IMG/VR virus record: IMGVR_UViG_3300023184_000116
Span: 1-63,679 of that record
Length of the DNA: 63,679 bases
From: a virus
Lineage: Duplodnaviria > Caudoviricetes
Direction: 5' to 3' (one strand)
Made by a program: the position numbers and the translations under genes
In this document: positions 1-63,679 of the stretch, one piece after another
How the letters are laid out: each line of letters starts with the position of its first letter
How positions within the stretch are numbered: position 1 is the stretch's first letter
Notes under the pieces: generated by a model
Seen by the model: only the letters and a program-made list of their open reading frames with translations
What the model was told of the DNA's origin: nothing
Databases searched by the model: none

Positions 1-189
1 AGAATGTTGGTTACTTCATCCCCAACTGTCCACACTTTATGTATAAAGTTGCGTGGCACAGCCACATCTGGGATCACTCTTTGTGTGGCGGGACTTCTAT
101 CACCAGTAAACGGGTTGTAGTATCTAACGTAAGGATTCTTAGGCCTAAATTTTCCAGCATCTGAATCAGATTTTTCCAGTCTTGCTTCG

Positions 190-399
190 TCACTCATTAT
201 CATCCTCTATTATTTCTTCGCCAACATACTCAAAGTCGTTGGTATCTTTTCGGTACTCATACATGTAGCATACCTTATCCACAGTGTTATGCACAATCGT
301 GAACTCTATAAATTCCATTACAGCCATAACTTCGGGAATAGTGGTACCGTCTAGCGGTCCACCCCAAAGCTGTATCCGTTTGGAAGTCTGGAACTTCAT
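190..399 (-). CDS. hypothetical protein (phage A)
   Basis: 69-aa ORF translationally coupled to the methylase; GGPLDG motif typical of small phage proteins. Confidence 0.5.
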   Translation of the reverse strand: MKFQTSKRIQLWGGPLDGTTIPEVMAVMEFIEFTIVHNTVDKVCYMYEYRKDTNDFEYVGEEIIEDDNE

Positions 400-881
400 C
401 GCCCACCCATCACTACAACCGCTGAAGGGAACGGTGCAGAGTTCTTAGCATTACCAAATTTTAACCTACCCCGAATGAAAGTAACATCATGTGGCAAACA
501 ATAATCTTGGAACCATGCTGTGTCAGTTCTTGCTGGAACTAGGCAAACCACTGTCACCCCCCCCCGTTTAGACTCAAGGTCAGCTTTTGCTACGAAACCC
601 TTAATGTTTCTGCCATACGGTGGGTTCAACCACACTGGCGAACCTTCAGCAACTTCAGCCCAATCAGTGGTAAGGGCATCCCTGTATTCAGGGTTTTCAT
701 GGTCTGGTCCAAAGTATTTTGCACAAAGTGCAGATGTTTTCAAAGCTGCGGCATCTAAACCAAACTTATAGATAGCATCATATTTGTCAAAAAAATTTCT
801 TGGCGTTGTCCAAGTATCATCATTAGAAGTAAATAACCCACTGTTGATCATACCCAACTCACTTCTGCCGGACCTGAACAA
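396..881 (-). CDS. phage DNA N6-adenine methyltransferase (Dam-like)
   Basis: W-x-TP, LDAAA, VWLNPPY, LVPARTDT and RGRLKFG motifs; likely start at 851. Confidence 0.9.
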   Translation of the reverse strand: MFRSGRSELGMINSGLFTSNDDTWTTPRNFFDKYDAIYKFGLDAAALKTSALCAKYFGPDHENPEYRDALTTDWAEVAEGSPVWLNPPYGRNIKGFVAKADLESKRGGVTVVCLVPARTDTAWFQDYCLPHDVTFIRGRLKFGNAKNSAPFPSAVVVMGGR

Positions 882-1369
882 GTAGTCGAATAGTGGATTG
901 CCGATTCAACAGCCAACCGCACCCTCTTACGGGGTGCCAAAGAACGGGTAACAAACAAAGACCCCAAGGCATACTGATACCCTGAACCCGTAGCGATCTC
1001 ACCATACTCAGCAACAGACCAATCCTGGGTGCTAATCTCAAACACTCTGCCATTAACACCAACTAAGAAGTCTGCACTAGCTTTGTCCGTGTCTGTGGTG
1101 TCGGTGCCTAGTTCATCGCAGGCTTGCTTGACTACCCGAATGAAGTTGAACCGCATGAACTGTTCAAGGTTATCCACAGGCGGTTTAGGGTAATCTAAAT
1201 AGTGCAGGAGTTGCCCTGTGCCACGACTGCCAGCGTAACCAATAATGTAGTCATTATTAACCCTAACTTTTGGGGTCAGCGAAGCTGCAATAAAGTCTTT
1301 GTCTGTGGAACCACTATCGGATCCCATGTAAACTTTGCTGCCATCTGCGATGGCTACAATAATGGTCAC
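848..1369 (-). CDS. Ntn-hydrolase, proteasome-beta/HslV-like peptidase
   Basis: N-terminal (M)TII, GSDS, IIGYAG and ATGSG..YALGSL motifs. Confidence 0.75.
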   Translation of the reverse strand: MTIIVAIADGSKVYMGSDSGSTDKDFIAASLTPKVRVNNDYIIGYAGSRGTGQLLHYLDYPKPPVDNLEQFMRFNFIRVVKQACDELGTDTTDTDKASADFLVGVNGRVFEISTQDWSVAEYGEIATGSGYQYALGSLFVTRSLAPRKRVRLAVESAIHYSTTCSGPAEVSWV

Positions 1370-1488
1370 TTATCTTTCCTTTGCTTGAAGTGGTCCCACC
1401 ACAAGAAACCAATGGTCATTAAGATCATTACTGTGAATGTTCCAGCAACAACAAATAGTATGCCGCCTAAAATGTCTTTACTGCTCAT
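1366..1488 (-). CDS. small membrane protein (40 aa)
   Basis: Manual translation MSSKDILGGILFVVAGTFTVMILMTIGFLWW...; fills the gap with overlapping start/stop codons. Confidence 0.5.
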   Translation of the reverse strand: MSSKDILGGILFVVAGTFTVMILMTIGFLWWDHFKQRKDK

Positions 1489-2120
1489 GCCAATGCTCTT
1501 TCTCGTAACCAATCTGCGCCACCATCCTGAAACACCTGATTCACATCCTTGTTTTCTGGTAACCTAACAACAACCGCTTTATCCAAATCTTCTTTGATTC
1601 GTTTGGCAAGTTCCATTCCTGGATTCCTGCCATCTTCCTTAAGGTCGTTATCTGCAAAGACAACAATACGTTCAAAGCCTTCAAACATTTTTTGGAACCA
1701 GGGCTTCCATTGGGTAACACCAGCAATCCCCACCGCAGGTACACCAACTAGTGCAGACATAACAAGGCAGTCAAGTTCGCCCTCACAAATAGCAATAACA
1801 TCCGAACTATCATGAAGATCGACAACATTGAACATGCCTATCTTTTGGCCAGTCGGCCACAAATACTTAGGACTGCCACCATCAACTTTACGAAACTTGA
1901 TCCCAACAACACCGGTAGGGGTGCGGTAAGGGATAGACAAGCAACCAGCAGCGTGTTCGTGTCCTGGTGCAGGGTCACTAACGGTTCCTAGGTGGAACGT
2001 AGCGGCGGCTTCCTTTGTTATTCCCCGCCCTAGCAGGTAGGATGCCGTTTGACGATCCATTTGTCCTGCGTACCTGTGTGCGGTTTCCGTTAGTAATAGC
2101 TTCTGCTCTTGCGATAGCAT
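1485..2120 (-). CDS. DNA primase, Toprim part
   Basis: YL..RGI, IPY, PKY, ICEGELD and FADND motifs. Confidence 0.9.
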   Translation of the reverse strand: MLSQEQKLLLTETAHRYAGQMDRQTASYLLGRGITKEAAATFHLGTVSDPAPGHEHAAGCLSIPYRTPTGVVGIKFRKVDGGSPKYLWPTGQKIGMFNVVDLHDSSDVIAICEGELDCLVMSALVGVPAVGIAGVTQWKPWFQKMFEGFERIVVFADNDLKEDGRNPGMELAKRIKEDLDKAVVVRLPENKDVNQVFQDGGADWLRERALA

Positions 2121-2337
2121 CCTTGAACCCTAATCCCTCTTTGTTGGCTACTACATCGTATACATCGCCATCGAATTGGCAGACGAAACAATGGTAGCGC
2201 TGTTTATCTATGTTTACTGTTGCACTTGCTTGTGTATCGTTGTGCAAGACACACCGTATCGAAATGTATCCTGAACGTGTAGGTACTATCGCACCATAAT
2301 GGTCTAGGACTAAAGCAAGATCAGGCTTGTCTGTCAT
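1978..2337 (-). CDS. DNA primase, zinc-binding (CHC2) part
   Basis: C-x2-H-x-D...HCFVC...GD; start MTDKP; split primase arrangement as in many actinophages. Confidence 0.85.
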   Translation of the reverse strand: MTDKPDLALVLDHYGAIVPTRSGYISIRCVLHNDTQASATVNIDKQRYHCFVCQFDGDVYDVVANKEGLGFKDAIARAEAITNGNRTQVRRTNGSSNGILPARAGNNKGSRRYVPPRNR

Positions 2338-2525
2338 TAAAGTAGCTTCAGAACCAAATCGCATGGGTCTCCGCCTTCATCAAACTGTTGCTTTTCTTCT
2401 TCGGTTAGATACTCATAGGTACCATCGTGGGTGGCACAAATACTATCTGTTACCCAACCCTTTTTGATACCGTACTGTACCCAATCAGCTCGCTCGTTCC
2501 ATTCTTGGTCATTCATTAGGTTCAC
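2337..2525 (-). CDS. hypothetical protein
   Basis: 62-aa coupled ORF with C.THDG...DPC. Confidence 0.6.
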   Translation of the reverse strand: MNLMNDQEWNERADWVQYGIKKGWVTDSICATHDGTYEYLTEEEKQQFDEGGDPCDLVLKLL

Positions 2526-2877
2526 CTATCCATTGTTCTAGGGTTTGTATTACCCAGGATTGTTCAATACCAGCGTTACGGCGTTTGACGATCACATACG
2601 CTGGCGGTACTTCTTTAAGGTTTCTTGCTTTGGCATAGTTAGCTGCTTCTAGTGTGGCTTCTTTCCAGAATTGTGGTAGTTCAAGCTTTGCCCTGTTCTT
2701 TAGTTCTAGAACATAAGGTTTACCTGCTACGAAACAAACTATGTCACCTTCGTCATGGGTTCCTGCGAGTGCTAGTTTCTCTGCGAGTAGTCCTTTGTCG
2801 CGTAACCATTTCAGGATTGCTGATTCGTATGCTGAACCTTTACGTTTATTCGGATTACTCACGATACTTGGCTCCAA
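2509..2877 (-). CDS. Holliday junction resolvase (PD-(D/E)XK)
   Basis: KRKGSAYE, DEGDI, LELKN motifs. Confidence 0.8.
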   Translation of the reverse strand: MEPSIVSNPNKRKGSAYESAILKWLRDKGLLAEKLALAGTHDEGDIVCFVAGKPYVLELKNRAKLELPQFWKEATLEAANYAKARNLKEVPPAYVIVKRRNAGIEQSWVIQTLEQWIGEPNE

Positions 2878-3686
2878 TACTGTGCCACATGGACACTCTG
2901 ACGATCATTGTAAAGTGTCATTCGGGAAGCATCCGCAAACAACACTGTGTAATCTGTGCCTGCGGCGCTATTCTTAGCAAACCTATTCTTCACACAAGCA
3001 ATACGATACTCGGAAGTATCATGATCCATCGCTACTGTGAGGATCATTTCTGGAAGCTGGCTAATCTTACCCTGAATAGACTTACGGCTAGGTGGTAGTT
3101 CTGGTCTACCCTCAGCTTCAGTAGTGTGATGCAACATGAACACTGCGGCATCTGTTTCTCTAGCAATGTGGTGCATTGCTTTAGCAATGTCCCGCATACC
3201 AGTCCACTCATTATCGTGCAATGCTGCAATGTTTAACAAGTTGTCAATGATTAGCAACTGTGGGTATTCCCCGAACGCTTCACCATACGCTTGGATCGAC
3301 AACTGTATGTCGTCAAGCGTTGGGCTAGGGTCAAAGTCAAACCGTAAATGTTTCAAAGTTTTGAGTTCATCTTCATAAAACTCGTACCCTGCACCACTCG
3401 TAAAAGCTTCCTCGACAGTATTGACTTGGCTACCGGTAATGACAGCCGCCGCACGAATAGCAGTGGTGTAAGCATCCGTATCTGCACTGATGTAAAGTGT
3501 TGGCACACCAGACTTCACTGCATAAAACAATGCTAGTAACGATTTACCACTGTTCGGTTGCCCTGCAATCATTGTTACTTGCCCCCGCCGAAAACGAACA
3601 CCGTTCTGGGCGAGGGCTGGGAACAAGTCAGGTAGTAACTGTGCGTTGTTTTTGTTTCGTGTAGCTGCCTGGGCTATCGTCAACAT
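2859..3686 (-). CDS. DnaB/RecA-like replicative helicase
   Basis: Walker A GQPNSGKS, Walker B LLIIDNL, LHH, VKNRF. Confidence 0.9.
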   Translation of the reverse strand: MLTIAQAATRNKNNAQLLPDLFPALAQNGVRFRRGQVTMIAGQPNSGKSLLALFYAVKSGVPTLYISADTDAYTTAIRAAAVITGSQVNTVEEAFTSGAGYEFYEDELKTLKHLRFDFDPSPTLDDIQLSIQAYGEAFGEYPQLLIIDNLLNIAALHDNEWTGMRDIAKAMHHIARETDAAVFMLHHTTEAEGRPELPPSRKSIQGKISQLPEMILTVAMDHDTSEYRIACVKNRFAKNSAAGTDYTVLFADASRMTLYNDRQSVHVAQYWSQVS

Positions 3687-3855
3687 AGTAAGTTCCTACC
3701 TTCCTGCGTTCCTGTAAAACAATTTGCTGTACCCTGCTAGGGGTCACATCAAGCAGGTCAGATAGGTCGTCATAAGTGAAACCTATCTGATCCTTGAGCT
3801 TGAGTATGAGTGGGAAAACCGCAGGGTGTACTTTAGTTCCTCTGCGTACCGTCAT
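3628..3855 (-). CDS. HTH DNA-binding protein
   Basis: FTYDDLSDLLDVTPSRVQQI helix-turn-helix pattern. Confidence 0.65.
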   Translation of the reverse strand: MTVRRGTKVHPAVFPLILKLKDQIGFTYDDLSDLLDVTPSRVQQIVLQERRKVGTYYVDDSPGSYTKQKQRTVTT

Positions 3856-3858
3856 TGG

Positions 3859-4311
3859 TTATCCTTTAACGAACTGTGGAGAACACTTGTCGGTAGCTTC
3901 CTTCGGCTGTGGACAGAACCAACCCTTCCAAGGTTTGTTCGCTGGGGCAACCCAAGACATTGCACCGTGACGGCAGACTGGTGCGCCAGTGGTTTGACCA
4001 TCTGGTGCTGGCTGTGGATTTGATACCGGAATGTTTGCTGGTGTTGATGTAATCACTGGTGCTGGTGCGCTTGTAGTTACTGGTGTAGTTACTACTGTCG
4101 AGTTAGGGAACGCAGCTTGGATCACTACTTCAGGTGTTGCAGGTGCAACATTGTCTGTAAGCAACTGTTCCAACGCTACAACGTACTGGTTTGTTGCATT
4201 GTTTACAACATCCTGCACATTGGCGTTCAGTTCGGCGGCACTATCGGCGCGAACAGTAAAAATAGTTCCCGCTTTCGTCTTAACATTGATAACATAATTC
4301 TTTTCAGACAT
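3859..4311 (-). CDS. conserved phage protein with C-terminal C-x-H...C...C Zn motif (possible ssDNA-binding protein)
   Basis: Pro/Thr linker followed by PVCRHG...WFC...C; lies between exonuclease and helicase. Confidence 0.55.
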   Translation of the reverse strand: MSEKNYVINVKTKAGTIFTVRADSAAELNANVQDVVNNATNQYVVALEQLLTDNVAPATPEVVIQAAFPNSTVVTTPVTTSAPAPVITSTPANIPVSNPQPAPDGQTTGAPVCRHGAMSWVAPANKPWKGWFCPQPKEATDKCSPQFVKG

Positions 4312-4312
4312 G

Positions 4313-5005
4313 CTATTCCTTTCCTTCTTTCTGGTTTCCTATTGCATAGAGTGGATCTACAAGGTGAGCGAACTCGCCACCATTCGCATGGCAGTAATCT
4401 ACTACCAGGCAAGACTTGCACATCATACTGATGTTGGGTAAAAAGATTCGGTTCTGTACAGAGAACTCAAACTGGCGGAACAGTTCCGTGAACAGTGGAT
4501 AAGTCCAACGGTCAATACCTTCAGCTGGTTCAAAGATCGCTGCACGAGCATTGTAATAGTAGCCCCCTGATGGGGTTATCCCAAACTGTTTACCGATAGC
4601 GGAAGCATACAAACCTAACTGCATAGAGTTGGATGGCATGTTCGCACCAGACTTCCAGTCAATGACCACAAGTTCACCGTCAGGTGTTACTGCTACAAGA
4701 TCGACAAACGCTTTGATGCGTACATCACCGAAGTCAACATTGAGTTCAAGTTCAATAGCGGGGATACCTTCGGGCGTTACCCATACTTGGAATCCTGATG
4801 CAGCCCATGTTTGTACAAAGTTGTGTAGCATCTCTGGTCCTTTAGCGGACCACCAGTCACCATTCTCTTTGTCTGGCCACTCTTTAGTTTTGCGCCCACC
4901 AGCTTTCCAATCAACAGGGTTTGTGCCGTGTCGTTCTTGCTGGTCTCCGATTGCTTGGTTGAAACATTCAGCCCAGAGTTGTTCAATCGTTAGTTGCTTT
5001 GACAT
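4313..5005 (-). CDS. RecB/Cas4-like PD-(D/E)XK exonuclease, C-terminal part
   Basis: E...AFVDLV...IDWKSG...QLGLYA and C-x2-C-x5-C. Confidence 0.85.
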   Translation of the reverse strand: MSKQLTIEQLWAECFNQAIGDQQERHGTNPVDWKAGGRKTKEWPDKENGDWWSAKGPEMLHNFVQTWAASGFQVWVTPEGIPAIELELNVDFGDVRIKAFVDLVAVTPDGELVVIDWKSGANMPSNSMQLGLYASAIGKQFGITPSGGYYYNARAAIFEPAEGIDRWTYPLFTELFRQFEFSVQNRIFLPNISMMCKSCLVVDYCHANGGEFAHLVDPLYAIGNQKEGKE

Positions 5006-5189
5006 CCACTTCCCCTTTCAGAAGTTTCTCTACGGCTAAATGGAAAGCGGATCCACCAACGAAGTACCATGCGGCACCGGTGGGTACGTGTAGTTCCCGT
5101 TCAAGTTGCCATGCTTTACCGCACTTAACCCAGGATGTGAATGATGAGAAGGATCTGTGTCCTATTGTTATTTTTTTTGCATCTACCAT
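4983..5189 (-). CDS. RecB/Cas4-like exonuclease, N-terminal part
   Basis: HRSFSS...KCG..W.LER...GGSAFHLAVE matches the family N-terminus. Confidence 0.75.
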   Translation of the reverse strand: MVDAKKITIGHRSFSSFTSWVKCGKAWQLERELHVPTGAAWYFVGGSAFHLAVEKLLKGEVDVKATND

Positions 5190-5196
5190 AACTAGG

Positions 5197-5225
5197 ACTA
5201 TACACACAGTGAACGCACAGTGCAA
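5197..5225 (-). promoter_or_regulatory. sigma70-type early promoter, probably leaderless
   Basis: TTGCAC-17-TATAGT, ending 7 nt before the ATG at 5189. Confidence 0.6.
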
Positions 5226-5247
5226 ATCGTAACGCCGTGATGTGGAT

Positions 5248-5277
5248 TTGACATTCCTTGAAGGTGGAAATTATACT
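5248..5277 (+). promoter_or_regulatory. sigma70-type promoter on the + strand
   Basis: TTGACA-18-TATACT. Confidence 0.5.
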
Positions 5278-5324
5278 GCGAGCTATAGCGAGCGACAAAA
5301 AAGATACAAGAAAGAAAAACGGCA

Positions 5325-5485
5325 AAAAAAATAGCCCGCCTATTAGGGCGGGTAGTTAGGCGACCCAGAGGGTCGCTTATATATAGGTAATTTTATTTAA
5401 TTTTCAAGGCACCGTAAACTGCGTAAAAAGCCCCCACAAATAGCGAAAGACCCCGCCTAGTACAAAAGTACCAGAACGGGGTCAA
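5325..5485. terminator. cluster of hairpins (terminator or origin region) after the lysis genes
   Basis: CCCGCCtattaGGGCGGG next to an A-run; GCGACCcagagGGTCGC; GACCCCG...CGGGGTC. Confidence 0.55.
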
Positions 5486-5523
5486 AATCGCTTACAGTGG
5501 CTTACAGAGCCATTTAGGGGGTG

Positions 5524-5940
5524 TTACTTGCCTCTGTAGCGGAAGATCCACTTAGGGTCAACACCTTTACCAACCTGCCAAAACGGGGTAGGTTGTGCTT
5601 CAAAATGCAGATGCGAACCAGTATGAGCATTACCTTCAATGCCAATGTCGGCAATGTGCTGGCCCATCTTCACAATGTCACCAGCTTTAACATAAGACTT
5701 CTTAACATGGGCATAAGTGCAATAGTAAGTCTTGATACGGAACTTGTGTTTAATTGTTGGAGAGAACTTCCCCAAGGCAGGGCCTTGAGCGCCAACAGAA
5801 GTAACCACACCATCAGCAACCGCATACACCGGTGTGCCAATAGGATCACCAAAGTCAACACCCTGATGCCAGCCACTCATCCACTGAGGACCTTTAACAC
5901 CATACTCGCAAGTAACCCTAGGATTTTTAACTGGATACAT
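5524..5940 (-). CDS. endolysin, M23 peptidase (phage A)
   Basis: HQGVDFG, YAH, HLHFE; start MYPVK. Confidence 0.9.
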   Translation of the reverse strand: MYPVKNPRVTCEYGVKGPQWMSGWHQGVDFGDPIGTPVYAVADGVVTSVGAQGPALGKFSPTIKHKFRIKTYYCTYAHVKKSYVKAGDIVKMGQHIADIGIEGNAHTGSHLHFEAQPTPFWQVGKGVDPKWIFRYRGK

Positions 5941-6145
5941 TAGTCTTCTTCTTTCCAAAACGGGAATCGTGAGGGTTAAGTGCATCAATAATGATAGTTA
6001 CCACAGCCACAACAAGGGCTTGGTATTCGGCTTGTAAATTCAAACTCGTAACATTGTTCAACAACCAAGCACAACCAGCACCAAGACCAATCTTGGCAGC
6101 TTCAGCCAAAGGGCTAGTAGCTAACCAATGCAAAAACTTTTTCAT
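5927..6145 (-). CDS. holin
   Basis: Two hydrophobic segments, LNP.D.RFG tail, adjacent to endolysin. Confidence 0.75.
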   Translation of the reverse strand: MKKFLHWLATSPLAEAAKIGLGAGCAWLLNNVTSLNLQAEYQALVVAVVTIIIDALNPHDSRFGKKKTNVSS

Positions 6146-6450
6146 TCGCTCTCCTTCATGTGTTGCTCAAACTCGCCTTCAAGTTTCACAACCTTGTCAC
6201 CGATAGTGATTTGACGTGCTTCCATCTTGTCTAACTTTGCAGCAATCTCATTCACTGCCTGGCGAATACCCCCACCATTAGGGCCAAACTGTTTCTCGAT
6301 TCGATCCAATCTATCTTCCATGCGTATCGCCCTTACGCTAGTATCAATTTGATGTTTTTCAATCTTGCGCCAAGAACCCCAAGCGGCAGCTACAAGCCCA
6401 GCAATGAAAATAATTTCAGGCATAAAAAGATTAAACTCTTTAAGTGTCAT
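6142..6450 (-). CDS. membrane protein of the lysis module
   Basis: N-terminal transmembrane segment, PNGGG motif, coiled coil. Confidence 0.6.
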   Translation of the reverse strand: MTLKEFNLFMPEIIFIAGLVAAAWGSWRKIEKHQIDTSVRAIRMEDRLDRIEKQFGPNGGGIRQAVNEIAAKLDKMEARQITIGDKVVKLEGEFEQHMKESE

Positions 6451-8606
6451 ACTGTTCTCACCTGAACATAAACGACACCACCATAACCTTTGAACCTGCG
6501 GTCAGGTGAACTCATACGTTCAAAACTGATCTGCTCAATAAGGCACTGGACCTGCTCACCAGAAGTGAAGTCCTGGAAAGTGATCGTATCGCCTGTACCT
6601 TCAATGGCTTCCAAAGCTTGTAGTCGATCCCAAGCCCGACCTTCGTAACCGGTAGCAATGTTGTAACGGTCTGCTTCAAAGTCATAATTCATTACAGGTA
6701 TTTCAAGCACACGGTAACGTGGCATAGCAATCAAAGATTTTAACTGGTATGCCTGGAACGTTGGACCTTTGGTGGCATCGCTACTGGCTCGGTTTAGGGT
6801 AAAGCGGAAAGCTAACTGGTCTAAACCTGCGGAAGAAATTTGTGTACCAATGTCTTGGTCTGCCATAGCATCGTTTGTGACAGTGATAATGTTTGTTACT
6901 GCGCCAGATTTTTGGATACTAGCAATGCCAACAGAACCTTGAACAGGTGATAGTAGGCGAACATTGATTCGTTTGAAGTGTTTGTTCTCTAGAGTGTTGT
7001 AACGTACTGCACCAGTATCTAAGTATCCTGACGACACTAAGTTAGTGGCATGTTGAAAATACAAAGCATTACCGTTAACTGTGAACGCCATACGACCTGT
7101 TGCACCAATCAATGCAACAGCTTGACAGTTACCGGTAGCGGTAGAGTTAAGATCGTAAGTCCAAGCAAACTTTCCATCAGAAACTTGTGCAGACAAATCA
7201 ATCCGCAGTAGCCCACTCTTGCTATCAATGTCGTTAGTTACTGTTGCGTAAGCAAACCTGTCAACGAAAGCAAAGTTTTGAACAGTGTCATCCGGTGTAG
7301 GTTTCTTGTAAGTCAATGGACCATAAGTTATGTAACCTTTACCATAAACACTGCTATCAATTTTACCTATACGGATACCGTAGTTAGTTCCAATGACCAT
7401 GAACGCACCAAGGTATACACCGATAGATAGCACATGTTCATCGTTAGGGAAATCAGCGGCAGGATCAGCAGATGTTAATGCTGGTACTGCACCACTGGTA
7501 TCTAGTGTTAGTTTCAAAATGTTTGAAGTGATACCGCTGTAACCTGAAAGGTAGATAGCAGTTGGGCCTTCGGTAATGCTAGTAAATTTCCATGTTGTAG
7601 TTGGATCAACATAGATAGGGTTACTGTTGTTATTTGTTAAAACAAGTGAACCAGTATTTGTGTTGTAATCTTGGTCTGCGTGGGCATGTGACCAAGAAAC
7701 ACTATTTGCAGTAGGCACAGCGGAAACTACCCAAGTACCGTTGTATGCTGCTGCAGTTGTCCCAACACCTGAAACAGTTATCGGATCACCAACACGGAAG
7801 TTATTTGCTGGAGTGATGGTGGCAGTAGCCACATTGTTAACAATTTCGGTAGCAGTAATAGTGTGCGTTACTATAGGAACAATTTGGAAAACATAATTGT
7901 TAACGCCAGCAATAAGACGTTGCTTCACCCAAGCCATTGCAACACTAGTTACAGTGCCAACAGATGTTGGGTGAGTGAAGATAGATGCACCATTAGATGC
8001 GCCCGTTAACGGACCCTTGTAAATGCCTGTGGCATTAGCAACATAATAGTTAACACCATCGGTAGCTAAAGCAAGAATAGTGCCAGAACCACCCCAAGTC
8101 AGCGTAGTCTTAGTACCGGCAGAAGTAACTCGATACAAACTAGAACCATCAGAATAAACAACAACATCAACATTATTGGCATCAATACCGCCAACCATAA
8201 GGGCATTACCCGAAACAGCAGCAATGTTAGTTACATCAGGGAGTAAAGATACTTGACCTGGAGTCCAAGGATCCAAACCAACAGACTTATTAAAACGATA
8301 AATAACATCCTGACCCTGCAAGGGTTCCTCAAATTTTATACCTGCACCAAGATGAAAACTGTTTTGCGAACGAAGCCACCAGCCCTGCAAAGTCTGCTCA
8401 CCAGGTGACTGTGTTAAGTCGATCTGTTCACGTTTGTATGGTGCAGTGATCCTGCGGTAAGGGTATTTGTTTGAAGCTGCAATGAAGTATGGTTCTCCAC
8501 CGATTGCCACATCGTAAACTTGTTTACTGTTTCTGTAGGATGCGTTGACCGATGCGGGTAAACCAATCGGATCAATCACACCATCTGTAATTGATTCCGT
8601 TGCCAT
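6447..8606 (-). CDS. tail structural protein (tubular B/nozzle-like, beta-rich)
   Basis: 719 aa, beta-propeller-like composition, podovirus tail-module position. Confidence 0.6.
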   Translation of the reverse strand: MATESITDGVIDPIGLPASVNASYRNSKQVYDVAIGGEPYFIAASNKYPYRRITAPYKREQIDLTQSPGEQTLQGWWLRSQNSFHLGAGIKFEEPLQGQDVIYRFNKSVGLDPWTPGQVSLLPDVTNIAAVSGNALMVGGIDANNVDVVVYSDGSSLYRVTSAGTKTTLTWGGSGTILALATDGVNYYVANATGIYKGPLTGASNGASIFTHPTSVGTVTSVAMAWVKQRLIAGVNNYVFQIVPIVTHTITATEIVNNVATATITPANNFRVGDPITVSGVGTTAAAYNGTWVVSAVPTANSVSWSHAHADQDYNTNTGSLVLTNNNSNPIYVDPTTTWKFTSITEGPTAIYLSGYSGITSNILKLTLDTSGAVPALTSADPAADFPNDEHVLSIGVYLGAFMVIGTNYGIRIGKIDSSVYGKGYITYGPLTYKKPTPDDTVQNFAFVDRFAYATVTNDIDSKSGLLRIDLSAQVSDGKFAWTYDLNSTATGNCQAVALIGATGRMAFTVNGNALYFQHATNLVSSGYLDTGAVRYNTLENKHFKRINVRLLSPVQGSVGIASIQKSGAVTNIITVTNDAMADQDIGTQISSAGLDQLAFRFTLNRASSDATKGPTFQAYQLKSLIAMPRYRVLEIPVMNYDFEADRYNIATGYEGRAWDRLQALEAIEGTGDTITFQDFTSGEQVQCLIEQISFERMSSPDRRFKGYGGVVYVQVRTV

Positions 8607-9700
8607 TACGCTACCTCGTAAAATCCACTAAGTAAAAGTGAACGGTTGCCTGAACTTCCGCTGTTTAAGAAAGTTAAACTAGAGGTTAGAGCCTGCAAAA
8701 GTAAACCCTGATTAGCAGTAGTGTTAGCCCCTGGAGTATAAACACTTAATGTTGTTGAGTTTGGAACTATAGAAGCTTGAATGTTGTAACTAGTATTAAT
8801 TCCAACCGTGATAGTTCCATTAACCAAACCACCAGTTCCACCACTCAAAGGTGTTACTGGCAATGTGAAAGTTAATGCTCCTGTGCCAGCAGTCAATGTT
8901 GCAGAACTTAAATAATTCAAATTAAAGAAAACAGTTTTGCCAATTTGTTTGTAACGACCAGTTGCAGTACCCGACCATGACCATCCAGTTCCGCCAAGTG
9001 TCGGAGTGTAAGTTGACCAAGCGGCATGGTCAGCAGCAATAGTTGTACCAGACACACCACCAATAGTCGAAGCAGCATCTAGCGTTGCACTATTGATGGT
9101 TGCGCCAGAACCAAATGAAGTTAATGAAGAAGCAGTAACACCTGATGCTAATGTTGAACCGGTAAGACCAGAAGCAGAAACAGAGCTAGCAACAATAGTT
9201 CCACCAGTAATGGTTCCACTATTAGTTGTGGTACCGCCTAGAGTTGCACCATTGATCGTTGGGCTAGTTAAAGTCTTAGCAGTTAAAGTCTGTGTCTTGT
9301 CTGTGCCAACAACATTACCCTCATTAAGACCAATGCCATGCAAATTAAAATACTCAGTAGTAGTACCATTAGTGACACTGTAACGACCAGTAGCATTGTA
9401 ATGTTCCTGCGTTTCACGCAAATCACGACCAGAAATAACATGTTTAACAGGAGCAGCACTAGCATGAGAAACAGCAGTAGTACTATCAACCGCACGAGTA
9501 ATAGTTAATGTAGTACCCGAAGCATAAGTAACATCAACCAATTCCTCACTAGAAGTGTCATAGTCAATAGCTAAAGTGTAAGGATACGAACCAGGAAAAC
9601 CTGAAACAGATCCAACAGTCATAGTTAAATCTGCTGAACTAATACCAGCACTAAGAGTAGTATCAACAGCATTAGAAGCATAGTAACGAGCAACGGCCAT
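8606..9700 (-). CDS. tail fibre-like protein
   Basis: KTLTSPTI repeats; WSTYTPTL...GRYKQIGKTV C-terminal fibre domain. Confidence 0.7.
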   Translation of the reverse strand: MAVARYYASNAVDTTLSAGISSADLTMTVGSVSGFPGSYPYTLAIDYDTSSEELVDVTYASGTTLTITRAVDSTTAVSHASAAPVKHVISGRDLRETQEHYNATGRYSVTNGTTTEYFNLHGIGLNEGNVVGTDKTQTLTAKTLTSPTINGATLGGTTTNSGTITGGTIVASSVSASGLTGSTLASGVTASSLTSFGSGATINSATLDAASTIGGVSGTTIAADHAAWSTYTPTLGGTGWSWSGTATGRYKQIGKTVFFNLNYLSSATLTAGTGALTFTLPVTPLSGGTGGLVNGTITVGINTSYNIQASIVPNSTTLSVYTPGANTTANQGLLLQALTSSLTFLNSGSSGNRSLLLSGFYEVA

Positions 9701-9709
9701 AATAGTTCC

Positions 9710-10633
9710 TTATCGGGTGTAGTGAACGCGAGATGGGTAAAGTTCTTCTTGACGGCGAATAGCAGTCTGTAAACGGTTCTGGTACTGAGCAAACAAATAA
9801 CGAGAAACTTGAGTACCAGCACCCGAAGGGTTAGACTGGTCAAGCGCATCAGCTTCCACAGACATAGCAGTAACACGAGGAGCATCCAAGTATGCGGCAG
9901 TACGCCAAGCAGCACCAAGAATAATGACTTCACGTTCCGAATCAGACAAACCAGAATCAGTAAAATCATCAGACGGTAACAATAATTCCGTAGGCTTCTT
10001 AGTGTAAACAACTTGCACAGTACGACCAGGAACAATGCCATCATAGATCGACACAGACTTGGAAGTGCTAAACGCAGCAATGTTTGCAGTCTTATCTATA
10101 CGCCATTTACGGATTGGCAACCATTCCTTAGAAGGACCAATGGTTTGCCAAGAAACAGCCAACACATTCAATGCTTCCGCAGGAAGTGGATAAGTGTTAC
10201 GAGCTGCCACAAACGGGAACGTGGTGTAGTAAACACCAAACAAATCAGGGTACACAGCATTGATGGCACTGTTAATGTTTTTCTCTACAACACCACGAGG
10301 GAACGAAGGATTAATAGTTACCCTAGCGCCAACAGAATGTAACGCTACAGTGGTGCCACGATAGCCACGACCATTAGGTGAAACATAGCCAATGTTGTTG
10401 GTTTGATCAAAGTTGTCAATCCAAATAAGTTCATCATCAATCTCGACCATACCGCGAGACAATGTTGTACCATCTTGAACTTTGATCTGGTAGTAAGGAT
10501 CCGCAGTGGAGTAACTACCTGATGCAGGGGTATCGGTTACAGCATTGAGCAGGTACGTTGCCTGATCTTGGCGTTGTGTATAACCTGCGAGGTTGATAAT
10601 AACTTCGTCAGTTAATTGTGCAAAAGTTGTCAT
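9710..10633 (-). CDS. head-tail adaptor / tail tubular A-like protein
   Basis: MTTFAQL start, INSAIN helix, VIILGAAWR; position in module. Confidence 0.6.
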   Translation of the reverse strand: MTTFAQLTDEVIINLAGYTQRQDQATYLLNAVTDTPASGSYSTADPYYQIKVQDGTTLSRGMVEIDDELIWIDNFDQTNNIGYVSPNGRGYRGTTVALHSVGARVTINPSFPRGVVEKNINSAINAVYPDLFGVYYTTFPFVAARNTYPLPAEALNVLAVSWQTIGPSKEWLPIRKWRIDKTANIAAFSTSKSVSIYDGIVPGRTVQVVYTKKPTELLLPSDDFTDSGLSDSEREVIILGAAWRTAAYLDAPRVTAMSVEADALDQSNPSGAGTQVSRYLFAQYQNRLQTAIRRQEELYPSRVHYTR

Positions 10634-10893
10634 GCAATCCTCGCTGATGCTTCATTCTCGCCAAGTCCTGAAGTGCCGGCGAGATAATTTAATACACCTT
10701 GGAGTTCAAGGTATTGTGTGCGGTTTGTAAAACCAGCTTTAGTATTTAATGCACCAACAATAGCTAAGCCTGTAGTGCCTGCATAAACGTTAGCGGCACC
10801 CTGTGCATCTAAAGTGGGTACATCGTAACTGTTTAACGTTCCTGCTAAACGGTTCATGTGATACTGAAGTGTTTTACCTGGAATGTACGCCAT
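10630..10893 (-). CDS. small virion-associated protein
   Basis: Repeated N-x-LAGT motif. Confidence 0.55.
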   Translation of the reverse strand: MAYIPGKTLQYHMNRLAGTLNSYDVPTLDAQGAANVYAGTTGLAIVGALNTKAGFTNRTQYLELQGVLNYLAGTSGLGENEASARIA

Positions 10894-10921
10894 AATGTAC
10901 CCACCTTAAATAGAAGTTTTG

Positions 10922-11053
10922 TTACTTACCTTTTGGCATTGGTCGTCCACCAACACCTGAGTAGCCACCACCGGGTAGGTCTGGCTTGCCAGTCTTGTTA
11001 TCGTTATTGGTTGAACCAATACGGATCTTGTTACATCCACATTCAACACACAT
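10922..11053 (-). CDS. small protein MCVECGC... (43 aa)
   Basis: Manual translation; RBS present; fills the gap. Confidence 0.5.
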   Translation of the reverse strand: MCVECGCNKIRIGSTNNDNKTGKPDLPGGGYSGVGGRPMPKGK

Positions 11054-11055
11054 AG

Positions 11056-11241
11056 TTACTTACCTTTCTTGGCTTTAACGCCAGATACTTTTTTGAGATT
11101 CGGATTCGCTTTAACAGCAGCAGGACTAGCCTTGCGAGCACCAGCAGCAAGAATTGCTCCAGCGTTCTTCATAGGAATACCCTGCTTCTTAGCGATTGAT
11201 TTTTGTGCGGCCTTGAAGCCCATACCTTTAGCCATTACCAT
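11056..11241 (-). CDS. small basic protein
   Basis: Lys/Ala-rich; coupled to neighbours. Confidence 0.6.
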   Translation of the reverse strand: MVMAKGMGFKAAQKSIAKKQGIPMKNAGAILAAGARKASPAAVKANPNLKKVSGVKAKKGK

Positions 11242-11501
11242 TTCACCTTATTTGCCCAATAAGCCGCAGACATTTTGCCCTTGGCAATGTTCGCAGCATG
11301 ACGAGCCTTGAACGCTTCATTACGTTTAGAACCATCAGGGGAACCCTGAACACCCTGTTGACCAAAATGAATAGTCTTAACCTTGTCACCCTCTTTAGCC
11401 ACAACAACATGCGACTTAGTTGGATGATTAGGAGTACGCTTTGGTTTGTTGTAACCAGATACACCGGCACGAGCCAGACGAGGATCTTTAGCAGTAGCCA
11501 T
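11235..11501 (-). CDS. conserved small basic phage protein
   Basis: KTIHFGQQG...FKARH...SAAYWANKVKW. Confidence 0.7.
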   Translation of the reverse strand: MATAKDPRLARAGVSGYNKPKRTPNHPTKSHVVVAKEGDKVKTIHFGQQGVQGSPDGSKRNEAFKARHAANIAKGKMSAAYWANKVKW

Positions 11502-11503
11502 AA

Positions 11504-11701
11504 CTAGCGACCCTTTTTAATCTTTGCAACCAGTTTCTTGTCAGCCTTCGTGTCCTGCTTCCGAGTAAGACCCTTAACATCCATAGCCTTATCTGCTTTA
11601 GCAAACTTAGCTTTCTGTGCAGGGGACAAACCTTTAGTGGTTTTCACATCCTGCTTCTTATCAGCTTTCATCTGGGCTGGTGTCATTTTCTTGACCGCCA
11701 T
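11504..11701 (-). CDS. small Lys-rich protein
   Basis: 65-aa coupled ORF. Confidence 0.55.
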   Translation of the reverse strand: MAVKKMTPAQMKADKKQDVKTTKGLSPAQKAKFAKADKAMDVKGLTRKQDTKADKKLVAKIKKGR

Positions 11702-12018
11702 TAGATACCTACTTCCGTCATTACTTGGCCGTGTGCCTTAGTAAGTTTTTGTGCCGGTGGCATAGTCCCTGCATCGTATGCCCGACCAATAGTTTCACTA
11801 GCTTTCAAAGCTGCTTCGATCTGATGACGTTGAGTACCAGCAGGTTGGATACCTTGCGCTCTAGCAGAAGAATAAGCATCAAGTTCGCCGTTCCACTTCT
11901 TTGCTGGCATCACTTTGTTAGCGGCAGCATCACCTGCATTGAGTTGTAGGTTAGATGCACGTAAGCAATCACCCCAAGACGCATGGTCTTGTGTTGGACA
12001 ACCTGTTCGACATGCCAT
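11701..12018 (-). CDS. conserved phage protein with N-terminal CRxGCxTQDH..C motif
   Basis: Preceded by RBS AGGAG; AR.QGIQP.GT motif. Confidence 0.7.
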   Translation of the reverse strand: MACRTGCPTQDHASWGDCLRASNLQLNAGDAAANKVMPAKKWNGELDAYSSARAQGIQPAGTQRHQIEAALKASETIGRAYDAGTMPPAQKLTKAHGQVMTEVGI

Positions 12019-12020
12019 GT

Positions 12021-12125
12021 TTAACTCCTTAGAGATGTTTTATCTATTGCTATGTTGGCTGACTGTAGGCAATCGCCATAAGACTCATGATCTTGAGTCG
12101 GGCAACCCGAACGACAAACCGACAT
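12021..12125 (-). CDS. 34-aa Cys/His peptide MSVCRSGCPTQDHESYGDCLQSANIAIDKTSLRS
   Basis: Manual translation; TAATG coupling to the fibre gene; homologue at 46897..47004 differs mostly at synonymous sites. Confidence 0.7.
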   Translation of the reverse strand: MSVCRSGCPTQDHESYGDCLQSANIAIDKTSLRS

Positions 12126-13640
12126 TAGCCCCAAGTTCCTAGTGATGTTGTGCTTGATGAACCTAACTCAACTAAAGAACCATAAGACTCTCGGTTGATT
12201 GTCATGGTTGTACCATTGACCGCACTAAGACTCAATTTCGGTTGGAAGTATAAACCACTTGCAGCTGTACGCAAAATACCCGAGATTCTTAGTTGGAATA
12301 CCTGGGCAGTGGCTGAGCCAGCAATAGTTCCGCCAATTTGCCAGTTAGCGGTTGTGCCATTTATGAATGCTCCGAAATCGTTAGTGCTTAACCAGTTACC
12401 GCTGCTTGATGATCCAATGAAACCTGCTTGATGCGTAATAAAATTAAAGTTTGATACTGCATCGCCAGCAATAGTCAAACGCAAACTAGCACTCGCTGCT
12501 GTTGTGTTGCTGATAGTGCCACTAAGTAAGTAATCAACATAATAGGTTTTGCTGTTGCCAACTGTTACTCCATTTGATAATCCAAACGGATCATAACCAG
12601 TTAAAGCTGATAAATTGCTTCCACTGTTTACACTGACATTGTTACTGGGTGAATACCACAACGAAGGTGCAAGTGCGTTGGTTGCAAGTTTTGCCGCAGT
12701 CACACTGTTGTCGGTCAAGTTGGCACCAGGCAAAGAAGTTAAAGATGCGCCACTGCCTGAAAAACTTGCAGCAGTAACAATGCCCGAAGCACCAACCGAA
12801 GCAACCGCAGTTCCACCGTTGTATTGCCATTCTTGCAAGTTCTGCTGAGTAGCAGTCACAACAATCTGACCACCAGTGCCAGTGCCATTCGTACCCTGCA
12901 AAGAAGTGACTCGGATAGTTGTTGCAGAAACCACAGTGATTGTTGTCGTTCCGTTGAAGTTTGAATCCGAGAACCCAGACAACACAACAGACTGACCAGC
13001 AACCAAACCGACAGTCGAACTGAAACCGCTAACAGTGTCAAAGGTAACACCAGCACCGCCAGTGTGAGTTGCAGTCAAACCAGTAATGGTCAACGAACCA
13101 GCAGGCTTCACAACCATCGGCACAGCTGAAGTCGAAGTTGATTGAACAAGAACCTGACCAGAACCAGTCTGCGACAAGTTGCCTGAACTAACCGCAACCG
13201 CACCAGTGAAAGTTGCACCCGACAAATTGGCTTTAGTCGCATCACTGTTATGCACATGATCCGCGCGAGCGTACCTGGTCGAAGTTCCAACCGCAGCAGT
13301 TCCATTGTTAGCCGGTGTTGCCGAGGCAGCCTGACCAAGAACAAACGCGGTTGAAGCAACCTGAGTTGTGTTTGTATCAACTGAAGCAGTCGGCGCAGTA
13401 GGCGTGCCAGACAATGCAGGATTCGAACCAAAAGAAGTCAATGCCGAACTTGTGCTGGCCGAAGTCAACAAAGTTGCTGATGCTGGAATTGTTGTGCTGT
13501 TGACCGATGTCACATTAGGAAGTGAAGTTGTTGCAGTTGTGACCAAAGTTGCTGATGCTGGAATTGTTGTGCTGTTAACTGAAGTCACATTCGGAAGCGA
13601 TGTTGTTGCAGTTGTAACACCATTGGTGACAGTCGCAGCA
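12021..13640. repeat. direct repeat copy 1 (fibre C-terminal region plus peptide)
   Basis: Homologous to 46897..~48430; exact identity seen for ~12453..13084, offset 34,879. Confidence 0.9.
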
Positions 13641-13957
13641 TTGCCATCGATGCTCACGCCAGTCAAAGTCTGAGAAGCTGACGAACGGTTGATTGCTAGA
13701 GCAGTCGTGCCGACATACATTGTTTGATTAGTAGCAGCCTTGCCAGCAACAGTTGAATCAAGAGCAGTCAATCGAGCAACAACAGTCGCCGAACCGCCCT
13801 GCGGATTCACACCAAGCGTGACCTGAACAGCCGACATTGCATCATTGATGTTGTCATGCTGGGCAGCATGTGGAACAGTTGCGCTGTCAAGCGTGTCAGT
13901 TGCAGTTGGGTTCACGAATGAATCCAATGCGCCAGGGTAATTGGTCGACATCAACAC
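12125..13957 (-). CDS. fibre-like virion protein (610 aa)
   Basis: Ser/Thr/Gly-rich; ARADHVH motif; C-terminal ~400 aa shared with 47004..50252. Confidence 0.75.
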   Translation of the reverse strand: MLMSTNYPGALDSFVNPTATDTLDSATVPHAAQHDNINDAMSAVQVTLGVNPQGGSATVVARLTALDSTVAGKAATNQTMYVGTTALAINRSSASQTLTGVSIDGNAATVTNGVTTATTSLPNVTSVNSTTIPASATLVTTATTSLPNVTSVNSTTIPASATLLTSASTSSALTSFGSNPALSGTPTAPTASVDTNTTQVASTAFVLGQAASATPANNGTAAVGTSTRYARADHVHNSDATKANLSGATFTGAVAVSSGNLSQTGSGQVLVQSTSTSAVPMVVKPAGSLTITGLTATHTGGAGVTFDTVSGFSSTVGLVAGQSVVLSGFSDSNFNGTTTITVVSATTIRVTSLQGTNGTGTGGQIVVTATQQNLQEWQYNGGTAVASVGASGIVTAASFSGSGASLTSLPGANLTDNSVTAAKLATNALAPSLWYSPSNNVSVNSGSNLSALTGYDPFGLSNGVTVGNSKTYYVDYLLSGTISNTTAASASLRLTIAGDAVSNFNFITHQAGFIGSSSSGNWLSTNDFGAFINGTTANWQIGGTIAGSATAQVFQLRISGILRTAASGLYFQPKLSLSAVNGTTMTINRESYGSLVELGSSSTTSLGTWG

Positions 13958-14041
13958 TCCTTAAAAAGACTCGGGGACAATGGCAGGGGTGTTCATTGCC
14001 CCCGAGAGATTAGATTTTATGAACTACAGTTTTGAATAATT

Positions 14042-14194
14042 TTATCGACGAGATAATCGAGTTTCACGTTCATTCACACGAATGTCTGAAACAGCTTCAT
14101 GCATTTCTAAAACTTGTTCAATTGTGCCGCCAGCTTCAAGCACTTTCTCAATCGCAATCATAGCATCGAGAAGTAAAGATTTCATTTTTGACAT
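14042..14194 (-). CDS. small protein (50 aa) downstream of the capsid gene
   Basis: Manual translation MSKMKSLLLDAMIAIEKVL...; RBS AAGGGG. Confidence 0.55.
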   Translation of the reverse strand: MSKMKSLLLDAMIAIEKVLEAGGTIEQVLEMHEAVSDIRVNERETRLSRR

Positions 14195-14223
14195 TTTTAT
14201 TTTCCCCTTTAAGATCTTAAAAG

Positions 14224-14269
14224 TGTGATGACTCTCACCGGATAAAGTTGACCGGTGAGAGTCATCACA
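14224..14269 (-). terminator. 18-bp stem-loop after the capsid gene
   Basis: TGTGATGACTCTCACCGG-10-CCGGTGAGAGTCATCACA. Confidence 0.6.
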
Positions 14270-14279
14270 ATGATTTGGT

Positions 14280-15623
14280 TTAGTAACCTGATGGAGCGAC
14301 GGTGCCAGTGCCAGAGATCAAGGCAGCGTTCTTTGCAAAGCGATGTGCAAGAGCAGCGTAACCGTAAACCTGGAAACGAACGGTTAGGTTCGCTGACAGA
14401 ACATCTGGAAGTACGCGAGTCTTAACACCTGATTCGAACAAGTAAGAATCAGAGAACTTGCCAAGAAGAATCGGTGACTGGTTTGTTCCAGCGCCGTAAG
14501 TCTTGGTCATAGTTGCATCAACGTAAACAGGAACACCGTAAATTGAACCAACAAGACCAGCAGGTGCACCAGGGCTTGTAGTAATACCTGAAGCATTGAA
14601 TGGACCATTAGCGGTAGGAACAATTAGTGGACGGCTTGAACCATCAACTTGTGAAGCGAACCAATACCAAGTGCTCGGATGCATAACAATTGCTTCAACA
14701 GCTTTGTAACGGTTTGTGACAACCTGCGAAATTGCTTTCGTGATCGCGGCAAGGCCGTTCGGTGCAGATGGAGTTGCTTCAGTCCAAGTAACAGGAAGAC
14801 CCGCAGCAGCTGAGGTAACAAAACCTTTAAGCGTGCCAGAAGTTCCGTCACCGGTACCAACAACAGCGGTGTTTAGCTGCAACGCGTAATCAGCCATAAG
14901 ATCACCAAATACAAGACGATCAAGACCGCCAGCAATTGGTGACTGTTCAACAAGCTGGATCGAAACGTTCTCGTAACCACTGATCGTCTGAACAGGTGCG
15001 GTGATGGTTGAAGTAACCAAATCGCGTGGTGTTGTTGGCGCCATTGTGCTTGAGTTATCAGCTGACTGGAAACCAACACGTGTACCGGTTGTGATCGCAG
15101 GAATGTTGATTGAATCAGTTCCAGCAGGTAGCGCCATCTTTGTTACAAGATCAGCGGTTACACGAGCAGCACGAGCAAATTCCGCGTACTCATTGATTAG
15201 GTACAAAGGCGGAACAAAATCGCCACCGCTTGTATCCGTACGGTTAATGTCGCGTGTTTCAACAGCAACTTCTTGCTGATGACGATGCAAGCGTTCCCAT
15301 GAAGTTGAATCATTGCGAAGCTGTGCATTGATCATGTCGCGAACGAAAGAGTTATCTGAACCCTTATCGTACGTCATGGCTTCGCGAGTTACAACAGCAG
15401 AACCAAAAGCCTTAACACCTTCAGCTGCGCGTGCTTCTTTAATAGAAGCGGTGCGAGCTTCAAGCGCTTCAGCGCTTTCAATTTTGGCATCAAGATCTTT
15501 GATCTCTGCCTGACGTGCTTCGACGGCGTCCAATGTTTCGGTGGACGCTTCGCCAGCAAGCAACGCCTCCGCGTCAGCTGCAGCGGTGCTGCGCGCTTCG
15601 CGTAGATTGTCAAGTAATGACAT
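14280..15623 (-). CDS. major capsid protein, HK97 fold, with N-terminal delta-like coiled coil (phage B)
   Basis: GG.FVPP, G.GTSGTLKG, VMHP..W, GRPL-like and GSIYGVPVYVD motifs; start MSLLD after AAGGAG. Confidence 0.9.
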   Translation of the reverse strand: MSLLDNLREARSTAAADAEALLAGEASTETLDAVEARQAEIKDLDAKIESAEALEARTASIKEARAAEGVKAFGSAVVTREAMTYDKGSDNSFVRDMINAQLRNDSTSWERLHRHQQEVAVETRDINRTDTSGGDFVPPLYLINEYAEFARAARVTADLVTKMALPAGTDSINIPAITTGTRVGFQSADNSSTMAPTTPRDLVTSTITAPVQTISGYENVSIQLVEQSPIAGGLDRLVFGDLMADYALQLNTAVVGTGDGTSGTLKGFVTSAAAGLPVTWTEATPSAPNGLAAITKAISQVVTNRYKAVEAIVMHPSTWYWFASQVDGSSRPLIVPTANGPFNASGITTSPGAPAGLVGSIYGVPVYVDATMTKTYGAGTNQSPILLGKFSDSYLFESGVKTRVLPDVLSANLTVRFQVYGYAALAHRFAKNAALISGTGTVAPSGY

Positions 15624-15701
15624 TTGCGTTTCTCCTTTTGAGAATAGTTGTTTGTTGTGTTGCAATCCGCCGGGACCAAAGTGCCGGGGGAAATCTATGT
15701 G

Positions 15702-17096
15702 TTAGCGATTCTTTGAATTGCTAAACTTTTGTTTTAACTCAAGCATTCGTTTACGTAACTCGAGTGCTTCCTGTTCAGCGTCTTCAGCTGAAGCGGTGCG
15801 CATTCCAATAGTTGTTGCATCATAAGCTGGCCAAGTAACAACAGAAACTTCGAACAAGTTTAGATCTTGCAAAGTACGAAGACCATCATTGCGAGTGTCA
15901 CCATCAGGCGCAACAGTGAAAGCGAAAGACATTTTAGAAACATCACCACGTGAAACAGCTGAGGCAAGTTCCTGTGCGCGAGGATTATTTGGATCTAGAT
16001 CTGCTTCCATCCATAAACCTGTTTTATCTTGACGCAATGACATTGTGCCTGATTGTGTTGAAGCAAGAGGCAAACTATCCGTGTCATGATTAACAAGCAG
16101 GAACACTGGTTCATCTGAATCAAGTGTGCGAGTGAAAGCGCCTGGCGCAATCACTTCACGAAACGATAAACCTGTTGCTTCCTTGTTAAACTGTGCAGCA
16201 TAACCACCAATTCGCAGAGAAGTCGAATCGGTAGAAAGTGAACGAACCTCACAGTCCATTGTTACTCGTTCAGCTAAAGCCATTTTTGATTTACGTGATT
16301 CCATTTCAACATCCTCATCGCGTGGTTCAATTGTTTCAACAGGTTCAAAATCAAGATCTGCAGAGTTCATTTGCATTACCGGTTCAGCATCATCATCCTC
16401 GTCAATGCCTTGAGCATCAACTGGATCAGGTGAAGGTTCATTAACTTCTTCACCAAGCGAAGCGGTTAACTGCCATTTGTAAAACTGTTGATTATCAATT
16501 GCGCCAGCAATAAAGTTTGCAATGCCTTGTTGATTGTAACTTGTTGCACAATCAAACACGTCAGCTAGTTGATCCAAGAAAACATTATTTGCATCTAAAA
16601 GATCTCTAGCAAGTTCCATTGGGTCTTGACCAGGCTTTGAATCCTGTAAGTAACCAAGCGCAGCAAACTCGGCCAAAGTTGAAGGTGCAACAACACCGAT
16701 CTTGCGCAAGTTCTCTGCAATAGGATCAACGAGTTCATAAGCTGTTTCATAAATCTTTTGAAACAATTTATGGTACTCACTAAAGTCTGCACCTTTAACA
16801 TTCCAATGTGCGCCATGCGCACGGAAATAAAATTGAACAGCAGTTCCAAGAAGTTCTGTTAATTCCTCGGGCAAGTCCGAAACTGTTTCGGTTTCTTCCA
16901 TGTCGAGAGATTCCATGCTTTCGCCTTCCAATAAAGCCACGCGGGCAGATAACTTGTCGAGAATCTTTGAAGCCCATGCTCGGCCTTCAACCCCTGTTGC
17001 TTTGCTTATTGCTACAACATCAACTAACTCTATCGAGTCAACATCAATGCCTCGTTCTGTTTGAACAATTTTTGGTACACGAAAAGTTTGAGACAT
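15702..17096 (-). CDS. prohead maturation protease (HK97 type) fused to an N-terminal Dps/ferritin domain
   Basis: C-terminal half GYAAQFN...EVIAPGAF...LVNHD...MSFAF...EVSVVTWPAY; N-terminal half HGAHWNVKG.DF...HKLF..IY......D.IAE. Confidence 0.85.
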   Translation of the reverse strand: MSQTFRVPKIVQTERGIDVDSIELVDVVAISKATGVEGRAWASKILDKLSARVALLEGESMESLDMEETETVSDLPEELTELLGTAVQFYFRAHGAHWNVKGADFSEYHKLFQKIYETAYELVDPIAENLRKIGVVAPSTLAEFAALGYLQDSKPGQDPMELARDLLDANNVFLDQLADVFDCATSYNQQGIANFIAGAIDNQQFYKWQLTASLGEEVNEPSPDPVDAQGIDEDDDAEPVMQMNSADLDFEPVETIEPRDEDVEMESRKSKMALAERVTMDCEVRSLSTDSTSLRIGGYAAQFNKEATGLSFREVIAPGAFTRTLDSDEPVFLLVNHDTDSLPLASTQSGTMSLRQDKTGLWMEADLDPNNPRAQELASAVSRGDVSKMSFAFTVAPDGDTRNDGLRTLQDLNLFEVSVVTWPAYDATTIGMRTASAEDAEQEALELRKRMLELKQKFSNSKNR

Positions 17097-18322
17097 TAAC
17101 TAAGCACTCCCATGACTGGAACAGATTTATCAGTATCAGTGCCAGTTGCTGGTGAATCAGTTGTTGTTTGACCAGGTAATGCTTGATGGAAATCGTCACC
17201 GCCAACATAGGGTTCATAGCCTTCTGTTTGACGAGCCTCATTTGGTGTGAGTGCGCCCATTGCAATTTGCATTTGACTTACACGAGCACGAGTTAAAGCA
17301 TCGGTGCGTAACAAGACAGAGGTGTCAAAAACAACATCAACATTTGGTGCAAGTATCTTTGAGAATGCAATCTCAAGACGACGAAGCCAAGGCGTGATCG
17401 TGAAGATCAAGAAATTCAATGATGCTTGTTCAACATTTTGGTAAGTCTGGTTATCACCAATCGCACCAATTAAGTGTGAAGGAATTCGATAAATTCGTGC
17501 AATGTCACGAATCAACTGTTCACGTGATTCAATCATTTGCGCATCAGCAGCTGATGTTGTAATTGGTTTGAACTTTAGACCATCACTCATCACAGCTGGG
17601 CGACGATGACGACGATGAGTTGATTCCCATGTTCCTTGAATAACACGAGCCTGATCCAATGTCAACTTGCCATCGGTTTCCAAAACACCTGAAGGCGTTG
17701 CACCCTCACCGTAAAACTGTGACAAATGGCGATCCATTGCAAGCGATAACCCGACAAGGTTGCGTGACTGGATCAAAGGCGAAACACCAACCAATGATTG
17801 CGGTGGAGTGAACGTGCGAATGTGTAAAACATTTTCAGCATCCATCTCATTACCGAGATGCAAATAGCGACGCGAAATCTGATCACCTGTTGGAAGCACT
17901 TGCATCTGATACGGATGCAAAGGAACTAAACCAATCGGTGTACCAGACTTGTCACGATCAATGTGAATGTACGCGTTACCGTGCAACACTAGTGAAGCCA
18001 TAACCGTGTGAACAAACTCAAACGAATTAGTACCAGATGCAGGATCAGGATCAGCAATAAGCTGCGGAACAGGAACAGACTTGCGATTACCAGCTGGATC
18101 AATCTCGTAACCACGAAGCGGAAGCGATGCAACAGAATCAGCTAGCAAAGAAACAGCGGAAAGCACGGATGAAACACCAAGTGCAGTCCACTCATCGATG
18201 CGTTCACCAGCTGAAGACGTGATCGTGGTTTGACCATACAACTGTGAAAGCGGTGCAACATAGTTATTGAATTGCGGGTAACGCCCTGAAACATCGCCAA
18301 CACCGCGGCGCAGAATACTCAT
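17096..18322 (-). CDS. portal protein, HK97 family
   Basis: LHGNAY, LHIR, GVSP, IARIYRIP, TPNEAR. Confidence 0.95.
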   Translation of the reverse strand: MSILRRGVGDVSGRYPQFNNYVAPLSQLYGQTTITSSAGERIDEWTALGVSSVLSAVSLLADSVASLPLRGYEIDPAGNRKSVPVPQLIADPDPASGTNSFEFVHTVMASLVLHGNAYIHIDRDKSGTPIGLVPLHPYQMQVLPTGDQISRRYLHLGNEMDAENVLHIRTFTPPQSLVGVSPLIQSRNLVGLSLAMDRHLSQFYGEGATPSGVLETDGKLTLDQARVIQGTWESTHRRHRRPAVMSDGLKFKPITTSAADAQMIESREQLIRDIARIYRIPSHLIGAIGDNQTYQNVEQASLNFLIFTITPWLRRLEIAFSKILAPNVDVVFDTSVLLRTDALTRARVSQMQIAMGALTPNEARQTEGYEPYVGGDDFHQALPGQTTTDSPATGTDTDKSVPVMGVLS

Positions 18323-18480
18323 GACCTATCCGCCAAGAAAGCAAAAATCATTGCAAAGACTCCGCCCAAAATAAGAGACACCGACAAACCGAATAATCTG
18401 CCAACACCAACGATGATTGAAAACGCCCCTGCAATTTCGACAATCGCAGTAACGATTGCACGATCAAAAAACTTACGCAT
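18319..18480 (-). CDS. small membrane protein between terminase and portal
   Basis: 53-aa hydrophobic ORF coupled on both sides. Confidence 0.55.
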   Translation of the reverse strand: MRKFFDRAIVTAIVEIAGAFSIIVGVGRLFGLSVSLILGGVFAMIFAFLADRS

Positions 18481-20047
18481 TTGTCTCCCCTAAATCCATG
18501 CTCCAAGGATCAGAAATCATTCTAGTAACTGCACCTTGCAGCGAATAAAACGCAGCACGTTCAACCGCCATAACCGCAGCAACAGCTAGATCGATTCGTC
18601 TACTTGAATACCTTGATTCCTTTGCCAATCTGTAACCACGTGCATCCTGTTTCAAAGTCGCGTTAGCAATGTGACGAGACAAACGAGAATCACCGTCATG
18701 CGTCATTGAATCATTCATTACCGATTCAAAAAACCTTTGAGTCGCTGGCGTCATACGCGAAGCAGACTGTGGGAACAAAACAATCGGCAAACCTTCATCC
18801 TCAAGAACTTGAAACGTTCTCGCCCAACGATACGGGTCACAAGCAATCTCACGAACGTTAAACATTTCACAAGCATTACGAATCGACTGCTCAACATCCA
18901 TAATCGGAACTTGCCAATCAGCGTCAGCGTTATGTGGTTTCTCCCAGCAATCCCAAACAAAAAGATGAGGATTCTCATCGGTTGTTGCAGCAACAATCGC
19001 GGTGCAGTCACCGTTAAAGGAGCCATCAAACGCAAGCACAATGTCCGAACCAGGTTCAATGATCTTTGCTTTATCAACGACAGAATCCCATGAACCAGCT
19101 GGAAGCCAAGTATCAGATGTTGCAACCCATTGATTACAGCGCTTAGTTCTAAACTCAACCTCGGGCGTTCGCTGGATAACCGCTTCAAAATCTTCCTTTG
19201 AAACAATGTCATCAAAACCAGGGTTCGCAGCTTTCCATGTTGCAACATCACGATGATCAGAATCCTCAGGTGCTTCCCACCACGACATGAAAAACGATGG
19301 ATCATTGATCTCACCGGATGCAACACGTTTGCCATACTCGTACAAACCAAAACACAAAGACTCTTGACCAGATGAATCCATGCGCACACCAGCTGTAGTG
19401 ATACCAATCATCATTGGTTCCTTACGAGCACCAGCCGCAAGCTGCATAACATCCCAAAGCTCACGAGAAGGCTGAGCATGAACCTCGTCAAACGCAACAA
19501 GGGTTGGCGACAAACCTTCTTTAGTAAACGCTTCAGCTGAAAGCGCACGATACGTTGTACCAGTTTTTGGGTTGTAAACCGTGTCGCGATACACTTGCAA
19601 AAAATCTGAAAGATCAGGTTGCAACCGGATCATCTCTTTAACCGTGTCAAAAACGATTTTAGCCTGCGCACGATCAGCTGCGCAAGAATAAATCTCACCA
19701 CCGGATGGACCAAAAACAATGTGCTCAAGAGCGATCGCTGAAAGCCAAGCAGACTTGCCGTTCTTACGAGGAAGACCAATCAACGCTGTGCGATGACGAA
19801 GAGTCCCATCAGCTTTAACCGCGAACAATCTTTTTGTAAGATCTTTCTGCCACGGTCTAAAAATCATTGGCTCGCCAGAACTACCCGCGATCGAATCCTT
19901 TGTGATTTTACAAAGCGCCTCGGCGAAAGCAACCACATCATCACCGCGACTGCGTTTAAGATCTACAGCCGGAACATTAGTCAACCATCGAGGATCGTTC
20001 TTACTTGCCTTTGGCTTGGCGCTGTTGGATAAGTTGGTCAAGAGCAC
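18473..20047 (-). CDS. terL: terminase large subunit (phage B)
   Basis: PWQ, PRKNGKS, FDEVH, ITTAG, KAANP, RIDLAVA. Confidence 0.95.
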   Translation of the reverse strand: MLLTNLSNSAKPKASKNDPRWLTNVPAVDLKRSRGDDVVAFAEALCKITKDSIAGSSGEPMIFRPWQKDLTKRLFAVKADGTLRHRTALIGLPRKNGKSAWLSAIALEHIVFGPSGGEIYSCAADRAQAKIVFDTVKEMIRLQPDLSDFLQVYRDTVYNPKTGTTYRALSAEAFTKEGLSPTLVAFDEVHAQPSRELWDVMQLAAGARKEPMMIGITTAGVRMDSSGQESLCFGLYEYGKRVASGEINDPSFFMSWWEAPEDSDHRDVATWKAANPGFDDIVSKEDFEAVIQRTPEVEFRTKRCNQWVATSDTWLPAGSWDSVVDKAKIIEPGSDIVLAFDGSFNGDCTAIVAATTDENPHLFVWDCWEKPHNADADWQVPIMDVEQSIRNACEMFNVREIACDPYRWARTFQVLEDEGLPIVLFPQSASRMTPATQRFFESVMNDSMTHDGDSRLSRHIANATLKQDARGYRLAKESRYSSRRIDLAVAAVMAVERAAFYSLQGAVTRMISDPWSMDLGETNA

Positions 20048-20468
20048 TCACTCGTTTCACTTCGGCTACCCCTAGGCGAGATCGCGAAACAGGATCCAAG
20101 CCGAGACTCGCGAGAGCATCGGCAAAGGACTTGGACAAAATAGAAAGCAAACGACCATCGGCATTATCGAGAGTCGCGTGAAACTTATTACGAGCCGCAG
20201 CAAGATCATCCGCTAACCGAGCTGCGTTTGTAATCGCTTCAAGATCTGAATCAGGTGAAAGCCATGTGATCGCAAGCGACCAACAACCCTGCCAAACCTT
20301 TTTACCTTCAACACCAAGATCAATTGGTGCATCCGGAATCTTTGTCGCCATCGGCAACGGTGTAACCTGAGCAAGCTCAGGAAGTTTTCTTCCACCAGAG
20401 TCCCGACCAGGTGACCGACCTGTCGCGCGTTTGAGTTCCGCTGGGCGAGGCTGACGAGCCATAATCAA
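20001..20468 (-). CDS. terS: terminase small subunit (P27-like)
   Basis: P.P.ELKR..G, LGLDPVSRSRL; directly upstream of terL. Confidence 0.85.
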   Translation of the reverse strand: MIMARQPRPAELKRATGRSPGRDSGGRKLPELAQVTPLPMATKIPDAPIDLGVEGKKVWQGCWSLAITWLSPDSDLEAITNAARLADDLAAARNKFHATLDNADGRLLSILSKSFADALASLGLDPVSRSRLGVAEVKRVSALDQLIQQRQAKGK

Positions 20469-20566
20469 AAACCCCTTAGTTTTTGGAAACTGAAAATTGT
20501 GAGCGTGTGTGTCCCGGCTTGGGACTCGGGTGTCGGTGATTGAAATAGAAAAAACGGAAATGTGTT
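20469..20566. other. probable cos / genome-end region of phage B
   Basis: Non-coding gap between HNH and terS, the usual cos location in HNH-terS-terL phages; exact site not identifiable. Confidence 0.45.
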
Positions 20567-20872
20567 TTATTTGTTATGTTTGCGCGAATTGCATACACGG
20601 CAACACGCTGCGAGGTTAGTTGGATCCAATCTACGATCTGGAGCAACAGACTTCGCTATGATGTGGTCAACAGTGGCATCGGATCCAATCAGCGCCTTGT
20701 TACATAGATAACAAATCCAATTATCGCGATCTAAGATCTTAAGTCTTAACCGTCGCCAAGCAGAATCATAGCCACGCTCTGATCGTGAACCACGAAGATC
20801 TTTAGGTTGACAGTTAGCGCAGCGAGAACCTGATGATGGCACGCCACACGACAAACAAGGATACAAACTCAT
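20567..20872 (-). CDS. HNH endonuclease (terminase-associated, HK97 gp74-like)
   Basis: RGY...W, ILDRD..C..C, VDHI, NL...C..CN..K. Confidence 0.9.
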   Translation of the reverse strand: MSLYPCLSCGVPSSGSRCANCQPKDLRGSRSERGYDSAWRRLRLKILDRDNWICYLCNKALIGSDATVDHIIAKSVAPDRRLDPTNLAACCRVCNSRKHNK

Positions 20873-20877
20873 GATGA

Positions 20878-21063
20878 CTACTCATCTACTTCATCATCAT
20901 TCGTATCGGATACAAACGCAATTGATTCATGTGTGTTGTCATACAAATCCATAGCTGCATCAACTACACGCTTTAACACTGATTCAATACCTTCAAGAGT
21001 TGGATGTGGTTGCTCATCATCAACCTCAATCATTAGATCTTCAATGCTAACTATGATGCGCAT
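20878..21063 (-). CDS. hypothetical acidic protein
   Basis: 61-aa ORF in operon. Confidence 0.5.
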   Translation of the reverse strand: MRIIVSIEDLMIEVDDEQPHPTLEGIESVLKRVVDAAMDLYDNTHESIAFVSDTNDDEVDE

Positions 21064-21251
21064 GACTTGTTTAACCGTTCATCGAGAAGATCATCAGCAA
21101 TCGATAAGAACAGATCACGATTCACACATGACTTTAATGCAACACAAACATGTGTAAGAGCCTCATCAATGTCTTCAATTGAATCGGACTCAACAACTTG
21201 AATGCTAGCCATGATGCTCCACTAATTTGGGCAGGCTAAAACGATAGTTCG

Positions 21252-21275
21252 ATTCTATCACACGCGACTGTCATT
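21252..21275 (-). promoter_or_regulatory. possible late promoter (extended -10)
   Basis: TG-A-TAGAAT in the gap preceding the HNH/terminase operon. Confidence 0.35.
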
Positions 21276-21282
21276 TTTTTGC

Positions 21283-22044
21283 CTACTTATCTCGTACTCT
21301 CATGAATGATTGTAACTCGATCAATGCACCTTTTTTCGGTACATCATTCTTTGCAACAATACGCAACACTTGACGCTCACCAAGACCAACCCAATGACTA
21401 ATCGCTTCAGCGTCAAGCCAGATCTCTAACCGCGGGTCAGACATTGCAACAGCTATCAATCGCGCAGCTGTCCAAGTTGTTCCACAACGATTACACAAAA
21501 CAGTTTCAAGAACATCATTGCCTTTAACAGCGATAAAACCATTGCAAAGTTTATCATCAACATCAGTTGGGCACGGTATTCGTTTCACTGGATCAAGAAA
21601 GCGCCTAGCTGCGGTCATACCAAATGAATGCAGCTCATTGATTTCTAGCATGTAATCATTAACCCATTCTTGTTGTATTGACCAATCTAAGTGTGTCACG
21701 TGAAAGTAAACCGTTGCCTTGATCTCGTCTTCAATGCTAGCGTATTTTGGCAAGAATGCTGGTAGTGTTAGTTTGCGTTCATGGCGAATGAGTTTTTCCC
21801 ATTCGTGGAGAATGTTGAAGATCCTGTTACCTGCCACAAAGTCTAGAGCGTGTAAATTAACACCGCTTGTTGGTTCTCCACTGTTTGATCCGCTGGATCC
21901 TTTTTGTGGTTGCAAACAGTAGTGTGCTTCTTTGTGTAATTGAATCAAGTCTTGTAGATTTTGTTTTAATCTATTTTCGCATCGTGGACAAATGATGGTT
22001 GTTGTTTCTTTTTTCACGGGTTTGTGACATGTTGCGCATCTCAT
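21283..22044 (-). CDS. Zn-binding protein with C-terminal HTH (possible late regulator)
   Basis: Multiple CxxC pairs; WLDAEAISHWVG...VLRIV HTH-like end. Confidence 0.55.
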   Translation of the reverse strand: MRCATCHKPVKKETTTIICPRCENRLKQNLQDLIQLHKEAHYCLQPQKGSSGSNSGEPTSGVNLHALDFVAGNRIFNILHEWEKLIRHERKLTLPAFLPKYASIEDEIKATVYFHVTHLDWSIQQEWVNDYMLEINELHSFGMTAARRFLDPVKRIPCPTDVDDKLCNGFIAVKGNDVLETVLCNRCGTTWTAARLIAVAMSDPRLEIWLDAEAISHWVGLGERQVLRIVAKNDVPKKGALIELQSFMRVRDK

Positions 22045-22385
22045 TAGAATTGTGGCTCCTCTGGTATTTGGTAAGTGATTTTTGTTCCATAGTCAGGATG
22101 GGTCATTGCATGGTCTTGACCGCACTCGTGGGTGGTGACAATGATGTCGCCTGGTTTTCTTCCTCCTCGAATGTTGTATAAGTCTCGATACTGGGCTTCT
22201 AGTTTACCGTTTACTTTTTTGATTTTGAACGTTTGCTGTTGTGCTAGTTTCGCTCGTAGTTCACCGGCTAGATCTAGGTTCACGGTGGACAGTTTTCGTT
22301 CCACGCCGCTTACCTGGATTTTCCAGATCGCACTCTTGCATTTGTTGCATGTTGGTGGTTGTTCTTTTCGTTTATTGCTTGTCAT
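22044..22385 (-). CDS. hypothetical protein
   Basis: C..C...IW...H.C pattern. Confidence 0.55.
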   Translation of the reverse strand: MTSNKRKEQPPTCNKCKSAIWKIQVSGVERKLSTVNLDLAGELRAKLAQQQTFKIKKVNGKLEAQYRDLYNIRGGRKPGDIIVTTHECGQDHAMTHPDYGTKITYQIPEEPQF

Positions 22386-22390
22386 TCATT

Positions 22391-22462
22391 GCCCCCTATA
22401 TAGGGGGGCCAATTAATGACCAAAAGTTTTGGTCGGCTATTGGTCGGCAATGGTCGGCAATC
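22391..22462. repeat. putative replication origin: palindrome plus iterons
   Basis: GCCCCCTATATAGGGGGC and three TGGTCGGC repeats just downstream of the primase-helicase gene. Confidence 0.5.
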
Positions 22463-22469
22463 GTTTTGG

Positions 22470-24608
22470 TTAAGCAAATAGCGCATTGGCTTGCCATTTC
22501 TGTACCGAGGTTGTGAACCATTTTTTGCTCGTTCCATCGCTTTCGACACGGATCAGGCCTTGCCCAATGGCGTCTTCTTTTGCTTTTCTAAGATCACTTG
22601 AGTGTCCTTTAACATTTGTGTCAATGTCTTTAGTCATGCATCCTTGATTCGCTTTGACATAGTCAATGAGAGCCTCCATGACGCGTTCTTTGGTTCGGTC
22701 GTGTTTGCCAATGGATCTTTCGATTCGTAGTGACCTGTCCGCTTCTGACCATGTTAAGAGCTGCTCGGCGACTTCCACGTCTCGACCTGTGGCGCTAAAG
22801 AATCGTTCACCTGACTCGTTTTTGTTTAGTAACCAGCGAACATCCGCCCAGTCGTCTAACCTGGTTGCTCCACGAGCTCGGTCGATGCCTTGTTCCTGGG
22901 CTCTTCCTGTGTGAGCTGGCATGATCAAGTTTTGGACACCGGCTCGGTCTTTGATAATGTCGAGCGTGTCAAGGAATACGCCAACATCCGAGTTGCTGTT
23001 TTCTTCACCTGAACCAGTGAACGCTCTCGCGTACGGGTCAATGACCCATGTTTGTGCGTTTAGGTTGCCAAGAATTTCAACGACCTTGTCTTCAATGTGT
23101 TTTGTCGTGAGTGGCATTCGTAGTCCACGCAAGTGCACTAGATACACTTTTGATTGGTTTCTGATTCCGACTTCTCGCATCCATTGTCTGTATTGCCGTT
23201 TGTCAACCTCGTAGTTAAAGATAACAATGTTGCCATCGTGTGGTTGTACGCCGTAGCGACCTAGAAATGGTTCATCATCGATTAGTGATTTCACGAACTG
23301 GTTCATCATCGTTGTTTTACCTGATTTGAACGCAGCGGTTAGGACAACGTTTGCACCTGTCGGGAATAGTTCATTGATCAAGTAAGATTCTTGTTCATCT
23401 GGTTGCTGTAGTTCGATCGATAGGTTACCTAGGATCTCTGGTGCGCGAAACGTTTTAAGGATTTGTTCATCATCGAGTAATTTTTTTGCTTCTCGGCGCA
23501 CTGCTTGTGTTTCGATCTCGGTTGCTAGTAACAAGTCGCGTCGACTTATTTGTGCCATTGGCTCGTCAATGATTTCACCGGTTTCTTCATCGTACAAAGG
23601 TAGATCAATCACTGGCGTGAACTGGTTTAATGGTGCTTGCTGTGGCTTGGCGCAATCACTGCCGCGACATGTTTCGTTTCGATAGTCACTTATTTTCGCT
23701 AGCGCACCTGTGACCATGTTTCGCCACTCGTTTGCTGCAACATAATGTGAGCCACGTTCTGAGCTTAACATGGTGGTGAATACTTGTTCACCAACATCGA
23801 GCGCGTTTGATACACCGTGGTGTCCTCTGGCGCCAAGTGAAACAAGTCGCATAACGATCGGTAGTGTTGCATCGTGTCGTGATCCTTCACTACCTGATAA
23901 CACGCGATGCAAATTGTGCACCTCGTTTGTTACTCGTTCACATGGTTGACCATTGGTTTTTATTGCTTCAAGCATCGTGTTTGTTTGCATCGGTGTTAAC
24001 TGTTTCTTAATGCTACTAGTTTCGAATTTACCTTGTGTGAGTGCAATGATCCATGTTTGTGGCAGCTCAGGTAGTTCACTTGTGTTCGGCCCTGCGCCAA
24101 TGACATCGGTTCCTGCAGGGTTGATCCATCTATAAGTTCCACCCTCTGGATGTATACTTGGCCAAACAACGGCGTAGCGATGCTCGTTTCGAATGATTTC
24201 AATTCCAGGGCCAGCGATACTCGGCCACGCTAGATTCTCTGGGATCTTAAATAACCTAATCCCGCTCGTGCCATCGTTTCGTGACGTGACACGCCAAGTT
24301 TCTGGTAAGATCCCAAAGTCTTGCTCGAGTTGCATTAGCGTCTGTCCACCTGTTTTGTCCTTGTACGCGTCAACGTCTAAACCGATCACGTTTTTCGGTA
24401 AGCGTAAACAAATGTTTCCTTTAGCGTTTAGGATCCATTCATAGATTTGTTCAGCGCTCGGATCTGGTGCATCTTTGCCCGTGTAACCTGATGGTGGTGG
24501 CCATTTCTCGTTTATTGGTAATGGTAAAACACCGAGCCAACCGTTGTTAAAATACGACGCAGCAGCTAGGTTGTACGGTGATTTGTTTTCACTGTTTTGC
24601 ATTACCAT
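22470..24608 (-). CDS. bifunctional primase-polymerase fused to an AAA/RecA-like helicase
   Basis: VLPL...K.PP, IGLDVD, VWPSIHPEG..YRW; AAFKSGKT, VIDP, H..R, RGA. Confidence 0.9.
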   Translation of the reverse strand: MVMQNSENKSPYNLAAASYFNNGWLGVLPLPINEKWPPPSGYTGKDAPDPSAEQIYEWILNAKGNICLRLPKNVIGLDVDAYKDKTGGQTLMQLEQDFGILPETWRVTSRNDGTSGIRLFKIPENLAWPSIAGPGIEIIRNEHRYAVVWPSIHPEGGTYRWINPAGTDVIGAGPNTSELPELPQTWIIALTQGKFETSSIKKQLTPMQTNTMLEAIKTNGQPCERVTNEVHNLHRVLSGSEGSRHDATLPIVMRLVSLGARGHHGVSNALDVGEQVFTTMLSSERGSHYVAANEWRNMVTGALAKISDYRNETCRGSDCAKPQQAPLNQFTPVIDLPLYDEETGEIIDEPMAQISRRDLLLATEIETQAVRREAKKLLDDEQILKTFRAPEILGNLSIELQQPDEQESYLINELFPTGANVVLTAAFKSGKTTMMNQFVKSLIDDEPFLGRYGVQPHDGNIVIFNYEVDKRQYRQWMREVGIRNQSKVYLVHLRGLRMPLTTKHIEDKVVEILGNLNAQTWVIDPYARAFTGSGEENSNSDVGVFLDTLDIIKDRAGVQNLIMPAHTGRAQEQGIDRARGATRLDDWADVRWLLNKNESGERFFSATGRDVEVAEQLLTWSEADRSLRIERSIGKHDRTKERVMEALIDYVKANQGCMTKDIDTNVKGHSSDLRKAKEDAIGQGLIRVESDGTSKKWFTTSVQKWQANALFA

Positions 24609-25423
24609 TGCCCGCTATCAATTGTCGCTGTTAACCATTCTTCAAAATCTGTTGACTCAACACGTAAGTCACCTTTAAGGATCTTTCGAGCATCACGGCT
24701 AATGTTCTCTATTGTGCTACTAGTCCATAAAGGTTTATACGGTTTTGATACTGGTTCAATTGACCACGTGAGATCTTTCACGTTATCAAAATGTTGTTCA
24801 TACAAATGTAGACTACCAACCGAGTGTGAGTACCAACCCATTTCAAGATCTAGTGCTCTCGCAACTGCGCCTTGTAGTGCACAGAACTGGATTAGATCGT
24901 AAGGTAATCCGAGCCAAACATCATTGGATCGCATTGTTGTTCTCGCGCATAGTTTGTTGTCACGGATCAGGAATTGTATTGAGAGTGTGCATGGTACATC
25001 ACGTGTGTCCACGTTTAGATCCTGTGTCGAGTTGTACATTGTTAATACTGCTTGACGTGTAAACATGTCACGTTTTAATACTTCAATAAGTGGTTTAAGT
25101 TTACCGTAGATTCTTATTCCGTACGCACCGTGAAAGATTCCACCATCGGTATAGTTTTGAAATGTTGAAACATTTGCAATGAGTTGTTCTGGTTCTGTTG
25201 TTTGACCAACGAGTTGTAGTGCCTCGCTCGCGCCAATGTAATCTCGTAGGTTGCGACCAGCGATACCGTTGAGTGGTATTTGCCAAGGCTCAGAGATGAC
25301 AAATGTCATGTTGCACATTTCACGTGTTTTTTGTCCTCTAGGTGATGACTCGTCACCGAATCCGTGCACAATGTTCGCAGCTGATAAAACTACTTGCGCC
25401 GGTGTTGTTAATTCTATAAACAT
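24602..25423 (-). CDS. thymidylate-synthase-family enzyme, probable dCMP hydroxymethylase/methylase
   Basis: GAYG.R, TRQAV, DVPCT, MRSNDVWLGLPYD, SLHLY; Asp at the ThyA Asn177 position. Confidence 0.8.
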   Translation of the reverse strand: MFIELTTPAQVVLSAANIVHGFGDESSPRGQKTREMCNMTFVISEPWQIPLNGIAGRNLRDYIGASEALQLVGQTTEPEQLIANVSTFQNYTDGGIFHGAYGIRIYGKLKPLIEVLKRDMFTRQAVLTMYNSTQDLNVDTRDVPCTLSIQFLIRDNKLCARTTMRSNDVWLGLPYDLIQFCALQGAVARALDLEMGWYSHSVGSLHLYEQHFDNVKDLTWSIEPVSKPYKPLWTSSTIENISRDARKILKGDLRVESTDFEEWLTATIDSGQW

Positions 25424-25887
25424 TAGTTTTCCTTTTCATAAAGTTCGTTGCTATCAATTATTTGCACGTCAATGGTGTGGATCTTTGGTGCAAGATCTAG
25501 AAAGTCTCGTTGTGCCAAAATGCTTGTCTCGATTTGTTGCTGTGTTTCACCTCGCTCGGTTAATGTTTTAAGGATCTCTTTTTCATCGCGTTTGATAATG
25601 ATGATCCGTGTTTTTAACGCGCTAAGGAACATGTTGCATGAGTTGAATGTGTAAATGTTTGGGAACAAACTTTCACGTTTAAAGTATTTTGGCCAAATCA
25701 TTTCACCAACATGCCATCGATCAAGTACATAATTGTAGCGAGGATCAAGTGAATACACGTATTCGTTTGCCCAGTTTTTTGTTTTTGGTTGGCTAGCGTG
25801 TAAATAGTTTGCGTTTGTTTCTTGTGCTAATCGTTTCGCGTACGATGTTTTACCAACACCATCTGTTCCTTCAATAATCGTTATCAT
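25423..25887 (-). CDS. dNMP kinase (thymidylate-kinase-like P-loop)
   Basis: IIEGTDGVGKTS and LDRW..GE. Confidence 0.8.
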   Translation of the reverse strand: MITIIEGTDGVGKTSYAKRLAQETNANYLHASQPKTKNWANEYVYSLDPRYNYVLDRWHVGEMIWPKYFKRESLFPNIYTFNSCNMFLSALKTRIIIIKRDEKEILKTLTERGETQQQIETSILAQRDFLDLAPKIHTIDVQIIDSNELYEKEN

Positions 25888-26771
25888 CGTATTTCACCCC
25901 AGTTTCTAAACGAGTCAATGTCGCCACTCGTTAAATTGTTCGGTGTCACATCACCAGCCACGTTCCATACTACCGTGCTAGCTGCTTTTGGTGCACTAGT
26001 TTTATCAAGCATGAAGTTTTCGAGTCCTTTGCAATCGTATGTTGGCGCAGTGGATACTTGTTCATTGATTTGTTTCGCCAAATCAGCTGACTGTTGAAAG
26101 ATCTTATGGTACGAGTTTGTTTCTGCTCGACCGATTTCACCAGGATGAAGGTTACGGGCAACCGCCACGCCATGAAAACGAGCATTTGGCCACGCGATCT
26201 GTAGTGTTCGTGTTAATACACCAGTGCTGATCACGCTAACCACGTCACGCGGCTCTGGTCGATTACCCCATTGCTGCAGCGTGGACTTGATACCAGCCGC
26301 GACCACGAGTGGGTGATCTAAACCAAATGGAACAAACTCTGCATTGTTTTCCGCTGCCCATTCCTTGGCGTACTTGTTGAGAACTGGCATTGCAGCGATT
26401 CGTCTAAAGATCGGTTTTGCTCCACGTTCGATACAAACAAGTTGGTGTGCACTTGCTTCTTTAGCTGATGGCATGAATAGTGTGAGTTTCTTGTCGTATT
26501 TTTTCGCTAACGCTGCTAGAGATACACCTGCCCAACCAACACGTGGCTGGACGTAAACCAAGTGATCTGTTTGCATGCTACGCACTAAGAGATCTCCCCA
26601 GCGTCCTTTCGTGCCGACACCGGTTATTGAATCATCCCACAAGGTCGCACCATGAAATGATTGCAGTGAAGGTGGTGGTGTTTCATCAACCCACCCGTCT
26701 GCTAAATCTAGCCATTCATCACGTGTCTTGTACGCGTATTTATTTGTCACATCAGTCGTGATCTTAAACAT
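25884..26771 (-). CDS. PLP-dependent enzyme, fold type II (TrpB/cysteine synthase-like)
   Basis: GTKGR Lys motif, LVY..P..G.A..SLA, STGVL phosphate loop; start MFKIT. Confidence 0.75.
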   Translation of the reverse strand: MFKITTDVTNKYAYKTRDEWLDLADGWVDETPPPSLQSFHGATLWDDSITGVGTKGRWGDLLVRSMQTDHLVYVQPRVGWAGVSLAALAKKYDKKLTLFMPSAKEASAHQLVCIERGAKPIFRRIAAMPVLNKYAKEWAAENNAEFVPFGLDHPLVVAAGIKSTLQQWGNRPEPRDVVSVISTGVLTRTLQIAWPNARFHGVAVARNLHPGEIGRAETNSYHKIFQQSADLAKQINEQVSTAPTYDCKGLENFMLDKTSAPKAASTVVWNVAGDVTPNNLTSGDIDSFRNWGEIR

Positions 26772-26976
26772 TATGCTCCTCCTTGTAAGCAATAACTTTA
26801 ATCAAAAATTCTTTAGTCGCTTTTAAAGTAGCAGCGTGTCCAACGTAATAACTTTCACCGTATTTTTTGCCATTCATCCATTCGTAAACAAGCCAAACTC
26901 TTTCTTGTTCATCAGGTTTGTAAATAAAAAAGTTTTTGTATTCGTAATAACCATCGCGGACTTTAGTTAACTTCAT
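26764..26976 (-). CDS. hypothetical early protein
   Basis: 70-aa coupled ORF, AT-rich. Confidence 0.6.
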   Translation of the reverse strand: MKLTKVRDGYYEYKNFFIYKPDEQERVWLVYEWMNGKKYGESYYVGHAATLKATKEFLIKVIAYKEEHNV

Positions 26977-27350
26977 TATGCACCTGCCTTTGCTTTACCA
27001 GTGCCTTCACATTGGTAACAAACATAACCGGTGTCTTTCCACATGTCAGATCGACCAGCACCACCGCAGCGAACACACAAACCTTGAGCTTTTAGATTTA
27101 ATTTAATTTCTTGCATTTTGTCATGTTGCATGCGATTGCGATTTAACCAATCTTGCTTAACTGCCGCACGCGCTGGTTCACCTTTTAATTCAAGTGCATA
27201 AGCCGCATCGCACATTGGCCAATTGCGATCTGTTAAACCTTCACGTTCTGTTAATTCTTGGCAGTAAACATTTCCGTATTCATAGATGCCTTCACCAGCT
27301 TCAACAATGTTTAAGCATGAACCGCATCGACCAGCGTATTTGTTTATCAT
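26976..27350 (-). CDS. hypothetical protein with Cys motifs (DnaJ-type CxxCxGxG)
   Basis: NKYAGRC..C; CVRCGGAG; CYQCEGTG. Confidence 0.65.
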   Translation of the reverse strand: MINKYAGRCGSCLNIVEAGEGIYEYGNVYCQELTEREGLTDRNWPMCDAAYALELKGEPARAAVKQDWLNRNRMQHDKMQEIKLNLKAQGLCVRCGGAGRSDMWKDTGYVCYQCEGTGKAKAGA

Positions 27351-27352
27351 GA

Positions 27353-27838
27353 TTAGTTACCTGCCTTTTCTGTTAGTCGTACGTTAGTGATTGCTGTGAA
27401 GTGTGCATTGCCTTCAGCATCTTTAATGCCAACTTTGATTGTGCCAAAACCATCAACGCCAAACCAAATAACCTCGCCGACAGTACCAACAGGAACTTTA
27501 CGACCCTTAAAAACTTCAACAGGAATTGATGGAACATTCTCACCAAGTTTTGTACGCAATGATTTCAACTGGCCATTGAAATCAGCAACAGCACTTAACT
27601 CTTTCCAATCTTTTGCAGTTGGCTTTGAAAAAACTTTTTCAACTTTCTCAATGTACTGTTCAACCATGAACTCAACAGACATTTCTTTGTAATCACAGTA
27701 ATGAGGTTCGATCCAACTAGCGCGACCATTGTCATAAAGTGCTTCAACTTTGCGACACAATACCCATTTGCCGTTACGATTCTCATGCCAAAATACATCG
27801 GTTGAACCGCACTTTGTGCACATTGCTTGCTTTGCCAT
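27353..27838 (-). CDS. hypothetical early protein
   Basis: Start MAKQA after the AAGGAC RBS of the repeat; KGRKVPVGTVG.V.W SH3-like end. Confidence 0.65.
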   Translation of the reverse strand: MAKQAMCTKCGSTDVFWHENRNGKWVLCRKVEALYDNGRASWIEPHYCDYKEMSVEFMVEQYIEKVEKVFSKPTAKDWKELSAVADFNGQLKSLRTKLGENVPSIPVEVFKGRKVPVGTVGEVIWFGVDGFGTIKVGIKDAEGNAHFTAITNVRLTEKAGN

Positions 27839-27842
27839 TTTC

Positions 27843-27972
27843 TTGTCCTTTGTTTGTCCTATCAGCTGTCCGGCTGATAAGACCATTCTATACACAAACC
27901 AAAAGCAAAAACTACCATTTCAGCAACTTTTTTTTAACTATTTTTTTCCTTTATTTCCAATGCTTTTTCTAG
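27843..27972 (-). promoter_or_regulatory. repeated promoter/stem-loop/RBS module, copy 1
   Basis: A-tracts, AAATGGTAGTTTTT, TGTGTATAGAAT, ATCAGC-6-GCTGAT hairpin, AAAGGACA RBS. Confidence 0.8.
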
Positions 27973-29007
27973 ATGTTTCACATGTGTCCAATGTTTTTTA
28001 TGATTCGGCACTAGAGAATTATTGAAAACCTGCCACGGTTCAAGATGCTCATAACCTTTAGGTACATAGCATTCAACATAGCGCACATAATCGCACGCAA
28101 CATCCTCTAGTGCTAAACCTTTACCCATGTTGCGCAAAAGATCTTTAGGATCATGCGGGCTACGAAACTCGTTACAGATCTTTTCCATTGCAGCATCGAG
28201 AAACAAGTTTTGACTCTTAAAACCATCATTGCCGAATAAAAGATTCAATGCTTGTTTCGCGTTGTTGCCATAGTTCACTTGTGAGTATGGATCAATAAGC
28301 TCAGGAAAATACGCAGCAACATCCATGACAAAAGCTGTCATGACAAAGTGAAAACATTTCAACCCGTTTTCTCGATGCCAATTATTGATCCAATCAACAC
28401 CATCGCGAATGCTCATTGATAACGGGTTATCGATCAAATGGAAATAAAAATCAACAACAAGTCGAAGCATGTACTCGGCGACGTAAAGCTCAGATCCGCG
28501 TTTATAGTCACCGCGTGGTTTCGGGAACATTGGAATCTGGTTACCGATACTGGTGAAGATTGCTCGACCTTGACGCATTTGACTCAACACGTAGTCGCGC
28601 ATTTCACCCATGCTCGTGGTGTTTAACGCCATGTCGCTTAGTAAACTATTTCTAAACCCGTGATCGTAACTAAACGATGCACCTGAACCTGTTACGCGAT
28701 GCACAAGAAATAGGAAGAACCAGTCAATGTCAGCGAACGGTGTTGAATCGAATCGTGGATCTGCTTGCCACTTTTTCGGGTTATTGCTACCGTGCCAGAT
28801 TTGCTGAATCGCGTTACTGAAACCAGCGAACTCACGATCAACCGTGTCATAGATTGTTATGTAGTGTTGTAGTGGATCATCAACGTGTAACGGCTCGGTT
28901 GTGTCTCTACCGTTCTCACTAGCAATGTTGATTGTTTGCAGCACCGCAGCTTTCTTGTAGTACTCTTTGAAGTCTTCCCAGTAAATTGTTTCAATCAGCT
29001 TACCCAT
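27934..29007 (-). CDS. DNA base-hypermodification protein, amino acid:DNA transferase / aGPT-pyrophosphorylase-like
   Basis: D.V.R..AGF, HRVTGS, G.NA..AL and LEDVACDYVRY resemble this helical family; lies in a cluster with TS-like, kinase and PLP genes. Confidence 0.6.
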   Translation of the reverse strand: MGKLIETIYWEDFKEYYKKAAVLQTINIASENGRDTTEPLHVDDPLQHYITIYDTVDREFAGFSNAIQQIWHGSNNPKKWQADPRFDSTPFADIDWFFLFLVHRVTGSGASFSYDHGFRNSLLSDMALNTTSMGEMRDYVLSQMRQGRAIFTSIGNQIPMFPKPRGDYKRGSELYVAEYMLRLVVDFYFHLIDNPLSMSIRDGVDWINNWHRENGLKCFHFVMTAFVMDVAAYFPELIDPYSQVNYGNNAKQALNLLFGNDGFKSQNLFLDAAMEKICNEFRSPHDPKDLLRNMGKGLALEDVACDYVRYVECYVPKGYEHLEPWQVFNNSLVPNHKKHWTHVKHLEKALEIKEKNS

Positions 29008-30002
29008 TTGTTTGCCTCATTTGTTTCTAGATTCCATTCATAAAACTCTGGTGATAGATGCACTGAACCTGGTTTCTCCATGTGCACTTTCGCGTACTCT
29101 TCCGGGTCCATTTCATACCACGATCGTGGCCATGCATGGACCTTGGTGAAAAGATCTTCCAAACGGTTTTGGAATACTTCACGGATCTGGTTACGCTTTT
29201 CACGTGTGCCATAAAACGGTGTTTTCTTGTAGTAACCCGATTTTGGGATTCGCCGCTGCTCAAACTCGATCGGGTACGGGCTAGTCACCTCAAATGAACC
29301 AATAAGATCTTTCACCTGTAACTCTGTGAGCTGTTTGTGAAGATCCTCAACGAGTGTCACCGCAGCTTTTAGTGGGTTGAACTGGCGTGCAAGATGATGA
29401 CGAATGTCAATGTTACCGGCTGAGATCACGAGATGCTCCACGCGATAATCTGGTAGATACGATTCCACGCCACGAGTTGTTAAACCATGCAATGTTAAAC
29501 CATCGTGACGGTACACAATAGTGCCGCGTCGATACCTTGCAATGGAATGTGAGTCACCGATAACAACGCGCGTCACGTTAGGAACCAGAGCCTCATGTGT
29601 TAACACTGGCGCATTGGTTATGTCCACTATTTTTTGCCATTCAGCCTTGGTGAAATCTAGCTGAGCTTTTGCTGCACGCTCACCAAGGATTGCTTGAATG
29701 TTCGGCAATGGTTTCTCTAATGCTTTGATGTTGCCAAGATCCATGTCAAGGATTCTTGAGATCCTGTCATGGACTTCTTGCGTGAACCCACCGAACAGGT
29801 TGAACGTGTCACCACCGAATTCCATTGGTGTGGACACTAACCAGATACCGTCAAGAACCGTCCACGGTTTGTTACCTGCTAGTAGTGGTTTACCGTGGCC
29901 AAGATCTTCAACCATGCACGCTTGCATTCTTGGCCACGCAGCTTTATGGCTTGACATTTTTGAACTAAACGATGTCACCACGTCGTCAATGATCATGGTC
30001 AT
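28995..30002 (-). CDS. conserved phage protein with SGNH-like motifs
   Basis: VIGDSHS, GNIDIRHHL, SVHL; coupled to the previous gene. Confidence 0.55.
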   Translation of the reverse strand: MTMIIDDVVTSFSSKMSSHKAAWPRMQACMVEDLGHGKPLLAGNKPWTVLDGIWLVSTPMEFGGDTFNLFGGFTQEVHDRISRILDMDLGNIKALEKPLPNIQAILGERAAKAQLDFTKAEWQKIVDITNAPVLTHEALVPNVTRVVIGDSHSIARYRRGTIVYRHDGLTLHGLTTRGVESYLPDYRVEHLVISAGNIDIRHHLARQFNPLKAAVTLVEDLHKQLTELQVKDLIGSFEVTSPYPIEFEQRRIPKSGYYKKTPFYGTREKRNQIREVFQNRLEDLFTKVHAWPRSWYEMDPEEYAKVHMEKPGSVHLSPEFYEWNLETNEANKWVS

Positions 30003-30211
30003 GCTTTCACCTGATCTTGTTTATCCTTCACCGCGTAATAGAAAGTGAACCAATTATGGATCGTGTCTTCTAGCGATGCTGGTAATAGTTCACCGGTGAT
30101 CTTTTTACCGAGCGCATAATACTCTTCACTAACCTTGTCATCCCATAGATCTTCAAGATCCATGAATGCTTGCGCAACTCGATGGATTGCAGCTAACTGG
30201 TTCTTTGTCAT
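29999..30211 (-). CDS. hypothetical early protein
   Basis: 70-aa coupled ORF. Confidence 0.55.
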   Translation of the reverse strand: MTKNQLAAIHRVAQAFMDLEDLWDDKVSEEYYALGKKITGELLPASLEDTIHNWFTFYYAVKDKQDQVKA

Positions 30212-30567
30212 TATGCTGCAGCTCCTTCGCGAATAACTTTAACTAACGTGATCTTGTCAGCACCTGAACCGTAAGCCCAATGATTTACGTTCCGGTAAAT
30301 GTTGAACTCGTAACCAGCGTCCAACGTGATCTCAACTTCATCCTCATTATTCATAACCAAGCCAACGAATGTTACTTCCTCGGTGTAACTACCGAAAGGT
30401 GCATGGAACTTCACTTCAATAAGTGAACCAGGTACCACGTTCGCCAAGCGGCGATTCTTAACTGGCTTTGGCTTTGCTGCTTCAGCTTCTTCCAACACGC
30501 AAAGTTTCATCTGCAGTGCTGCAATCTGTGTCTTGCATTCTTCTATCTCGAAATTGATCTTTGTCAT
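30211..30567 (-). CDS. hypothetical early protein
   Basis: 118 aa with AAGGAC RBS. Confidence 0.6.
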   Translation of the reverse strand: MTKINFEIEECKTQIAALQMKLCVLEEAEAAKPKPVKNRRLANVVPGSLIEVKFHAPFGSYTEEVTFVGLVMNNEDEVEITLDAGYEFNIYRNVNHWAYGSGADKITLVKVIREGAAA

Positions 30568-30587
30568 GATTTGTCCTTTGTCCTTTT

Positions 30588-30647
30588 TTGACCTGTCTCA
30601 TCAGTTGCAAGTGGTCAACCTTGCAAGACGCCCAAAGGCGTTTCGAC
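30588..30647 (-). ncRNA. type II hammerhead ribozyme with pseudoknot
   Basis: GUC GAAA CGCC-UUUG-GGCG UC^ UUGCAAG-GUUGACCA-CUUGCAA CUGAUGA GAC A GGUCAA: complete core, three stems and a UUGACC/GGUCAA pseudoknot. Confidence 0.92.
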
Positions 30648-31051
30648 TAGTTGATCGCACCACCTTGTTTGCAGTTCGGGCAAGTGTAACTAAAAGTTTT
30701 GCATGTTTCGCGGCAGCAATCACAAAATTCTGTGGTGCTCATTCCAGTTAATTCTGCTTTAGTGTTGCCAGCAATTAATGTGTCATGCATGTTGCAGTAT
30801 GCAATCCATTTGCCATCTGAATCATCAAAACCAAAATCAATTGCTTTGCCAATTTCAATTTCTGCTTTTGCTAACTTTGTCAAGCATCGTGTGCACGCTA
30901 AATCATCTGCGTAATGTGCTTCAGTTTCACTACCGATAAAGCGTGAGTTGCAAGTTGCTGTTGTGCCATCGTTTGAAAGATGTACAAGGTTTGTTTTGTA
31001 ATCGTGCATTAGTTTGAAACCTAGTGCTACTGCTTTTGCTTTTGCGTTCAT
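30647..31051 (-). CDS. hypothetical Cys-rich early protein
   Basis: Start MNAKA after the RBS of repeat copy 2; several CxxC motifs. Confidence 0.6.
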   Translation of the reverse strand: MNAKAKAVALGFKLMHDYKTNLVHLSNDGTTATCNSRFIGSETEAHYADDLACTRCLTKLAKAEIEIGKAIDFGFDDSDGKWIAYCNMHDTLIAGNTKAELTGMSTTEFCDCCRETCKTFSYTCPNCKQGGAIN

Positions 31052-31056
31052 GATCG

Positions 31057-31177
31057 TGTCCTTTTGTCCTATCAGCTGTCCGGCTGATGTTTCTATTCTA
31101 TACACAAACCAGAAGTAAAAACTACCATTTGGACAACTTTTTTTTAACTATTTTTTTCCTTTATTTCCAATGCTTTT
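31057..31177 (-). promoter_or_regulatory. repeated promoter/stem-loop/RBS module, copy 2
   Basis: Near-identical to 27843..27972. Confidence 0.8.
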
Positions 31178-31610
31178 ACGCGCTACAGCTAGATTCAGTG
31201 CACAAAACACCATCATCATCTAGTGCACGTTTGCAAGTTTTACACTTACCAGACACACCATCATAGCCATGCAACTGTCGCGCAGCATTGATCTCTGCTT
31301 TCTTTTTATACACTTCAAAAACATCATCAGCTGTCCAACCAATCGCGAGCCAAAGATTAACAAGAAAATGCAACGCGTCAACAAGTTCACTACCAAACGA
31401 TAACTGGTTAACATGTCGACTCTTCGCCCACGGTTTCCAACCACACTCTGCTAGCGCTTCATGCAACTCGTCCTGTAGTGCAAGATTCATCATCGCAATG
31501 TACTCTGCTTTTGCAACCGGGTCAAGCGTGTGTGGTTCAACACCGAACGATTCCTTTTGCAAACGCGCTTGTCGTTCAAAGATCAATTTCAATGTGTCAA
31601 TGTTTGTCAT
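31176..31610 (-). CDS. all-alpha dimeric dUTPase/dCTPase (MazG-like)
   Basis: E..EAL....WKPW...ELVDALHF...Y.KK..IN..RQ..GY. Confidence 0.85.
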   Translation of the reverse strand: MTNIDTLKLIFERQARLQKESFGVEPHTLDPVAKAEYIAMMNLALQDELHEALAECGWKPWAKSRHVNQLSFGSELVDALHFLVNLWLAIGWTADDVFEVYKKKAEINAARQLHGYDGVSGKCKTCKRALDDDGVLCTESSCSA

Positions 31611-32041
31611 TACAGTTTTCCTTTTTCTAGACGAGCAATGTTCAACTTTAGAACATCCGCGATGTTCTCAATTTCAGATCTTGGATAACTCGGTCCATCA
31701 ATGTAATCACTAAACACGATCTGTTTAAAGCCGTGCGCAGCAATAATCGTTAAACAGTTCGCGCACGGAAAATGTGTCACAGCTAAAAGACCGTTGCGTG
31801 TGTCCTTGATCGTTGCATAACGAAGCGCGTTCGCTTCAGCGTGGATCACGTAAGGACGACGAGCATCACGATCAAGCCAATCGATTTGCACATTCGATGG
31901 TGCACCATTGTAGCCAACACTTGCGACACTCATGTCTTCACGCAAAACCGCTGCACCAACTTTAATGAACGGATCTTCACTGCGTTTAGCTGCAGCGAAC
32001 GCTAGTTCGAGTGCATACTCTGGCCAAGTTAATCGTTTCAT
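31610..32041 (-). CDS. dCMP deaminase
   Basis: RS.DP..KVGA, GYNG, HAEANA, PC..C. Confidence 0.9.
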   Translation of the reverse strand: MKRLTWPEYALELAFAAAKRSEDPFIKVGAAVLREDMSVASVGYNGAPSNVQIDWLDRDARRPYVIHAEANALRYATIKDTRNGLLAVTHFPCANCLTIIAAHGFKQIVFSDYIDGPSYPRSEIENIADVLKLNIARLEKGKL

Positions 32042-32054
32042 TTTTCTCCTTTAG

Positions 32055-32099
32055 AAAACACGTGGACACTACCAAGGCTAATAGTGTCCACGTGTTTTT
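32055..32099. terminator. 16-bp stem-loop (terminator or processing site)
   Basis: AAAACACGTGGACACT-12-AGTGTCCACGTGTTTT. Confidence 0.6.
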
Positions 32100-32115
32100 C
32101 CCCTGCTGGTTATCT

Positions 32116-32577
32116 CTAGGAGATAACCGTGCCACCGAGCTGTGCAAGGAGTGCTGCGATGGCTGGATCATTCGCGTCAATTGCTTTCTCAGCAACCGGC
32201 GCAGCGACAGGTTTTTGTAACCCGCTTGCAATGTAAGCTGTTGCTTTCGCGATTGCTGCTTGATCTGTTGTTGCATCGATCAAGATCCATGGTGCTGATT
32301 TACCTGGTTTTGCTGTACCTTGACCGATACGTGCAAGAACCTGTGCACCAATGTTTGGTTTCAAAGCTGAAAGTAAAGCCTTGTTAAAGAATAGAACACC
32401 TTCGTGTTCCTCGTTCGCGTCTAGATCAACAAGGTTGACCTCGATTGCATCGGATTCGCCTAGTGCAGTGACGATCCCGGTTTTGTATTCGATTGGTGTG
32501 ATGATTAGCAAGTGTCCGTTAAGATCTGCTACCTTCACGTAGTCGCCGCTCATGGCGCTTGGTGGTGTGAAAGTCAT
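32116..32577 (-). CDS. ssDNA-binding protein (actinophage type)
   Basis: DL.GHLLII.P, RIGQGTAKPGKSAPWIL; start MTFTP after AAGGAAG. Confidence 0.6.
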   Translation of the reverse strand: MTFTPPSAMSGDYVKVADLNGHLLIITPIEYKTGIVTALGESDAIEVNLVDLDANEEHEGVLFFNKALLSALKPNIGAQVLARIGQGTAKPGKSAPWILIDATTDQAAIAKATAYIASGLQKPVAAPVAEKAIDANDPAIAALLAQLGGTVIS

Positions 32578-32644
32578 GGTGACTTCCTTTCTGTTTGTTG
32601 TTGTGTTTGTTTGTTCCGTTAATGGGTTTAACGGTGGTCTTTGG

Positions 32645-32914
32645 TTAGAGGTCGTTATCCTCTTCATCGTGTTCGACTTCTTCGCGTGTATAAAATTCTT
32701 GTTTCGCTAAACGTTCCTGGTTCAGTTCATCAGCGGCTCGCCAGCGGGCGTCATCAAATGCTTCTTTGTTAAGATCTTCCTCTGCTGCGTATTCGTTCCA
32801 TGGATCAAGATCCACAGCTTTCTTGTATGAATGCACAACCTCAGCTGCAAAAACCGCTGAGATCGCCGTGAACGCGCCAAGGAGAAACCCGATTAGCAAT
32901 GTAAAGATCTTCAT
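32645..32914 (-). CDS. membrane-anchored hypothetical protein
   Basis: N-terminal hydrophobic helix. Confidence 0.55.
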   Translation of the reverse strand: MKIFTLLIGFLLGAFTAISAVFAAEVVHSYKKAVDLDPWNEYAAEEDLNKEAFDDARWRAADELNQERLAKQEFYTREEVEHDEEDNDL

Positions 32915-33642
32915 TTACCTGCACATCCTTTCGAAAGATCATTATTCTCTGGTGTAAACCATGAACAGTAGTGACATAATCGACTCGGTTCAAACGGGAT
33001 CAAATTCCAATGCTGTGGATTCTCCTCCGGGTCAAGCATCACAAGTAACTGGATCGTGTCATCGAGTCGTTGCATTGCATCAATCGCGATCTGTTCATCA
33101 TAGTCGCTGATCCAAACATGCAAACCTGAAAGCATTCCACCAAGTGGATAAAACGCTAACGCGATCTGTTTCACATCGTAACCGGCTTGCTTCAAACCAT
33201 ACGCGTAGATGCTCAACTGAATTAACTGCTGTTTTGTTGGACCTTCAAGTTTACGAGCTTTCATTGAAGCTGCGCCAACACATTTATGATCGATCACGAT
33301 ACCGTTATCAACATCGAACAAGTCAACGGTGCCGGTTAAACCAGGCCTCGCTGTTACACGATGCTCAATTAACCAGTTGCCTTCACTTGTTTCACCAAAC
33401 GCGTCAGCTAACCAAGCGTGAATCGCTGTACCGCTAATCGCTGGCCACGGATCTGTAACCGTGTTCACTTTCGGTGTGTCCATCATTTTGTACGCTAGTT
33501 TGCGAACACAAGCGTCACCAATTTCAGATGGACCAATGTTCAACTGTCGAGACCTTGGCTTGTTCGCATCCGATGATTTGATAATCGCAGCAATCCGCTG
33601 CTCCAGAGATTTCGATGCTGCAACAGGTGATGTGAAACTCAT
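32911..33642 (-). CDS. Cas4/RecB-like exonuclease
   Basis: IGPSEIG..C.RK, GTAIH, GTVDL, IDHK, Q..IY, C..C. Confidence 0.85.
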   Translation of the reverse strand: MSFTSPVAASKSLEQRIAAIIKSSDANKPRSRQLNIGPSEIGDACVRKLAYKMMDTPKVNTVTDPWPAISGTAIHAWLADAFGETSEGNWLIEHRVTARPGLTGTVDLFDVDNGIVIDHKCVGAASMKARKLEGPTKQQLIQLSIYAYGLKQAGYDVKQIALAFYPLGGMLSGLHVWISDYDEQIAIDAMQRLDDTIQLLVMLDPEENPQHWNLIPFEPSRLCHYCSWFTPENNDLSKGCAGK

Positions 33643-33715
33643 TCGTCAACCTGCCATTCCTCAGGGTCAACTGTTGGATGTTTAACAATTAACGGTTTAA
33701 TTGGTGTAACTGTCA

Positions 33716-34039
33716 TTACCATTGCTCGCTACCATCAAGAAGTGTGAAACGCTTAGACTGTGACTTAACCTCAAGCAGTTCAATGACTTGCTGTGGTAAA
33801 ACCTCACGCGCTTTCTTAGTATCAAAACGTGTAGACTCAACCGTTGACCATTTGACAACTGGTGCACCGTTAATTGTGCCAATGACCGCGTCACCCATTG
33901 CAGATTTAATCTGCTCAGTGAGAATGTCCGCACGCTCTTGTAGTTCACCAATCTCAGCTTTCAAGCGACGCAACACCATGATCGTTGCAGCAAACGTTGG
34001 ATCAAGATCAATTTCGTTTTGGTTAATTTGCATGCTCAT
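33716..34039 (-). CDS. coiled-coil protein, YqaJ C-terminal-like
   Basis: IK..MGDA..G......W.....RFD.K. Confidence 0.6.
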   Translation of the reverse strand: MSMQINQNEIDLDPTFAATIMVLRRLKAEIGELQERADILTEQIKSAMGDAVIGTINGAPVVKWSTVESTRFDTKKAREVLPQQVIELLEVKSQSKRFTLLDGSEQW

Positions 34040-34218
34040 AATTCAATGCCCATTTCTTTTGCTAGTTGTGTCCCAATAGGTGTCTCATCAAACGAGTCAA
34101 CTGCCCACTGCTGTTTTGCTTTCTTGCGATCGTTTACGACTTGCCACCTACCAAGACAGTAGGCAACAATCACCGTGGTGATCCATGTTGCTATTATCAT
34201 TTCCTTTTCCTTTTCATT

Positions 34219-34644
34219 TTAGTACGGCCACCCTGCTTTTTCAAGGTAGCGGTAACGTTCATAGACTCTAATCGATACACCAACATCTTTGCATGCACGC
34301 TCAAGAGTCCAACCGCGTTTAAGAAGGATCCTAACATCGTCCAACTTTTTTTGTCGCTTACTTGTGAGATTTTTTTCAAAGATCTTTTCGTATCTTTCAT
34401 CTGGAAGTGTACCACCCCAGATCCCGTCATTGATCCCATTGTCCAATGCGTACTGTAAACAGTCCACGTTGTGGACACAGACTTTGCAAATTGCGACCGC
34501 TTGTTCAATGAGAGCATTTCTGGCAGGTATAGATCTAATAGTTTCCGGGAACCAGGTTTCAGGGTCAACATGCATCGTGTCGCATGCTGCGTTTGGGAAA
34601 TGTGGAAGCTCAAGGGCAAATTGTTCGAATGGGTCATGACTCAT
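34219..34644 (-). CDS. whiB: WhiB-family transcription factor with C-terminal HTH-like extension
   Basis: C...DPETWFP...A..ICKVC....DCL.YAL....GIWGG. Confidence 0.9.
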   Translation of the reverse strand: MSHDPFEQFALELPHFPNAACDTMHVDPETWFPETIRSIPARNALIEQAVAICKVCVHNVDCLQYALDNGINDGIWGGTLPDERYEKIFEKNLTSKRQKKLDDVRILLKRGWTLERACKDVGVSIRVYERYRYLEKAGWPY

Positions 34645-34981
34645 TGCAACTCTTTTTAATTAACTCAACCATGCGCCACAGTGGAAGAATAGCCCACCAT
34701 TCACCCACGCGTGTAGAACCAACACCATTCGGTTTCGCTACAACAAAACCGTGATCAGCTTTAGCGTTATGGATCTCGACCTCAAGTTCGCGCAACCAAC
34801 CAGGAATCGAATACGATTTCTGGTTCTTAATCTCGATCACAACATTGCGCACACCGGTTACATCACCAGTGTCCAGCTTACCACGCAAAGGTGAACGATC
34901 AGCGTCAGGAAAACCATTCTCACGCAGAAACTTGACGACAAGAGTTTCAGCTGCTGTGCCTTTCGCCCGTGCTTTACTCAT
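34634..34981 (-). CDS. Holliday junction resolase/resolvase (phage B)
   Basis: AKGTAAET, DTGDV, IEIKN. Confidence 0.8.
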   Translation of the reverse strand: MSKARAKGTAAETLVVKFLRENGFPDADRSPLRGKLDTGDVTGVRNVVIEIKNQKSYSIPGWLRELEVEIHNAKADHGFVVAKPNGVGSTRVGEWWAILPLWRMVELIKKSCNES

Positions 34982-35187
34982 TTCTTGTCACGCAACTTGC
35001 TCAGTTCAAATGATAGTTCAGCGTTCTGTTGACGCAAACGACGTAACTCTTGCAAATGTGTGTTTAAACTTTCACGGTAATGCTTTTGCATTTTGTCTTT
35101 TTGCTCATTATGAAACGCGCTTGCAAGAAACCAAATAAACGCAAACGCTAACAAGCAACGGATCAATAGATCATTGTAGTGACTCAT
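34978..35187 (-). CDS. small membrane/coiled-coil protein
   Basis: Transmembrane segment plus coiled coil. Confidence 0.55.
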   Translation of the reverse strand: MSHYNDLLIRCLLAFAFIWFLASAFHNEQKDKMQKHYRESLNTHLQELRRLRQQNAELSFELSKLRDKK

Positions 35188-35375
35188 TATTTGTCCTCCT
35201 CGGTTGGTGGAATAATCTTGAACACAAGATCTTGACAGTTGTCACACACAACATCATCATCGTGGCGCTCAGCGTAACACTCGGTCAAAATCATGTCAAC
35301 TATCTTTTGACGTTCTTCTTCACGGATCTTGTTGAACACTTCACTAAAGTCAACAAGGTTATTTATTGCATCCAT
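35187..35375 (-). CDS. hypothetical protein
   Basis: Preceded by RBS GGAGG. Confidence 0.6.
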   Translation of the reverse strand: MDAINNLVDFSEVFNKIREEERQKIVDMILTECYAERHDDDVVCDNCQDLVFKIIPPTEEDK

Positions 35376-35668
35376 TATTTTGCCTCCTGTAAGTTTGGGT
35401 GTGGTGGCGCTACAACCAGATCGGACAAAGAATCGGGAGCGCCACCACTTCCACTCGAATGGACAGTCCGAGTGGAAAGTTCTGCCTTTTCATAAACGTT
35501 TAACCAGTCTAAAACAAAGTTCAGAATGTGTTCCTGTAATTCCTTGGTGGACATCTCTGACCAATCAGGTGCATCCCAATTGTTCATACGTGTTTCCCAC
35601 TTAAGCGCGTCAGCCTCGGTTGCACAACCAAGAACCTGTGAAATGATCTCTAGTGAACTACGCATCAT
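35375..35668 (-). CDS. hypothetical protein
   Basis: Probable start MMRSS; 3' end runs through tandem hairpins. Confidence 0.45.
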   Translation of the reverse strand: MMRSSLEIISQVLGCATEADALKWETRMNNWDAPDWSEMSTKELQEHILNFVLDWLNVYEKAELSTRTVHSSGSGGAPDSLSDLVVAPPHPNLQEAK

Positions 35669-35946
35669 GCACCAACCTTGATAACTACGGAAGAACCATC
35701 CGCTGTATGCTTTTCCATAATTTCGTAACCCCATTTTAGAAATGCATTTCGATCGCGAAGCACATCAATGACAAGCCACTGAATCCACTTACTATTTTCC
35801 TTGTCTTTGTATTTAGTATTTGCTCGAACTAAATCACGAACTTCACATGCAAGTTTATCGTTAGCAAAATCAATGTTAAACATAGGATCATTGTCTGAAA
35901 TGTAAAGACCGCTGATGCTAGTTGTTTCAGAAAGTTTGTGTGCCAT
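35665..35946 (-). CDS. hypothetical early protein
   Basis: 93-aa coupled ORF. Confidence 0.55.
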   Translation of the reverse strand: MAHKLSETTSISGLYISDNDPMFNIDFANDKLACEVRDLVRANTKYKDKENSKWIQWLVIDVLRDRNAFLKWGYEIMEKHTADGSSVVIKVGA

Positions 35947-35948
35947 GA

Positions 35949-36143
35949 TTACTTCACAACCTTGAATGCAACATGTGAAACTAAAGTTGTGTGCAAAGTT
36001 CCAACAACACGGATCTTGTAATACTCTTTAGTCCAATGTGAAACATAAACAAGTGTTCCTGCTGGGAACTCTGTCTGGTTAATGCGCTTTGTGTTTTTAT
36101 CTGTCATACCCATAACGATCGGGCGGATGGTTACTGCTTTCAT
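35949..36143 (-). CDS. hypothetical early protein
   Basis: First gene after repeat copy 3. Confidence 0.6.
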   Translation of the reverse strand: MKAVTIRPIVMGMTDKNTKRINQTEFPAGTLVYVSHWTKEYYKIRVVGTLHTTLVSHVAFKVVK

Positions 36144-36144
36144 G

Positions 36145-36279
36145 TCTTGTCCTTTGTTTGTCCGTTCATCAGCTGTCCTGCTGATAAGACCATTCTATAC
36201 ACAGTTTGTGGGTAAAAACTACCATTTTGGCAATTTTTTTTAATTATTTTTTTTCCTTTATTTCCAATGCTTTTTCTAG
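36145..36279 (-). promoter_or_regulatory. repeated promoter/stem-loop/RBS module, copy 3
   Basis: Same blocks as copies 1 and 2; follows the late terminator. Confidence 0.8.
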
Positions 36280-36290
36280 CATAAATGAAA

Positions 36291-36331
36291 AAAGAATCCC
36301 CTTGGCAATAATTTACCAAGGGGATTTCTTT
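36291..36331. terminator. intrinsic (possibly bidirectional) terminator
   Basis: AATCCCCTTGG-loop-CCAAGGGGATT flanked by A/T runs. Confidence 0.7.
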
Positions 36332-36434
36332 ATTTAGTTATGTTTTATGTGATCCAGAAAAGGATTAAGGAACCACACAAAACACGCTAAGCACTTCCCA
36401 ACACCAAGCGGTAGTTTCATCATAACACGCAATG

Positions 36435-36707
36435 CTACAACTCTTCATCTGGGATCGCGCATTCACCTGCGCCAGCAAAATACGCTGCGCCATCAATGAA
36501 ATGATCTACATCTAAACTATTCACACATCGCGCGAGCTTAACACCAACCATGCACAATGCAACTTGATGAGCTGAAACATCCACGCCAAGAATCACGGAC
36601 CAGATCTTTGCAATGTTTGTGTGATTAGTCACAAAATCACCGGATGTTTTCTCACGATCACCACCAGTTAATTCTGCAGCTCGCTGCAAAACATGAAAAC
36701 GATTCAC
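36435..36707 (-). CDS. small all-alpha protein (DUF6378 / nucleotide pyrophosphatase-like)
   Basis: A..L..GDR...G....NH..IA.IWS...QVALCM..VKLAR...D.AAY. Confidence 0.65.
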   Translation of the reverse strand: MNRFHVLQRAAELTGGDREKTSGDFVTNHTNIAKIWSVILGVDVSAHQVALCMVGVKLARCVNSLDVDHFIDGAAYFAGAGECAIPDEEL

Positions 36708-37894
36708 CGATTTTCACCAGCTAACACAACAAGATCTCGACGCGGGTCATAATCCTCGCCAACAACAAGCGACACGATACCAGTTGGTGATTCCAAGCCG
36801 CGAGTATTTCTAAACCATGGTGAACCACCATCCATCGCCGGTGTTTGCACCCACAAACGAGGACCAACCTGTGAAACCTTGTAGTGATGAAAATGTGCAG
36901 AGATCAAAACATCACATGAACCAACCGGTGTGCGACCAGTTGCTTGACCTTCCCACCACTTTGGAAGATCACGTGCTTGATGACCGTGAACAAAACCGAT
37001 CATTGCACCAGAAAGATCCATGGCAAGTGACAAACTATCGCGTTCAGGGTAACGAAACTGCACGTGAGCTAAAGCAGGATTCTCAGCGCAAGCATCTTGC
37101 ACAGCTGAAACAACTTCGATCTGCCACGAGTCAACCGGGTCAGTTAAAACAATGCGGTGTGGTTCATCATGATTACCTGGTACACAAGGAACAACAAGCG
37201 ACTCGGTTAAAGGCGCAAAAGTTTTAACCCAATTTAGTAAAACTCTGCGACCAATTCGCACTTGTTGAGTCACCGATAAATCAGATCTACCAAGAACACC
37301 ACCTTTTTGACTCGTTGAACCTTCAATGCAGTCACCGAGCTGCGGTAAAACTATTTCACCAATGTCACGACCAGTTTTAACGAGCTCATTGAACCTAAAA
37401 ACCGATGCATTAAGCGCTTCACCCATGCGACGCACGGTACCATTTGTGCCATCACCTGCATCTTTACCGTATTGAGTATCGCCAACGCAAAAAAGGCTCG
37501 ACAGAGAACCACCACGTGGCTTCTGTCGAGCACTTGGACGCCACTTTGAAAGCGACTTCATGAGATCTTCAAGATCTTGTGCAAGATCATTTGAAACAGC
37601 CCGCGCTGGGACAAGTGAAACCCTTGCAGCTTCAAGCCATTCACCGTCATAACGCTGCCAGCGAGAACGACGAACAGATGTCACTAGCCATTGGCTAGGA
37701 TCTAGATCAAAATCCTGTAACAAATCTTTTGCATCCGGTAAATCACCGACACTTCGAGCAGTTGAAACAAGAAAACCACCGTTTGAATCAACTTCAAGAC
37801 GTGGACGCCAACCTTCTGGCGTGTTCAATGCTCGAACATCTGAACCTGATTGACCAGGTGAAACCATTTTAGAAAGATCATCACTGAGCGACAT
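36704..37894 (-). CDS. calcineurin-like metallophosphoesterase (Mre11-like)
   Basis: GDTQ, GDCIEG, PGNHD, HGH, HFHH. Confidence 0.85.
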   Translation of the reverse strand: MSLSDDLSKMVSPGQSGSDVRALNTPEGWRPRLEVDSNGGFLVSTARSVGDLPDAKDLLQDFDLDPSQWLVTSVRRSRWQRYDGEWLEAARVSLVPARAVSNDLAQDLEDLMKSLSKWRPSARQKPRGGSLSSLFCVGDTQYGKDAGDGTNGTVRRMGEALNASVFRFNELVKTGRDIGEIVLPQLGDCIEGSTSQKGGVLGRSDLSVTQQVRIGRRVLLNWVKTFAPLTESLVVPCVPGNHDEPHRIVLTDPVDSWQIEVVSAVQDACAENPALAHVQFRYPERDSLSLAMDLSGAMIGFVHGHQARDLPKWWEGQATGRTPVGSCDVLISAHFHHYKVSQVGPRLWVQTPAMDGGSPWFRNTRGLESPTGIVSLVVGEDYDPRRDLVVLAGENR

Positions 37895-38126
37895 GGCAAC
37901 AACAATCTTTTTTGCGATGCTTGTTCACTGTTGATGATCCAATTACAATGTTGTTCTCTTTTAAGATCCTTGAAATCTGTGCACCAGAAAAGTTCAAATT
38001 ATTTAGCGCATTTTCTAGTGCCAATTTATCCGCGCTATCTAAAGATTCAAGAATAGTTTTAACTAAACATGAACGGCGAGAACTTCTAGCAAATTGCAGC
38101 TTTTCTAAATCATCGCTTAAAGGCAT
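37881..38126 (-). CDS. small HTH-like protein
   Basis: C.V...L...D...L...ISRIL...HR...C.C. Confidence 0.55.
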   Translation of the reverse strand: MPLSDDLEKLQFARSSRRSCLVKTILESLDSADKLALENALNNLNFSGAQISRILKENNIVIGSSTVNKHRKKDCCCHVAQ

Positions 38127-38158
38127 TGACCCCTGATCCTTTTCTATAGGCAAAAACC

Positions 38159-38398
38159 CTAGTTAGACTTTACACTATGATGCTGCACATTTACGGTATT
38201 TGAACCAATACCAAACGCGGTATCGTTTTTTGACAAGGCGCGGATCAAAACAGGGATAAACGCAACCCAAACAGAGTTCACAATGATCTTGAGGTCGGCA
38301 CTGGTGAAATCTAAAGGCGATTTGCCAATGGCAAGAGCAGCGGTCAACGCTGTTGCCAATAGTGATTGCAGATACGAAACAATAACTTCTTTTCTCAT
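38159..38398 (-). CDS. holin (phage B)
   Basis: Two transmembrane segments; IRAL...D.AFG. Confidence 0.75.
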   Translation of the reverse strand: MRKEVIVSYLQSLLATALTAALAIGKSPLDFTSADLKIIVNSVWVAFIPVLIRALSKNDTAFGIGSNTVNVQHHSVKSN

Positions 38399-38407
38399 TG
38401 CTAATCC

Positions 38408-38809
38408 TTACGCTTTGAATAAATAAGTGAGGCGAGTTCCGCCATTCATTGTCCAGAACCGAGTCTTTTGACCTTCGACATGAACATGAGGCCCACCGCT
38501 GTTGCCCTCAACGCCAACCTCGGCAATCTTTTGCCCCTTCTTGACCTTGTCGCCAGCCTTGACATTCGTCATCCGCACATGAGCATAGATGACATAACGA
38601 GGAAAGACTTTGCCATGCTTGATGACCGGCGAGAACTGTCCGAATGCTTTGCCCCAAATGTTGACACCAATCACTTCGCCATCAGCGATAGCGAACACAT
38701 CAGTTCCAACTGGTGCGCCGAAGTCGTAGCCTTGGTGTTGACCTGACATCCACTGGTTTCCCTTAACACCGAAACCGCAAGTGATAACGACCTTCTTAAC
38801 TGGATACAT
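38408..38809 (-). CDS. endolysin, M23 peptidase (phage B)
   Basis: HQGYDFG, YAH, PHVHVE. Confidence 0.9.
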   Translation of the reverse strand: MYPVKKVVITCGFGVKGNQWMSGQHQGYDFGAPVGTDVFAIADGEVIGVNIWGKAFGQFSPVIKHGKVFPRYVIYAHVRMTNVKAGDKVKKGQKIAEVGVEGNSGGPHVHVEGQKTRFWTMNGGTRLTYLFKA

Positions 38810-39167
38810 CTTTAACTCCTCTAGGGTTCAACTTCTTGGCTGGTAGTTTTGGCGCAGTCTTTTTCGGTGTCCACGAAATCACCGTCTGTTCAAGGTTCGA
38901 AACTCGTTCAATCATTGTGTCCACCTGTTCGCGAACATCCATCGCCTGATCGCAAGCGCGTTCAGCTGCGAACGCTGCGCGTTCTGCATCCTTGGCGGCC
39001 TTGCGCACTAGGTCATAAGTTGAACCGCCACCATTAGGTCGAAGTTCCACCATCGCATCATGAAGCCAGGACTTAATCAGGCGAGAAACGATTGCCCCAA
39101 AGACACCAGCAATCGCCAGACCACTGGCAACAGTTGAAACCCAATCAGGAATGGACAGGTTATTCAT
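38796..39167 (-). CDS. membrane protein of the lysis module
   Basis: Transmembrane segment, ELRPNGGGS, coiled coil. Confidence 0.6.
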   Translation of the reverse strand: MNNLSIPDWVSTVASGLAIAGVFGAIVSRLIKSWLHDAMVELRPNGGGSTYDLVRKAAKDAERAAFAAERACDQAMDVREQVDTMIERVSNLEQTVISWTPKKTAPKLPAKKLNPRGVKDVSS

Positions 39168-39421
39168 TACTTTTCAATCACCGCGACATAGACAGTGGTC
39201 GTGCCAGTATTAGTGACCGCGTACATTGGGCCATTGTGAGTGTTGAAAGTAATCTTGTCGCCAGAATCTAGGCGTAAACCGTTCGAAGTTGTCACGCCAG
39301 CATCGCCTACATAAAGCAAACCACCTGAAGTGTGCAGGTGAACTTCCTCAGCTGCAACAGTGTCAGCGACAATCTGACTTGCAGTTGTTCCGATTGTGAA
39401 TTGCGCGGTTGAAATTGCCAT
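39167..39421 (-). CDS. small beta-rich virion protein
   Basis: LYVG...VT..NG..L. Confidence 0.55.
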   Translation of the reverse strand: MAISTAQFTIGTTASQIVADTVAAEEVHLHTSGGLLYVGDAGVTTSNGLRLDSGDKITFNTHNGPMYAVTNTGTTTVYVAVIEK

Positions 39422-39577
39422 TGTTTATTCCTTGGTTTCGGCTGGTGTTTTGTCTGTGATTTCCTGATGGCATCCGCCACAAATCACAAGTTCTTCGGGG
39501 TCAGGAAACTGAACTGTGAAATTGTTGTTCTCGCAAGTGTCAGTGTGACAAGTTAGATTCCAAAGCATCTGTTTCCC

Positions 39578-40036
39578 TTAGTTGTTATCGGCAGCAGCCG
39601 AAGTCATTTGAATGGCATGGTAATGAAAATAAGTGTTCGTGATTGTTGCTGTTGAACTCACATTGAAGATTCGAACCGTGAAACCTGATGTTGTGACTGA
39701 TGCAGTCGAGCAGGCAGCATACACATTGGTCGAGCCAGTGACTTCAGCAGTTGCAGTGATGATTGGGTTTTGCGTGAATCTTGTCGATCGTGCAAAAGTC
39801 ACTGTGTAAGAAGCGACACCACCAGGATTCACATTTGTTGTGTAGTTGATTTTATCGGTCGAGGTTGCGAACGGTATTGGTCGAAGCACACCATCGGTTG
39901 CGGTGTAGGAAAGTTGGTTCGGGTAAGTGCCGGCGTTGTAAACCTTGTTTATCGTTCCGCCAAGATCGTTCAAGTCCGATGCCGGTAGAACCGAACCGTC
40001 AGTGAATGATGTTTTTGCTGGGAAACCTGCTGCCAT
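39578..40036 (-). CDS. minor tail / fibre-tip protein
   Basis: F..G.VL.ASDLN N-terminus; VTF...FT..P...VTTSGFTVR. Confidence 0.7.
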   Translation of the reverse strand: MAAGFPAKTSFTDGSVLPASDLNDLGGTINKVYNAGTYPNQLSYTATDGVLRPIPFATSTDKINYTTNVNPGGVASYTVTFARSTRFTQNPIITATAEVTGSTNVYAACSTASVTTSGFTVRIFNVSSTATITNTYFHYHAIQMTSAAADNN

Positions 40037-40046
40037 TTTTTACTCC

Positions 40047-41525
40047 TTATGTTCCTGGGCTAAGTGTCAAAGACATTCGCCACGAGTTTGGTTTGATGTC
40101 GTGATTCAGTTCTTGGATGTAACACTGATAATCCAAAGGAACACCATTTGAGTAGATAGGGGTTCGATGAACAATCACAGCTGAACCCAAATCCGAAGTA
40201 ATGATGTTGTACCAAAGTTCAGCCGAGAAGCCAACACATTCAAAGCCGATGCTGTCCACGCGGTATTGGCTATCAGCAAACTGGTCAGCCAACTGTTGTG
40301 CAATCTCATTGACATCTGAGTTGCCTGGGCCGTTTGAATAGAAACTTTCAATCTGCGCAGCAAAAGGGCCGTATTTTGCAACGCTTGCCTGATTGAACTT
40401 TGTCACATTGTTTTCATAACCGCTTGGTGCGGTGTTGTGAACAGTGACTTGATTGCGCCGATACTTTTCGCCACCGATAACGCTAATTTCGTCATACTCG
40501 ACAACATCATTGCTGGCGCGAGTGTCAGTCATTGTGAATCGTTTTGTTTTCCCAGCCCAAGAGCCAGGCGCAAAAGCACTATAACCAAGCCAGTTCACAT
40601 CGCCAGCGACATTGCAATAAAACATTGCACCAGGCTGAGTTTTCACAATTGGATCAATGGCGGTCAAAACATCAACAGGTGTGTCGCCAGTAATCAGACT
40701 GCTGACAATGTACCTGTCGCCGGTGTAGTAAAAGTTTTGATTCCAACCAGCATCATCCAAGATTCGACCGATTGCAGTGGCATCACCCAAGTATGCGGTG
40801 TCTAAGGTTGAAAACATTCTTGAAAGCATTCCCAAACCGTCAACGCAAGTGATGGTTGTTACAGGCTGCAAAGACAAATCCTTGTCAATCTGTTCAATGA
40901 AGCCTGTGAACAAGGCAACTTCACTGACACCGCCAGATCGAGTGATGCTTGCGGTCACTCGAACACCAGTGCCAGCAACAAGAATTGATTGACCTGTTGA
41001 AGTGAAATAGCCAGTTGTCCCGAGTCCAGATTGACCAGTCAACAAGCCTGTCGGTGTTCCGTTTGCAACTGTAAAAGTGTTGCTAGTGATGGCGGTGATT
41101 GTTTGCAGCTTTAGATTGAATGAACTGGTTGACATTCCAGTGATGCTGATCACTTGACCAACATGAAAGAAGTGCGTGGAGTCCGTTGTGTAGACAGTAA
41201 TCACACCACTGCCGAATGCACCGATGATTGGCTGACTCGTGGTGAACTCAGGGTCATAAGTTCCAAGAGTGTTATCCATTGACAGAGTCAAAGTGCCAGC
41301 CTGAATTGCTTGATCCTCACGAGTTCGACCTCGGCGGATAGCAATGCTTTTGACATCCTCAGTTTGCATTTGGGTCAAAGTTGTAAAAGGCGTGTATTTG
41401 GCAAGAACATCAGTGCCAGTCGGTGCAAGTGTTGAATAACCGAGCGTGAACAAGCCAGAGTCGCGGTTACCGGTATCGAGGTAGACCTTAATCTTTGGCG
41501 CATTCGTGCCGTCATAAAGTGCCAT
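40047..41525 (-). CDS. minor tail (hub) protein
   Basis: IRRGR.....AGTL...DN..G..DP; follows tape measure. Confidence 0.75.
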   Translation of the reverse strand: MALYDGTNAPKIKVYLDTGNRDSGLFTLGYSTLAPTGTDVLAKYTPFTTLTQMQTEDVKSIAIRRGRTREDQAIQAGTLTLSMDNTLGTYDPEFTTSQPIIGAFGSGVITVYTTDSTHFFHVGQVISITGMSTSSFNLKLQTITAITSNTFTVANGTPTGLLTGQSGLGTTGYFTSTGQSILVAGTGVRVTASITRSGGVSEVALFTGFIEQIDKDLSLQPVTTITCVDGLGMLSRMFSTLDTAYLGDATAIGRILDDAGWNQNFYYTGDRYIVSSLITGDTPVDVLTAIDPIVKTQPGAMFYCNVAGDVNWLGYSAFAPGSWAGKTKRFTMTDTRASNDVVEYDEISVIGGEKYRRNQVTVHNTAPSGYENNVTKFNQASVAKYGPFAAQIESFYSNGPGNSDVNEIAQQLADQFADSQYRVDSIGFECVGFSAELWYNIITSDLGSAVIVHRTPIYSNGVPLDYQCYIQELNHDIKPNSWRMSLTLSPGT

Positions 41526-41528
41526 CGA

Positions 41529-43130
41529 TTACACTCCAAGAATTGAAGGGTTGAGTCCTCGACGACGCATCAGCTGAGCAATGTTGTCGCGAACCGTAAC
41601 CGCCAAATCGCGCTCATGAACAACCGAGCCAGAAACATTGATGACAACATTCATGCCACCGAGTCCACCAAGTTTATTATTAGGTGTCACATAACCATTT
41701 CCACCCATTGTGAGAAGTTCTGGGCCACGCTCGCCGACAATGTAAGAAGCACCGGCAGCAGCAGGACCACCAAGCGCAAGATAACCATTTGGGCCAACAC
41801 CTGGAACAGGAGTGCGCAAACCAAACAAAGGTTGATTCTTAACAGTGTGCATCCAAGGTCGCTCAAATTGTTCATCTCCGTTAAACCAAACCATGCCATG
41901 GCCTGCATCGGCACTGGCTGGCGAATGCAAGTCAGTCCATCTCTGTCGTTGCACTGGATCATTGCCAACCAACGACATTCCTGTTTTGTCTTTTTCCCTT
42001 TTTTGCTCCTCGGTTTCTCCGCCTGGCATACTCAAGCCACTCCACATTCCAGACAAACCGAAAGCGGCGAATACTGCACCAGCAGCCAATGCTTGAACAG
42101 CGAGCAAAGTTCCACCAGATGCTGCCGCTTCAGCTGCTGCGGTAGTAACCGCAACACCACGAGTGACAGCCATCACAGTATTGATTGCTTTGAATGCGGT
42201 GGTCATTGTGGAAACCGCAGCACCAATTTTGCCAACAGCCCAAAATGTCCCCATTGCAGCAGCAATGTCAATGACAACTTGTTTGTGATCACCAATCCAT
42301 TTCAAAACAGAACGAACTTCAGTTCCCCACTTTTTGACAGAGTCATAAGCGTGATCTCCACCGTCTTTCACGCCAGTCAAACCATCAACAAAAGCCTGAA
42401 CATTCGGAACAACAGTGTCAGTCAAATAGGTTGCTATTTTCTCGACAATAGGCATCAAGGCATAACCGATTTGTTCCTTGGTTTCATCAACCGCAATCTT
42501 CAATCGACCAAATCGACCCTCAAGGGAATCGGCTGCGCCAGCAGCCTGACCGCTGAAAGTAGTGGACAAAATCTCAAACGCCTTCTTGGTGTCCTTCGAC
42601 TTGATAACCGAAGCATCCAAACCAAGTCCAAGACGCTGAAGCGATGCAAGGTTTCCACCATACGCTTTACCTAACGCGTTAGAAACAGTTCCAAGATCTT
42701 TACCTGTACCAGCCGAAATGTCTAGCGCAAGTGTTTGAAGTTGTTGCGCCTCTGTAACATCCTTGGTCGCAGTGACCAAACGCTGCAATGAAGGTCGCAA
42801 CTTGTCATCAACAACACCGTAACGGGCTTGTGTTTTAGTAATGTAATCCTCAACGCTGGCAGTCTGCGCCTTAGTCGCACCGACTGTGTTCTTTAAGGCA
42901 ATAGCCAATCGGCGTTGCGACTTCTCATCAGCAATCGCGTTCTTGATTGACGAAACAGCAAGTGCACCAGCAGCAGCACCAACAGCAAGAAATGAAGTCG
43001 CAGCGACCTTGCCCATTTTCTTAAAATGTTCGCCAGCACTTCCAGCTTCTTTTCCAACACCTTTGAGAGTTTTGCTGGCGTTAACATCTTTGCCATAAAT
43101 AGCATAAACAAGATCAGTCACTTTGGCCAT
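41529..43130 (-). CDS. tape measure protein
   Basis: Ala-rich helical; C-terminal A.GGP......VGERGPEL. Confidence 0.85.
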   Translation of the reverse strand: MAKVTDLVYAIYGKDVNASKTLKGVGKEAGSAGEHFKKMGKVAATSFLAVGAAAGALAVSSIKNAIADEKSQRRLAIALKNTVGATKAQTASVEDYITKTQARYGVVDDKLRPSLQRLVTATKDVTEAQQLQTLALDISAGTGKDLGTVSNALGKAYGGNLASLQRLGLGLDASVIKSKDTKKAFEILSTTFSGQAAGAADSLEGRFGRLKIAVDETKEQIGYALMPIVEKIATYLTDTVVPNVQAFVDGLTGVKDGGDHAYDSVKKWGTEVRSVLKWIGDHKQVVIDIAAAMGTFWAVGKIGAAVSTMTTAFKAINTVMAVTRGVAVTTAAAEAAASGGTLLAVQALAAGAVFAAFGLSGMWSGLSMPGGETEEQKREKDKTGMSLVGNDPVQRQRWTDLHSPASADAGHGMVWFNGDEQFERPWMHTVKNQPLFGLRTPVPGVGPNGYLALGGPAAAGASYIVGERGPELLTMGGNGYVTPNNKLGGLGGMNVVINVSGSVVHERDLAVTVRDNIAQLMRRRGLNPSILGV

Positions 43131-43138
43131 GAAAACTC

Positions 43139-43291
43139 CTATTCAGATTTTGTGTAAGCGAGAAGCAAATTGAACTCTTCGCCAGTTAAGTCCCAGACAT
43201 TCCAAGGCGTGATGCCTGGATAAGTGTGCATGAGCAAAGGCAGATTGCTTAGGACTCGGTCGTTGACTGTTCTGCCTGATCCTCTAAAGGG
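43139..43291 (-). CDS. tail assembly chaperone -1 frameshift extension (gpT-like)
   Basis: Slippery heptamer CCCTTTA at 43291..43285; -1 frame open to TAG at 43139, encoding ...YPGITPWNVWDLTGEEF... Confidence 0.75.
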   Translation of the reverse strand, partial: PFRGSGRTVNDRVLSNLPLLMHTYPGITPWNVWDLTGEEFNLLLAYTKSE

Positions 43292-43608
43292 TCGGCATCA
43301 TTCTCCACCACATCGATGGCCTCAACCTCAACATCGATTGCTTGTTCAAAAGTTAGATCTTCACCGGCTCTGCGCCGAGCAATCCAAACCATTGCCAAAA
43401 ATACTTCACGTGAAGCGACTTCCAACTCGTCTTGCTTTTCCTCGGACAAAGACTTGCGAGCCTTTGCTGACATGTTAAAAATTGAAAACATTTTTTCAAT
43501 CGGCTTTTTGAACTGGCGTTCAATCAGATTTTGTTCACCCATTGTGATGCCACGTTCGCCATCATCGCCTGGTAGTTTATAGATCTTGTTGTCAATTCTT
43601 ACTGGCAT
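43249..43608 (-). CDS. tail assembly chaperone (gpG-like)
   Basis: Between tail tube and tape measure; T.GE...IE, VWIARRR. Confidence 0.75.
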   Translation of the reverse strand: MPVRIDNKIYKLPGDDGERGITMGEQNLIERQFKKPIEKMFSIFNMSAKARKSLSEEKQDELEVASREVFLAMVWIARRRAGEDLTFEQAIDVEVEAIDVVENDADPLEDQAEQSTTES

Positions 43609-43619
43609 TTGTTACCCCT

Positions 43620-44159
43620 TTATAGTTTTGATCGTAAACGTTTTTTGTCAATTTCTTCAAATGTTTCCATGAAAGCTTTTTCAACAGCTTTTTGAGCCTC
43701 TGGTTTATGATTGTAAATTGTTCTACCAAAGAATCGATGATAACGTTGAATCGGCCATTTTTCTGGATGATCCATGTTCTTTCCAAAAACAGGATGCTTC
43801 CATCTTTTAATTGTACCATCTAAAAGTTTTGGCAATGTTTCAGTTCTTCCACCGCTTAAGATCTTAAACTTTTTCTGATCAACGCGAATAAAAACACCTG
43901 ATTGTCTTTTAGTTGACTTGATTCCAACTGTTATTGATGCAGCAATTGATGCACGCAAACCTAAACCTTTTGGTTCTGGGCTTTTGATTTCAGATTTTTT
44001 ATCAGATGGAATTGCTAACACTGCTCGCTGCACGTCAGGAACAACTTCTTTTCCAACTTTTTTCAAACGAGTTGCAAGTTGACGTGCAATCTTTTGATCA
44101 ATGTTGCGTGTGTTCAAATAAAAGTTTCGGAAGTCCGATTCTTTAATTTCAACGGACAT
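43620..44159 (-). CDS. tail completion protein, HK97 gp10-like
   Basis: Basic; LRASI, HPVFG...W..Q. Confidence 0.6.
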   Translation of the reverse strand: MSVEIKESDFRNFYLNTRNIDQKIARQLATRLKKVGKEVVPDVQRAVLAIPSDKKSEIKSPEPKGLGLRASIAASITVGIKSTKRQSGVFIRVDQKKFKILSGGRTETLPKLLDGTIKRWKHPVFGKNMDHPEKWPIQRYHRFFGRTIYNHKPEAQKAVEKAFMETFEEIDKKRLRSKL

Positions 44160-44161
44160 GG

Positions 44162-45157
44162 TTAGAGTTCTGAATCTAGTGTCTTGTAAGTGATGGTGAA
44201 CGGTGCATCAGTGCCATTGTCAAAGACAGTGAAACCGAAACTGACATCGATAACGCCAGGGCCAGAAACCATTGGTGTGTCACCATCGAACTTCGCGGCT
44301 GGAATTGTGATGCTGAGAGTTTCTTTGTCAGAAGCTGAACCAATCGTTGCGCCTTCAAAAGTTAGTTTCAAGCCAGCAGTTGAGTCAGCCAAGAACTTAT
44401 CCAAAAGAACAGTGTCGGTGAACTCAGCTGTGACTTTGCCAGAGATTGCTCGGAAACCGTTGATGATTTGTTCAGACTTTGAACCTGCTGCGCCTAAGTT
44501 GTAGCGATCAGTTTTCAACGAGTTGTCAACAGTCAAACTGAAGTCCTTGATGTTGGCATAAGTAGTAGGCGAGCCAGCATTGTCAGTGATTGAACCCTGA
44601 GCAAAGTGGAACAAGTTACTTGTCGCAATGTTTGTATAGGCAACGGTCGCAGAGGTTGATGCACCTGTTGTGAAACCTTTGCTGTCCAGACTGAACTTCG
44701 CTTTGGCGATGTCGCCAGAACCAACAGACAGTTCGAAGTTGGTTATCTTGCAACCGCTTAAAGTTTTGTAAGTTAGAGTCCCACCGTATTGAGGAACAGC
44801 AACTTGAGTTGTGAAACTATCGCCAATCAAATCTTGTGCGGTGAATAGGTAGGTGTAAGTCCCATTGGAACTGCTTGGTGTTGGAACTGAACCAGTTGCA
44901 AGACTAAGCAACAAACCCATTCCGCGAGTCTGCATGTCAACTTCGAAGTCGCCTTCACCAGCAAGAGTTGTGACAACGCGGCGATTCGCGCGAGCAACCA
45001 ATCCGCCGTTGCGAAGTCCTTGACCAACAACAGTGTTCTTGACATACTTTGTGCCTTCACTGTTGAACTCATAGAAACGTTCAACAGTGACAGCAGTGCC
45101 GAAACTTGATTCCTTTTTGATGCCTAGCCACGAGCCAATGCCTGAGCCGATTGCCAT
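44162..45157 (-). CDS. major tail tube protein
   Basis: LGIK.ES.FGT...RF; GCKI; siphovirus tube pattern. Confidence 0.8.
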   Translation of the reverse strand: MAIGSGIGSWLGIKKESSFGTAVTVERFYEFNSEGTKYVKNTVVGQGLRNGGLVARANRRVVTTLAGEGDFEVDMQTRGMGLLLSLATGSVPTPSSSNGTYTYLFTAQDLIGDSFTTQVAVPQYGGTLTYKTLSGCKITNFELSVGSGDIAKAKFSLDSKGFTTGASTSATVAYTNIATSNLFHFAQGSITDNAGSPTTYANIKDFSLTVDNSLKTDRYNLGAAGSKSEQIINGFRAISGKVTAEFTDTVLLDKFLADSTAGLKLTFEGATIGSASDKETLSITIPAAKFDGDTPMVSGPGVIDVSFGFTVFDNGTDAPFTITYKTLDSEL

Positions 45158-45159
45158 TG

Positions 45160-45363
45160 TTATTTCTCCTCTTGGGTTTCAGCCGTTGCGACTGGATCGG
45201 GTGATTTTGTCTTGCTATCCCCTGATGACCAGTTGAAAGGCGCTTCGAGCATTCGCTCAGCCATTTCATCTGGAACTTCTACAACTTCACCGAACTTGAT
45301 TTCAAACCCAAGTTCAGGTACATAAAGATCTCCCAAAGGGCAGACATTCTTGATTTTTGCCAT
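45160..45363 (-). CDS. small structural protein
   Basis: GEVVEVPDE.A..L. Confidence 0.6.
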   Translation of the reverse strand: MAKIKNVCPLGDLYVPELGFEIKFGEVVEVPDEMAERMLEAPFNWSSGDSKTKSPDPVATAETQEEK

Positions 45364-45372
45364 TAGTAACTC

Positions 45373-45831
45373 CTAAGTTCTGGCGCGGTATTGGATAGTG
45401 AAAACAACTGAAATTGCTACACCGTTATTTGCTTGAATGTAACTCATTTGATGCGATGCAAGACTTGAATAAATACAAGATCCACTAAGTGAAACATCTG
45501 CACGAATCGCAGTATCAACAGCTGAGAGCAATGTTGCCACACGAGAGCGACGGGCAGATAATGAAGATCCACCGTCCCATGTTGCTAACCAACAGTCAAT
45601 TGAACCGTCTTCAAATTGTTTTAGATTACCGAGTTGTTCAAATGTTTGTGTAACATTTGAGATTGCAACTTCACCGTCTTCGCTACCATCGTGACCAACA
45701 GCAATGAAGTCGCCAGGGTAACTGGAATCAATCTCAGGGCCGTCGAAGATACGCACACCTGTTAATCCACTGCTGTTCTGAAAAGCCGTTAGAATCCCGT
45801 TTATGACTTGTGGTAATGCTGTAGTGGCCAT
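45373..45831 (-). CDS. tail terminator
   Basis: V.IFDGP, AIRAD.SL.G; position in module. Confidence 0.7.
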   Translation of the reverse strand: MATTALPQVINGILTAFQNSSGLTGVRIFDGPEIDSSYPGDFIAVGHDGSEDGEVAISNVTQTFEQLGNLKQFEDGSIDCWLATWDGGSSLSARRSRVATLLSAVDTAIRADVSLSGSCIYSSLASHQMSYIQANNGVAISVVFTIQYRART

Positions 45832-45833
45832 GG

Positions 45834-46682
45834 TTACGCCAAACCAGGTAGTGAAGCAGGGTCAAGAAGTTCCATTGCTCGACGCGGTAATGAGTAAGTT
45901 GATCCAGTGTAAAAATCATCACCTGTACCGGTACGATTCATTACATTTACAACACCGCGTTGCGTCTGCCATAAATGTCTCAAGATCTCTAACACACCTT
46001 GTTGAACAGCGGGCGGTGTAACCGTGTACCCTGCGACATAGGTCACGGTAACAGAGTTTACACCGCCAGCCCAATAACCGTACGCACCAAAAGCACTAGC
46101 CGATAAACTAGATGTTGTTAAACGATGCAAGCGCTGACCTGTTGGATCGAGAAGATACTGGCTTGAATCTAAAAGTTCACCATTCTCGTAAACACTCGTG
46201 ATACTAATTGCGCGAGGATTACGAAGACGTAAAATGTCAGTATTACCGTCATACTTTTCAGATGTAATTGTGCGACGACCAAGAACAGCGCCAACATAAT
46301 TCTCTGCAAGATCTTGTGACGCGTCAATAAATCGGCGGATCTCTTCTTGATCAGCTGAAGCAGCTGGAATGTTTAAGTGACTCAATGCCATGTCATAGGA
46401 GATCACCGGCAAAGTCGTCAAATCTCGAACAGTGAACTCGTCAGTGAACGCACTCGCATTCGTGCCAGTAGCAACCCAACGCACAACATGGCGACCCGAC
46501 TGGCTAGGAACATAGGCGATGTCATAAAGACCAGCACCAGAGTTGGTGACAGTCGGCGTTGCGCTAGTGCCATCAGGCAAAGTCACAGTGCAGACAACCG
46601 CCGTTGCATTCTGCGCAGTGCCAGCACTGTTGGTGATTGTTATGCCAAGGGCAACAACATCACCAAGGTCAAAAGATGCCAT
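45834..46682 (-). CDS. head-tail connector with N-terminal Ig/BppU-like domain
   Basis: HLNI...D.E....I.A...AE.Y...VTY.AGY..P..V; extra N-terminal beta domain. Confidence 0.8.
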   Translation of the reverse strand: MASFDLGDVVALGITITNSAGTAQNATAVVCTVTLPDGTSATPTVTNSGAGLYDIAYVPSQSGRHVVRWVATGTNASAFTDEFTVRDLTTLPVISYDMALSHLNIPAASADQEEIRRFIDASQDLAENYVGAVLGRRTITSEKYDGNTDILRLRNPRAISITSVYENGELLDSSQYLLDPTGQRLHRLTTSSLSASAFGAYGYWAGGVNSVTVTYVAGYTVTPPAVQQGVLEILRHLWQTQRGVVNVMNRTGTGDDFYTGSTYSLPRRAMELLDPASLPGLA

Positions 46683-46685
46683 TGG

Positions 46686-46892
46686 TTATCTCGCTTTCAT
46701 GGATGCGCTCGAAGAAACTCGGGGACTAACAACCGCAGCTGACACCGAACGAGGCGCAGCGTTGCCGTTCGTTGCCGTCGGCTGGTTGTAAGCAAGGCTT
46801 GAATTGTAGGCAGTCGCCTGGTTGTTGTAGGTCGTGCCTTTGGTCAATGTTGCGGTGACAGTGCGAGGACTAATCGAAGTTTGTGCAACCAT
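46686..46892 (-). CDS. small protein
   Basis: YN repeats; coupled ORF. Confidence 0.5.
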   Translation of the reverse strand: MVAQTSISPRTVTATLTKGTTYNNQATAYNSSLAYNQPTATNGNAAPRSVSAAVVSPRVSSSASMKAR

Positions 46893-46896
46893 TAAC

Positions 46897-47004
46897 TCAC
46901 TTCACTTTCAAAGATGTTTTATCAATTGCAATGTTTGCAGCTTGTAAACATTCACCATAAGAATTATGATCTTGTGTTTTGCAACCAGATCTACAAACAG
47001 ACAT
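46897..47004 (-). CDS. 35-aa Cys/His peptide MSVCRSGCKTQDHNSYGECLQAANIAIDKTSLKVK
   Basis: Manual translation; homologue of 12021..12125. Confidence 0.7.
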   Translation of the reverse strand: MSVCRSGCKTQDHNSYGECLQAANIAIDKTSLKVK

Positions 47005-48430
47005 TAGCCCCAATTTCCTAGTGATGTTGTGCTAGATGAACCTAACTCAACTAAAGAACCATAAGACTCTCGGTTGATTGTCATGGTTGTGCCATTGACT
47101 GAACTAAGACTTAATTTCGGCTGAAAGTATGAGCCAGATGCAGCTGTACGCAAAATGCCAGAGATTCTTAGTTGGAATACCTGGGCAGTTGCTGAGCCTG
47201 CTATTGTTCCACCGATTTGCCAGTTAGCAGTTGTGCCATTGATGAAAGCCCCAAAATCATTAGTACTTAGCCAGAGGCCATTAGATGACGAACCAATGAA
47301 ACCTGATTGATGAGTAATAAAATTGAAGTTAGATACTGCATCGCCAGCAATAGTCAAACGCAAACTAGCACTCGCTGCTGTTGTGTTGCTGATAGTGCCA
47401 CTAAGTAAGTAATCAACATAATAGGTTTTGCTGTTGCCAACTGTTACTCCATTTGATAATCCAAACGGATCATAACCAGTTAAAGCTGATAAATTGCTTC
47501 CACTGTTTACACTGACATTGTTACTGGGTGAATACCACAACGAAGGTGCAAGTGCGTTGGTTGCAAGTTTTGCCGCAGTCACACTGTTGTCGGTCAAGTT
47601 GGCACCAGGCAAAGAAGTTAAAGATGCGCCACTGCCTGAAAAACTTGCAGCAGTAACAATGCCCGAAGCACCAACCGAAGCAACCGCAGTTCCACCGTTG
47701 TATTGCCATTCTTGCAAGTTCTGCTGAGTAGCAGTCACAACAATCTGACCACCAGTGCCAGTGCCATTCGTACCCTGCAAAGAAGTGACTCGGATAGTTG
47801 TTGCAGAAACCACAGTGATTGTTGTCGTTCCGTTGAAGTTTGAATCCGAGAACCCAGACAACACAACAGACTGACCAGCAACCAAACCGACAGTCGAACT
47901 GAAACCGCTAACAGTGTCAAAGGTAACACCAGCACCGCCAGTGTGAGTTGCAGTCAAACCAGTGATAGTCAACGAACCAGTTGGCTTCACAACCATTGGC
48001 ACAGCTGAAGTCGAAGTTGATTGAACAAGAACCTGACCAGAACCAGTCTGCGACAAGTTGCCAGAAGTAACCGCAACCGCACCAGTGAAAGTTGCGCCAG
48101 ACAAACTGGCTTTAGTCGCATCACTGTTATGCACATGATCTGCGCGAGCGTATCTGGTCGAAGAACCAACCGCAGCAGTACCATTATTAGCCGGTGTCGC
48201 TGAAGCAGCTTGACCAAGAACAAATGCAGTAGTTGCAATTTTTGTTGAACTATTATCAACTGCCTGAGTATTGGCTACAGGATCAGTGCCAAACGAAGTC
48301 AACGCCGAACTTGTACTAGTAGAAGTCAACAAAGTAGCAGAAGCTGGAATTGCAGTGCTGTTAACTGAAGTCACATTTGGAAGTGAAGTCGTTGTGGTGT
48401 AAACACCATTAGTAACAGTAGCAGCATTAC
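46897..48430. repeat. direct repeat copy 2
   Basis: Homologous to 12021..13640; identical core ~47332..47963. Confidence 0.9.
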
Positions 48431-50252
48431 CAGTTGTACTACCTGATGAACCTGAAACATTGCCAGTTATGTTAGCGGTAATAGTACCAGCACTAAAATT
48501 ACCTGAACTATCACGAGCAACAATAGCGCTAGCAGTATTAGCATCAGTTGCAGTAGTTGCACTATTAGAAACTTTACCGGCAGTAGAAATAGTTGCTAGC
48601 TTTGTATCCGCAATAGCGGCTGAAGCATTAATATCACCATTAACAATAGTTCCATCAAGGATCATTGTCGAGGTAACAGTGCCAGTGTCAGTTGTATAAA
48701 CACCATTAGTGACAGTAGCGGCATTACCTGTTGTACTTCCAGAAGTCCCTGAAACATTACCAGTAACATTACCTGTCAAAGGTCCTGAAAAAGAGTTAGC
48801 AGTAATAGAACCATTAGTGGTCAAATTGGAACTATTGTCCATAGACCAGTTATTCTGGTACACATTAGTTGGTGACGAAGAAGAACCAGTACGCTCACCA
48901 ATGTTAGGACCACGCCGCAAAACAGTATTGCTACCACCATCATAAAAACCAGTAGTAACACCATGAAGGAACGAAGCACCAGAAACACTTACATAACTGT
49001 TGCCATTGAAACTAGCACCATACTGCGGTGAAACAGTACCAGTAGCATCATCATTGTTCCCTGGGTAAGTTACAAGCGAATCAACTAAAACAGGTACAGT
49101 AGCAGAAGAAGCTTTGAAACCTGCATAAGATCCGCCACCAGAGTTACCATTACGACCATCACGGCGAGCAGAACAACCATTGAAAACAATAGGACCATTG
49201 CCTGTGGCATCAACATAGAAACCGTTATAGTTGTTTCGATCAGTTGTACAGCCAGTGAATACTGCACCGCCTGAACCGGCAGGGGAAGTACCCCAACCGC
49301 CAGTTACATAAAAGCCATGCTGACCAGACCACTCGGAACGACAGTTAGTGAATACACTGTTGGCGGCAGCAGAAATAAGCCAGCCAGATAATGTGGCATA
49401 AATAGACTGGCAACTAACAAAGTTAGAGTCAGTCATGTTACCTACAGAAAAACCGTAGTTAGCGCAAGATCGAGCAATGGTTTCTGTAACATACCAAGAG
49501 TAAGGTTTTTGTACACTGGAATCTGTACGAGTGTAAGTACCAGCAGCAATACCATTATGTGGCATGAACTGAACAGCAACATTATGAATAATGACTTCAC
49601 GAACATTGCCGGTAGCATAAATGCCACGAATCACACCAGAAGCAATAGCAGAACCATCAATGGTGAGATTGATTATTCGTTGACCAGTAGACTCGTAAGC
49701 GTAACCACCTTCTTCTTTATCCAACATGCGGATAATGGCAGAACCACTGAAAGTGGAAGCAGCTTTAATCATTGAAGGTTGTGGAGTACTTACAGGTGCA
49801 GAGTTGTAAAAGATCCTGTTACCGTGTGTACCCTCAAGGGTAATAGTTGGTAACAAAATAAGAGGTGCTGTTACTCGGAAAGTTTTAGCAGGGATCCAAA
49901 CGATACCACCAGCAGGACAAGCATTAATAGCGTTCTGGATAGCTGTAGTATCATCAGTGGTGCCATCGCCTACAGCGCCATAATCAAGAACATTGATAAT
50001 ACTAAGGTTTGTAGTTCCTGCAATACCTTGTGGACCAGTATCACCTGTGTCACCTTTATCCCCTTGAGGACCAGTGGGACCGGTAGAACCAGTAGGACCT
50101 TGAGGACCTTGATTTCCCTGAACACCCTGCACACCCTGCGGTCCAATAACACCAACCTCTACAACATCAACAGTAGAAATAGTGGAATCAAAAATGCTAA
50201 CCGTAGTCGGGATCTCAACAACAGAAGTAACTTGCTGACTGTAATCGCTCAT
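47004..50252 (-). CDS. fibre/spike protein with collagen-like repeat and pectate-lyase-type beta-helix
   Basis: Gly-X-Y run; NVLDYGAVGDGTTDDTTAIQNAI; right-handed beta-helix repeats; shared C-terminus. Confidence 0.85.
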   Translation of the reverse strand: MSDYSQQVTSVVEIPTTVSIFDSTISTVDVVEVGVIGPQGVQGVQGNQGPQGPTGSTGPTGPQGDKGDTGDTGPQGIAGTTNLSIINVLDYGAVGDGTTDDTTAIQNAINACPAGGIVWIPAKTFRVTAPLILLPTITLEGTHGNRIFYNSAPVSTPQPSMIKAASTFSGSAIIRMLDKEEGGYAYESTGQRIINLTIDGSAIASGVIRGIYATGNVREVIIHNVAVQFMPHNGIAAGTYTRTDSSVQKPYSWYVTETIARSCANYGFSVGNMTDSNFVSCQSIYATLSGWLISAAANSVFTNCRSEWSGQHGFYVTGGWGTSPAGSGGAVFTGCTTDRNNYNGFYVDATGNGPIVFNGCSARRDGRNGNSGGGSYAGFKASSATVPVLVDSLVTYPGNNDDATGTVSPQYGASFNGNSYVSVSGASFLHGVTTGFYDGGSNTVLRRGPNIGERTGSSSSPTNVYQNNWSMDNSSNLTTNGSITANSFSGPLTGNVTGNVSGTSGSTTGNAATVTNGVYTTDTGTVTSTMILDGTIVNGDINASAAIADTKLATISTAGKVSNSATTATDANTASAIVARDSSGNFSAGTITANITGNVSGSSGSTTGNAATVTNGVYTTTTSLPNVTSVNSTAIPASATLLTSTSTSSALTSFGTDPVANTQAVDNSSTKIATTAFVLGQAASATPANNGTAAVGSSTRYARADHVHNSDATKASLSGATFTGAVAVTSGNLSQTGSGQVLVQSTSTSAVPMVVKPTGSLTITGLTATHTGGAGVTFDTVSGFSSTVGLVAGQSVVLSGFSDSNFNGTTTITVVSATTIRVTSLQGTNGTGTGGQIVVTATQQNLQEWQYNGGTAVASVGASGIVTAASFSGSGASLTSLPGANLTDNSVTAAKLATNALAPSLWYSPSNNVSVNSGSNLSALTGYDPFGLSNGVTVGNSKTYYVDYLLSGTISNTTAASASLRLTIAGDAVSNFNFITHQSGFIGSSSNGLWLSTNDFGAFINGTTANWQIGGTIAGSATAQVFQLRISGILRTAASGSYFQPKLSLSSVNGTTMTINRESYGSLVELGSSSTTSLGNWG

Positions 50253-50599
50253 TGGCTCACCTGCGGTTTAACCGTAAACACTCCTGTAAGCAGAGTAGTA
50301 GTCACACTGCTAGGTGAAGTGACTTGAAGATCGTAATAAAAAGTTCCAGCGGGGACAGCGGCAGTAACGGCAGATGAAGCTGTTATAGTAAACTTCCCGT
50401 CAGTAGTTCCCGCAACAATACGACCATTATCAGTCGAAAGTTCAAGAACAACAGTACCAGTAGTTCCACCCCTACGCAACTGCATCAAAGCAGAATAGCC
50501 CGCAACATTGACATAAGAGTCAGAAATTTTCCAAGCAGGAGCTGAAGTGAAAGTATCGCCCTGTGTAAAGTTAAAACCATTGTAACGACCAGGGTTCAT
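50249..50599 (-). CDS. BppU-like adaptor protein
   Basis: QGDTF...YYDLQ......LL.G.F.V...V. Confidence 0.7.
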   Translation of the reverse strand: MNPGRYNGFNFTQGDTFTSAPAWKISDSYVNVAGYSALMQLRRGGTTGTVVLELSTDNGRIVAGTTDGKFTITASSAVTAAVPAGTFYYDLQVTSPSSVTTTLLTGVFTVKPQVSQ

Positions 50600-50865
50600 T
50601 GGGGCACCGTAACAATCTGTGAAGCGTAACCTTGAGCAATAAGATTTTGACGTTCGCCCTCGTCAATAGGGTAAATGTGTCCACCTTGATAAAAAGTAGT
50701 TCCAGGGGTCAACTGATCTAAACCTGGTGCACGGTAATGTGAATAAGTATTATCAGGATTTTTGATTACTGTATCTGCACGAGTAATCTTGTAACGCCAA
50801 AATAGGCGATTGTCGCCGGCAGGACCTTCATCTACTGTAGGTGGAATAAAGTAGTATTGGGTCAC
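50596..50865 (-). CDS. conserved hypothetical protein
   Basis: GTG start after AAGGAG; F.PPTV.EGP, Y.GGH.Y. Confidence 0.65.
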   Translation of the reverse strand: MTQYYFIPPTVDEGPAGDNRLFWRYKITRADTVIKNPDNTYSHYRAPGLDQLTPGTTFYQGGHIYPIDEGERQNLIAQGYASQIVTVPQ

Positions 50866-50896
50866 TGTCTGCTCCTTAGAAGTTTGAGAAGGGTAT

Positions 50897-50937
50897 GAGG
50901 TGTTACCCCCGCCCACTATCTGACGGGGGTAACTCTC
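50897..50937 (-). terminator. stem-loop after the phage A capsid gene
   Basis: TTACCCCCG-12-CGGGGGTAA. Confidence 0.55.
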
Positions 50938-50947
50938 AAGAGGGGTA

Positions 50948-52195
50948 CTAGCTAGCGATACTTGAAGAAGTAGCGATGCGGTACAAGGATTCCTGACGGT
51001 AAACCTTGAAGCCAAGCACACCGTACCAACCGATTGGTCGGAAACGCATCAACTTGTCAACAACAGGGCCAATAACCACGTGTGGTTCTTCAGCGACTGC
51101 TTCAGCAAGAGCCTGCTTACCAGCAACGATTGTGCGGTAAACCTTGGTTGTTGCAGTGAAAGTGATGGTGTTTGTTCCAACAGCACCAGTGTTAGCCAAG
51201 TCTACAGTGATCGTTAGACGGTCTGCTGAGATAGCGGTAATACGTGCGTATGTAGCAGCAGCAACACCAGAACCAGGAGCAGTAGCGCCACCAGCAGTGT
51301 TAGTGCCAGAGATAACGTAACCAACCTGAATAGCTGAATCGATTGCTGTAGCGAATACGATTGTGAACGCGCCAGATGCACCAGAAGCAGCAGCCTTTGT
51401 GTAGGTTGTTGCAGTGGTTGCACCTTCGTAAGTCTGAACACCGTTAACTACACCTGAGTATAGACGTGGTGATTCAACGTACATAGCACCTTCGTAAACG
51501 CCGATAGCGCCTGGCCATAGCTGACCTGCACCTGACTCGTTGTAGATGTGGGCATCGCGCCAAGCGCCTGCACCAGTCTCTGCACGAAGATCGTGTGAAA
51601 CCTCTGGGTGAATACCACACCAGTATAGGTCGTCAACACGTGGCACAGCCTTGTTGGTGCGAAGCTTAGCAACAACTTTACGCATGTCAGCTGAGGTGAT
51701 AACACCACCACTCTGGGTTACAGAAGCGGTAGAAGTTCCATCACCGTAGATAACGTTGGTACCTGAACGAAGTTCAGTTAGCGCAACTTCGTCAATGCTG
51801 TCAGCCATGTTGAAGGCGATGATGTCAGCGATTGCTGGATCAACGTCTGAAAGGCTGAATAGCTCTAGTTTGCGAGTTGCAAGCGAAGCGTTACCGTATT
51901 CAGCAAGAGTTACTGGAACTGAAGTGGTGTTACCGAAACCAATAGCATCAGGATCAACAGTCTCAGAAAGAGGGGTTGTTGCCTTAGCAAGGTCTGTGTA
52001 AAGCTGGAACACAACAGAAGAACCAGGCATAGCCTGCTGAACTGGGCGCTTATCTGCTACATCGCGGATAAGTGGGACTGCACGAAGTGCAAATTCGACA
52101 TACCGGTCATACGCGGTCTGGACCAGTGAGGTACCAAGCGAGCTGCCCGATGTGTCGGTGTAAGTATTAGAGGAACCGTAAGGTGTATTTGCCAT
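50948..52195 (-). CDS. major capsid protein (phage A) with inserted beta domain
   Basis: AYD...FALR, TL.EYGN, IHPEV.HDLR, IG.YEG...VE.P, GWYG. Confidence 0.9.
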   Translation of the reverse strand: MANTPYGSSNTYTDTSGSSLGTSLVQTAYDRYVEFALRAVPLIRDVADKRPVQQAMPGSSVVFQLYTDLAKATTPLSETVDPDAIGFGNTTSVPVTLAEYGNASLATRKLELFSLSDVDPAIADIIAFNMADSIDEVALTELRSGTNVIYGDGTSTASVTQSGGVITSADMRKVVAKLRTNKAVPRVDDLYWCGIHPEVSHDLRAETGAGAWRDAHIYNESGAGQLWPGAIGVYEGAMYVESPRLYSGVVNGVQTYEGATTATTYTKAAASGASGAFTIVFATAIDSAIQVGYVISGTNTAGGATAPGSGVAAATYARITAISADRLTITVDLANTGAVGTNTITFTATTKVYRTIVAGKQALAEAVAEEPHVVIGPVVDKLMRFRPIGWYGVLGFKVYRQESLYRIATSSSIAS

Positions 52196-52232
52196 CTAAC
52201 TTACTCCTTTACAATAGTTTGAATGAATGTGG

Positions 52233-52706
52233 CTAGCGAACTCGACCCAAAGGAACAATACCCATCAACGACATTAATTCTTCCTTAGACTGAGCATTAG
52301 CAATTCTTGTTGCCATGTCCTCGTCACGACTAGGGGTAGAACCCGTAGAAGCGGAAGCGTTAATACGCTGATCGGTAATTGCTTCTTGAGACAATTCCGC
52401 TGGTTGCGACTGCTCCTCGGTACGGAATCCGAACACATCAGCGTTCTCATCTAACCAAGCGGCAATCTGTTCAGGTGCTTCAATGTCGCCAGGAATAAAC
52501 TTGGCAATCTTTGAATTAACACCCTTAGTCTCCAAAACGTCTTTGACTGAACGTTCACGAAGATTATTCTTGACAGCAGCTAACTGCTCCTGTAGAACAG
52601 TGCGTTCCCTCTCAGCCTTTTTCAAAGCTTTACGAAGGTTTGCTGGACCACTACTATCCTGAGTTTCTTCTTCGAACTCGTAGTCGTCATCGTATTGGTT
52701 GGCCAT
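52233..52706 (-). CDS. scaffolding protein
   Basis: Acidic N-terminus, coiled coil, directly upstream of the capsid gene. Confidence 0.7.
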   Translation of the reverse strand: MANQYDDDYEFEEETQDSSGPANLRKALKKAERERTVLQEQLAAVKNNLRERSVKDVLETKGVNSKIAKFIPGDIEAPEQIAAWLDENADVFGFRTEEQSQPAELSQEAITDQRINASASTGSTPSRDEDMATRIANAQSKEELMSLMGIVPLGRVR

Positions 52707-52880
52707 TACGCCACTCCCTTTCTCTTACTGTTGAGCATGAACCAAGATACATACAAGGGGGAGTATGTTTCTGCTTTCACTACCAGGCTTCTAATACGCG
52801 CACATGGGCTGGTCGATCTGTGCGGAGCAGAATACTAAGGTCTTGAACCTAATGCCAACTTAATGGTGTATTCCTGGGAC

Positions 52881-53801
52881 TTAGAACTGTCCTGTCATTC
52901 CTGAACCAAGTGAAGCTGATTCAACATTGGAACGACCCGTAAATCTTGTTTCTTCTTCTTGAGTTAACTTCTGGCGTTTACGCCTAGCAGAAGCCAAACC
53001 ACCAAACACTTCATCCTGCGCAGTCTGCTGATTGTACTGGTCTCCACTGATCTGACCTAGAGTGGTCAATCCTGGGGTTATTTCGGCTACCTGAGCCATT
53101 CCAGTTTCAGCACCTACTCCAGTACCAACACCGCTAGCGTACGCTTCATACTGGCTTGTAGGGGCTTGTGTGAGGCCCTGACGGGCAGCGGCAGCACCAT
53201 ACTCTACAGCCTTAGATTGCTTCTCAATAAGTGGTAAAGCAGCTTCAGGGTCAAGCAAATGGGCAATCATGTGACCGGCATCCAAACCATACATGTTCTG
53301 CAACGCTTCCTTATAATAAGGATCCGCATTATCTACCGCTTTAGCGGCAGCATCAACACGGCGTTTCACTGCACTAGCAGAAAGGTCTGCTGCAATTAGT
53401 TTCTGAAAATCAGAAGTATCATCATAAAAACCTTTAGGCAAACCAGCATCTTGCAAAATTGCTCGGTAAGCATCTTCAGTAGCCAAATACTCTTTAGGGG
53501 ACAAAACAGGAAAACCCGCTTTTACGCGAGCATCATTAGCCGCAAAACGTTTCTTGTATTCTGGATCATCTTGTAATAATAATTGTACAGTATCATTAGA
53601 ATAACCCTGTTGGTAAAATTCTACAATACGAGGACCAAGAGAACCTAAATTATACTTTTCAAAAATTGCGATTGTACTAACAACAGCATCGGAATCTTCA
53701 GCATCAACTTGATAAGTTTTTCCACCAACAGTAACTGACTTAGTGGTTTTTATTTTTTTTGTACCGTTACCGCCGGCACCATCTTCATCTTTAATGCCCA
53801 T
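52881..53801 (-). CDS. internal virion / ejection protein
   Basis: YK.RFA.N..R...G...LSP.EY...E; position in module. Confidence 0.55.
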   Translation of the reverse strand: MGIKDEDGAGGNGTKKIKTTKSVTVGGKTYQVDAEDSDAVVSTIAIFEKYNLGSLGPRIVEFYQQGYSNDTVQLLLQDDPEYKKRFAANDARVKAGFPVLSPKEYLATEDAYRAILQDAGLPKGFYDDTSDFQKLIAADLSASAVKRRVDAAAKAVDNADPYYKEALQNMYGLDAGHMIAHLLDPEAALPLIEKQSKAVEYGAAAARQGLTQAPTSQYEAYASGVGTGVGAETGMAQVAEITPGLTTLGQISGDQYNQQTAQDEVFGGLASARRKRQKLTQEEETRFTGRSNVESASLGSGMTGQF

Positions 53802-53803
53802 AA

Positions 53804-54703
53804 TTAACTCACCAATCCAAAGTCAGAAAGAATTTTACGTGCGCCAGCATCTAAAGTATCGCGAGCATTTTTAGTTTTAGCCCAACGAGGATCCTTACGC
53901 AAAGAAGTTTCAAACTCCCACAAAGGTTGCAACGTTTGTTTATTTTCTTTGTCCAAACTTGTTAAAGCTTTATTAATAGTTGGGTCAGTTAAATTAATAG
54001 TATCCGGTGGAAGTTCTAAGATGTTAGACATACTAGTGATATAAGGCGAAGCAATCTGTTTAACATTTTGGCCAGCATCAATCTGGTCAGCAGCCCAAGA
54101 ATACTTAGACTTAGCAATGTCGTTAATCTTAGTTTTCCAATCATTAACAGTACTATTATTTTCAGCAATATCACGAGCCGCAGCTTCATACCATTTATCA
54201 TTATGGGTTACACCCATGTTTGCGCCATGTGTTTTTAAAGCATCCATAGCGTCTACAGCTTGACCACCAGTTATTTTACCGGCACTAACAATTTTTTGAA
54301 CAACTGTTTCAGGACTGTAAGCATCCCCATAAATGTAAGCATCACGGGCAATAGCAGTTATCTCGGCAGGATCAAGATCAAAACCAAGAGCATTAGCTTG
54401 AGACTTAATAGTAAGAGCATTTTTATCAACAAACCGTTTAAAGTTACCTGGAGATGTTTTTTCTTGAGATAAACGGTTAGTGATTTCAACGCCATAATTT
54501 TTAAACCAATTGGTTTTAGCGAGAATGTTTGCTGCTTTAGAATAACCAGCAGCGTTATTAGCAAGTTTTAACTTATCGATCTGCGCAATAGCTTCTCGCA
54601 AAGTAAAACCATACTTGGCGTTAGTGGTATCCAAAGAAAGGATTGAATCAGTTAAACCATAATTATCTTCCAAATAAGAAGATACGGATGCGTAATCACT
54701 CAT
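53804..54703 (-). CDS. internal virion / ejection protein
   Basis: LRKDPRW.KT.NA; helical. Confidence 0.55.
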   Translation of the reverse strand: MSDYASVSSYLEDNYGLTDSILSLDTTNAKYGFTLREAIAQIDKLKLANNAAGYSKAANILAKTNWFKNYGVEITNRLSQEKTSPGNFKRFVDKNALTIKSQANALGFDLDPAEITAIARDAYIYGDAYSPETVVQKIVSAGKITGGQAVDAMDALKTHGANMGVTHNDKWYEAAARDIAENNSTVNDWKTKINDIAKSKYSWAADQIDAGQNVKQIASPYITSMSNILELPPDTINLTDPTINKALTSLDKENKQTLQPLWEFETSLRKDPRWAKTKNARDTLDAGARKILSDFGLVS

Positions 54704-54707
54704 TTAA

Positions 54708-55310
54708 CTAACCCCCAATCTTATTTGCAAGAAAACTCATAGCCCCACGAAAAATGTCATCAACCTTAACAGCACGAGCTTCGGTAGTATTCTCAAGTTG
54801 CCCCTGCAAGAAACCTGAAACATCAACACCACCAGAAGTGGTACTTGATGAAGTGGTAGTGCTTGTTGGAGTAGAACTATCTACAGGGCTGCTAGTTTTA
54901 GTTGCTTTAGTTCCAGCAGTGTTAACAGTTGTTTTTTCTTTAACATTTGTTGTACCAGAAACATTTTTAGTAACTTTAGTTGGATTGGCTTTAGAAAAAG
55001 CGTTCAATGAAGAAACAAAAGTATTCAACTCATCTGCCGTAGGTGCGCGACCCAAAGTATTCTCAAACGCATTAGTAGCAATATTGCGCACTTGATTGAG
55101 TGAATAAATTGTTACATCTGAAGATGTTGAATTTGCGTTCTCAGTAGATGAACTTGTGGTAGTTGAACTGTTCGAAGTATCTGACGGCAAAAGTGTAGAA
55201 ATAGGAATACCATATTTAGCTGCTGTTTTTACCAACTCAACATACTGAGCTCTTTCTTCAGCAGTAACTTTACCATCTTTATTAAAATCCGCAGGATCAT
55301 AATTAGGCAT
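54708..55310 (-). CDS. internal virion protein
   Basis: LGRAPT..EL; Ser/Thr-rich; EF-hand-like DFNKDGKVT. Confidence 0.5.
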   Translation of the reverse strand: MPNYDPADFNKDGKVTAEERAQYVELVKTAAKYGIPISTLLPSDTSNSSTTTSSSTENANSTSSDVTIYSLNQVRNIATNAFENTLGRAPTADELNTFVSSLNAFSKANPTKVTKNVSGTTNVKEKTTVNTAGTKATKTSSPVDSSTPTSTTTSSSTTSGGVDVSGFLQGQLENTTEARAVKVDDIFRGAMSFLANKIGG

Positions 55311-58300
55311 TATTTACTCATTCCTGTGTACACTTTGTCATAAACTGGATCATTAGAAAAATAACGATCATAAATGTCAGCAAAACCAATATCATCAGTT
55401 TTAAGTTTCATCACAACACCACTATAAAGTGCCTGCAAATCAGCATTAGATTTACTATCAATGGATTTAGTTTGACGAACAGAAAGCCCTTGGGCAATAA
55501 GATCTCTAAAATCTAAAAATGCTTTAATAGATTTCCAAGTAGGATCATTACCATGATCTTTCATAAAAGTCTTATCATTCAAAGCAAGATTAAAAGTTTT
55601 AATAACATTCTGATAACCATTCTTAGAATTGCTATTATAATCATCATACCAGTCATTGTTTTGCTTACCAAGTTCAACAACAGTTTGACTTTTAATTTGT
55701 TGTAAATCCTCAGCACCATTTTGCTGATAAGAAGTTAAATTACGTGCCTTAAGAATGTTATCAAGTATAGAAACCATTTGGCGATACTTAATCCAACCCA
55801 ACTTAATACCATTATCTTTGGCAGCTTCCTGTGGACTTTGATGCCCTCGGAAAGTTAAATCACTACCAGGGGAAACAGTATTTTGCTGTTCCCACATGTA
55901 TGCAGAGTTAGAGAAATTGTAAGCACCCTGACCACTGGAAGTAATCAAACCAATAAGTTTAGGATCAATGTGGCTAACCTCAGCAACAAGACCACTATAC
56001 TTTTTAGCATTAGTAACATCAGTTACAGAAGAACCAATACCAGTATTATTTTTAGAAAGCGACATAGTGAAATCAAAGAAATCATCACCATAGGTTTTCC
56101 AAAACTCGGTAGGAGCATTCTGTTTATACTTCTGCTGATACTGATGATACTGATCAATGTAATACTTGTAAGGTGAAGTAAACGTTGGAGCATATGGTAA
56201 AATTAAGTTAGCAACAGTACGCATGTTGTAAAACGAATCCGTAAGACTTCTAATCTCTTTATCAGATAAAGGTGGTAAGCCCTGAGCTTTACGTTTATGT
56301 TGTTCAGTTTGCCAAATCAAAGTATAAGTATTTGCATACTGTGGATCATTCTGACCACCAGCTTTAACTAACTGACGGCGAACCCAAGCAGGTAACATTC
56401 CTTCAACAGCACTACGGCTAGGACCAAAAGGAATAGCCCACTTCAAAGAATCTTCAAGATTAGGTTGACGTTTAACAATTTCAGAAATTGGAATAGCAAC
56501 ATAAGGACCAACAGGCACTTCAGTACTACCCTGGAAAATAACATCAAGAGAACGCTTTTGAACGCCCTGATGATCTAGTGAAGATAAACCTTTGCCAATA
56601 CCGAAAGGAAGTTTCTTTAATGCTGAAGGGACTTCAATCCAAATGTAATCATTCATGCTAGCATGTTCCGTATCCACCGGATTACCGTCAGCATCAGTAG
56701 CGATACCAGCGCGGTTAGGTGAAGTGAAAAGAAGGTTAGCTCGATTAACTAGTTGCGGTTTATTGTAAGCCAGTTTAGCCCAAGTTTTAACCGAGTTTTC
56801 GTATGCTGAAAAGAATGGTGAAACGTATTTCATAAATGCGGCAAGATTAGTTTTACGATCAATAGTAAACAAAAGTTGCTTAGTTCCACGCAGAGCATCA
56901 GCATGCGCAGCCTTCATAGCCAAATCCATTTCGGATGCAGAAATTAATTCATCAGGCAAAGTAGAAACAGGGCGACCATTCAATGCAGTAAAATCATTAA
57001 TGCGTTGTTCCAAAGACTGACGATACAATTTATCGTAAACAGGATGCCTAGCCCAAGCATCTTCCGGCATAGAACCAATAAGCTTGAAAACACTATTGAT
57101 AATGTTTTTAGACTTCTTAGCACCAACAAGGTTTAAGTTCTCTGCAATAACATGACCATGAACAGTTGGCAACATGTTAGGTTCCTGGAAAGACTGACGT
57201 AACATCTCTGAAGTAATCTCAACACGTTCAGCAAGTTTTGCCTGTAAGTCAGCATTAGGTAAATACTGGTCAAGCAAATTCTTTGCAGTTAAAACATAAT
57301 CTTTAGTATCTGCAACATCTAAACCAAGACGACCACGAAGCACTTTACCTTTAAGGCCACGAAGATCACTAATGACTTCATAAGGGTTTTTGCCAGCAGC
57401 AAGACTACGAACAACCTGGGAATTGCCAAACTGGTTATTGATAGTCTTAGCCCACTCAGTCCAATAATTAGGATCTTGTGGAGTGACTTCACCAAAACCA
57501 GTATCAACCATTTTACTTGAAAGCATCTTAGATTGACGGTCAACAAGTGAAAGGTAAGAGTTCTCTGAACTAGAGTTATCCCAATGAATAGGTCCGTAAG
57601 GTCCACCAAACGCTTCAGGAAGCGTATAAACAGTGCCATCAATACCAGTGTAACTGTAAGTACCTGTAGCCATTTTGCGCTTGCCTTTTTCAAAGGTTGC
57701 TAAATGCTCATTGGTTTTATCATACATTGCTTTCTTTTCAGCAAGCAAAGTTTCAAAAATGTCAATGTCAGCTAAACGGCTAGGATCATCATAGTGACCT
57801 TCATCAACACCAGGGGTATTTTTGTAAGTATTTCGATCATACTGAATCTGGTCTTTAATGTGACTGATTTCTTTTTCAATCTGTTGAATCTGCTGACCAG
57901 TAGTATCAAGTTGAATCTTGTAATCCTCATAACCCATTGACTTGCTCAAAGGATTAAGTTTATCAATAGTACGTTTAGCGGAAGTACCAGTATTGTAAAT
58001 AAGGTTTTCCATACCTTTACCAAGGTGACGGAAAGAAACAGAAGCGCCCAAAGAAGAAGCAATACGAAGCTGCGCTTCAAGACTGTTACGAGTCATGTAA
58101 CCTAAGCGGAGCAATGCGCCAACTTTAAATAAAGACTGCATAGTGTCTAGATGGTTGATGACATCACTGCCACCATCAAGCATCCAACCCATAGCCTGTT
58201 TCATGCTAGCATTTTGTTTAAGAAGATTATGGCGGCGCAAAACAGAGTTAGCTAAATCAAAATCCATCATAGGCAAAACGTTAGCAGTCTGCGACTCAAA

Positions 58301-59938
58301 CAAAGGAACTTTATAAACAGTGCCATCAAGATCAACAGCATAACCGCGTTCCTTCAAAGAAGAGTAAGCAGTAGCGCGAGCACGTTTATAGTTATTGTAA
58401 ATAGTGTCAGCATTTTCAATACTCAAACCATGCTTATCAGCAAGCTGTGCAAAAATTTCACGTTCCATATTGTAGACTGCTTCAGCACGAGCTTCAGGAG
58501 TAAAAGCACCCAAATAGCCATCAAACATGATACGTGCATGCTCATCACCAACATTAGCAACTTTCATTGCTCGCTGTAAAACAGCAGAAACTTCACGAGA
58601 TGATTCAGCATCATTAAGGTTTACAATACCAGCAGGTCGTTCACCGGTAGCCCAAGAAACAAACTGATACATGCGGTGAAAAGGAGTAGGTTGGAAAACT
58701 TTAGTTTCACTTAAAGAAGTTGAAGCTAAATCGTAAAACTTTGCAACACGACCTTCAGCAACAAAACGATCAATAGACTGAAAAGCAGAGTTACCAACAG
58801 TACGGGTAAGGACACCACCAGGCGTGGCAGCAATTTCTTGCAAAGCCCAAAACTTATTAAAATCTAAATTGTTTGCTTCAAGGGCAGATTTTTCTGCACC
58901 AATTTCAGCATGAACAGCATCATCTTCCCAAGCAAACTTAGGGGAACCATCAACGGCTCGTTCACCTTTAAGACCCCACTGATCAATAGCATCAATTTCG
59001 CCAAGAGATTTACCAATAGGGTTAGCTAAGTCTGCACGACCAGCAGCACGAATTTGACTTAAAGCATTAGGATCACCAAGACCGGCACGAAGAACAAGGC
59101 CAACATCTTTAGGGGTAGTAGCATCACCCAAAGCATGAGCCAGTGTTGCACGTGCAGGTGAATCTTTTAACATTGGATGGTTATAAGCCCATAGGCTATC
59201 ATTCTTAGCAAAATCATCAATAAGTGTGGTGTAGTTATTTACTACTAAACCATCTTCGGCAACAGAAACATCTTTAATGGCGGTAGCAATTTTTTCTGCA
59301 CGATTGGCACCAGACAAAGCGTTAGTAACCATTTCGGAACCACGAAGTACTTTAGCGGCTTTACCACCAACAAGAGAAACATCACCAAAAATTTGAATAG
59401 CAGTATCAGCGAAACCTGACCAAAACTTTTGTGAACCATGATTAAAATAATCATCAACAGATTTAGGATCATTCCAGTTTACTTTGTCAGCTTCTTGAGT
59501 ACCAGGTAGAACTGAACCTAAAGCACCAACAAATGCTTGACCGAAAGAAGTAGTTTGTGCTTGATTGTATGATTCAGCCCAAGCAGAACCATCCAAAGGA
59601 TTATTTTTTTGAGCAAGCATCAAATAGGCAGTAGACAAAGGCTCACGAACAACATTACGGTTAACAGTGTCTAGTTTTTCAAGAGCAGGTTTAACAACTG
59701 GTAACTCGGAAACATCACCAAGTGGTTTAATAACTCTACCAAAAGCTTCTTTACCAGCAGTAACAAAAGTATTACGAATACCATTATAGGCAGGATCATC
59801 ATTACCGGCAGCAGTAACAACATCCCACGCAAAACGGGGACCAGAAACAACAGCCCAACCAGTATCTTTAGCTAACTGACCTAACCTACCCCAAATACTA
59901 GGCTCTGCTGGCGTTGGTGGAATGTTAGGATCGGTCAC
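55310..59938 (-). CDS. large internal virion / DNA ejection protein (1542 aa)
   Basis: Size, helical composition, SPFFSA motif, podovirus head-module position. Confidence 0.6.
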   Translation of the reverse strand: MTDPNIPPTPAEPSIWGRLGQLAKDTGWAVVSGPRFAWDVVTAAGNDDPAYNGIRNTFVTAGKEAFGRVIKPLGDVSELPVVKPALEKLDTVNRNVVREPLSTAYLMLAQKNNPLDGSAWAESYNQAQTTSFGQAFVGALGSVLPGTQEADKVNWNDPKSVDDYFNHGSQKFWSGFADTAIQIFGDVSLVGGKAAKVLRGSEMVTNALSGANRAEKIATAIKDVSVAEDGLVVNNYTTLIDDFAKNDSLWAYNHPMLKDSPARATLAHALGDATTPKDVGLVLRAGLGDPNALSQIRAAGRADLANPIGKSLGEIDAIDQWGLKGERAVDGSPKFAWEDDAVHAEIGAEKSALEANNLDFNKFWALQEIAATPGGVLTRTVGNSAFQSIDRFVAEGRVAKFYDLASTSLSETKVFQPTPFHRMYQFVSWATGERPAGIVNLNDAESSREVSAVLQRAMKVANVGDEHARIMFDGYLGAFTPEARAEAVYNMEREIFAQLADKHGLSIENADTIYNNYKRARATAYSSLKERGYAVDLDGTVYKVPLFESQTANVLPMMDFDLANSVLRRHNLLKQNASMKQAMGWMLDGGSDVINHLDTMQSLFKVGALLRLGYMTRNSLEAQLRIASSLGASVSFRHLGKGMENLIYNTGTSAKRTIDKLNPLSKSMGYEDYKIQLDTTGQQIQQIEKEISHIKDQIQYDRNTYKNTPGVDEGHYDDPSRLADIDIFETLLAEKKAMYDKTNEHLATFEKGKRKMATGTYSYTGIDGTVYTLPEAFGGPYGPIHWDNSSSENSYLSLVDRQSKMLSSKMVDTGFGEVTPQDPNYWTEWAKTINNQFGNSQVVRSLAAGKNPYEVISDLRGLKGKVLRGRLGLDVADTKDYVLTAKNLLDQYLPNADLQAKLAERVEITSEMLRQSFQEPNMLPTVHGHVIAENLNLVGAKKSKNIINSVFKLIGSMPEDAWARHPVYDKLYRQSLEQRINDFTALNGRPVSTLPDELISASEMDLAMKAAHADALRGTKQLLFTIDRKTNLAAFMKYVSPFFSAYENSVKTWAKLAYNKPQLVNRANLLFTSPNRAGIATDADGNPVDTEHASMNDYIWIEVPSALKKLPFGIGKGLSSLDHQGVQKRSLDVIFQGSTEVPVGPYVAIPISEIVKRQPNLEDSLKWAIPFGPSRSAVEGMLPAWVRRQLVKAGGQNDPQYANTYTLIWQTEQHKRKAQGLPPLSDKEIRSLTDSFYNMRTVANLILPYAPTFTSPYKYYIDQYHQYQQKYKQNAPTEFWKTYGDDFFDFTMSLSKNNTGIGSSVTDVTNAKKYSGLVAEVSHIDPKLIGLITSSGQGAYNFSNSAYMWEQQNTVSPGSDLTFRGHQSPQEAAKDNGIKLGWIKYRQMVSILDNILKARNLTSYQQNGAEDLQQIKSQTVVELGKQNNDWYDDYNSNSKNGYQNVIKTFNLALNDKTFMKDHGNDPTWKSIKAFLDFRDLIAQGLSVRQTKSIDSKSNADLQALYSGVVMKLKTDDIGFADIYDRYFSNDPVYDKVYTGMSK

Positions 59939-60429
59939 AACATGTCCCTTAACTGCCGAATAGTATTACGTGTCTCAGGTGAAGTATTAGGTCGAGCAGC
60001 GACCTGCATCAAAACAGGCATGTATGCCGCTAACGAAACTTTAAAATTATTATCTGCCGCAATGTCCTGGCTACCTAAACCAAGAGAAGCCATACCAGGC
60101 CCAAGACCTGCATCAGCACCTGAAGTTACAGGCTCATTAGGGTTTTGATCTGGTGCATTTAAAGGAACAACAGGCATAGATTGAGTAACAGTGTTAGAGC
60201 TGTTACCTGTTTGTGACATAGGGACAGGGTTAGGAGTGGGAGTACTCGCTTCCATAGGTGCGGAAGATTGAGTATTCATCATCTCCTGACCCTGCCCATA
60301 CGGTAAACCAGAAATGTATTTAGCTGCTTGTTTATGTGCGGGACCACCATCGGTGCGTTGGGATAAAGACCCTGGGCCGGAAACTGCTGCTGGACTTGTT
60401 GGGCGTTGATAGCCACCTTTACCTGCCAT
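59935..60429 (-). CDS. conserved protein downstream of portal
   Basis: GGY..P..PA.VSGPG.LS.RTDGGP, P.EPVT.G...G.GPG. Confidence 0.65.
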   Translation of the reverse strand: MAGKGGYQRPTSPAAVSGPGSLSQRTDGGPAHKQAAKYISGLPYGQGQEMMNTQSSAPMEASTPTPNPVPMSQTGNSSNTVTQSMPVVPLNAPDQNPNEPVTSGADAGLGPGMASLGLGSQDIAADNNFKVSLAAYMPVLMQVAARPNTSPETRNTIRQLRDML

Positions 60430-60502
60430 GTTTCTCACCTGCCTGTTTAGTTAGTCGAATGGTTGTTTTGCACATCCAGCATAAGTCTGGAAGATTATTT
60501 AA

Positions 60503-60820
60503 TTATTTTTTCTTAGAACGATAAGGTTTAAGCATGCTATCCAAATTTGCTTTAGATTTGCTTACGCCATCTTTAAGATCTTTAGAAACACCAAACTTGA
60601 CCGCAGCTTTAGCACCTGCTTGAATGTTCTTGATACGTGAAGCTGGAGTGGTGAAGTCACCTTCAGCGATACCATCCATTGCTTCGGACCAAGCTGCGCG
60701 ATCAGGTTTTTTATCCGATTGAGCAATAGGACCATTAATTGGATTTACATTGCTATTGTCACCTGCTGTAGTGCGTGGCTTACCTGGTTTTGGCTTTCCG
60801 CCATCTTCATCTTTGTTCAT
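60503..60820 (-). CDS. hypothetical basic protein
   Basis: 105-aa ORF. Confidence 0.5.
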   Translation of the reverse strand: MNKDEDGGKPKPGKPRTTAGDNSNVNPINGPIAQSDKKPDRAAWSEAMDGIAEGDFTTPASRIKNIQAGAKAAVKFGVSKDLKDGVSKSKANLDSMLKPYRSKKK

Positions 60821-60822
60821 AA

Positions 60823-60996
60823 TTACTTACTGCCTTTGCCCGAACCGCCAACACCCTTAGGTGCATAGCCGAACTGAACATCTGACTTACCTGGTTTGCG
60901 AACCCCTGAAGGTACGCCTGACTTTTTGACTGGCTGAACATAAGCTTTACCAGCAGAACCCTGCGTGGCTGGCTTGTTCTTAGAACCGAACGCCAT
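60823..60996 (-). CDS. small Gly/Lys-rich protein (57 aa)
   Basis: Manual translation MAFGSKNKPATQG...; RBS AAGGAG. Confidence 0.55.
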   Translation of the reverse strand: MAFGSKNKPATQGSAGKAYVQPVKKSGVPSGVRKPGKSDVQFGYAPKGVGGSGKGSK

Positions 60997-61010
60997 CTCT
61001 TTCTCCTTTG

Positions 61011-62831
61011 TTATCCTGCTGGAATCATTCTTGCAACGGATGCTGCAAGATTTGGTGTTCCTCGTGACGTTAAGCCAGCGAGAAGTTGTTGAACGGCAGG
61101 GCGGCCACCTGGACCCATACCTGCTTGACCTGGAACCACCGTAGGTGCCATGCCCGTACGTGGATTTAATTCGGCACCACCAGCACTAGGCATGCCGGCT
61201 TCGGGGGAACCTGGAACAGGCTCGACCCCTACAGGTGCTGGTGGCGGTACTGGAGCAAACGCGGCAATAACCACTTCCTCTAATGATTTACCTTTACGGC
61301 GACCATCAATAATGTTTGCAACCTTAGACAAAACCTCTGAAGGATCCCCACCACTCTGAGCAAGCATAGGAATCGCTTGAGCATAACCAGCAACAGCCTG
61401 AATCAAAGCATCCTGGAGTTTCTCAATCTCAATCTTTTGTTCTTCCATCGTGACATTAACTTCCCAAGGCATCTGTCTACGCAAAAAGTCACGACTAATA
61501 AGCTGATCGCCACGAGCCTGCAAACCAAACACAAGAGCCTGGTTAGGGTTAAGGCCAGCCATAAGACCATAAGTCACATCAACAATGTGTTCCCCAGAAA
61601 TGTCCTTTTTAGGGGTGTAAGTAACTTCGTAAGGTGAACCTGCATCCACACCACGAACAGTCTTAGTAACATCACCAAAAATTGCTTCATCGATCTGGAA
61701 ACAAATGTCAATAACATCGCGGAACGCACCAGCCAAAACAGACTGTGCAGTCTTAACCTGTGTATCGAAACCACCCATAAGGGCTTCAACACCACGACCA
61801 GTAACAATGGAACCAGACTGATTACCTAAACGGCCCTCAGGATACCTAGCACCGGTACGTAGTTCCTGATCCAAAGCAGCTGATTCTTGGAACAAACCAG
61901 GTGGAACATTAAGATCGACACGGCGGATCTTCTCAGGGTTAGCTGAACGAATAGTCGCATCAGGACCAATCTCCAACACATTAACGTCAGCAGGTAAAGC
62001 AAAAGGTGCCTGAACAGATTTCTGTGCAGCTTCAAGTGACAATGTAGCGAAACGGCTACGAGCGACCTGAACCCAAAGTACATCATCAAACTGGCCACGA
62101 AGATTCTCATCAGAATCAATACCAGGTCGAACAGCACAAACAACCATAATCTTACCAATAGGGTTCTTTGTTTTCGCTAAAACATAGTCTTTGCGTTCAG
62201 GTAAAAAGAGAACCGTTTGGTCTTTATCGTGGTAACGAACCAACTCTAGTTGGGCATTTTGCCCACCCTGCTGGTAACGACCACGAATAACAGCTTCATG
62301 CTCTGGGAACTCCATGCACAAATCTTCAATAGTCTTTAAGTAACGCTTACTGTAAGACAATAAACGACCAAAGCGGTCAAACTCAGGATACGAATTGTAT
62401 GGATCATCAACCCGAATAATAGGAGTATTGCGATCATAATCGATCTCAACAACAAAAGGAACCATACCGTAAGTGATGTAACGGTCAGCACCAGTAAACA
62501 TGTGAGTCTGCAAGCGAGACTGGTCACGATAACCAGCAACAATCATCGTACGCTTATCAGCACGTTTACGTGCAGCTTCAGACACAACATTAGTAGCATT
62601 GCAGTTAAACGCAGGAAGCGGTGCAATAACTTCAGCCACATCGCGGGCAGCAATGTCAATAAAGTTAGCCACCATAGGCTTAGGATAATCATCAGGGAAC
62701 AAACCAGGGAAAACCTTATTAATGTTACCCTTACGAACCTCACGCACATCAGACCAACGCTGATCGCGTTCCGCTGAACTACGGCGAAGATACTTCACAC
62801 GAGTAGTTATCTCGTCCATAGTTCTAGCCAT
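61011..62831 (-). CDS. portal protein (phage A)
   Basis: 606 aa directly after terminase; P.VANFID, Pro-rich tail. Confidence 0.85.
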   Translation of the reverse strand: MARTMDEITTRVKYLRRSSAERDQRWSDVREVRKGNINKVFPGLFPDDYPKPMVANFIDIAARDVAEVIAPLPAFNCNATNVVSEAARKRADKRTMIVAGYRDQSRLQTHMFTGADRYITYGMVPFVVEIDYDRNTPIIRVDDPYNSYPEFDRFGRLLSYSKRYLKTIEDLCMEFPEHEAVIRGRYQQGGQNAQLELVRYHDKDQTVLFLPERKDYVLAKTKNPIGKIMVVCAVRPGIDSDENLRGQFDDVLWVQVARSRFATLSLEAAQKSVQAPFALPADVNVLEIGPDATIRSANPEKIRRVDLNVPPGLFQESAALDQELRTGARYPEGRLGNQSGSIVTGRGVEALMGGFDTQVKTAQSVLAGAFRDVIDICFQIDEAIFGDVTKTVRGVDAGSPYEVTYTPKKDISGEHIVDVTYGLMAGLNPNQALVFGLQARGDQLISRDFLRRQMPWEVNVTMEEQKIEIEKLQDALIQAVAGYAQAIPMLAQSGGDPSEVLSKVANIIDGRRKGKSLEEVVIAAFAPVPPPAPVGVEPVPGSPEAGMPSAGGAELNPRTGMAPTVVPGQAGMGPGGRPAVQQLLAGLTSRGTPNLAASVARMIPAG

Positions 62832-63679
62832 TAAAAGCTCCCTGCCATTTTCTGCCGTCTAGCAAATTCTTCCAAGTCAACGACTTGGCGTTTCTTCAAA
62901 TCATTAGGTGTGGCGAACGGATTACGCACCCACGTAGAACCAAATCTTCCACTAGAGTTCACATAATCCCTAACCTGTGTCTCCACAAACCACAAAGCCA
63001 TCGGGCCATCCTGCTTATTCTTAGTACCAGGAGACCACGTAACCAACTGCTCAATCAAAGACTTAACACCCTCATTATCTGTACGAGGAAGTTCAATCAG
63101 ATTAGTGCCCTTAATTAACTTATTTTGTTGATCAAGTTGACCAAACAAAGGACCCATAGAAGCCACACCATACTCAAGGTCCATCTTATTAGCACCCGTA
63201 TAGTGACTAATCAACCGGACACCACGCGAAGCGAGGAACTGGTTAATCTGCTCATCCTGAGTTAAGAACAACTGAAAAGCGTTCTTCTCAATAACCCAAG
63301 CCTGCGGATTATACTTAATAGTCCACGACTGGATTAGTTCACGAATACGTGAAGGTGTGGGTGCAGGCATACGAGACGCATCAAGTAAATAACGTTTTTT
63401 CGTCTGCCGATCAGCCGACACCACAACACCGAACGTGTCACCCGACATAGCAGGGTCCAAACCACAAACAGTGTAGAACCCATCAATGTTACTCGGATGA
63501 CCAGCGGCACCCACAATAAGTGGACCGCAAGCTCTCATACCGTTAACAGAACCCCTAACAGCTTCAGGGGAAAACACAGCCTCAGACTCAACATCTTGCT
63601 GCTGATAAACCATAGCCCACGTTTTAGGATCAACAACACTACGGCGTTGACGTAAACGAGTACCATCCCAACGAGGGAA
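62831..63679 (-). CDS. terL: terminase large subunit, C-terminal part (truncated by window edge)
   Basis: W..VYQQ, GLDPA, IEKN.FQ, D..MALWF. Confidence 0.85.
   Translation of the reverse strand, partial: FPRWDGTRLRQRRSVVDPKTWAMVYQQQDVESEAVFSPEAVRGSVNGMRACGPLIVGAAGHPSNIDGFYTVCGLDPAMSGDTFGVVVSADRQTKKRYLLDASRMPAPTPSRIRELIQSWTIKYNPQAWVIEKNAFQLFLTQDEQINQFLASRGVRLISHYTGANKMDLEYGVASMGPLFGQLDQQNKLIKGTNLIELPRTDNEGVKSLIEQLVTWSPGTKNKQDGPMALWFVETQVRDYVNSSGRFGSTWVRNPFATPNDLKKRQVVDLEEFARRQKMAGSF

What the first reader, a model, noticed from the sequence alone, without database searches (positions are those of the whole stretch)
15702..17096. Dps/ferritin domain fused to the prohead protease
Residues ~75-215 carry the Dps signature (H..HWNVKG.DF...H.LF..IY......D.IAE, with ferroxidase-type His/Asp/Glu). 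An acidic linker joins this in frame to an HK97-type maturation protease, in the canonical portal-protease-capsid slot. The protease is packaged into procapsids, so a ferritin-like domain would be loaded inside an HK97 shell, reminiscent of encapsulin cargo. It might be released by autoproteolysis to bind iron or protect packaged DNA from oxidative damage (inference).
Basis: partly seen in the sequence, partly recalled or inferred. Interest (0 to 1): 0.8.

Follow-up and report, generated by a model that had tools for sequence, protein, structure and literature searches.

The report
Dps iron-binding domain fused to phage prohead protease
A lake-water phage makes its capsid-maturation protease as one protein with a Dps-type iron-oxidising domain, an arrangement that probably loads an iron-handling cargo into a virus head much as bacteria load ferritin-like enzymes into encapsulin shells.

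Summary
ORF 15702-17096 (-) encodes 464 aa. A Dps-type ferritin-like domain (aa 72-215; Pfam, PHROG, PDB sequence and fold matches) is joined by a 66-aa acidic linker to an HK97-type S78 prohead protease (aa 282-441) with a basic C-terminal helix. The gene lies between portal and major capsid genes. It is not an assembly error: independent lake-metagenome contigs cross the linker without indels, and all 120 listed relatives carry both domains.

Four Dps ferroxidase ligands (H97, H109, D124, E128) are kept in 151-152 of 152 related domain copies. A dimer model puts them at the two-fold interface.

The main new result is that this phage Dps clade is repeatedly fused to capsid-internal proteins. 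Of 150 cluster representatives, 55 are fused to S78, XkdF-like or Mu-type proteases (both domain orders), MuF, or portal-like and minor head proteins.

My best reading (about 0.55) is a protease-borne ferroxidase cargo delivered into the procapsid. What it does there, whether DNA protection, iron carriage or an assembly hub, is inferred only.

I found no paper describing the fusion. Free-standing phage Dps and ferritin genes are published. Side note: the 63.7-kb record looks like two phage genomes joined.

The parts
15702..17096 (-). Whole gene: 464-aa Dps-protease fusion protein (P0001) plus stop codon
   Evidence: ORF. Both Pfam domains. No indels in four runs.
16884..17096 (-). N-terminal region, aa 1-71. 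It is acidic and predicted helical. It is a shortened remnant of a ~100-aa viral domain found in longer relatives.
   Evidence: Alignment A1 and the sequences. Longer relatives match phrog_2859 at aa 6-101. pI 4.45. pLDDT 51-70.
16452..16883 (-). Dps-type ferritin-like domain, aa 72-215: a four-helix bundle with a short BC-loop helix. The ferroxidase ligands are H97, H109, D124 and E128.
   Evidence: Pfam and PHROG. PDB sequence hits are to Dps proteins, best 8ff9 at E 5e-13. AF2 block-mean pLDDT 79-94. Foldseek top hits are all Dps, target TM 0.85-0.93 among the top ten. Ligand conservation. Dimer model.
16254..16451 (-). Acidic, proline-containing linker, aa 216-281, predicted disordered. 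It ends in the conserved P-R-x-E...(M)E-S/E-R-K-S segment just before the protease.
   Evidence: Net charge -18. pLDDT 30-49. R268 and K269 are invariant. Motif in relatives. Crossed without gaps by independent contigs.
15774..16253 (-). HK97-type prohead serine protease domain (Peptidase S78), aa 282-441. H337, S390 and E416 are invariant.
   Evidence: PF04586 E 2e-39. TIGR01543 116.6 bits against cut-off 59. Invariant columns.
15705..15773 (-). Basic C-terminal tail, aa 442-464, part of a predicted helix at 437-460. It is the presumed capsid-targeting element.
   Evidence: pI 10.4, net +4, in a protein of net -42. Helix 437-460. L445, R450 and K457 are invariant. The targeting role is inferred from HK97 gp4 and is recalled, not tested.
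17096..18322 (-). Portal protein gene. Its stop codon overlaps the start codon of the fusion gene.
   Evidence: PF04860 E 1.1e-78. TAATG overlap.
14280..15665 (-). Major capsid protein, HK97 family, with an acidic Ala/Glu/Leu-rich N-terminal delta-like region. The likely true start is the ATG at 15623, which follows AAGGAG.
   Evidence: PF05065 at aa 171-437. phrog_2263. N-terminal composition and the Shine-Dalgarno-like sequence.
18473..20468 (-). Terminase large subunit (18473-20047) and small subunit (20001-20468), completing the head and packaging module
   Evidence: PF03354 and PF20441. PF23931 is weak.

Best explanation
The gene encodes one polypeptide. An N-terminal Dps-type ferroxidase domain is tethered by a disordered acidic linker to the HK97-type prohead protease and its basic C-terminal helix. 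I propose the following sequence. The protease part is built into the procapsid, as HK97-type proteases are, through contacts with the acidic N-terminal delta region of the capsid protein. This drags the Dps domain inside. The Dps domains pair across their two-fold axis, forming inter-subunit iron sites, and possibly assemble into 12-mers. After assembly the protease cuts the delta domains and the linker. The compact Dps part then stays in the head as an internal protein that oxidises and sequesters Fe(II). That would limit Fenton damage to the packaged genome in oxic, sunlit lake water, or would carry iron or protection into the next host.

Shown here: the fusion, the fold, the conserved iron ligands, the predicted dimer, and the repeated fusion of this Dps clade to capsid-internal proteins.

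Inferred: encapsidation, cleavage, oligomeric state, retention in the virion, and the benefit to the phage.
For: 1. The fusion is real and translated. There are no indels in four runs. Of the 12 differences that one search lists inside the gene, all four in the Dps domain and ten overall fall on third codon positions by my arithmetic. Sixteen further differences were not shown.

2. The fold is Dps. The AF2 block-mean pLDDT is 79-94 over aa 71-210. The Foldseek top hits are all Dps proteins, with target TM 0.85-0.93 and rmsd 1.4-2.3 A among the top ten.

3. The iron ligands are under selection. H97, W98, H109, D124 and E128 are invariant in 58 of 58 family members. Across 152 domain copies from 151 proteins, they are kept in 151, 151, 151, 152 and 152 copies.

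4. A dimer model supports pairing. The score is 0.52 against a best of 3 controls of 0.00. That mark was reached by 20 of 30 proteins solved as pairs of one chain and by 1 of 23 solved as single chains. The runs agree in at least 94% of contacts and the partner pLDDT is at least 92. The interface sets 94-99 of one copy against 123-131 of the other, which is the ferroxidase two-fold. Dps dimers are solved, so this pass shows likeness and may come from the model's memory.

5. The Dps clade is repeatedly fused to head proteins. I took the 150 best cluster representatives matching the Dps part, out of 3299 with E<=1e-3. Of these, 35 carry a capsid-protease Pfam domain: 32 S78, 2 XkdF-type S78_2 and 1 Mu-like_Pro. 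Dps comes first in 20 and the protease first in 15. Two more carry Phage_Mu_F. Of the 78 other proteins longer than 230 aa, 18 have a head-and-packaging PHROG partner. The total is 55 of 150. On a quick tree of the domain, the two protease orders are scattered: each label needs 10 changes, and starred branches force at least 4 and at least 6.

6. Charge pattern fits the model. The only basic segment is the C-terminal tail (net +4), and the capsid protein's N-terminal region is acidic (pI 4.5).

7. Forty-five of 63 related viral loci span both halves. Relatives include 31-34 kb genomes rated 96-100% complete, one of them with terminal repeats.
Against: No experiment or proteome shows the Dps part inside any capsid. 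The encapsidation step rests on recalled HK97 biology.

The fifth canonical Dps ligand position (E. coli D67 by recalled numbering) is Q113 here and is variable in the clade: G 62, E 31, A 19, Q 16 of 152.

The domain falls far below NCBI's Dps equivalog cut-offs (34.5 bits against 114), so activity cannot be assumed from cellular Dps.

The protease half was modelled poorly (pLDDT below 60) and has no solved relative by sequence.

Of the 150 representatives, 95 show no recognised head partner. Thirty-five of those are 230 aa or shorter and may be free-standing genes or fragments. No genomic context was available for any representative.

Published work reads phage ferritin and Dps genes as helping the infected host against oxidative stress (passages). 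That reading needs no packaging.

A folded 12-mer could not pass the tail, so delivery to the next host is doubtful.
Confidence: 0.55

Rival explanations
1. The Dps domain works in the infected cell and not in the capsid. The fusion is only a way to make plenty of Dps late in infection. Full-length or self-cleaved protein lowers free iron and peroxide damage in the host cytoplasm while virions are built. This is the 'phage-mediated ROS defence' idea.
For: Published readings of phage Dps and ferritin genes are of this kind. Benler et al. 2021 is one (passages). Kavagutti et al. 2019 is another (passages). Its Table S5 lists PF00210 in 114 phages. Cultured phages carry free-standing Dps genes away from head genes. 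One example sits beside thymidylate synthase in record OQ829281.1. The ferroxidase ligands are conserved, which this view also requires.
Against: This view does not explain why the same Dps clade is joined specifically, and in both orders, to three protease families, MuF, and portal-like and minor head proteins in 55 of 150 representatives. A cytoplasmic enzyme gains nothing from being tied to a protein that is sequestered and self-digested in procapsids.
Confidence: 0.2
2. The Dps domain is mainly an assembly device. By forming dimers or 12-mers it bundles many protease and C-terminal tails into a multivalent hub. The hub would nucleate or size the procapsid, or hold the protease inactive until assembly. 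Iron chemistry would be secondary.
For: A self-association model passes, with score 0.52 against best control 0.00 (same caveats as above). Both ends of Dps subunits point outward in known 12-mers (recalled), so fusions at either end are compatible with the two domain orders seen. There is no separate scaffold gene between the protease and capsid genes.
Against: Near-total conservation of four metal ligands in 152 copies is not needed for a purely structural hub. The capsid protein has its own delta-like N-terminal region. Most HK97-type phages assemble without such a hub: the 30 listed of the 658 cultured-phage records that match (all <60% identity) do so through the protease half, and none covers 80% of the query.
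Confidence: 0.15
3. Two products come from one gene. Translation also starts at an internal Met (M264, MESRKS...), giving an ordinary ~200-aa protease, while the full-length form is a minor cargo-bearing species.
For: GAGGA lies 7 nt upstream of the ATG of M264. A Met stands just before the conserved (E)RKS motif in 20 of 26 genes examined. The short product would have the usual size of S78 proteases.
Against: The Met is absent in 5 of the 26 genes and displaced by two residues in one more. The purine-rich stretch is made of Glu and Asp codons, so it may be chance. The start at 17096 is coupled to the portal stop. This rival is compatible with the best explanation and does not replace it.
Confidence: 0.08
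4. The fusion is an artefact: a missed stop, a frameshift or a chimeric join between a Dps gene and a protease gene.
For: The 63.7-kb record itself seems to be two genomes joined, so assembly problems do exist in it.
Against: Contigs from 4 runs of 3 studies agree, with no indels. All 120 listed relatives have both domains in one protein. Forty-five of 63 viral loci span both halves. The linker's end motif is conserved.
Confidence: 0.02

Closest known systems
Encapsulin iron systems: encapsulated ferritin-like proteins (EncFtn/Flp) and the four-helix IMEF cargo
   Same: A ferritin-superfamily ferroxidase with an inter-subunit iron site is placed inside an HK97-fold shell by a short element that binds the shell interior. 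IMEF is a four-helix bundle said to resemble Dps (review passages).
   Different: Here the shell is a true phage head, with portal, terminase, delta-type capsid protein and maturation protease. The cargo is of the cage-forming Dps class. Targeting would be by covalent fusion to the protease and not by a cargo-loading peptide. The lumen is later filled with DNA. The capsid gene matches PF05065 and shows no encapsulin match.
HK97 gp4 prohead protease and its C-terminal encapsidation signal (Duda, Oh and Hendrix 2013)
   Same: Same protease family and the same gene position. The C-terminal tail is the presumed targeting element.
   Different: HK97 gp4 has no added domain. I could not read the paper. 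Only its title was seen, in a reference list (look-ups failed). What I say of its content is recalled.
Virion-packaged fusion proteins of phages: MuF-effector fusions and 'polyvalent proteins' (Iyer et al. 2017)
   Same: Accessory domains are fused to head-internal carrier proteins and encoded among late genes. The Dps clade also occurs fused to MuF, zeta-toxin-like kinase and other such domains.
   Different: The carrier here is the maturation protease. The main text of that paper has no occurrence of 'Dps' or 'ferritin'.
Free-standing Dps or ferritin-like genes of phages
   Same: The same superfamily is encoded by phages. Some products were detected in virion proteomes: phage G and a Vi01-like phage. 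PF00210 is counted in 114 freshwater phages.
   Different: Those are separate small genes, often outside the head module. In the cultured-phage collection, only 28 of 50,697 records match the Dps part. All 28 are below 34% identity. The 23 listed with annotation show Dps or DNA-binding/stress or hypothetical genes, not proteases, and one of the five unannotated hits is a separate 163-aa ORF.
Cellular Dps (for example P. aeruginosa PA0962, HP-NAP, Listeria Dps)
   Same: Fold, the short BC helix, the HW...H...D...E ligand pattern and the two-fold interface.
   Different: Identity is about 16-29%. Scores are below the NCBI equivalog cut-offs. The domain is acidic with no lysine-rich DNA-binding tail. 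It is embedded in a larger protein.
Engineered nested cages: ferritin packed into P22 virus-like particles by fusion to the scaffolding protein
   Same: A ferritin-family cage is carried into a phage-type shell by fusion to an internal assembly protein (review passage).
   Different: That system is man-made, uses 24-mer ferritin and the P22 scaffold, and contains no DNA.

Membership tests
Dps (ferritin superfamily, 12-mer mini-ferritins) | Four-helix bundle with a short helix in the long BC loop | tested here: met
   The AF2 model has helices 75-99, 105-132, 141-147, 159-186 and 190-214, with block-mean pLDDT 79-94. The Foldseek top hits are all Dps, with target TM 0.85-0.93 among the top ten.
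Dps (ferritin superfamily, 12-mer mini-ferritins) | Inter-subunit ferroxidase ligands: two His from one subunit, Asp and Glu from the partner, plus a fifth acidic residue | tested here: met
   H97, H109, D124 and E128 are kept in 151-152 of 152 copies. The fifth position (113) is Q here and is variable, so 4 of 5 ligands are met. The mapping to E. coli H51, H63, D67, D78 and E82 is recalled.
Dps (ferritin superfamily, 12-mer mini-ferritins) | Two-fold dimer that builds the iron site | tested here: inconclusive
   The model passes: 0.52 against best control 0.00; 20 of 30 solved pairs and 1 of 23 single chains reach the mark; at least 94% contact agreement; pLDDT at least 92. The interface is 94-99 against 123-131. 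Solved Dps dimers exist, so the pass may be memory of them.
Dps (ferritin superfamily, 12-mer mini-ferritins) | Assembly into a 12-subunit cage, and ferroxidase activity | not testable with these tools
   At most 4 copies could be modelled, and there is no assay.
Dps (ferritin superfamily, 12-mer mini-ferritins) | Scores as an equivalog of cellular Dps (NCBIfam) | tested here: not met
   NF006975 scores 34.5 bits against a cut-off of 114. NF041388 scores 33.3 against 170. The domain fits the phage family phrog_3636 instead.
Dps (ferritin superfamily, 12-mer mini-ferritins) | Basic tail for DNA binding (present in some Dps only) | tested here: not met
   The domain has net charge -11 and pI 4.4. 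The region before it has net -6.
HK97-type prohead protease (Peptidase S78 / TIGR01543) | Family profile above curated cut-offs | tested here: met
   PF04586 scores 135.8 bits against 21. TIGR01543 scores 116.6 against 59.
HK97-type prohead protease (Peptidase S78 / TIGR01543) | Conserved catalytic His and Ser | tested here: met
   H337 and S390 (and E416) are invariant in 58 sequences. That these are the catalytic pair is by analogy to HK97 gp4 (recalled). No solved relative was found by sequence.
HK97-type prohead protease (Peptidase S78 / TIGR01543) | Gene lies between the portal and major capsid genes, and the capsid protein has an N-terminal delta region | tested here: met
HK97-type prohead protease (Peptidase S78 / TIGR01543) | C-terminal tail that directs the enzyme into procapsids | not testable with these tools
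   A conserved basic helix at 437-460 exists. Its function is inferred.
Encapsulin cargo system | Shell is an encapsulin protomer without portal, terminase or protease | tested here: not met
   The capsid gene matches PF05065 and stands with portal, TerL, TerS and protease genes. It works like such a system but is not a member.
Encapsulin cargo system | Cargo carries a short C-terminal or N-terminal cargo-loading peptide | not tested
   No search for encapsulin targeting peptides was made. Targeting here would be through the protease.
Phage polyvalent / MuF-type packaged fusion proteins | Accessory domain fused to a head-internal carrier and encoded among late genes | tested here: met
   Packaging itself was not tested. 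Dps is not among the domains named in the main text of Iyer et al. 2017.

The most novel reading that the evidence does not exclude
Many uncultured tailed phages, especially in lakes, routinely build a Dps-type ferroxidase into their heads. They do so by fusing it to whatever protein is already packaged: an S78, XkdF or Mu protease, MuF, or a portal-like protein. The virions would then be natural nested cages with an iron-handling mini-ferritin inside an HK97-fold shell beside the DNA. This would be a living counterpart, and possibly an evolutionary bridge, to iron-storing encapsulins. It would also be a previously uncounted pool of virus-bound iron that protects the genome from Fenton chemistry or is handed to the next host.
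Probability: 0.3. Interest if true: 0.85.

Novelty: new variant of a known kind. Interest (0 to 1): 0.65.

Why it matters
If the Dps part is really carried into the head, several things follow.

- It would be the first natural case of a ferritin-family protein loaded into a genuine virus capsid through the maturation protease.
- It would tie phage assembly to encapsulin cargo loading, two systems thought to share ancestry.
- It would give a simple natural rule for packing foreign proteins into HK97-type shells.
- It would change how phage ferritin and Dps genes in lakes are read. They would be virion components and not only host-helping 'auxiliary' genes.
- It would add a concrete mechanism to the debate on iron bound in virus particles.

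The wide spread of the architecture makes it testable with a synthetic portal-protease-capsid module. All 120 listed close relatives have it, and 55 of 150 diverse Dps-domain clusters are fused to head proteins.

Tried and rejected
Sequence error or missed stop: rejected.

Obligatory internal start at M264: not supported. The Met is missing in 5 of the 26 genes my pattern could evaluate and displaced by two residues in one more. Thirty-eight further loci were not evaluated because the pattern did not find the gene.

Same fusion in cultured phages: not found.
- 0 of 658 matching records cover 80% of the query.
- The Dps part matches 28 of 50,697 records, all below 34% identity. The 23 listed with annotation show Dps or DNA-binding/stress or hypothetical genes, and one of the five unannotated hits is a separate 163-aa ORF.

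Cultured host or prophage carrying the fusion: not found among species-representative genomes. Only two metagenome-assembled bins (L067, L068) carry it, and the scan used just two peptide patterns.

Solved structure for the protease half: none by sequence at E<=1. The AF2 model of that half was poor, so no fold test of the protease was made.

Identity of the N-terminal ~100-aa domain of longer relatives: only unnamed viral clusters were found. DUF6321 at 0.86 is a lead only.

Earlier notes of this scan: nothing was held.

Literature: seven full-text searches for the fusion gave no description of it. The terms were prohead protease + ferritin; Dps + prohead protease; ferritin-like + bacteriophage + capsid + maturation protease; polyvalent proteins + Dps; polyvalent proteins + ferritin; Dps + maturation protease + phage; encapsulin + Dps + cargo + HK97. 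Subscription journals are not covered.

Duda et al. 2013 could not be opened.

In run X3 a very deep contig (record 7) touches the stretch with two 20-24-nt pieces and gives a 'joint' from 15347 to 16044. I take it as an unrelated sequence.
Full report
**What is there**

The minus-strand ORF 15702-17096 is open for 464 codons.
- Pfam finds a ferritin-like domain at aa 78-215 (PF00210, E 1.4e-13) and a Caudovirus prohead serine protease at aa 282-441 (PF04586, E 2e-39).
- PHROGs finds phrog_3636 at aa 72-215 and phrog_80, head maturation protease, at aa 240-455.
- NCBIfam names the C-terminal half an HK97-family prohead protease (TIGR01543, 116.6 bits, cut-off 59). It gives only sub-threshold Dps matches to the N-terminal half.
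- The gene stands in the order TerS, TerL, portal, this gene, major capsid protein, all on one strand.
- The portal's TAA and this gene's ATG overlap as TAATG, with GGAG ten bases upstream.
- The capsid gene follows 36 bases downstream. It probably starts at the ATG at 15623, which follows AAGGAG. Its first ~100 residues are acidic and rich in Ala, Glu and Leu, like a delta domain.

**Is it an artefact?**

No.
- Contigs of four lake or freshwater runs from three studies were laid on 15000-17800. No insertion or deletion was reported.
- Two runs may be the source. The other two (95-99% alike) cross the linker in single contigs with no gaps (X3 record 5, 15000-16675; X4 record 12, 15975-16788).
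- One search lists 12 differences inside the gene. By my arithmetic, ten fall on third codon positions, including all four in the Dps part. Sixteen further differences were not shown.
- In the protein collection, 792 proteins match at E<=1e-3 among 7999 scored. All 120 listed carry both Pfam domains in one chain of 463-737 aa.
- In viral contigs, 45 of 63 related loci span both halves. Nine more match only up to residue 255 or less, near contig ends, and nine match the Dps part alone.

**The N-terminal half is a Dps**

- A sequence search of the PDB returns 39 chains at E<=0.01. Apart from two engineered spike chimeras at the foot of the list (one named a Dps-family ferritin fusion), all are Dps-family or Dps-like proteins. 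The best is 8ff9 at E 5e-13.
- An AF2 model built on 58 family members is poor overall (mean pLDDT 60.7). It is confident for aa 71-210 (block means 79-94). That part is four long helices plus a short helix at 141-147.
- Foldseek's top PDB hits are all Dps proteins, with target TM 0.85-0.93 and rmsd 1.4-2.3 A among the top ten.
- By recalled E. coli numbering the ferroxidase ligands are H51, H63, D67, D78 and E82. Their counterparts here are H97, H109, Q113, D124 and E128.
- H97, W98, H109, D124 and E128 are invariant in 58 of 58 family members.
- In 152 domain copies from 151 proteins they are kept in 151, 151, 151, 152 and 152 copies. Position 113 varies: G 62, E 31, A 19, Q 16.
- A two-copy model of aa 72-218 passes the tool's mark, with score 0.52 against a best of 3 controls of 0.00. 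The mark was reached by 20 of 30 proteins solved as pairs of one chain and 1 of 23 solved as single chains. Runs agree in at least 94% of contacts, and the partner pLDDT is at least 92.
- The symmetric interface sets residues 94-99 of one copy against 123-131 of the other, which is where Dps builds its iron site. Dps dimers are solved, so this shows likeness and not proof of binding.
- The domain is acidic (net -11, pI 4.4) and has no lysine-rich tail. Direct DNA binding of the E. coli Dps kind (recalled) is therefore unlikely.

**The rest of the protein**

- The linker (aa 216-281) has 23 acidic and 5 basic residues and 6 prolines. It is modelled as disordered.
- It ends in a conserved P-R-x-E...(M)-E-S/E-R-K-S segment, with R268 and K269 invariant.
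- H337, S390 and E416 of the protease are invariant. I take H337 and S390 as the catalytic pair by analogy with HK97 gp4 (recalled).
- The last 23 residues are the only basic part of the protein (net +4). They lie in a predicted helix at 437-460 with invariant L445, R450 and K457.
- This fits a tail that docks on the acidic delta region, as recalled for HK97. I could not read the key paper.

**Variants in the family**

- The window's protein is a short form. Most relatives have a ~100-aa N-terminal domain of unknown function. It matches part of phrog_2859 and resembles only unnamed viral clusters.
- Many relatives also have an Hva1_TUDOR domain and a further ~130-aa insert between Dps and protease.
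- The protease therefore carries a variable train of accessory modules.

**The wider pattern**

This is the main new result.
- The Dps part alone (aa 60-225) was searched against 1.84 billion cluster representatives. It gave 3299 hits at E<=1e-3, 660 at E<=1e-10 and 50 at E<=1e-30.
- Of the best 150, 35 are 230 aa or shorter, 32 are 231-400 aa and 83 are longer than 400 aa.
- Pfam on all 150 finds a capsid-protease domain in 35: 32 Peptidase_S78, 2 XkdF-type S78_2 and 1 Mu-like_Pro. Dps is N-terminal in 20 and C-terminal in 15.
- Phage_Mu_F is found in 2. Zeta_toxin is found in 2, DUF5824 in 9, and HAD phosphatase, WGR, DUF6321 and DUF5872 in others.
- PHROGs on the remaining 78 proteins longer than 230 aa adds a head-and-packaging partner in 18. 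Nine have a portal-like, protease or virion-structural region. Six have other head maturation proteases. Two have minor head protein and one has head morphogenesis protein.
- In total, 55 of 150 representatives are fused to proteins that sit inside phage heads.
- On a quick FastTree of the domain (151 rows, 150 columns, low resolution) the two protease orders are scattered. Each needs 10 changes, and starred branches force at least 4 and at least 6.
- Caveats: these are the top 150 of 3299, they are metagenome gene calls, and they come without genomic context. Ninety-five show no recognised head partner.

**How it probably works**

The chain of reasoning is as follows.
1. The protease is co-assembled into procapsids (known for the family, recalled).
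2. The Dps domain is covalently attached, so it goes in too (inference, backed by the fusion pattern).
3. Dps domains pair and form iron sites (model plus ligand conservation).
4. The protease cuts the delta domains and the flexible linker (inference).
5. A compact helical bundle or cage is unlikely to leave through capsid pores (recalled sizes), so it stays beside the DNA (inference).
6. It oxidises and holds Fe(II), limiting Fenton damage (inference from Dps chemistry).

I put about 0.55 on the cargo reading as a whole. I put far more, at least 0.97, on the fusion being real. I put less, about 0.4, on retention in the mature virion.

The rivals are:
- a cytoplasmic anti-oxidant role, as proposed for phage ferritin and Dps genes;
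- a purely structural hub;
- an additional internal start. The Met before (E)RKS is present in 20 of 26 genes examined, displaced by two residues in one, and absent in 5.

**What is known**

- Free-standing Dps or ferritin-like genes of phages are published. Examples are seven Lactobacillus phages and gut 'Gratiaviridae' (passages) and PF00210 in 114 freshwater phages (supplement table).
- Ferritin-like proteins have also been seen in virion proteomes of phage G and a Vi01-like phage (passages).
- Encapsulins load ferritin-like cargo, including Dps-like IMEF (review passages).
- Ferritin has been packed into P22 particles by engineering (review passage).
- Packaged fusion proteins are a known theme, but the main text of Iyer et al. 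2017 has no 'Dps' or 'ferritin'.
- Seven searches for the fusion itself found no description.
- UniProt-derived viral models include fused proteins from uncultured phages labelled only 'Prohead protease' or 'DNA-binding protein Dps'. The sequences are therefore public but unremarked.
- No cultured phage in the collection has the fusion. No cultured bacterium among the species representatives carries it.

**Verdict**

This is a real, widespread and apparently undescribed architecture. It is best filed as a new variant of known kinds: protease-borne capsid cargo, phage Dps, and an encapsulin-like arrangement. Interest is 0.65. It is surprising to phage-assembly and encapsulin specialists and directly testable, but function is unproven.

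**Side observation**

- The record is 63,679 bases, 'linear', and rated complete. It holds two head and tail modules.
- The first, up to about 36 kb, has the genes above plus an SU10-type adaptor and replication genes.
- The second has a PF13252 capsid protein, a tail tube, a 1542-aa protein and a terminase cut by the record's end.
- Five relatives with the fusion are 31-34 kb and rated 96-100% complete, one with terminal repeats. None has the second capsid gene (0 of 5). Two of 5 have the primase-helicase of the first part.
- The record is thus probably two phage genomes joined. This does not affect the finding.

Noticed in passing
window 1-63679 (join somewhere about 33.6-36.7 kb): The record seems to be two different phage genomes in one. 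The first part, up to about 36 kb, has TerS, TerL, portal, Dps-protease, an HK97-type capsid protein and an SU10-like adaptor. The second part has its own capsid protein (PF13252, 50948-52195), a tail tube (44162-45157), a 1542-aa protein and a terminase whose 5' end is cut off by the record's end (62831-63679). Five relatives with the fusion are 31-34 kb and lack the second capsid gene.
   Followed up: partly
window 12033-12332 and 46912-47211; also 13417-13533 and 48278-48394: The 3' ends of the two long tail-fibre-like genes (610 aa and 1082 aa) share a 300-nt stretch at 87% identity and a 117-nt stretch at 83%. One gene lies in each half of the record. This suggests exchanged receptor-binding tips and a shared host.
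   Followed up: no
window 27853-27967, 31063-31177, 36160-36274: Three copies of a ~115-nt repeat (78-91% alike) lie between genes in the early and replication part. They may be regulatory elements. The third copy suggests the first genome reaches at least 36.3 kb.
   Followed up: no
relatives P0009, P0019, P0026, P0053 and others: Longer family members carry extra modules on the same protease. These are a ~100-aa N-terminal viral domain (part of phrog_2859, no Pfam), an Hva1_TUDOR domain, and a ~130-aa insert. The window's protein keeps only a remnant of the first.
   Followed up: partly
proteins P0122, P0163, P0266, P0198, P0187, P0259, P0260: The same Dps clade occurs in other unusual contexts. 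It occurs as tandem copies in one 777-aa protein. It is fused to zeta-toxin-like kinases and to polynucleotide-kinase or HAD-phosphatase-like domains. It also sits inside 1700-2100-aa proteins with portal-like and protease-like regions.
   Followed up: partly
window 18319-18480 (-): A 53-aa strongly hydrophobic ORF fills the gap between the terminase large subunit and portal genes, overlapping both ends by a few bases. Its function is unknown.
   Followed up: no
window 24602-26792 and 31176-32041 (-): The first genome carries a set of nucleotide-metabolism genes: thymidylate-synthase-like, a kinase-like P-loop protein, dUTPase_2 and dCMP deaminase. This may point to modified or rebalanced nucleotide pools.
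   Followed up: no

What the first reader, a model, noticed from the sequence alone, without database searches (positions are those of the whole stretch)
24602..32041. Candidate new DNA hypermodification system: cytosine-type synthase plus thymidine-hypermodification-type tailoring enzymes
With the two inserted cassettes removed, the genes read dCMP deaminase, dUTPase/dCTPase, SGNH-like, amino acid:DNA transferase-like, PLP enzyme, dNMP kinase, TS-family enzyme. Transferase plus PLP-enzyme pairs are known from 5-hmdU hypermodifying phages (ViI, M6). Here the TS homologue has RSND..LGLPYD, with Asp where ThyA and dUMP hydroxymethylases have Asn, as in T4 dCMP hydroxymethylase. No glycosyltransferase or obvious separate 5-hmU DNA kinase is visible. 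Two models follow: amino-acid/amine (possibly acylated) decoration of 5-hydroxymethylcytosine, or 5hm-dUMP made indirectly by deaminating 5hm-dCMP. Either would be an unusual anti-restriction chemistry.
Basis: partly seen in the sequence, partly recalled or inferred. Interest (0 to 1): 0.88.

Follow-up and report, generated by a model that had tools for sequence, protein, structure and literature searches.

The report
Candidate cytosine DNA hypermodification gene cluster
An uncultured phage carries genes for making 5-hydroxymethylcytosine next to three tailoring enzymes related to those that decorate thymine in other phages, which points to an undescribed way of disguising cytosine in viral DNA.

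Summary
On the minus strand of 24602-32041 lie seven genes: dCMP deaminase, dUTPase_2-type NTPase, a 335-aa SGNH-fold protein, a 357-aa protein, a PLP fold-II enzyme, a small P-loop kinase and a thymidylate-synthase homologue. Two three-gene cassettes interrupt them and are absent from all 80 related loci.

- **TS homologue:** it has the 5hm-dCMP synthase signature (ThyA L143D, D169 kept, N177D). So do 44 of 44 complete TS homologues beside this family.
- **357-aa protein:** it matches no Pfam model. Its confident model best matches "amino acid:DNA transferase" proteins (Foldseek E 1e-17) and PaMx11 gp46 (Z 10.6). It keeps a Glu-x3-Cys motif like that of M6 gp51.
- **PLP enzyme:** it is homologous to the M6 gp52 decarboxylase (hhalign 96.8%).
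- **SGNH-like protein:** it is fused to the 357-aa family in 8 of 8 long relatives. No 5-hmU DNA kinase was found.

Best reading (0.55): amino-acid-derived tailoring of 5hmC in DNA after replication. The SGNH-fold enzyme may activate the hydroxymethyl group in place of the kinase; this step is inferred. The family is widespread in viral metagenomes, absent from the cultured-phage records searched, and I found no description of it in print. No chemistry has been shown. I rate it a new variant of a known kind, interest 0.8.

The parts
31610..32041 (-). dCMP deaminase (143 aa), zinc motifs HAE and PCxxC
   Evidence: PF00383 E 8.9e-18; phrog_174 E 5.2e-31; motifs at residues 67 and 92
31176..31610 (-). 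dUTPase_2-family all-alpha NTP pyrophosphatase (144 aa). Likely dCTPase/dUTPase; has a Cys-rich C-terminal tail
   Evidence: PF08761 E 3.8e-12; phrog_18650 E 1e-32. Substrate is inferred
29999..31177 (-). Inserted cassette 1: a 115-nt repeat (promoter-like sequence plus hairpin) followed by three small ORFs (152, 118 and 70 aa) of unknown function
   Evidence: No homologue in 80 related loci; repeat
28995..30002 (-). 335-aa two-domain protein. The C-terminal half (about 142-335) has an SGNH/GDSL fold with S151 (GDSH), G173, N197 and H315 conserved. The N-terminal alpha/beta domain has invariant S18-H19
   Evidence: AF2 pLDDT 89.4; VIA Z 11-12 to many GDSL esterases and acyltransferases; Foldseek E 1e-4; invariants; phrog_13881 E 1.8e-57; no Pfam hit
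27934..29007 (-). 357-aa all-alpha protein, AADT/aGPT-Pplase-like (helix-hairpin-helix glycosylase-like fold). Invariant HRxTGSGASFxxDHGxRN, TSxGNQxP and E301-D-V-x-C305
   Evidence: AF2 pLDDT 93.2; BFVD Foldseek E 1.1e-17, TM 0.79 to 'Amino acid:DNA transferase domain' proteins; 8z2m PaMx11 gp46 Z 10.6, rmsd 4.0, 221 aligned; invariants; no Pfam or PHROG hit
26764..27967 (-). Inserted cassette 2: the same 115-nt repeat followed by three small ORFs (180, 124 and 70 aa) of unknown function
   Evidence: No homologue in 80 related loci; repeat
25884..26792 (-). PLP-dependent fold-type-II enzyme (302 aa as listed, probably 295 aa), homologue of M6 gp52. Invariant K62
   Evidence: phrog_7093 E 2.4e-28, the PHROG of M6 gp52 (E 2.2e-159); profile vs M6 gp52 hhalign 96.8%, E 2.8e-10; PALP weak; cysteine synthases E 1e-4 with the profile
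25423..25887 (-). 154-aa P-loop NMP-kinase-like protein. Probably the dNMP kinase that takes 5hm-dCMP onward (inferred)
   Evidence: Weak Thymidylate_kin/dNK/AAA hits; phrog_761 E 1.3e-7; no similarity to M6 gp54 5-HMUDK; start and stop overlap with the TS gene
24602..25423 (-). Thymidylate-synthase-family enzyme (273 aa) with the dCMP hydroxymethylase signature: D142 (ThyA L143), C145 (C146), D168 (D169), D176 (N177)
   Evidence: PF00303 E 5.6e-20; best solved relative is MilA CMP 5-hydroxymethylase 5b6d, E 5.6e-20; residue numbering; signature per PMC13326640 passages

Best explanation
The region is a two-tier DNA modification module.

**Tier 1, nucleotide level (as in T4).** The dUTPase_2-type NTPase lowers dCTP/dUTP. 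The TS homologue converts dCMP to 5-hydroxymethyl-dCMP. The small P-loop kinase passes it on towards the triphosphate. The dCMP deaminase feeds dUMP to host thymidylate synthesis. 5hmC would then enter phage DNA at replication. No family-A polymerase was found, so the replicase is unidentified and may be the host's.

**Tier 2, on DNA after replication.** A conserved trio tailors 5hmC.
- The 357-aa HhH-glycosylase-like enzyme flips the base out. By analogy with amino acid:DNA transferases, its Cys305 (with Glu301) attacks C6, the leaving group on the C5 methylene departs, and an amino acid is added.
- The PLP enzyme, a homologue of M6 gp52, then remodels the appended amino acid, probably by decarboxylation.
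- The SGNH-fold enzyme is fused to the transferase in some viruses and sits where the 5-hmU DNA kinase sits in thymidine systems. Most likely it makes the leaving group by O-acylating the hydroxymethyl group instead of phosphorylating it.

The product would be an aminoalkyl- or amino-acid-type adduct on cytosine C5 that blocks host nucleases.

**Shown:** gene content, folds, conserved residues, co-occurrence and fusions.
**Inferred:** every chemical step, the substrate being DNA, the role of the SGNH enzyme, and the product.
For: 1. **TS homologue.** The closest solved relative is MilA CMP hydroxymethylase (E 5.6e-20). Asp176 aligns with the MilA Asp and the ThyA Asn. D142, C145, D168 and D176 fit the residue rules quoted in PMC13326640: N177D for dCMP, L143D/E for hydroxymethylation, D169N for 5-hydroxy-C.

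2. **TS homologues in related loci.** In 80 viral loci that encode relatives of the 357-aa protein, 45 hold a TS-family ORF. Of these, 44 cover the motifs and 44 of 44 have D at all three positions. Ten of them share the motif variant of the second TS-family gene of T4-like Aeromonas phage 44RR2.8t.

3. **357-aa model (pLDDT 93.2).** BFVD top hits are 'Amino acid:DNA transferase domain' proteins (E 1.1e-17, TM 0.79, 28% identity). SP10 5-hmdU DNA kinase and Pplase1 proteins follow. The top solved chain among 48,161 is PaMx11 gp46 glycinyltransferase (Z 10.6), followed by HhH DNA glycosylases at Z 5-8.

4. **Catalytic motif.** E301 and C305 are invariant in 27 sequences and nearly invariant in 25 more distant ones. 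The spacing E-x-[VT]-x-C is that of M6 gp51 E243/C247 and gp55 E291/C295. The Cys and the nearby Glu are essential in M6 gp51 and ViI gp247 (PMC8989533 passages). Cys247 is the nucleophile proposed for PaMx11 gp46 (PMC11472151 passages).

5. **PLP enzyme.** It falls in the same PHROG as M6 gp52. Profile against gp52 gives 96.8%, E 2.8e-10, with the Lys aligned. The same domain family is fused to an N6/N4 DNA methylase in Erythrobacter phage ZS04.

6. **Linkage.** Outside a distinct 22-locus subgroup, 52 of 58 loci hold the SGNH-like gene and 53 of 58 the PLP gene by HMM. All six SGNH misses and three of the five PLP misses are at contig or locus ends. In 27 diverse loci the counts are SGNH-like 26, PLP 23, TS 20, deaminase 17, MazG-type 10, ThyX 6. 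All 8 of 8 representative relatives of 560 aa or more are SGNH-like (N-terminal) plus AADT-like (C-terminal) fusions (for P0121).

7. **SGNH fold with S, G, N and H conserved**. Matches include O-acetyltransferases PatB and OatA.

8. **No 5-HMUDK.** PF18723 has no match at E<=1. The 154-aa kinase is unlike M6 gp54. No such cluster appears among conserved neighbours.
Against: - No chemistry is shown, and no modified base has been measured in any carrier of the module.
- The 357-aa family matches no Pfam model, PF18724 and PF18723 included. hhalign to M6 gp51 and gp55 is insignificant.
- That C305 is equivalent to Cys247 rests on motif and position, not on a residue-level superposition.
- For helical models the aligner's own notes warn that Z below about 13 may reflect only a common arrangement.
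- SGNH enzymes are mostly hydrolases. The usual Asp of block V is not conserved, and no acyl donor is evident.
- The phage has no recognisable family-A DNA polymerase, so 5hm-dCTP may have to be used by the host replisome.
- The 154-aa kinase cannot be assigned to a substrate.
- A 22-locus subgroup of the family (about 390 aa) lacks the SGNH, PLP and TS partners within the DNA held.
Confidence: 0.55

Rival explanations
1. Same pathway and target (5hmC in DNA), but the SGNH-fold enzyme is not the activator. It acts late, acylating or deacylating the appended amine (as acetyltransferase gp48 does in PaMx11), or it prepares the donor. The AADT-like enzyme would then act on unactivated 5hmC or on a group activated by a host enzyme.
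For: SGNH enzymes are typically esterases and deacetylases. PaMx11 ends its pathway with an acetylation (PMC8989533 passages).
Against: In 8 of 8 fusions the SGNH-like domain precedes the transferase domain. This is also the position of the kinase domain in SP10 5-hmdU DNA kinase, as I infer from the Foldseek alignment length against its 637 residues. The SGNH-like gene is the most constant partner, present in 26 of 27 diverse loci. No other candidate activator is conserved.
Confidence: 0.2
2. 5hm-dCMP is deaminated by the phage dCMP deaminase to 5hm-dUMP. 5hmU then enters DNA and the trio hypermodifies thymidine positions as in ViI or M6.
For: A dCMP deaminase lies in the operon and near the module in 17 of 27 diverse loci. 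All characterised relatives of the transferase and of the PLP enzyme act on 5hmU derivatives (PMC8989533).
Against: No 5-HMUDK-type kinase or HMUDK_hel domain is found. ThyX, which makes dTMP, accompanies the module in 6 of 27 loci. Deaminase plus dCTPase plus hydroxymethylase is the classical T4 kit, in which the deaminase supplies dUMP (established knowledge, recalled). No TS homologue with Asn at position 177 lies beside the family, 0 of 44.
Confidence: 0.1
3. The trio does not modify bases in DNA. It acts on free nucleotides or small molecules, or the HhH-like protein is a glycosylase or salvage enzyme (compare the queuine salvage enzyme DUF2419). Linkage to the hydroxymethylase would then reflect shared nucleotide metabolism only.
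For: The fold also matches the queuine salvage enzymes 7ugk and 7u07 (Z 8.0) and DNA glycosylases (Z 5-8). No Pfam ADDT match.
Against: The best matches are DNA-acting transferases. The Glu-x3-Cys motif is kept. The PLP domain family is fused to a DNA methylase in cultured phages. Linkage with the PLP homologue of M6 gp52 is tight.
Confidence: 0.1
4. The TS homologue makes a different C5 group on dCMP (methyl or hydroxyl), and the trio tailors that instead.
For: TS homologues with N177D can make 5-hydroxy-dCMP (PMC13326640). N229D ThyA methylates dCMP (reference titles listed in the same paper).
Against: The D169N signature of 5-hydroxy-dCMP synthases is absent: D168 is kept here and in 44 of 44 relatives. 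L143D, linked to water access and hydroxymethylation, is present.
Confidence: 0.05

Closest known systems
Thymidine hypermodification pathways of Pseudomonas phages M6 and PaMx11 and Salmonella phage ViI (5-HMUDK + aGPT-Pplase2/AADT + PLP enzyme)
   Same: An HhH-glycosylase-like transferase with a Glu-x3-Cys motif. A fold-II PLP enzyme of the same PHROG as M6 gp52. A TS-family hydroxymethylase upstream. Clustered genes and natural fusions between the activating and transferring parts (fusions in T systems per PMC8989533).
   Different: The hydroxymethylase is of the cytosine type. There is no 5-hmU DNA kinase; an SGNH-fold protein is the constant partner instead. The transferase does not match Pfam PF18724 or PF18723. 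No radical-SAM, FAD or acetyltransferase partner was seen.
T4-type 5-hydroxymethylcytosine synthesis (gp42 dCMP hydroxymethylase, gp56 dCTPase, gp1 dNMP kinase, cd deaminase) followed by glucosylation
   Same: Hydroxymethylase signature, NTP pyrophosphatase, deaminase and small kinase in one operon.
   Different: No glycosyltransferase was seen among the 20 window proteins scanned. Tailoring would be by an AADT-like, PLP and SGNH-like trio. The kinase shows no detectable match in T4-like phage 44RR2.8t. The T4 gene names are recalled, not fetched.
MilA, CMP 5-hydroxymethylase of mildiomycin biosynthesis (PDB 5b6d)
   Same: Closest solved relative of the TS homologue (E 5.6e-20, 194 residues aligned), with Asp at the N177 position.
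   Different: MilA acts on the ribonucleotide CMP in antibiotic synthesis. Here the context is phage deoxynucleotide metabolism.
ORF233c (795 aa) of T4-like Aeromonas phages 44RR2.8t, 31 and 25
   Same: The N-terminal 335 residues are homologous to the SGNH-like protein (34.5% identity, E 6e-38; profile E 2.4e-97). The phage encodes a gp42-like TS homologue with D143, D169 and D177.
   Different: The C-terminal 460 residues do not match the 357-aa family and only weakly match PF18723 HMUDK_hel (E 0.0036, below cut-off). No adjacent PLP gene is annotated.

Membership tests
Thymidylate synthase superfamily, dCMP hydroxymethylase type | Match to the TS family model | tested here: met
   PF00303 E 5.6e-20, 72 bits against a cut-off of 24.3; it is the only TS-family gene in the record
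Thymidylate synthase superfamily, dCMP hydroxymethylase type | Catalytic Cys (ThyA C146) | tested here: met
   C145 in DVPCT
Thymidylate synthase superfamily, dCMP hydroxymethylase type | Asp at ThyA N177 (dCMP preference) | tested here: met
   D176 aligns with the ThyA Asn and the MilA Asp; rule from PMC13326640 passages
Thymidylate synthase superfamily, dCMP hydroxymethylase type | Acidic residue at ThyA L143 (hydroxymethylation), and D169 kept (not a 5-hydroxy-dCMP synthase) | tested here: met
   D142 and D168; 44 of 44 relatives are alike; rule
Thymidylate synthase superfamily, dCMP hydroxymethylase type | Makes 5hm-dCMP from dCMP and methylene-tetrahydrofolate | not testable with these tools
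   Needs an enzyme assay or in vivo LC-MS
Amino acid:DNA transferase (Pfam PF18724 ADDT, aGPT-Pplase clade 2) | Match to the family's sequence model | tested here: not met
   No Pfam hit at E<=10. PF18724 has no match in the record at E<=1. 0 of 27 and 0 of 25 relatives match it. hhalign to M6 gp51 is insignificant
Amino acid:DNA transferase (Pfam PF18724 ADDT, aGPT-Pplase clade 2) | HhH DNA-glycosylase-like fold as in PaMx11 gp46 | tested here: met
   8z2m Z 10.6, rmsd 4.0, 221 aligned, top of 48,161 chains; BFVD AADT-domain proteins E 1.1e-17, TM 0.79. Foldseek on PDB found nothing at E<=0.001
Amino acid:DNA transferase (Pfam PF18724 ADDT, aGPT-Pplase clade 2) | Conserved catalytic Cys with a nearby Glu | tested here: inconclusive
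   E301 and C305 are invariant, with the same E-x3-C spacing and relative position as M6 gp51 E243/C247. Structural equivalence was not checked residue by residue
Amino acid:DNA transferase (Pfam PF18724 ADDT, aGPT-Pplase clade 2) | Co-occurs with a 5-hmU DNA kinase | tested here: not met
   No PF18723 match. The 154-aa kinase is unlike M6 gp54. No such cluster among conserved neighbours
Amino acid:DNA transferase (Pfam PF18724 ADDT, aGPT-Pplase clade 2) | Transfers an amino acid to an activated 5-hydroxymethylpyrimidine in DNA | not testable with these tools
   Needs reconstitution
SGNH/GDSL hydrolase superfamily | SGNH fold | tested here: met
   Residues 142-335: Z 11-12 to many GDSL enzymes (59 chains at Z>=8); Foldseek probability 1.00, E 1e-4
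SGNH/GDSL hydrolase superfamily | Conserved Ser (block I), Gly (II), Asn (III), His (V) | tested here: met
   GDSH S151, G173 and H315 are invariant; N197 is conserved in at least 90% of 24 sequences. The block V Asp is not conserved. Block assignment was made by eye
SGNH/GDSL hydrolase superfamily | Match to Pfam Lipase_GDSL models | tested here: not met
   No Pfam hit at E<=10. The ESM Atlas gives only a lead: one neighbouring cluster with Lipase_GDSL on 41% of members
PLP fold-type-II enzymes of phage hypermodification (M6 gp52, phrog_7093) | Homology to M6 gp52 with the Schiff-base Lys | tested here: met
   phrog_7093 E 2.4e-28, against M6 gp52 at E 2.2e-159. hhalign 96.8%, E 2.8e-10 over 221 columns, with K62 aligned to the gp52 Lys. 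K62 is invariant. Pfam PALP scores only 19.4 bits, below the cut-off of 35
[quoted passage not shown] | P-loop kinase of the M6 gp54 type, often with an HMUDK_hel domain | tested here: not met
   BLASTP of the 154-aa kinase against M6 gp54 gives E 6.1. gp54 falls in phrog_800, the window kinase in phrog_761. PF18723 is absent

The most novel reading that the evidence does not exclude
A widespread pathway, so far seen only in uncultured viruses, makes the first amino-acid-derived (non-sugar) hypermodification of cytosine. 5hmC in DNA is activated by O-acylation by an SGNH-fold enzyme, a DNA-directed activity not known for that fold, rather than by phosphorylation. A new family of Cys-dependent HhH transferases then substitutes the group, and a PLP enzyme trims the adduct. 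The SGNH-like fusion protein of T4-like Aeromonas phages would be a cultured relative of the activating step.
Probability: 0.3. Interest if true: 0.9.

Novelty: new variant of a known kind. Interest (0 to 1): 0.8.

Why it matters
Known phage cytosine hypermodifications are sugars on 5hmC or 5-hydroxy-C. Amino-acid and amine adducts are known only on thymidine (passages of PMC8989533 and PMC13326640).

A cytosine counterpart would add a new natural DNA base. It would also add a new transferase family and possibly a new way of activating a hydroxymethyl group on DNA.

Such bases shape resistance to restriction enzymes and CRISPR nucleases. They can also yield tools for labelling 5hmC.

The module is common:
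- at least 559 viral-contig matches;
- 413 protein clusters;
- presence in contigs with T7-type RNA polymerase, with UvsX, and in this siphovirus-like genome.

It is absent from 50,697 deposited phage records, so it has escaped study.

Tried and rejected
- **Near-identical DNA** in the phage collection: none.
- **tblastn against phages:** none for the 357-aa protein or for the kinase.
- **Sequence searches for the 357-aa family:** Pfam and PHROG found nothing. The profile against PDB sequences gave only a chance hit at E 0.96. Foldseek against PDB gave nothing at E<=0.001. The link to PaMx11 gp46 came only from the exhaustive aligner.
- **hhalign of the family profile** against M6 gp51 and gp55: probability about 2%.
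- **BLASTP to M6 proteins:** the PLP enzyme against gp52 and the kinase against gp54 gave nothing. The PLP link needed a profile.
- **Aeromonas ORF233c C-terminal half** against the family profiles: no match at E<=10. Its relation to the family therefore stays a weak lead (PF18723 E 0.0036).
- **Kinase against PDB:** only P-loop-level similarity. No match in phage 44RR2.8t.
- **Complex prediction** of the SGNH-like and 357-aa proteins: no verdict, score 0.01, controls not run. This is no evidence either way.
- **ESM Atlas** for the SGNH-like protein: only viral hypothetical clusters.
- **Genome-contig scan:** 5 loci, all metagenome-assembled records, so no cultured host.
- **Iyer et al. 2013**, which defined the aGPT-Pplase clades, is not held. 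What I say of it is taken from PMC8989533 or recalled.
- **Literature searches** found no description of an AADT-type or SGNH-linked cytosine hypermodification. Supplementary files were not opened and may list such metavirome clusters.

Full report
**What the window is.** The window is a complete-looking viral record of 63,679 bases (IMG/VR; CheckV estimate 100%). It encodes terminase, portal, protease/capsid, tail tube and tail-fibre genes, and a Prim-Pol/helicase. No family-A DNA polymerase, no ThyX and no second TS-family gene were found.

**The observation.** All ORFs of the finding lie on the minus strand. In transcription order they are:
- dCMP deaminase, 31610-32041 (PF00383, E 8.9e-18);
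- a dUTPase_2-family NTPase, 31176-31610 (PF08761, E 3.8e-12);
- three small ORFs (cassette 1);
- a 335-aa protein, 28995-30002;
- a 357-aa protein, 27934-29007;
- three small ORFs (cassette 2);
- a PLP enzyme, 25884-26792;
- a 154-aa P-loop kinase, 25423-25887;
- a TS homologue, 24602-25423 (PF00303, E 5.6e-20).

Neighbouring genes of the core set overlap or abut, as in an operon.

Both cassettes begin with a 115-nt direct repeat, 91% identical. The repeat holds an A-rich stretch, a TGTGTATAGAAT box and a hairpin just before the likely ATG. A 48-nt core of it occurs only at these two places in the window, with 0 expected.

None of the six cassette proteins has a BLASTP hit in any of 80 related loci. 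In 15 of those loci the seven core genes are contiguous in the same order.

**The synthase.** The closest solved relative is MilA, a CMP 5-hydroxymethylase (5b6d, E 5.6e-20). In the printed alignments the Asp of LPYD pairs with an Asp of MilA and with the Asn of S. aureus ThyA.

Passages of PMC13326640 give the residue rules in E. coli ThyA numbering:
- N177D gives dCMP preference;
- L143D/E goes with hydroxymethylation, in T4-like enzymes and in MilA;
- D169N marks the newly found 5-hydroxy-dCMP synthases.

The window enzyme has D142, C145, D168 and D176 at these positions. That is the 5hm-dCMP signature, not the 5-hydroxy signature.

In the 80 viral loci fetched with the 357-aa family, 45 hold a TS-family ORF. 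Of these, 44 cover the motif columns, and 44 of 44 have Asp at all three positions. Ten of them carry the motif variant (CTN... GY[KR]ND) of the second TS-family gene of T4-like Aeromonas phage 44RR2.8t. That phage also has an ordinary td with Asn177. No Asn177 enzyme sits next to the family.

**The 357-aa protein.** It has no Pfam or PHROG match, even at E 10. It belongs to a large family: 413 clusters at E<=0.001 among 1,434 candidates and 166 representatives at 50% identity. At least 559 viral-contig stretches encode relatives. There are 0 tblastn matches in 50,697 deposited phage records. Only 5 loci were found in the contigs of 185,579 species' genomes, and all five are metagenome-assembled records.

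An alignment of 27 members shows invariant blocks HRxTGSGASFxxDHGxRN, TSxGNQxP and ED-V-x-CD-x-x-R.

The AlphaFold model is confident (pLDDT 93.2, pTM 0.91) and all-alpha.
- Foldseek against PDB found nothing.
- Against predicted viral structures, the top hits are 'Amino acid:DNA transferase domain-containing' proteins (E 1.1e-17, TM 0.79, 28% identity). SP10 5-hmdU DNA kinase, Pplase1 proteins and PhiW-14 and other 'HMUDK helical domain' proteins follow.
- The exhaustive aligner puts PaMx11 gp46 (5-PmdU glycinyltransferase, 8z2m) first of 48,161 chains (Z 10.6, rmsd 4.0, 221 aligned). HhH glycosylases and the queuine salvage enzyme follow at Z 5-8. That tool warns that Z below about 13 can be unspecific for helical proteins, so I lean more on the Foldseek result.

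E301 and C305 are invariant and nearly invariant in 25 more distant members. The E-x-[VT]-x-C spacing and the position about 85% along the chain match M6 gp51 (E243, C247) and gp55 (E291, C295). PMC8989533 reports that mutating this Cys or the nearby Glu abolishes activity in M6 gp51 and ViI gp247 (passages). PMC11472151 proposes Cys247 of PaMx11 gp46 as the C6 nucleophile (passages).

By sequence models the protein is not a member of Pfam ADDT (PF18724) or HMUDK_hel (PF18723). I treat it as a new family of the same fold class that probably works the same way.

**The PLP enzyme.** It scores weakly on Pfam PALP (19.4 bits, below cut-off). It matches phrog_7093 (E 2.4e-28), the PHROG of M6 gp52 (E 2.2e-159). 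A profile of 24 homologues matches M6 gp52 at 96.8% probability (E 2.8e-10, 221 columns). The invariant K62 falls on the gp52 lysine, and C-terminal YD-K-W and FWN motifs are shared. The same profile finds cysteine synthases in PDB (E 1e-4).

In cultured Erythrobacter phage ZS04 the same domain family (profile E 1.1e-60) sits inside an 812-aa protein with an N6/N4 DNA methylase domain. This fits a DNA-directed role.

**The 335-aa protein.** It has no Pfam match but matches phrog_13881 and phrog_17781. The model (pLDDT 89.4) has an N-terminal alpha/beta domain. Its C-terminal domain (142-335) matches dozens of GDSL/SGNH esterases and O-acyltransferases (Z 11-12; 59 chains at Z>=8; Foldseek E 1e-4). 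In 24 homologues GDSH (S151), G173 and H315 are invariant and N197 is conserved in at least 90%. So are S18-H19 and many basic residues. The usual block V Asp is not conserved.

**Linkage.** By profile HMMs, 52 of 80 loci hold the SGNH-like gene and 53 of 80 the PLP gene.
- A distinct subgroup of 22 loci (protein about 390 aa) has neither and no TS gene in the DNA held. It has an HhH-GPD paralogue and other unknown neighbours.
- Outside that subgroup the counts are 52 of 58 and 53 of 58. All six SGNH misses and three of the five PLP misses are at contig or locus ends. L077 and L080 lack the PLP gene within 8 kb.
- In 27 diverse loci (within 8 kb) the counts are: SGNH-like 26, PLP 23, TS 20, dCMP deaminase 17, a MazG/PRA-PH pyrophosphatase 10, a kinase-like cluster 8, ThyX 6. 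Replication genes (Pol A, UvsX, DnaB, T7-type RNA polymerase) appear in 3-5 loci each.
- No 5-HMUDK, radical-SAM, FAD or glycosyltransferase cluster is among the conserved neighbours.

All 8 of 8 representative relatives of at least 560 aa are fusions of an N-terminal SGNH-like part and a C-terminal 357-aa-like part.

In cultured phages the SGNH-like part occurs in 43 records: Aeromonas 38, Tenacibaculum 3, Stenotrophomonas 2. In the T4-like ones it forms the N-terminal third of a 795-aa protein. The rest of that protein only weakly resembles HMUDK_hel (E 0.0036).

**Mechanism.** The nucleotide tier (dCTP/dUTP hydrolysis, dCMP hydroxymethylation, phosphorylation, dUMP supply) follows from family assignments plus the T4 paradigm, which is established knowledge recalled here and summarised in PMC13326640.

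For the DNA tier, the transferase-like fold, the kept Glu/Cys pair and the gp52-type PLP enzyme argue for the ViI/M6 logic transposed to 5hmC:
1. activation of the hydroxymethyl group;
2. Cys attack at C6 and loss of the leaving group;
3. addition of an amino acid;
4. PLP-dependent trimming.

No kinase is conserved with the trio. The SGNH-fold protein is its most constant partner and is fused N-terminally to the transferase. I therefore propose that it supplies the leaving group by O-acylation. This is inference by analogy only. A late acylation or deacylation role is the main variant.

The deamination route to 5hmU is possible but less likely, for three reasons. No 5-HMUDK is found. ThyX lies near the module in 6 of 27 loci. 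No Asn177 synthase lies beside the family (0 of 44).

**Novelty.** Searches of the held literature returned the thymidine pathways, TET-based and glycosyl cytosine modifications and 5-hydroxy-C. They returned no amino-acid-type cytosine pathway and no SGNH partner. I saw passages of PMC8989533, PMC11472151, PMC13326640, PMC8056088 and PMC5889632. Iyer et al. 2013 and all supplements were not seen.

I rate it a new variant of a known kind: the thymidine hypermodification logic, with a new transferase family, a different base and a different presumed activator. All chemistry remains to be shown.

Noticed in passing
window 27853-27967 and 31063-31177: A 115-nt direct repeat (91% identical) heads both inserted cassettes. 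On the minus strand it reads an A-rich tract, a TGTGTATAGAAT box, then a hairpin (ATCAGC-CGGACA-GCTGAT) just before the likely ATG. It looks like a portable promoter/leader. The long GTG-started ORFs 'MYR...SAGQLIGQ' are probably artefacts of it.
   Followed up: partly
L049, L052, L055, L059-L060, L062-L070, L072-L076, L078, L079, L082 (viral contigs): A subgroup of the 357-aa family (about 390 aa, roughly 30% identity) has no SGNH-like, PLP or TS gene in the DNA held. It is flanked by an HhH-GPD-superfamily paralogue (PF00730, E 6e-7), several unknown conserved genes and a SegE-type GIY-YIG endonuclease. It may be a different modification system built on the same transferase fold.
   Followed up: partly
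L002 6001-8388 (Aeromonas phage 44RR2.8t ORF233c): A 795-aa protein of T4-like Aeromonas phages joins the SGNH-like module to a C-terminal part with a weak HMUDK_hel match. It lies next to a sodium:solute symporter gene. The phage has a gp42-like hydroxymethylase. It is a possible cultured model for the SGNH-like step.
   Followed up: partly
L087 2326-4764 (Erythrobacter phage ZS04 gene 7): An 812-aa protein annotated as DNA methyltransferase holds an N6/N4 methylase domain followed by a PLP fold-II domain of the same family as the window's PLP enzyme (profile E 1.1e-60). Similar proteins occur in Erythrobacter phage R6L and Microcystis phage Mae-JY30.
   Followed up: partly
window, whole record: No family-A DNA polymerase, ThyX or second TS gene was found. 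Replication genes seen are a Prim-Pol/helicase (22470-24608), a PD-(D/E)XK nuclease (32911-33642) and an exonuclease-like protein (36704-37894). A modified dNTP may therefore have to be used by the host replisome.
   Followed up: partly
L015 (viral contig): In one close relative the PLP, kinase and TS genes lie inverted about 4 kb downstream of the other four genes. This is a rearrangement or an assembly artefact.
   Followed up: no
window 28995-30002 (ESM Atlas neighbours): A cluster of 972-aa giant-virus proteins with glycosyltransferase domains has a region structurally like the 335-aa protein (TM 0.59 by query). This is a lead only.
   Followed up: no
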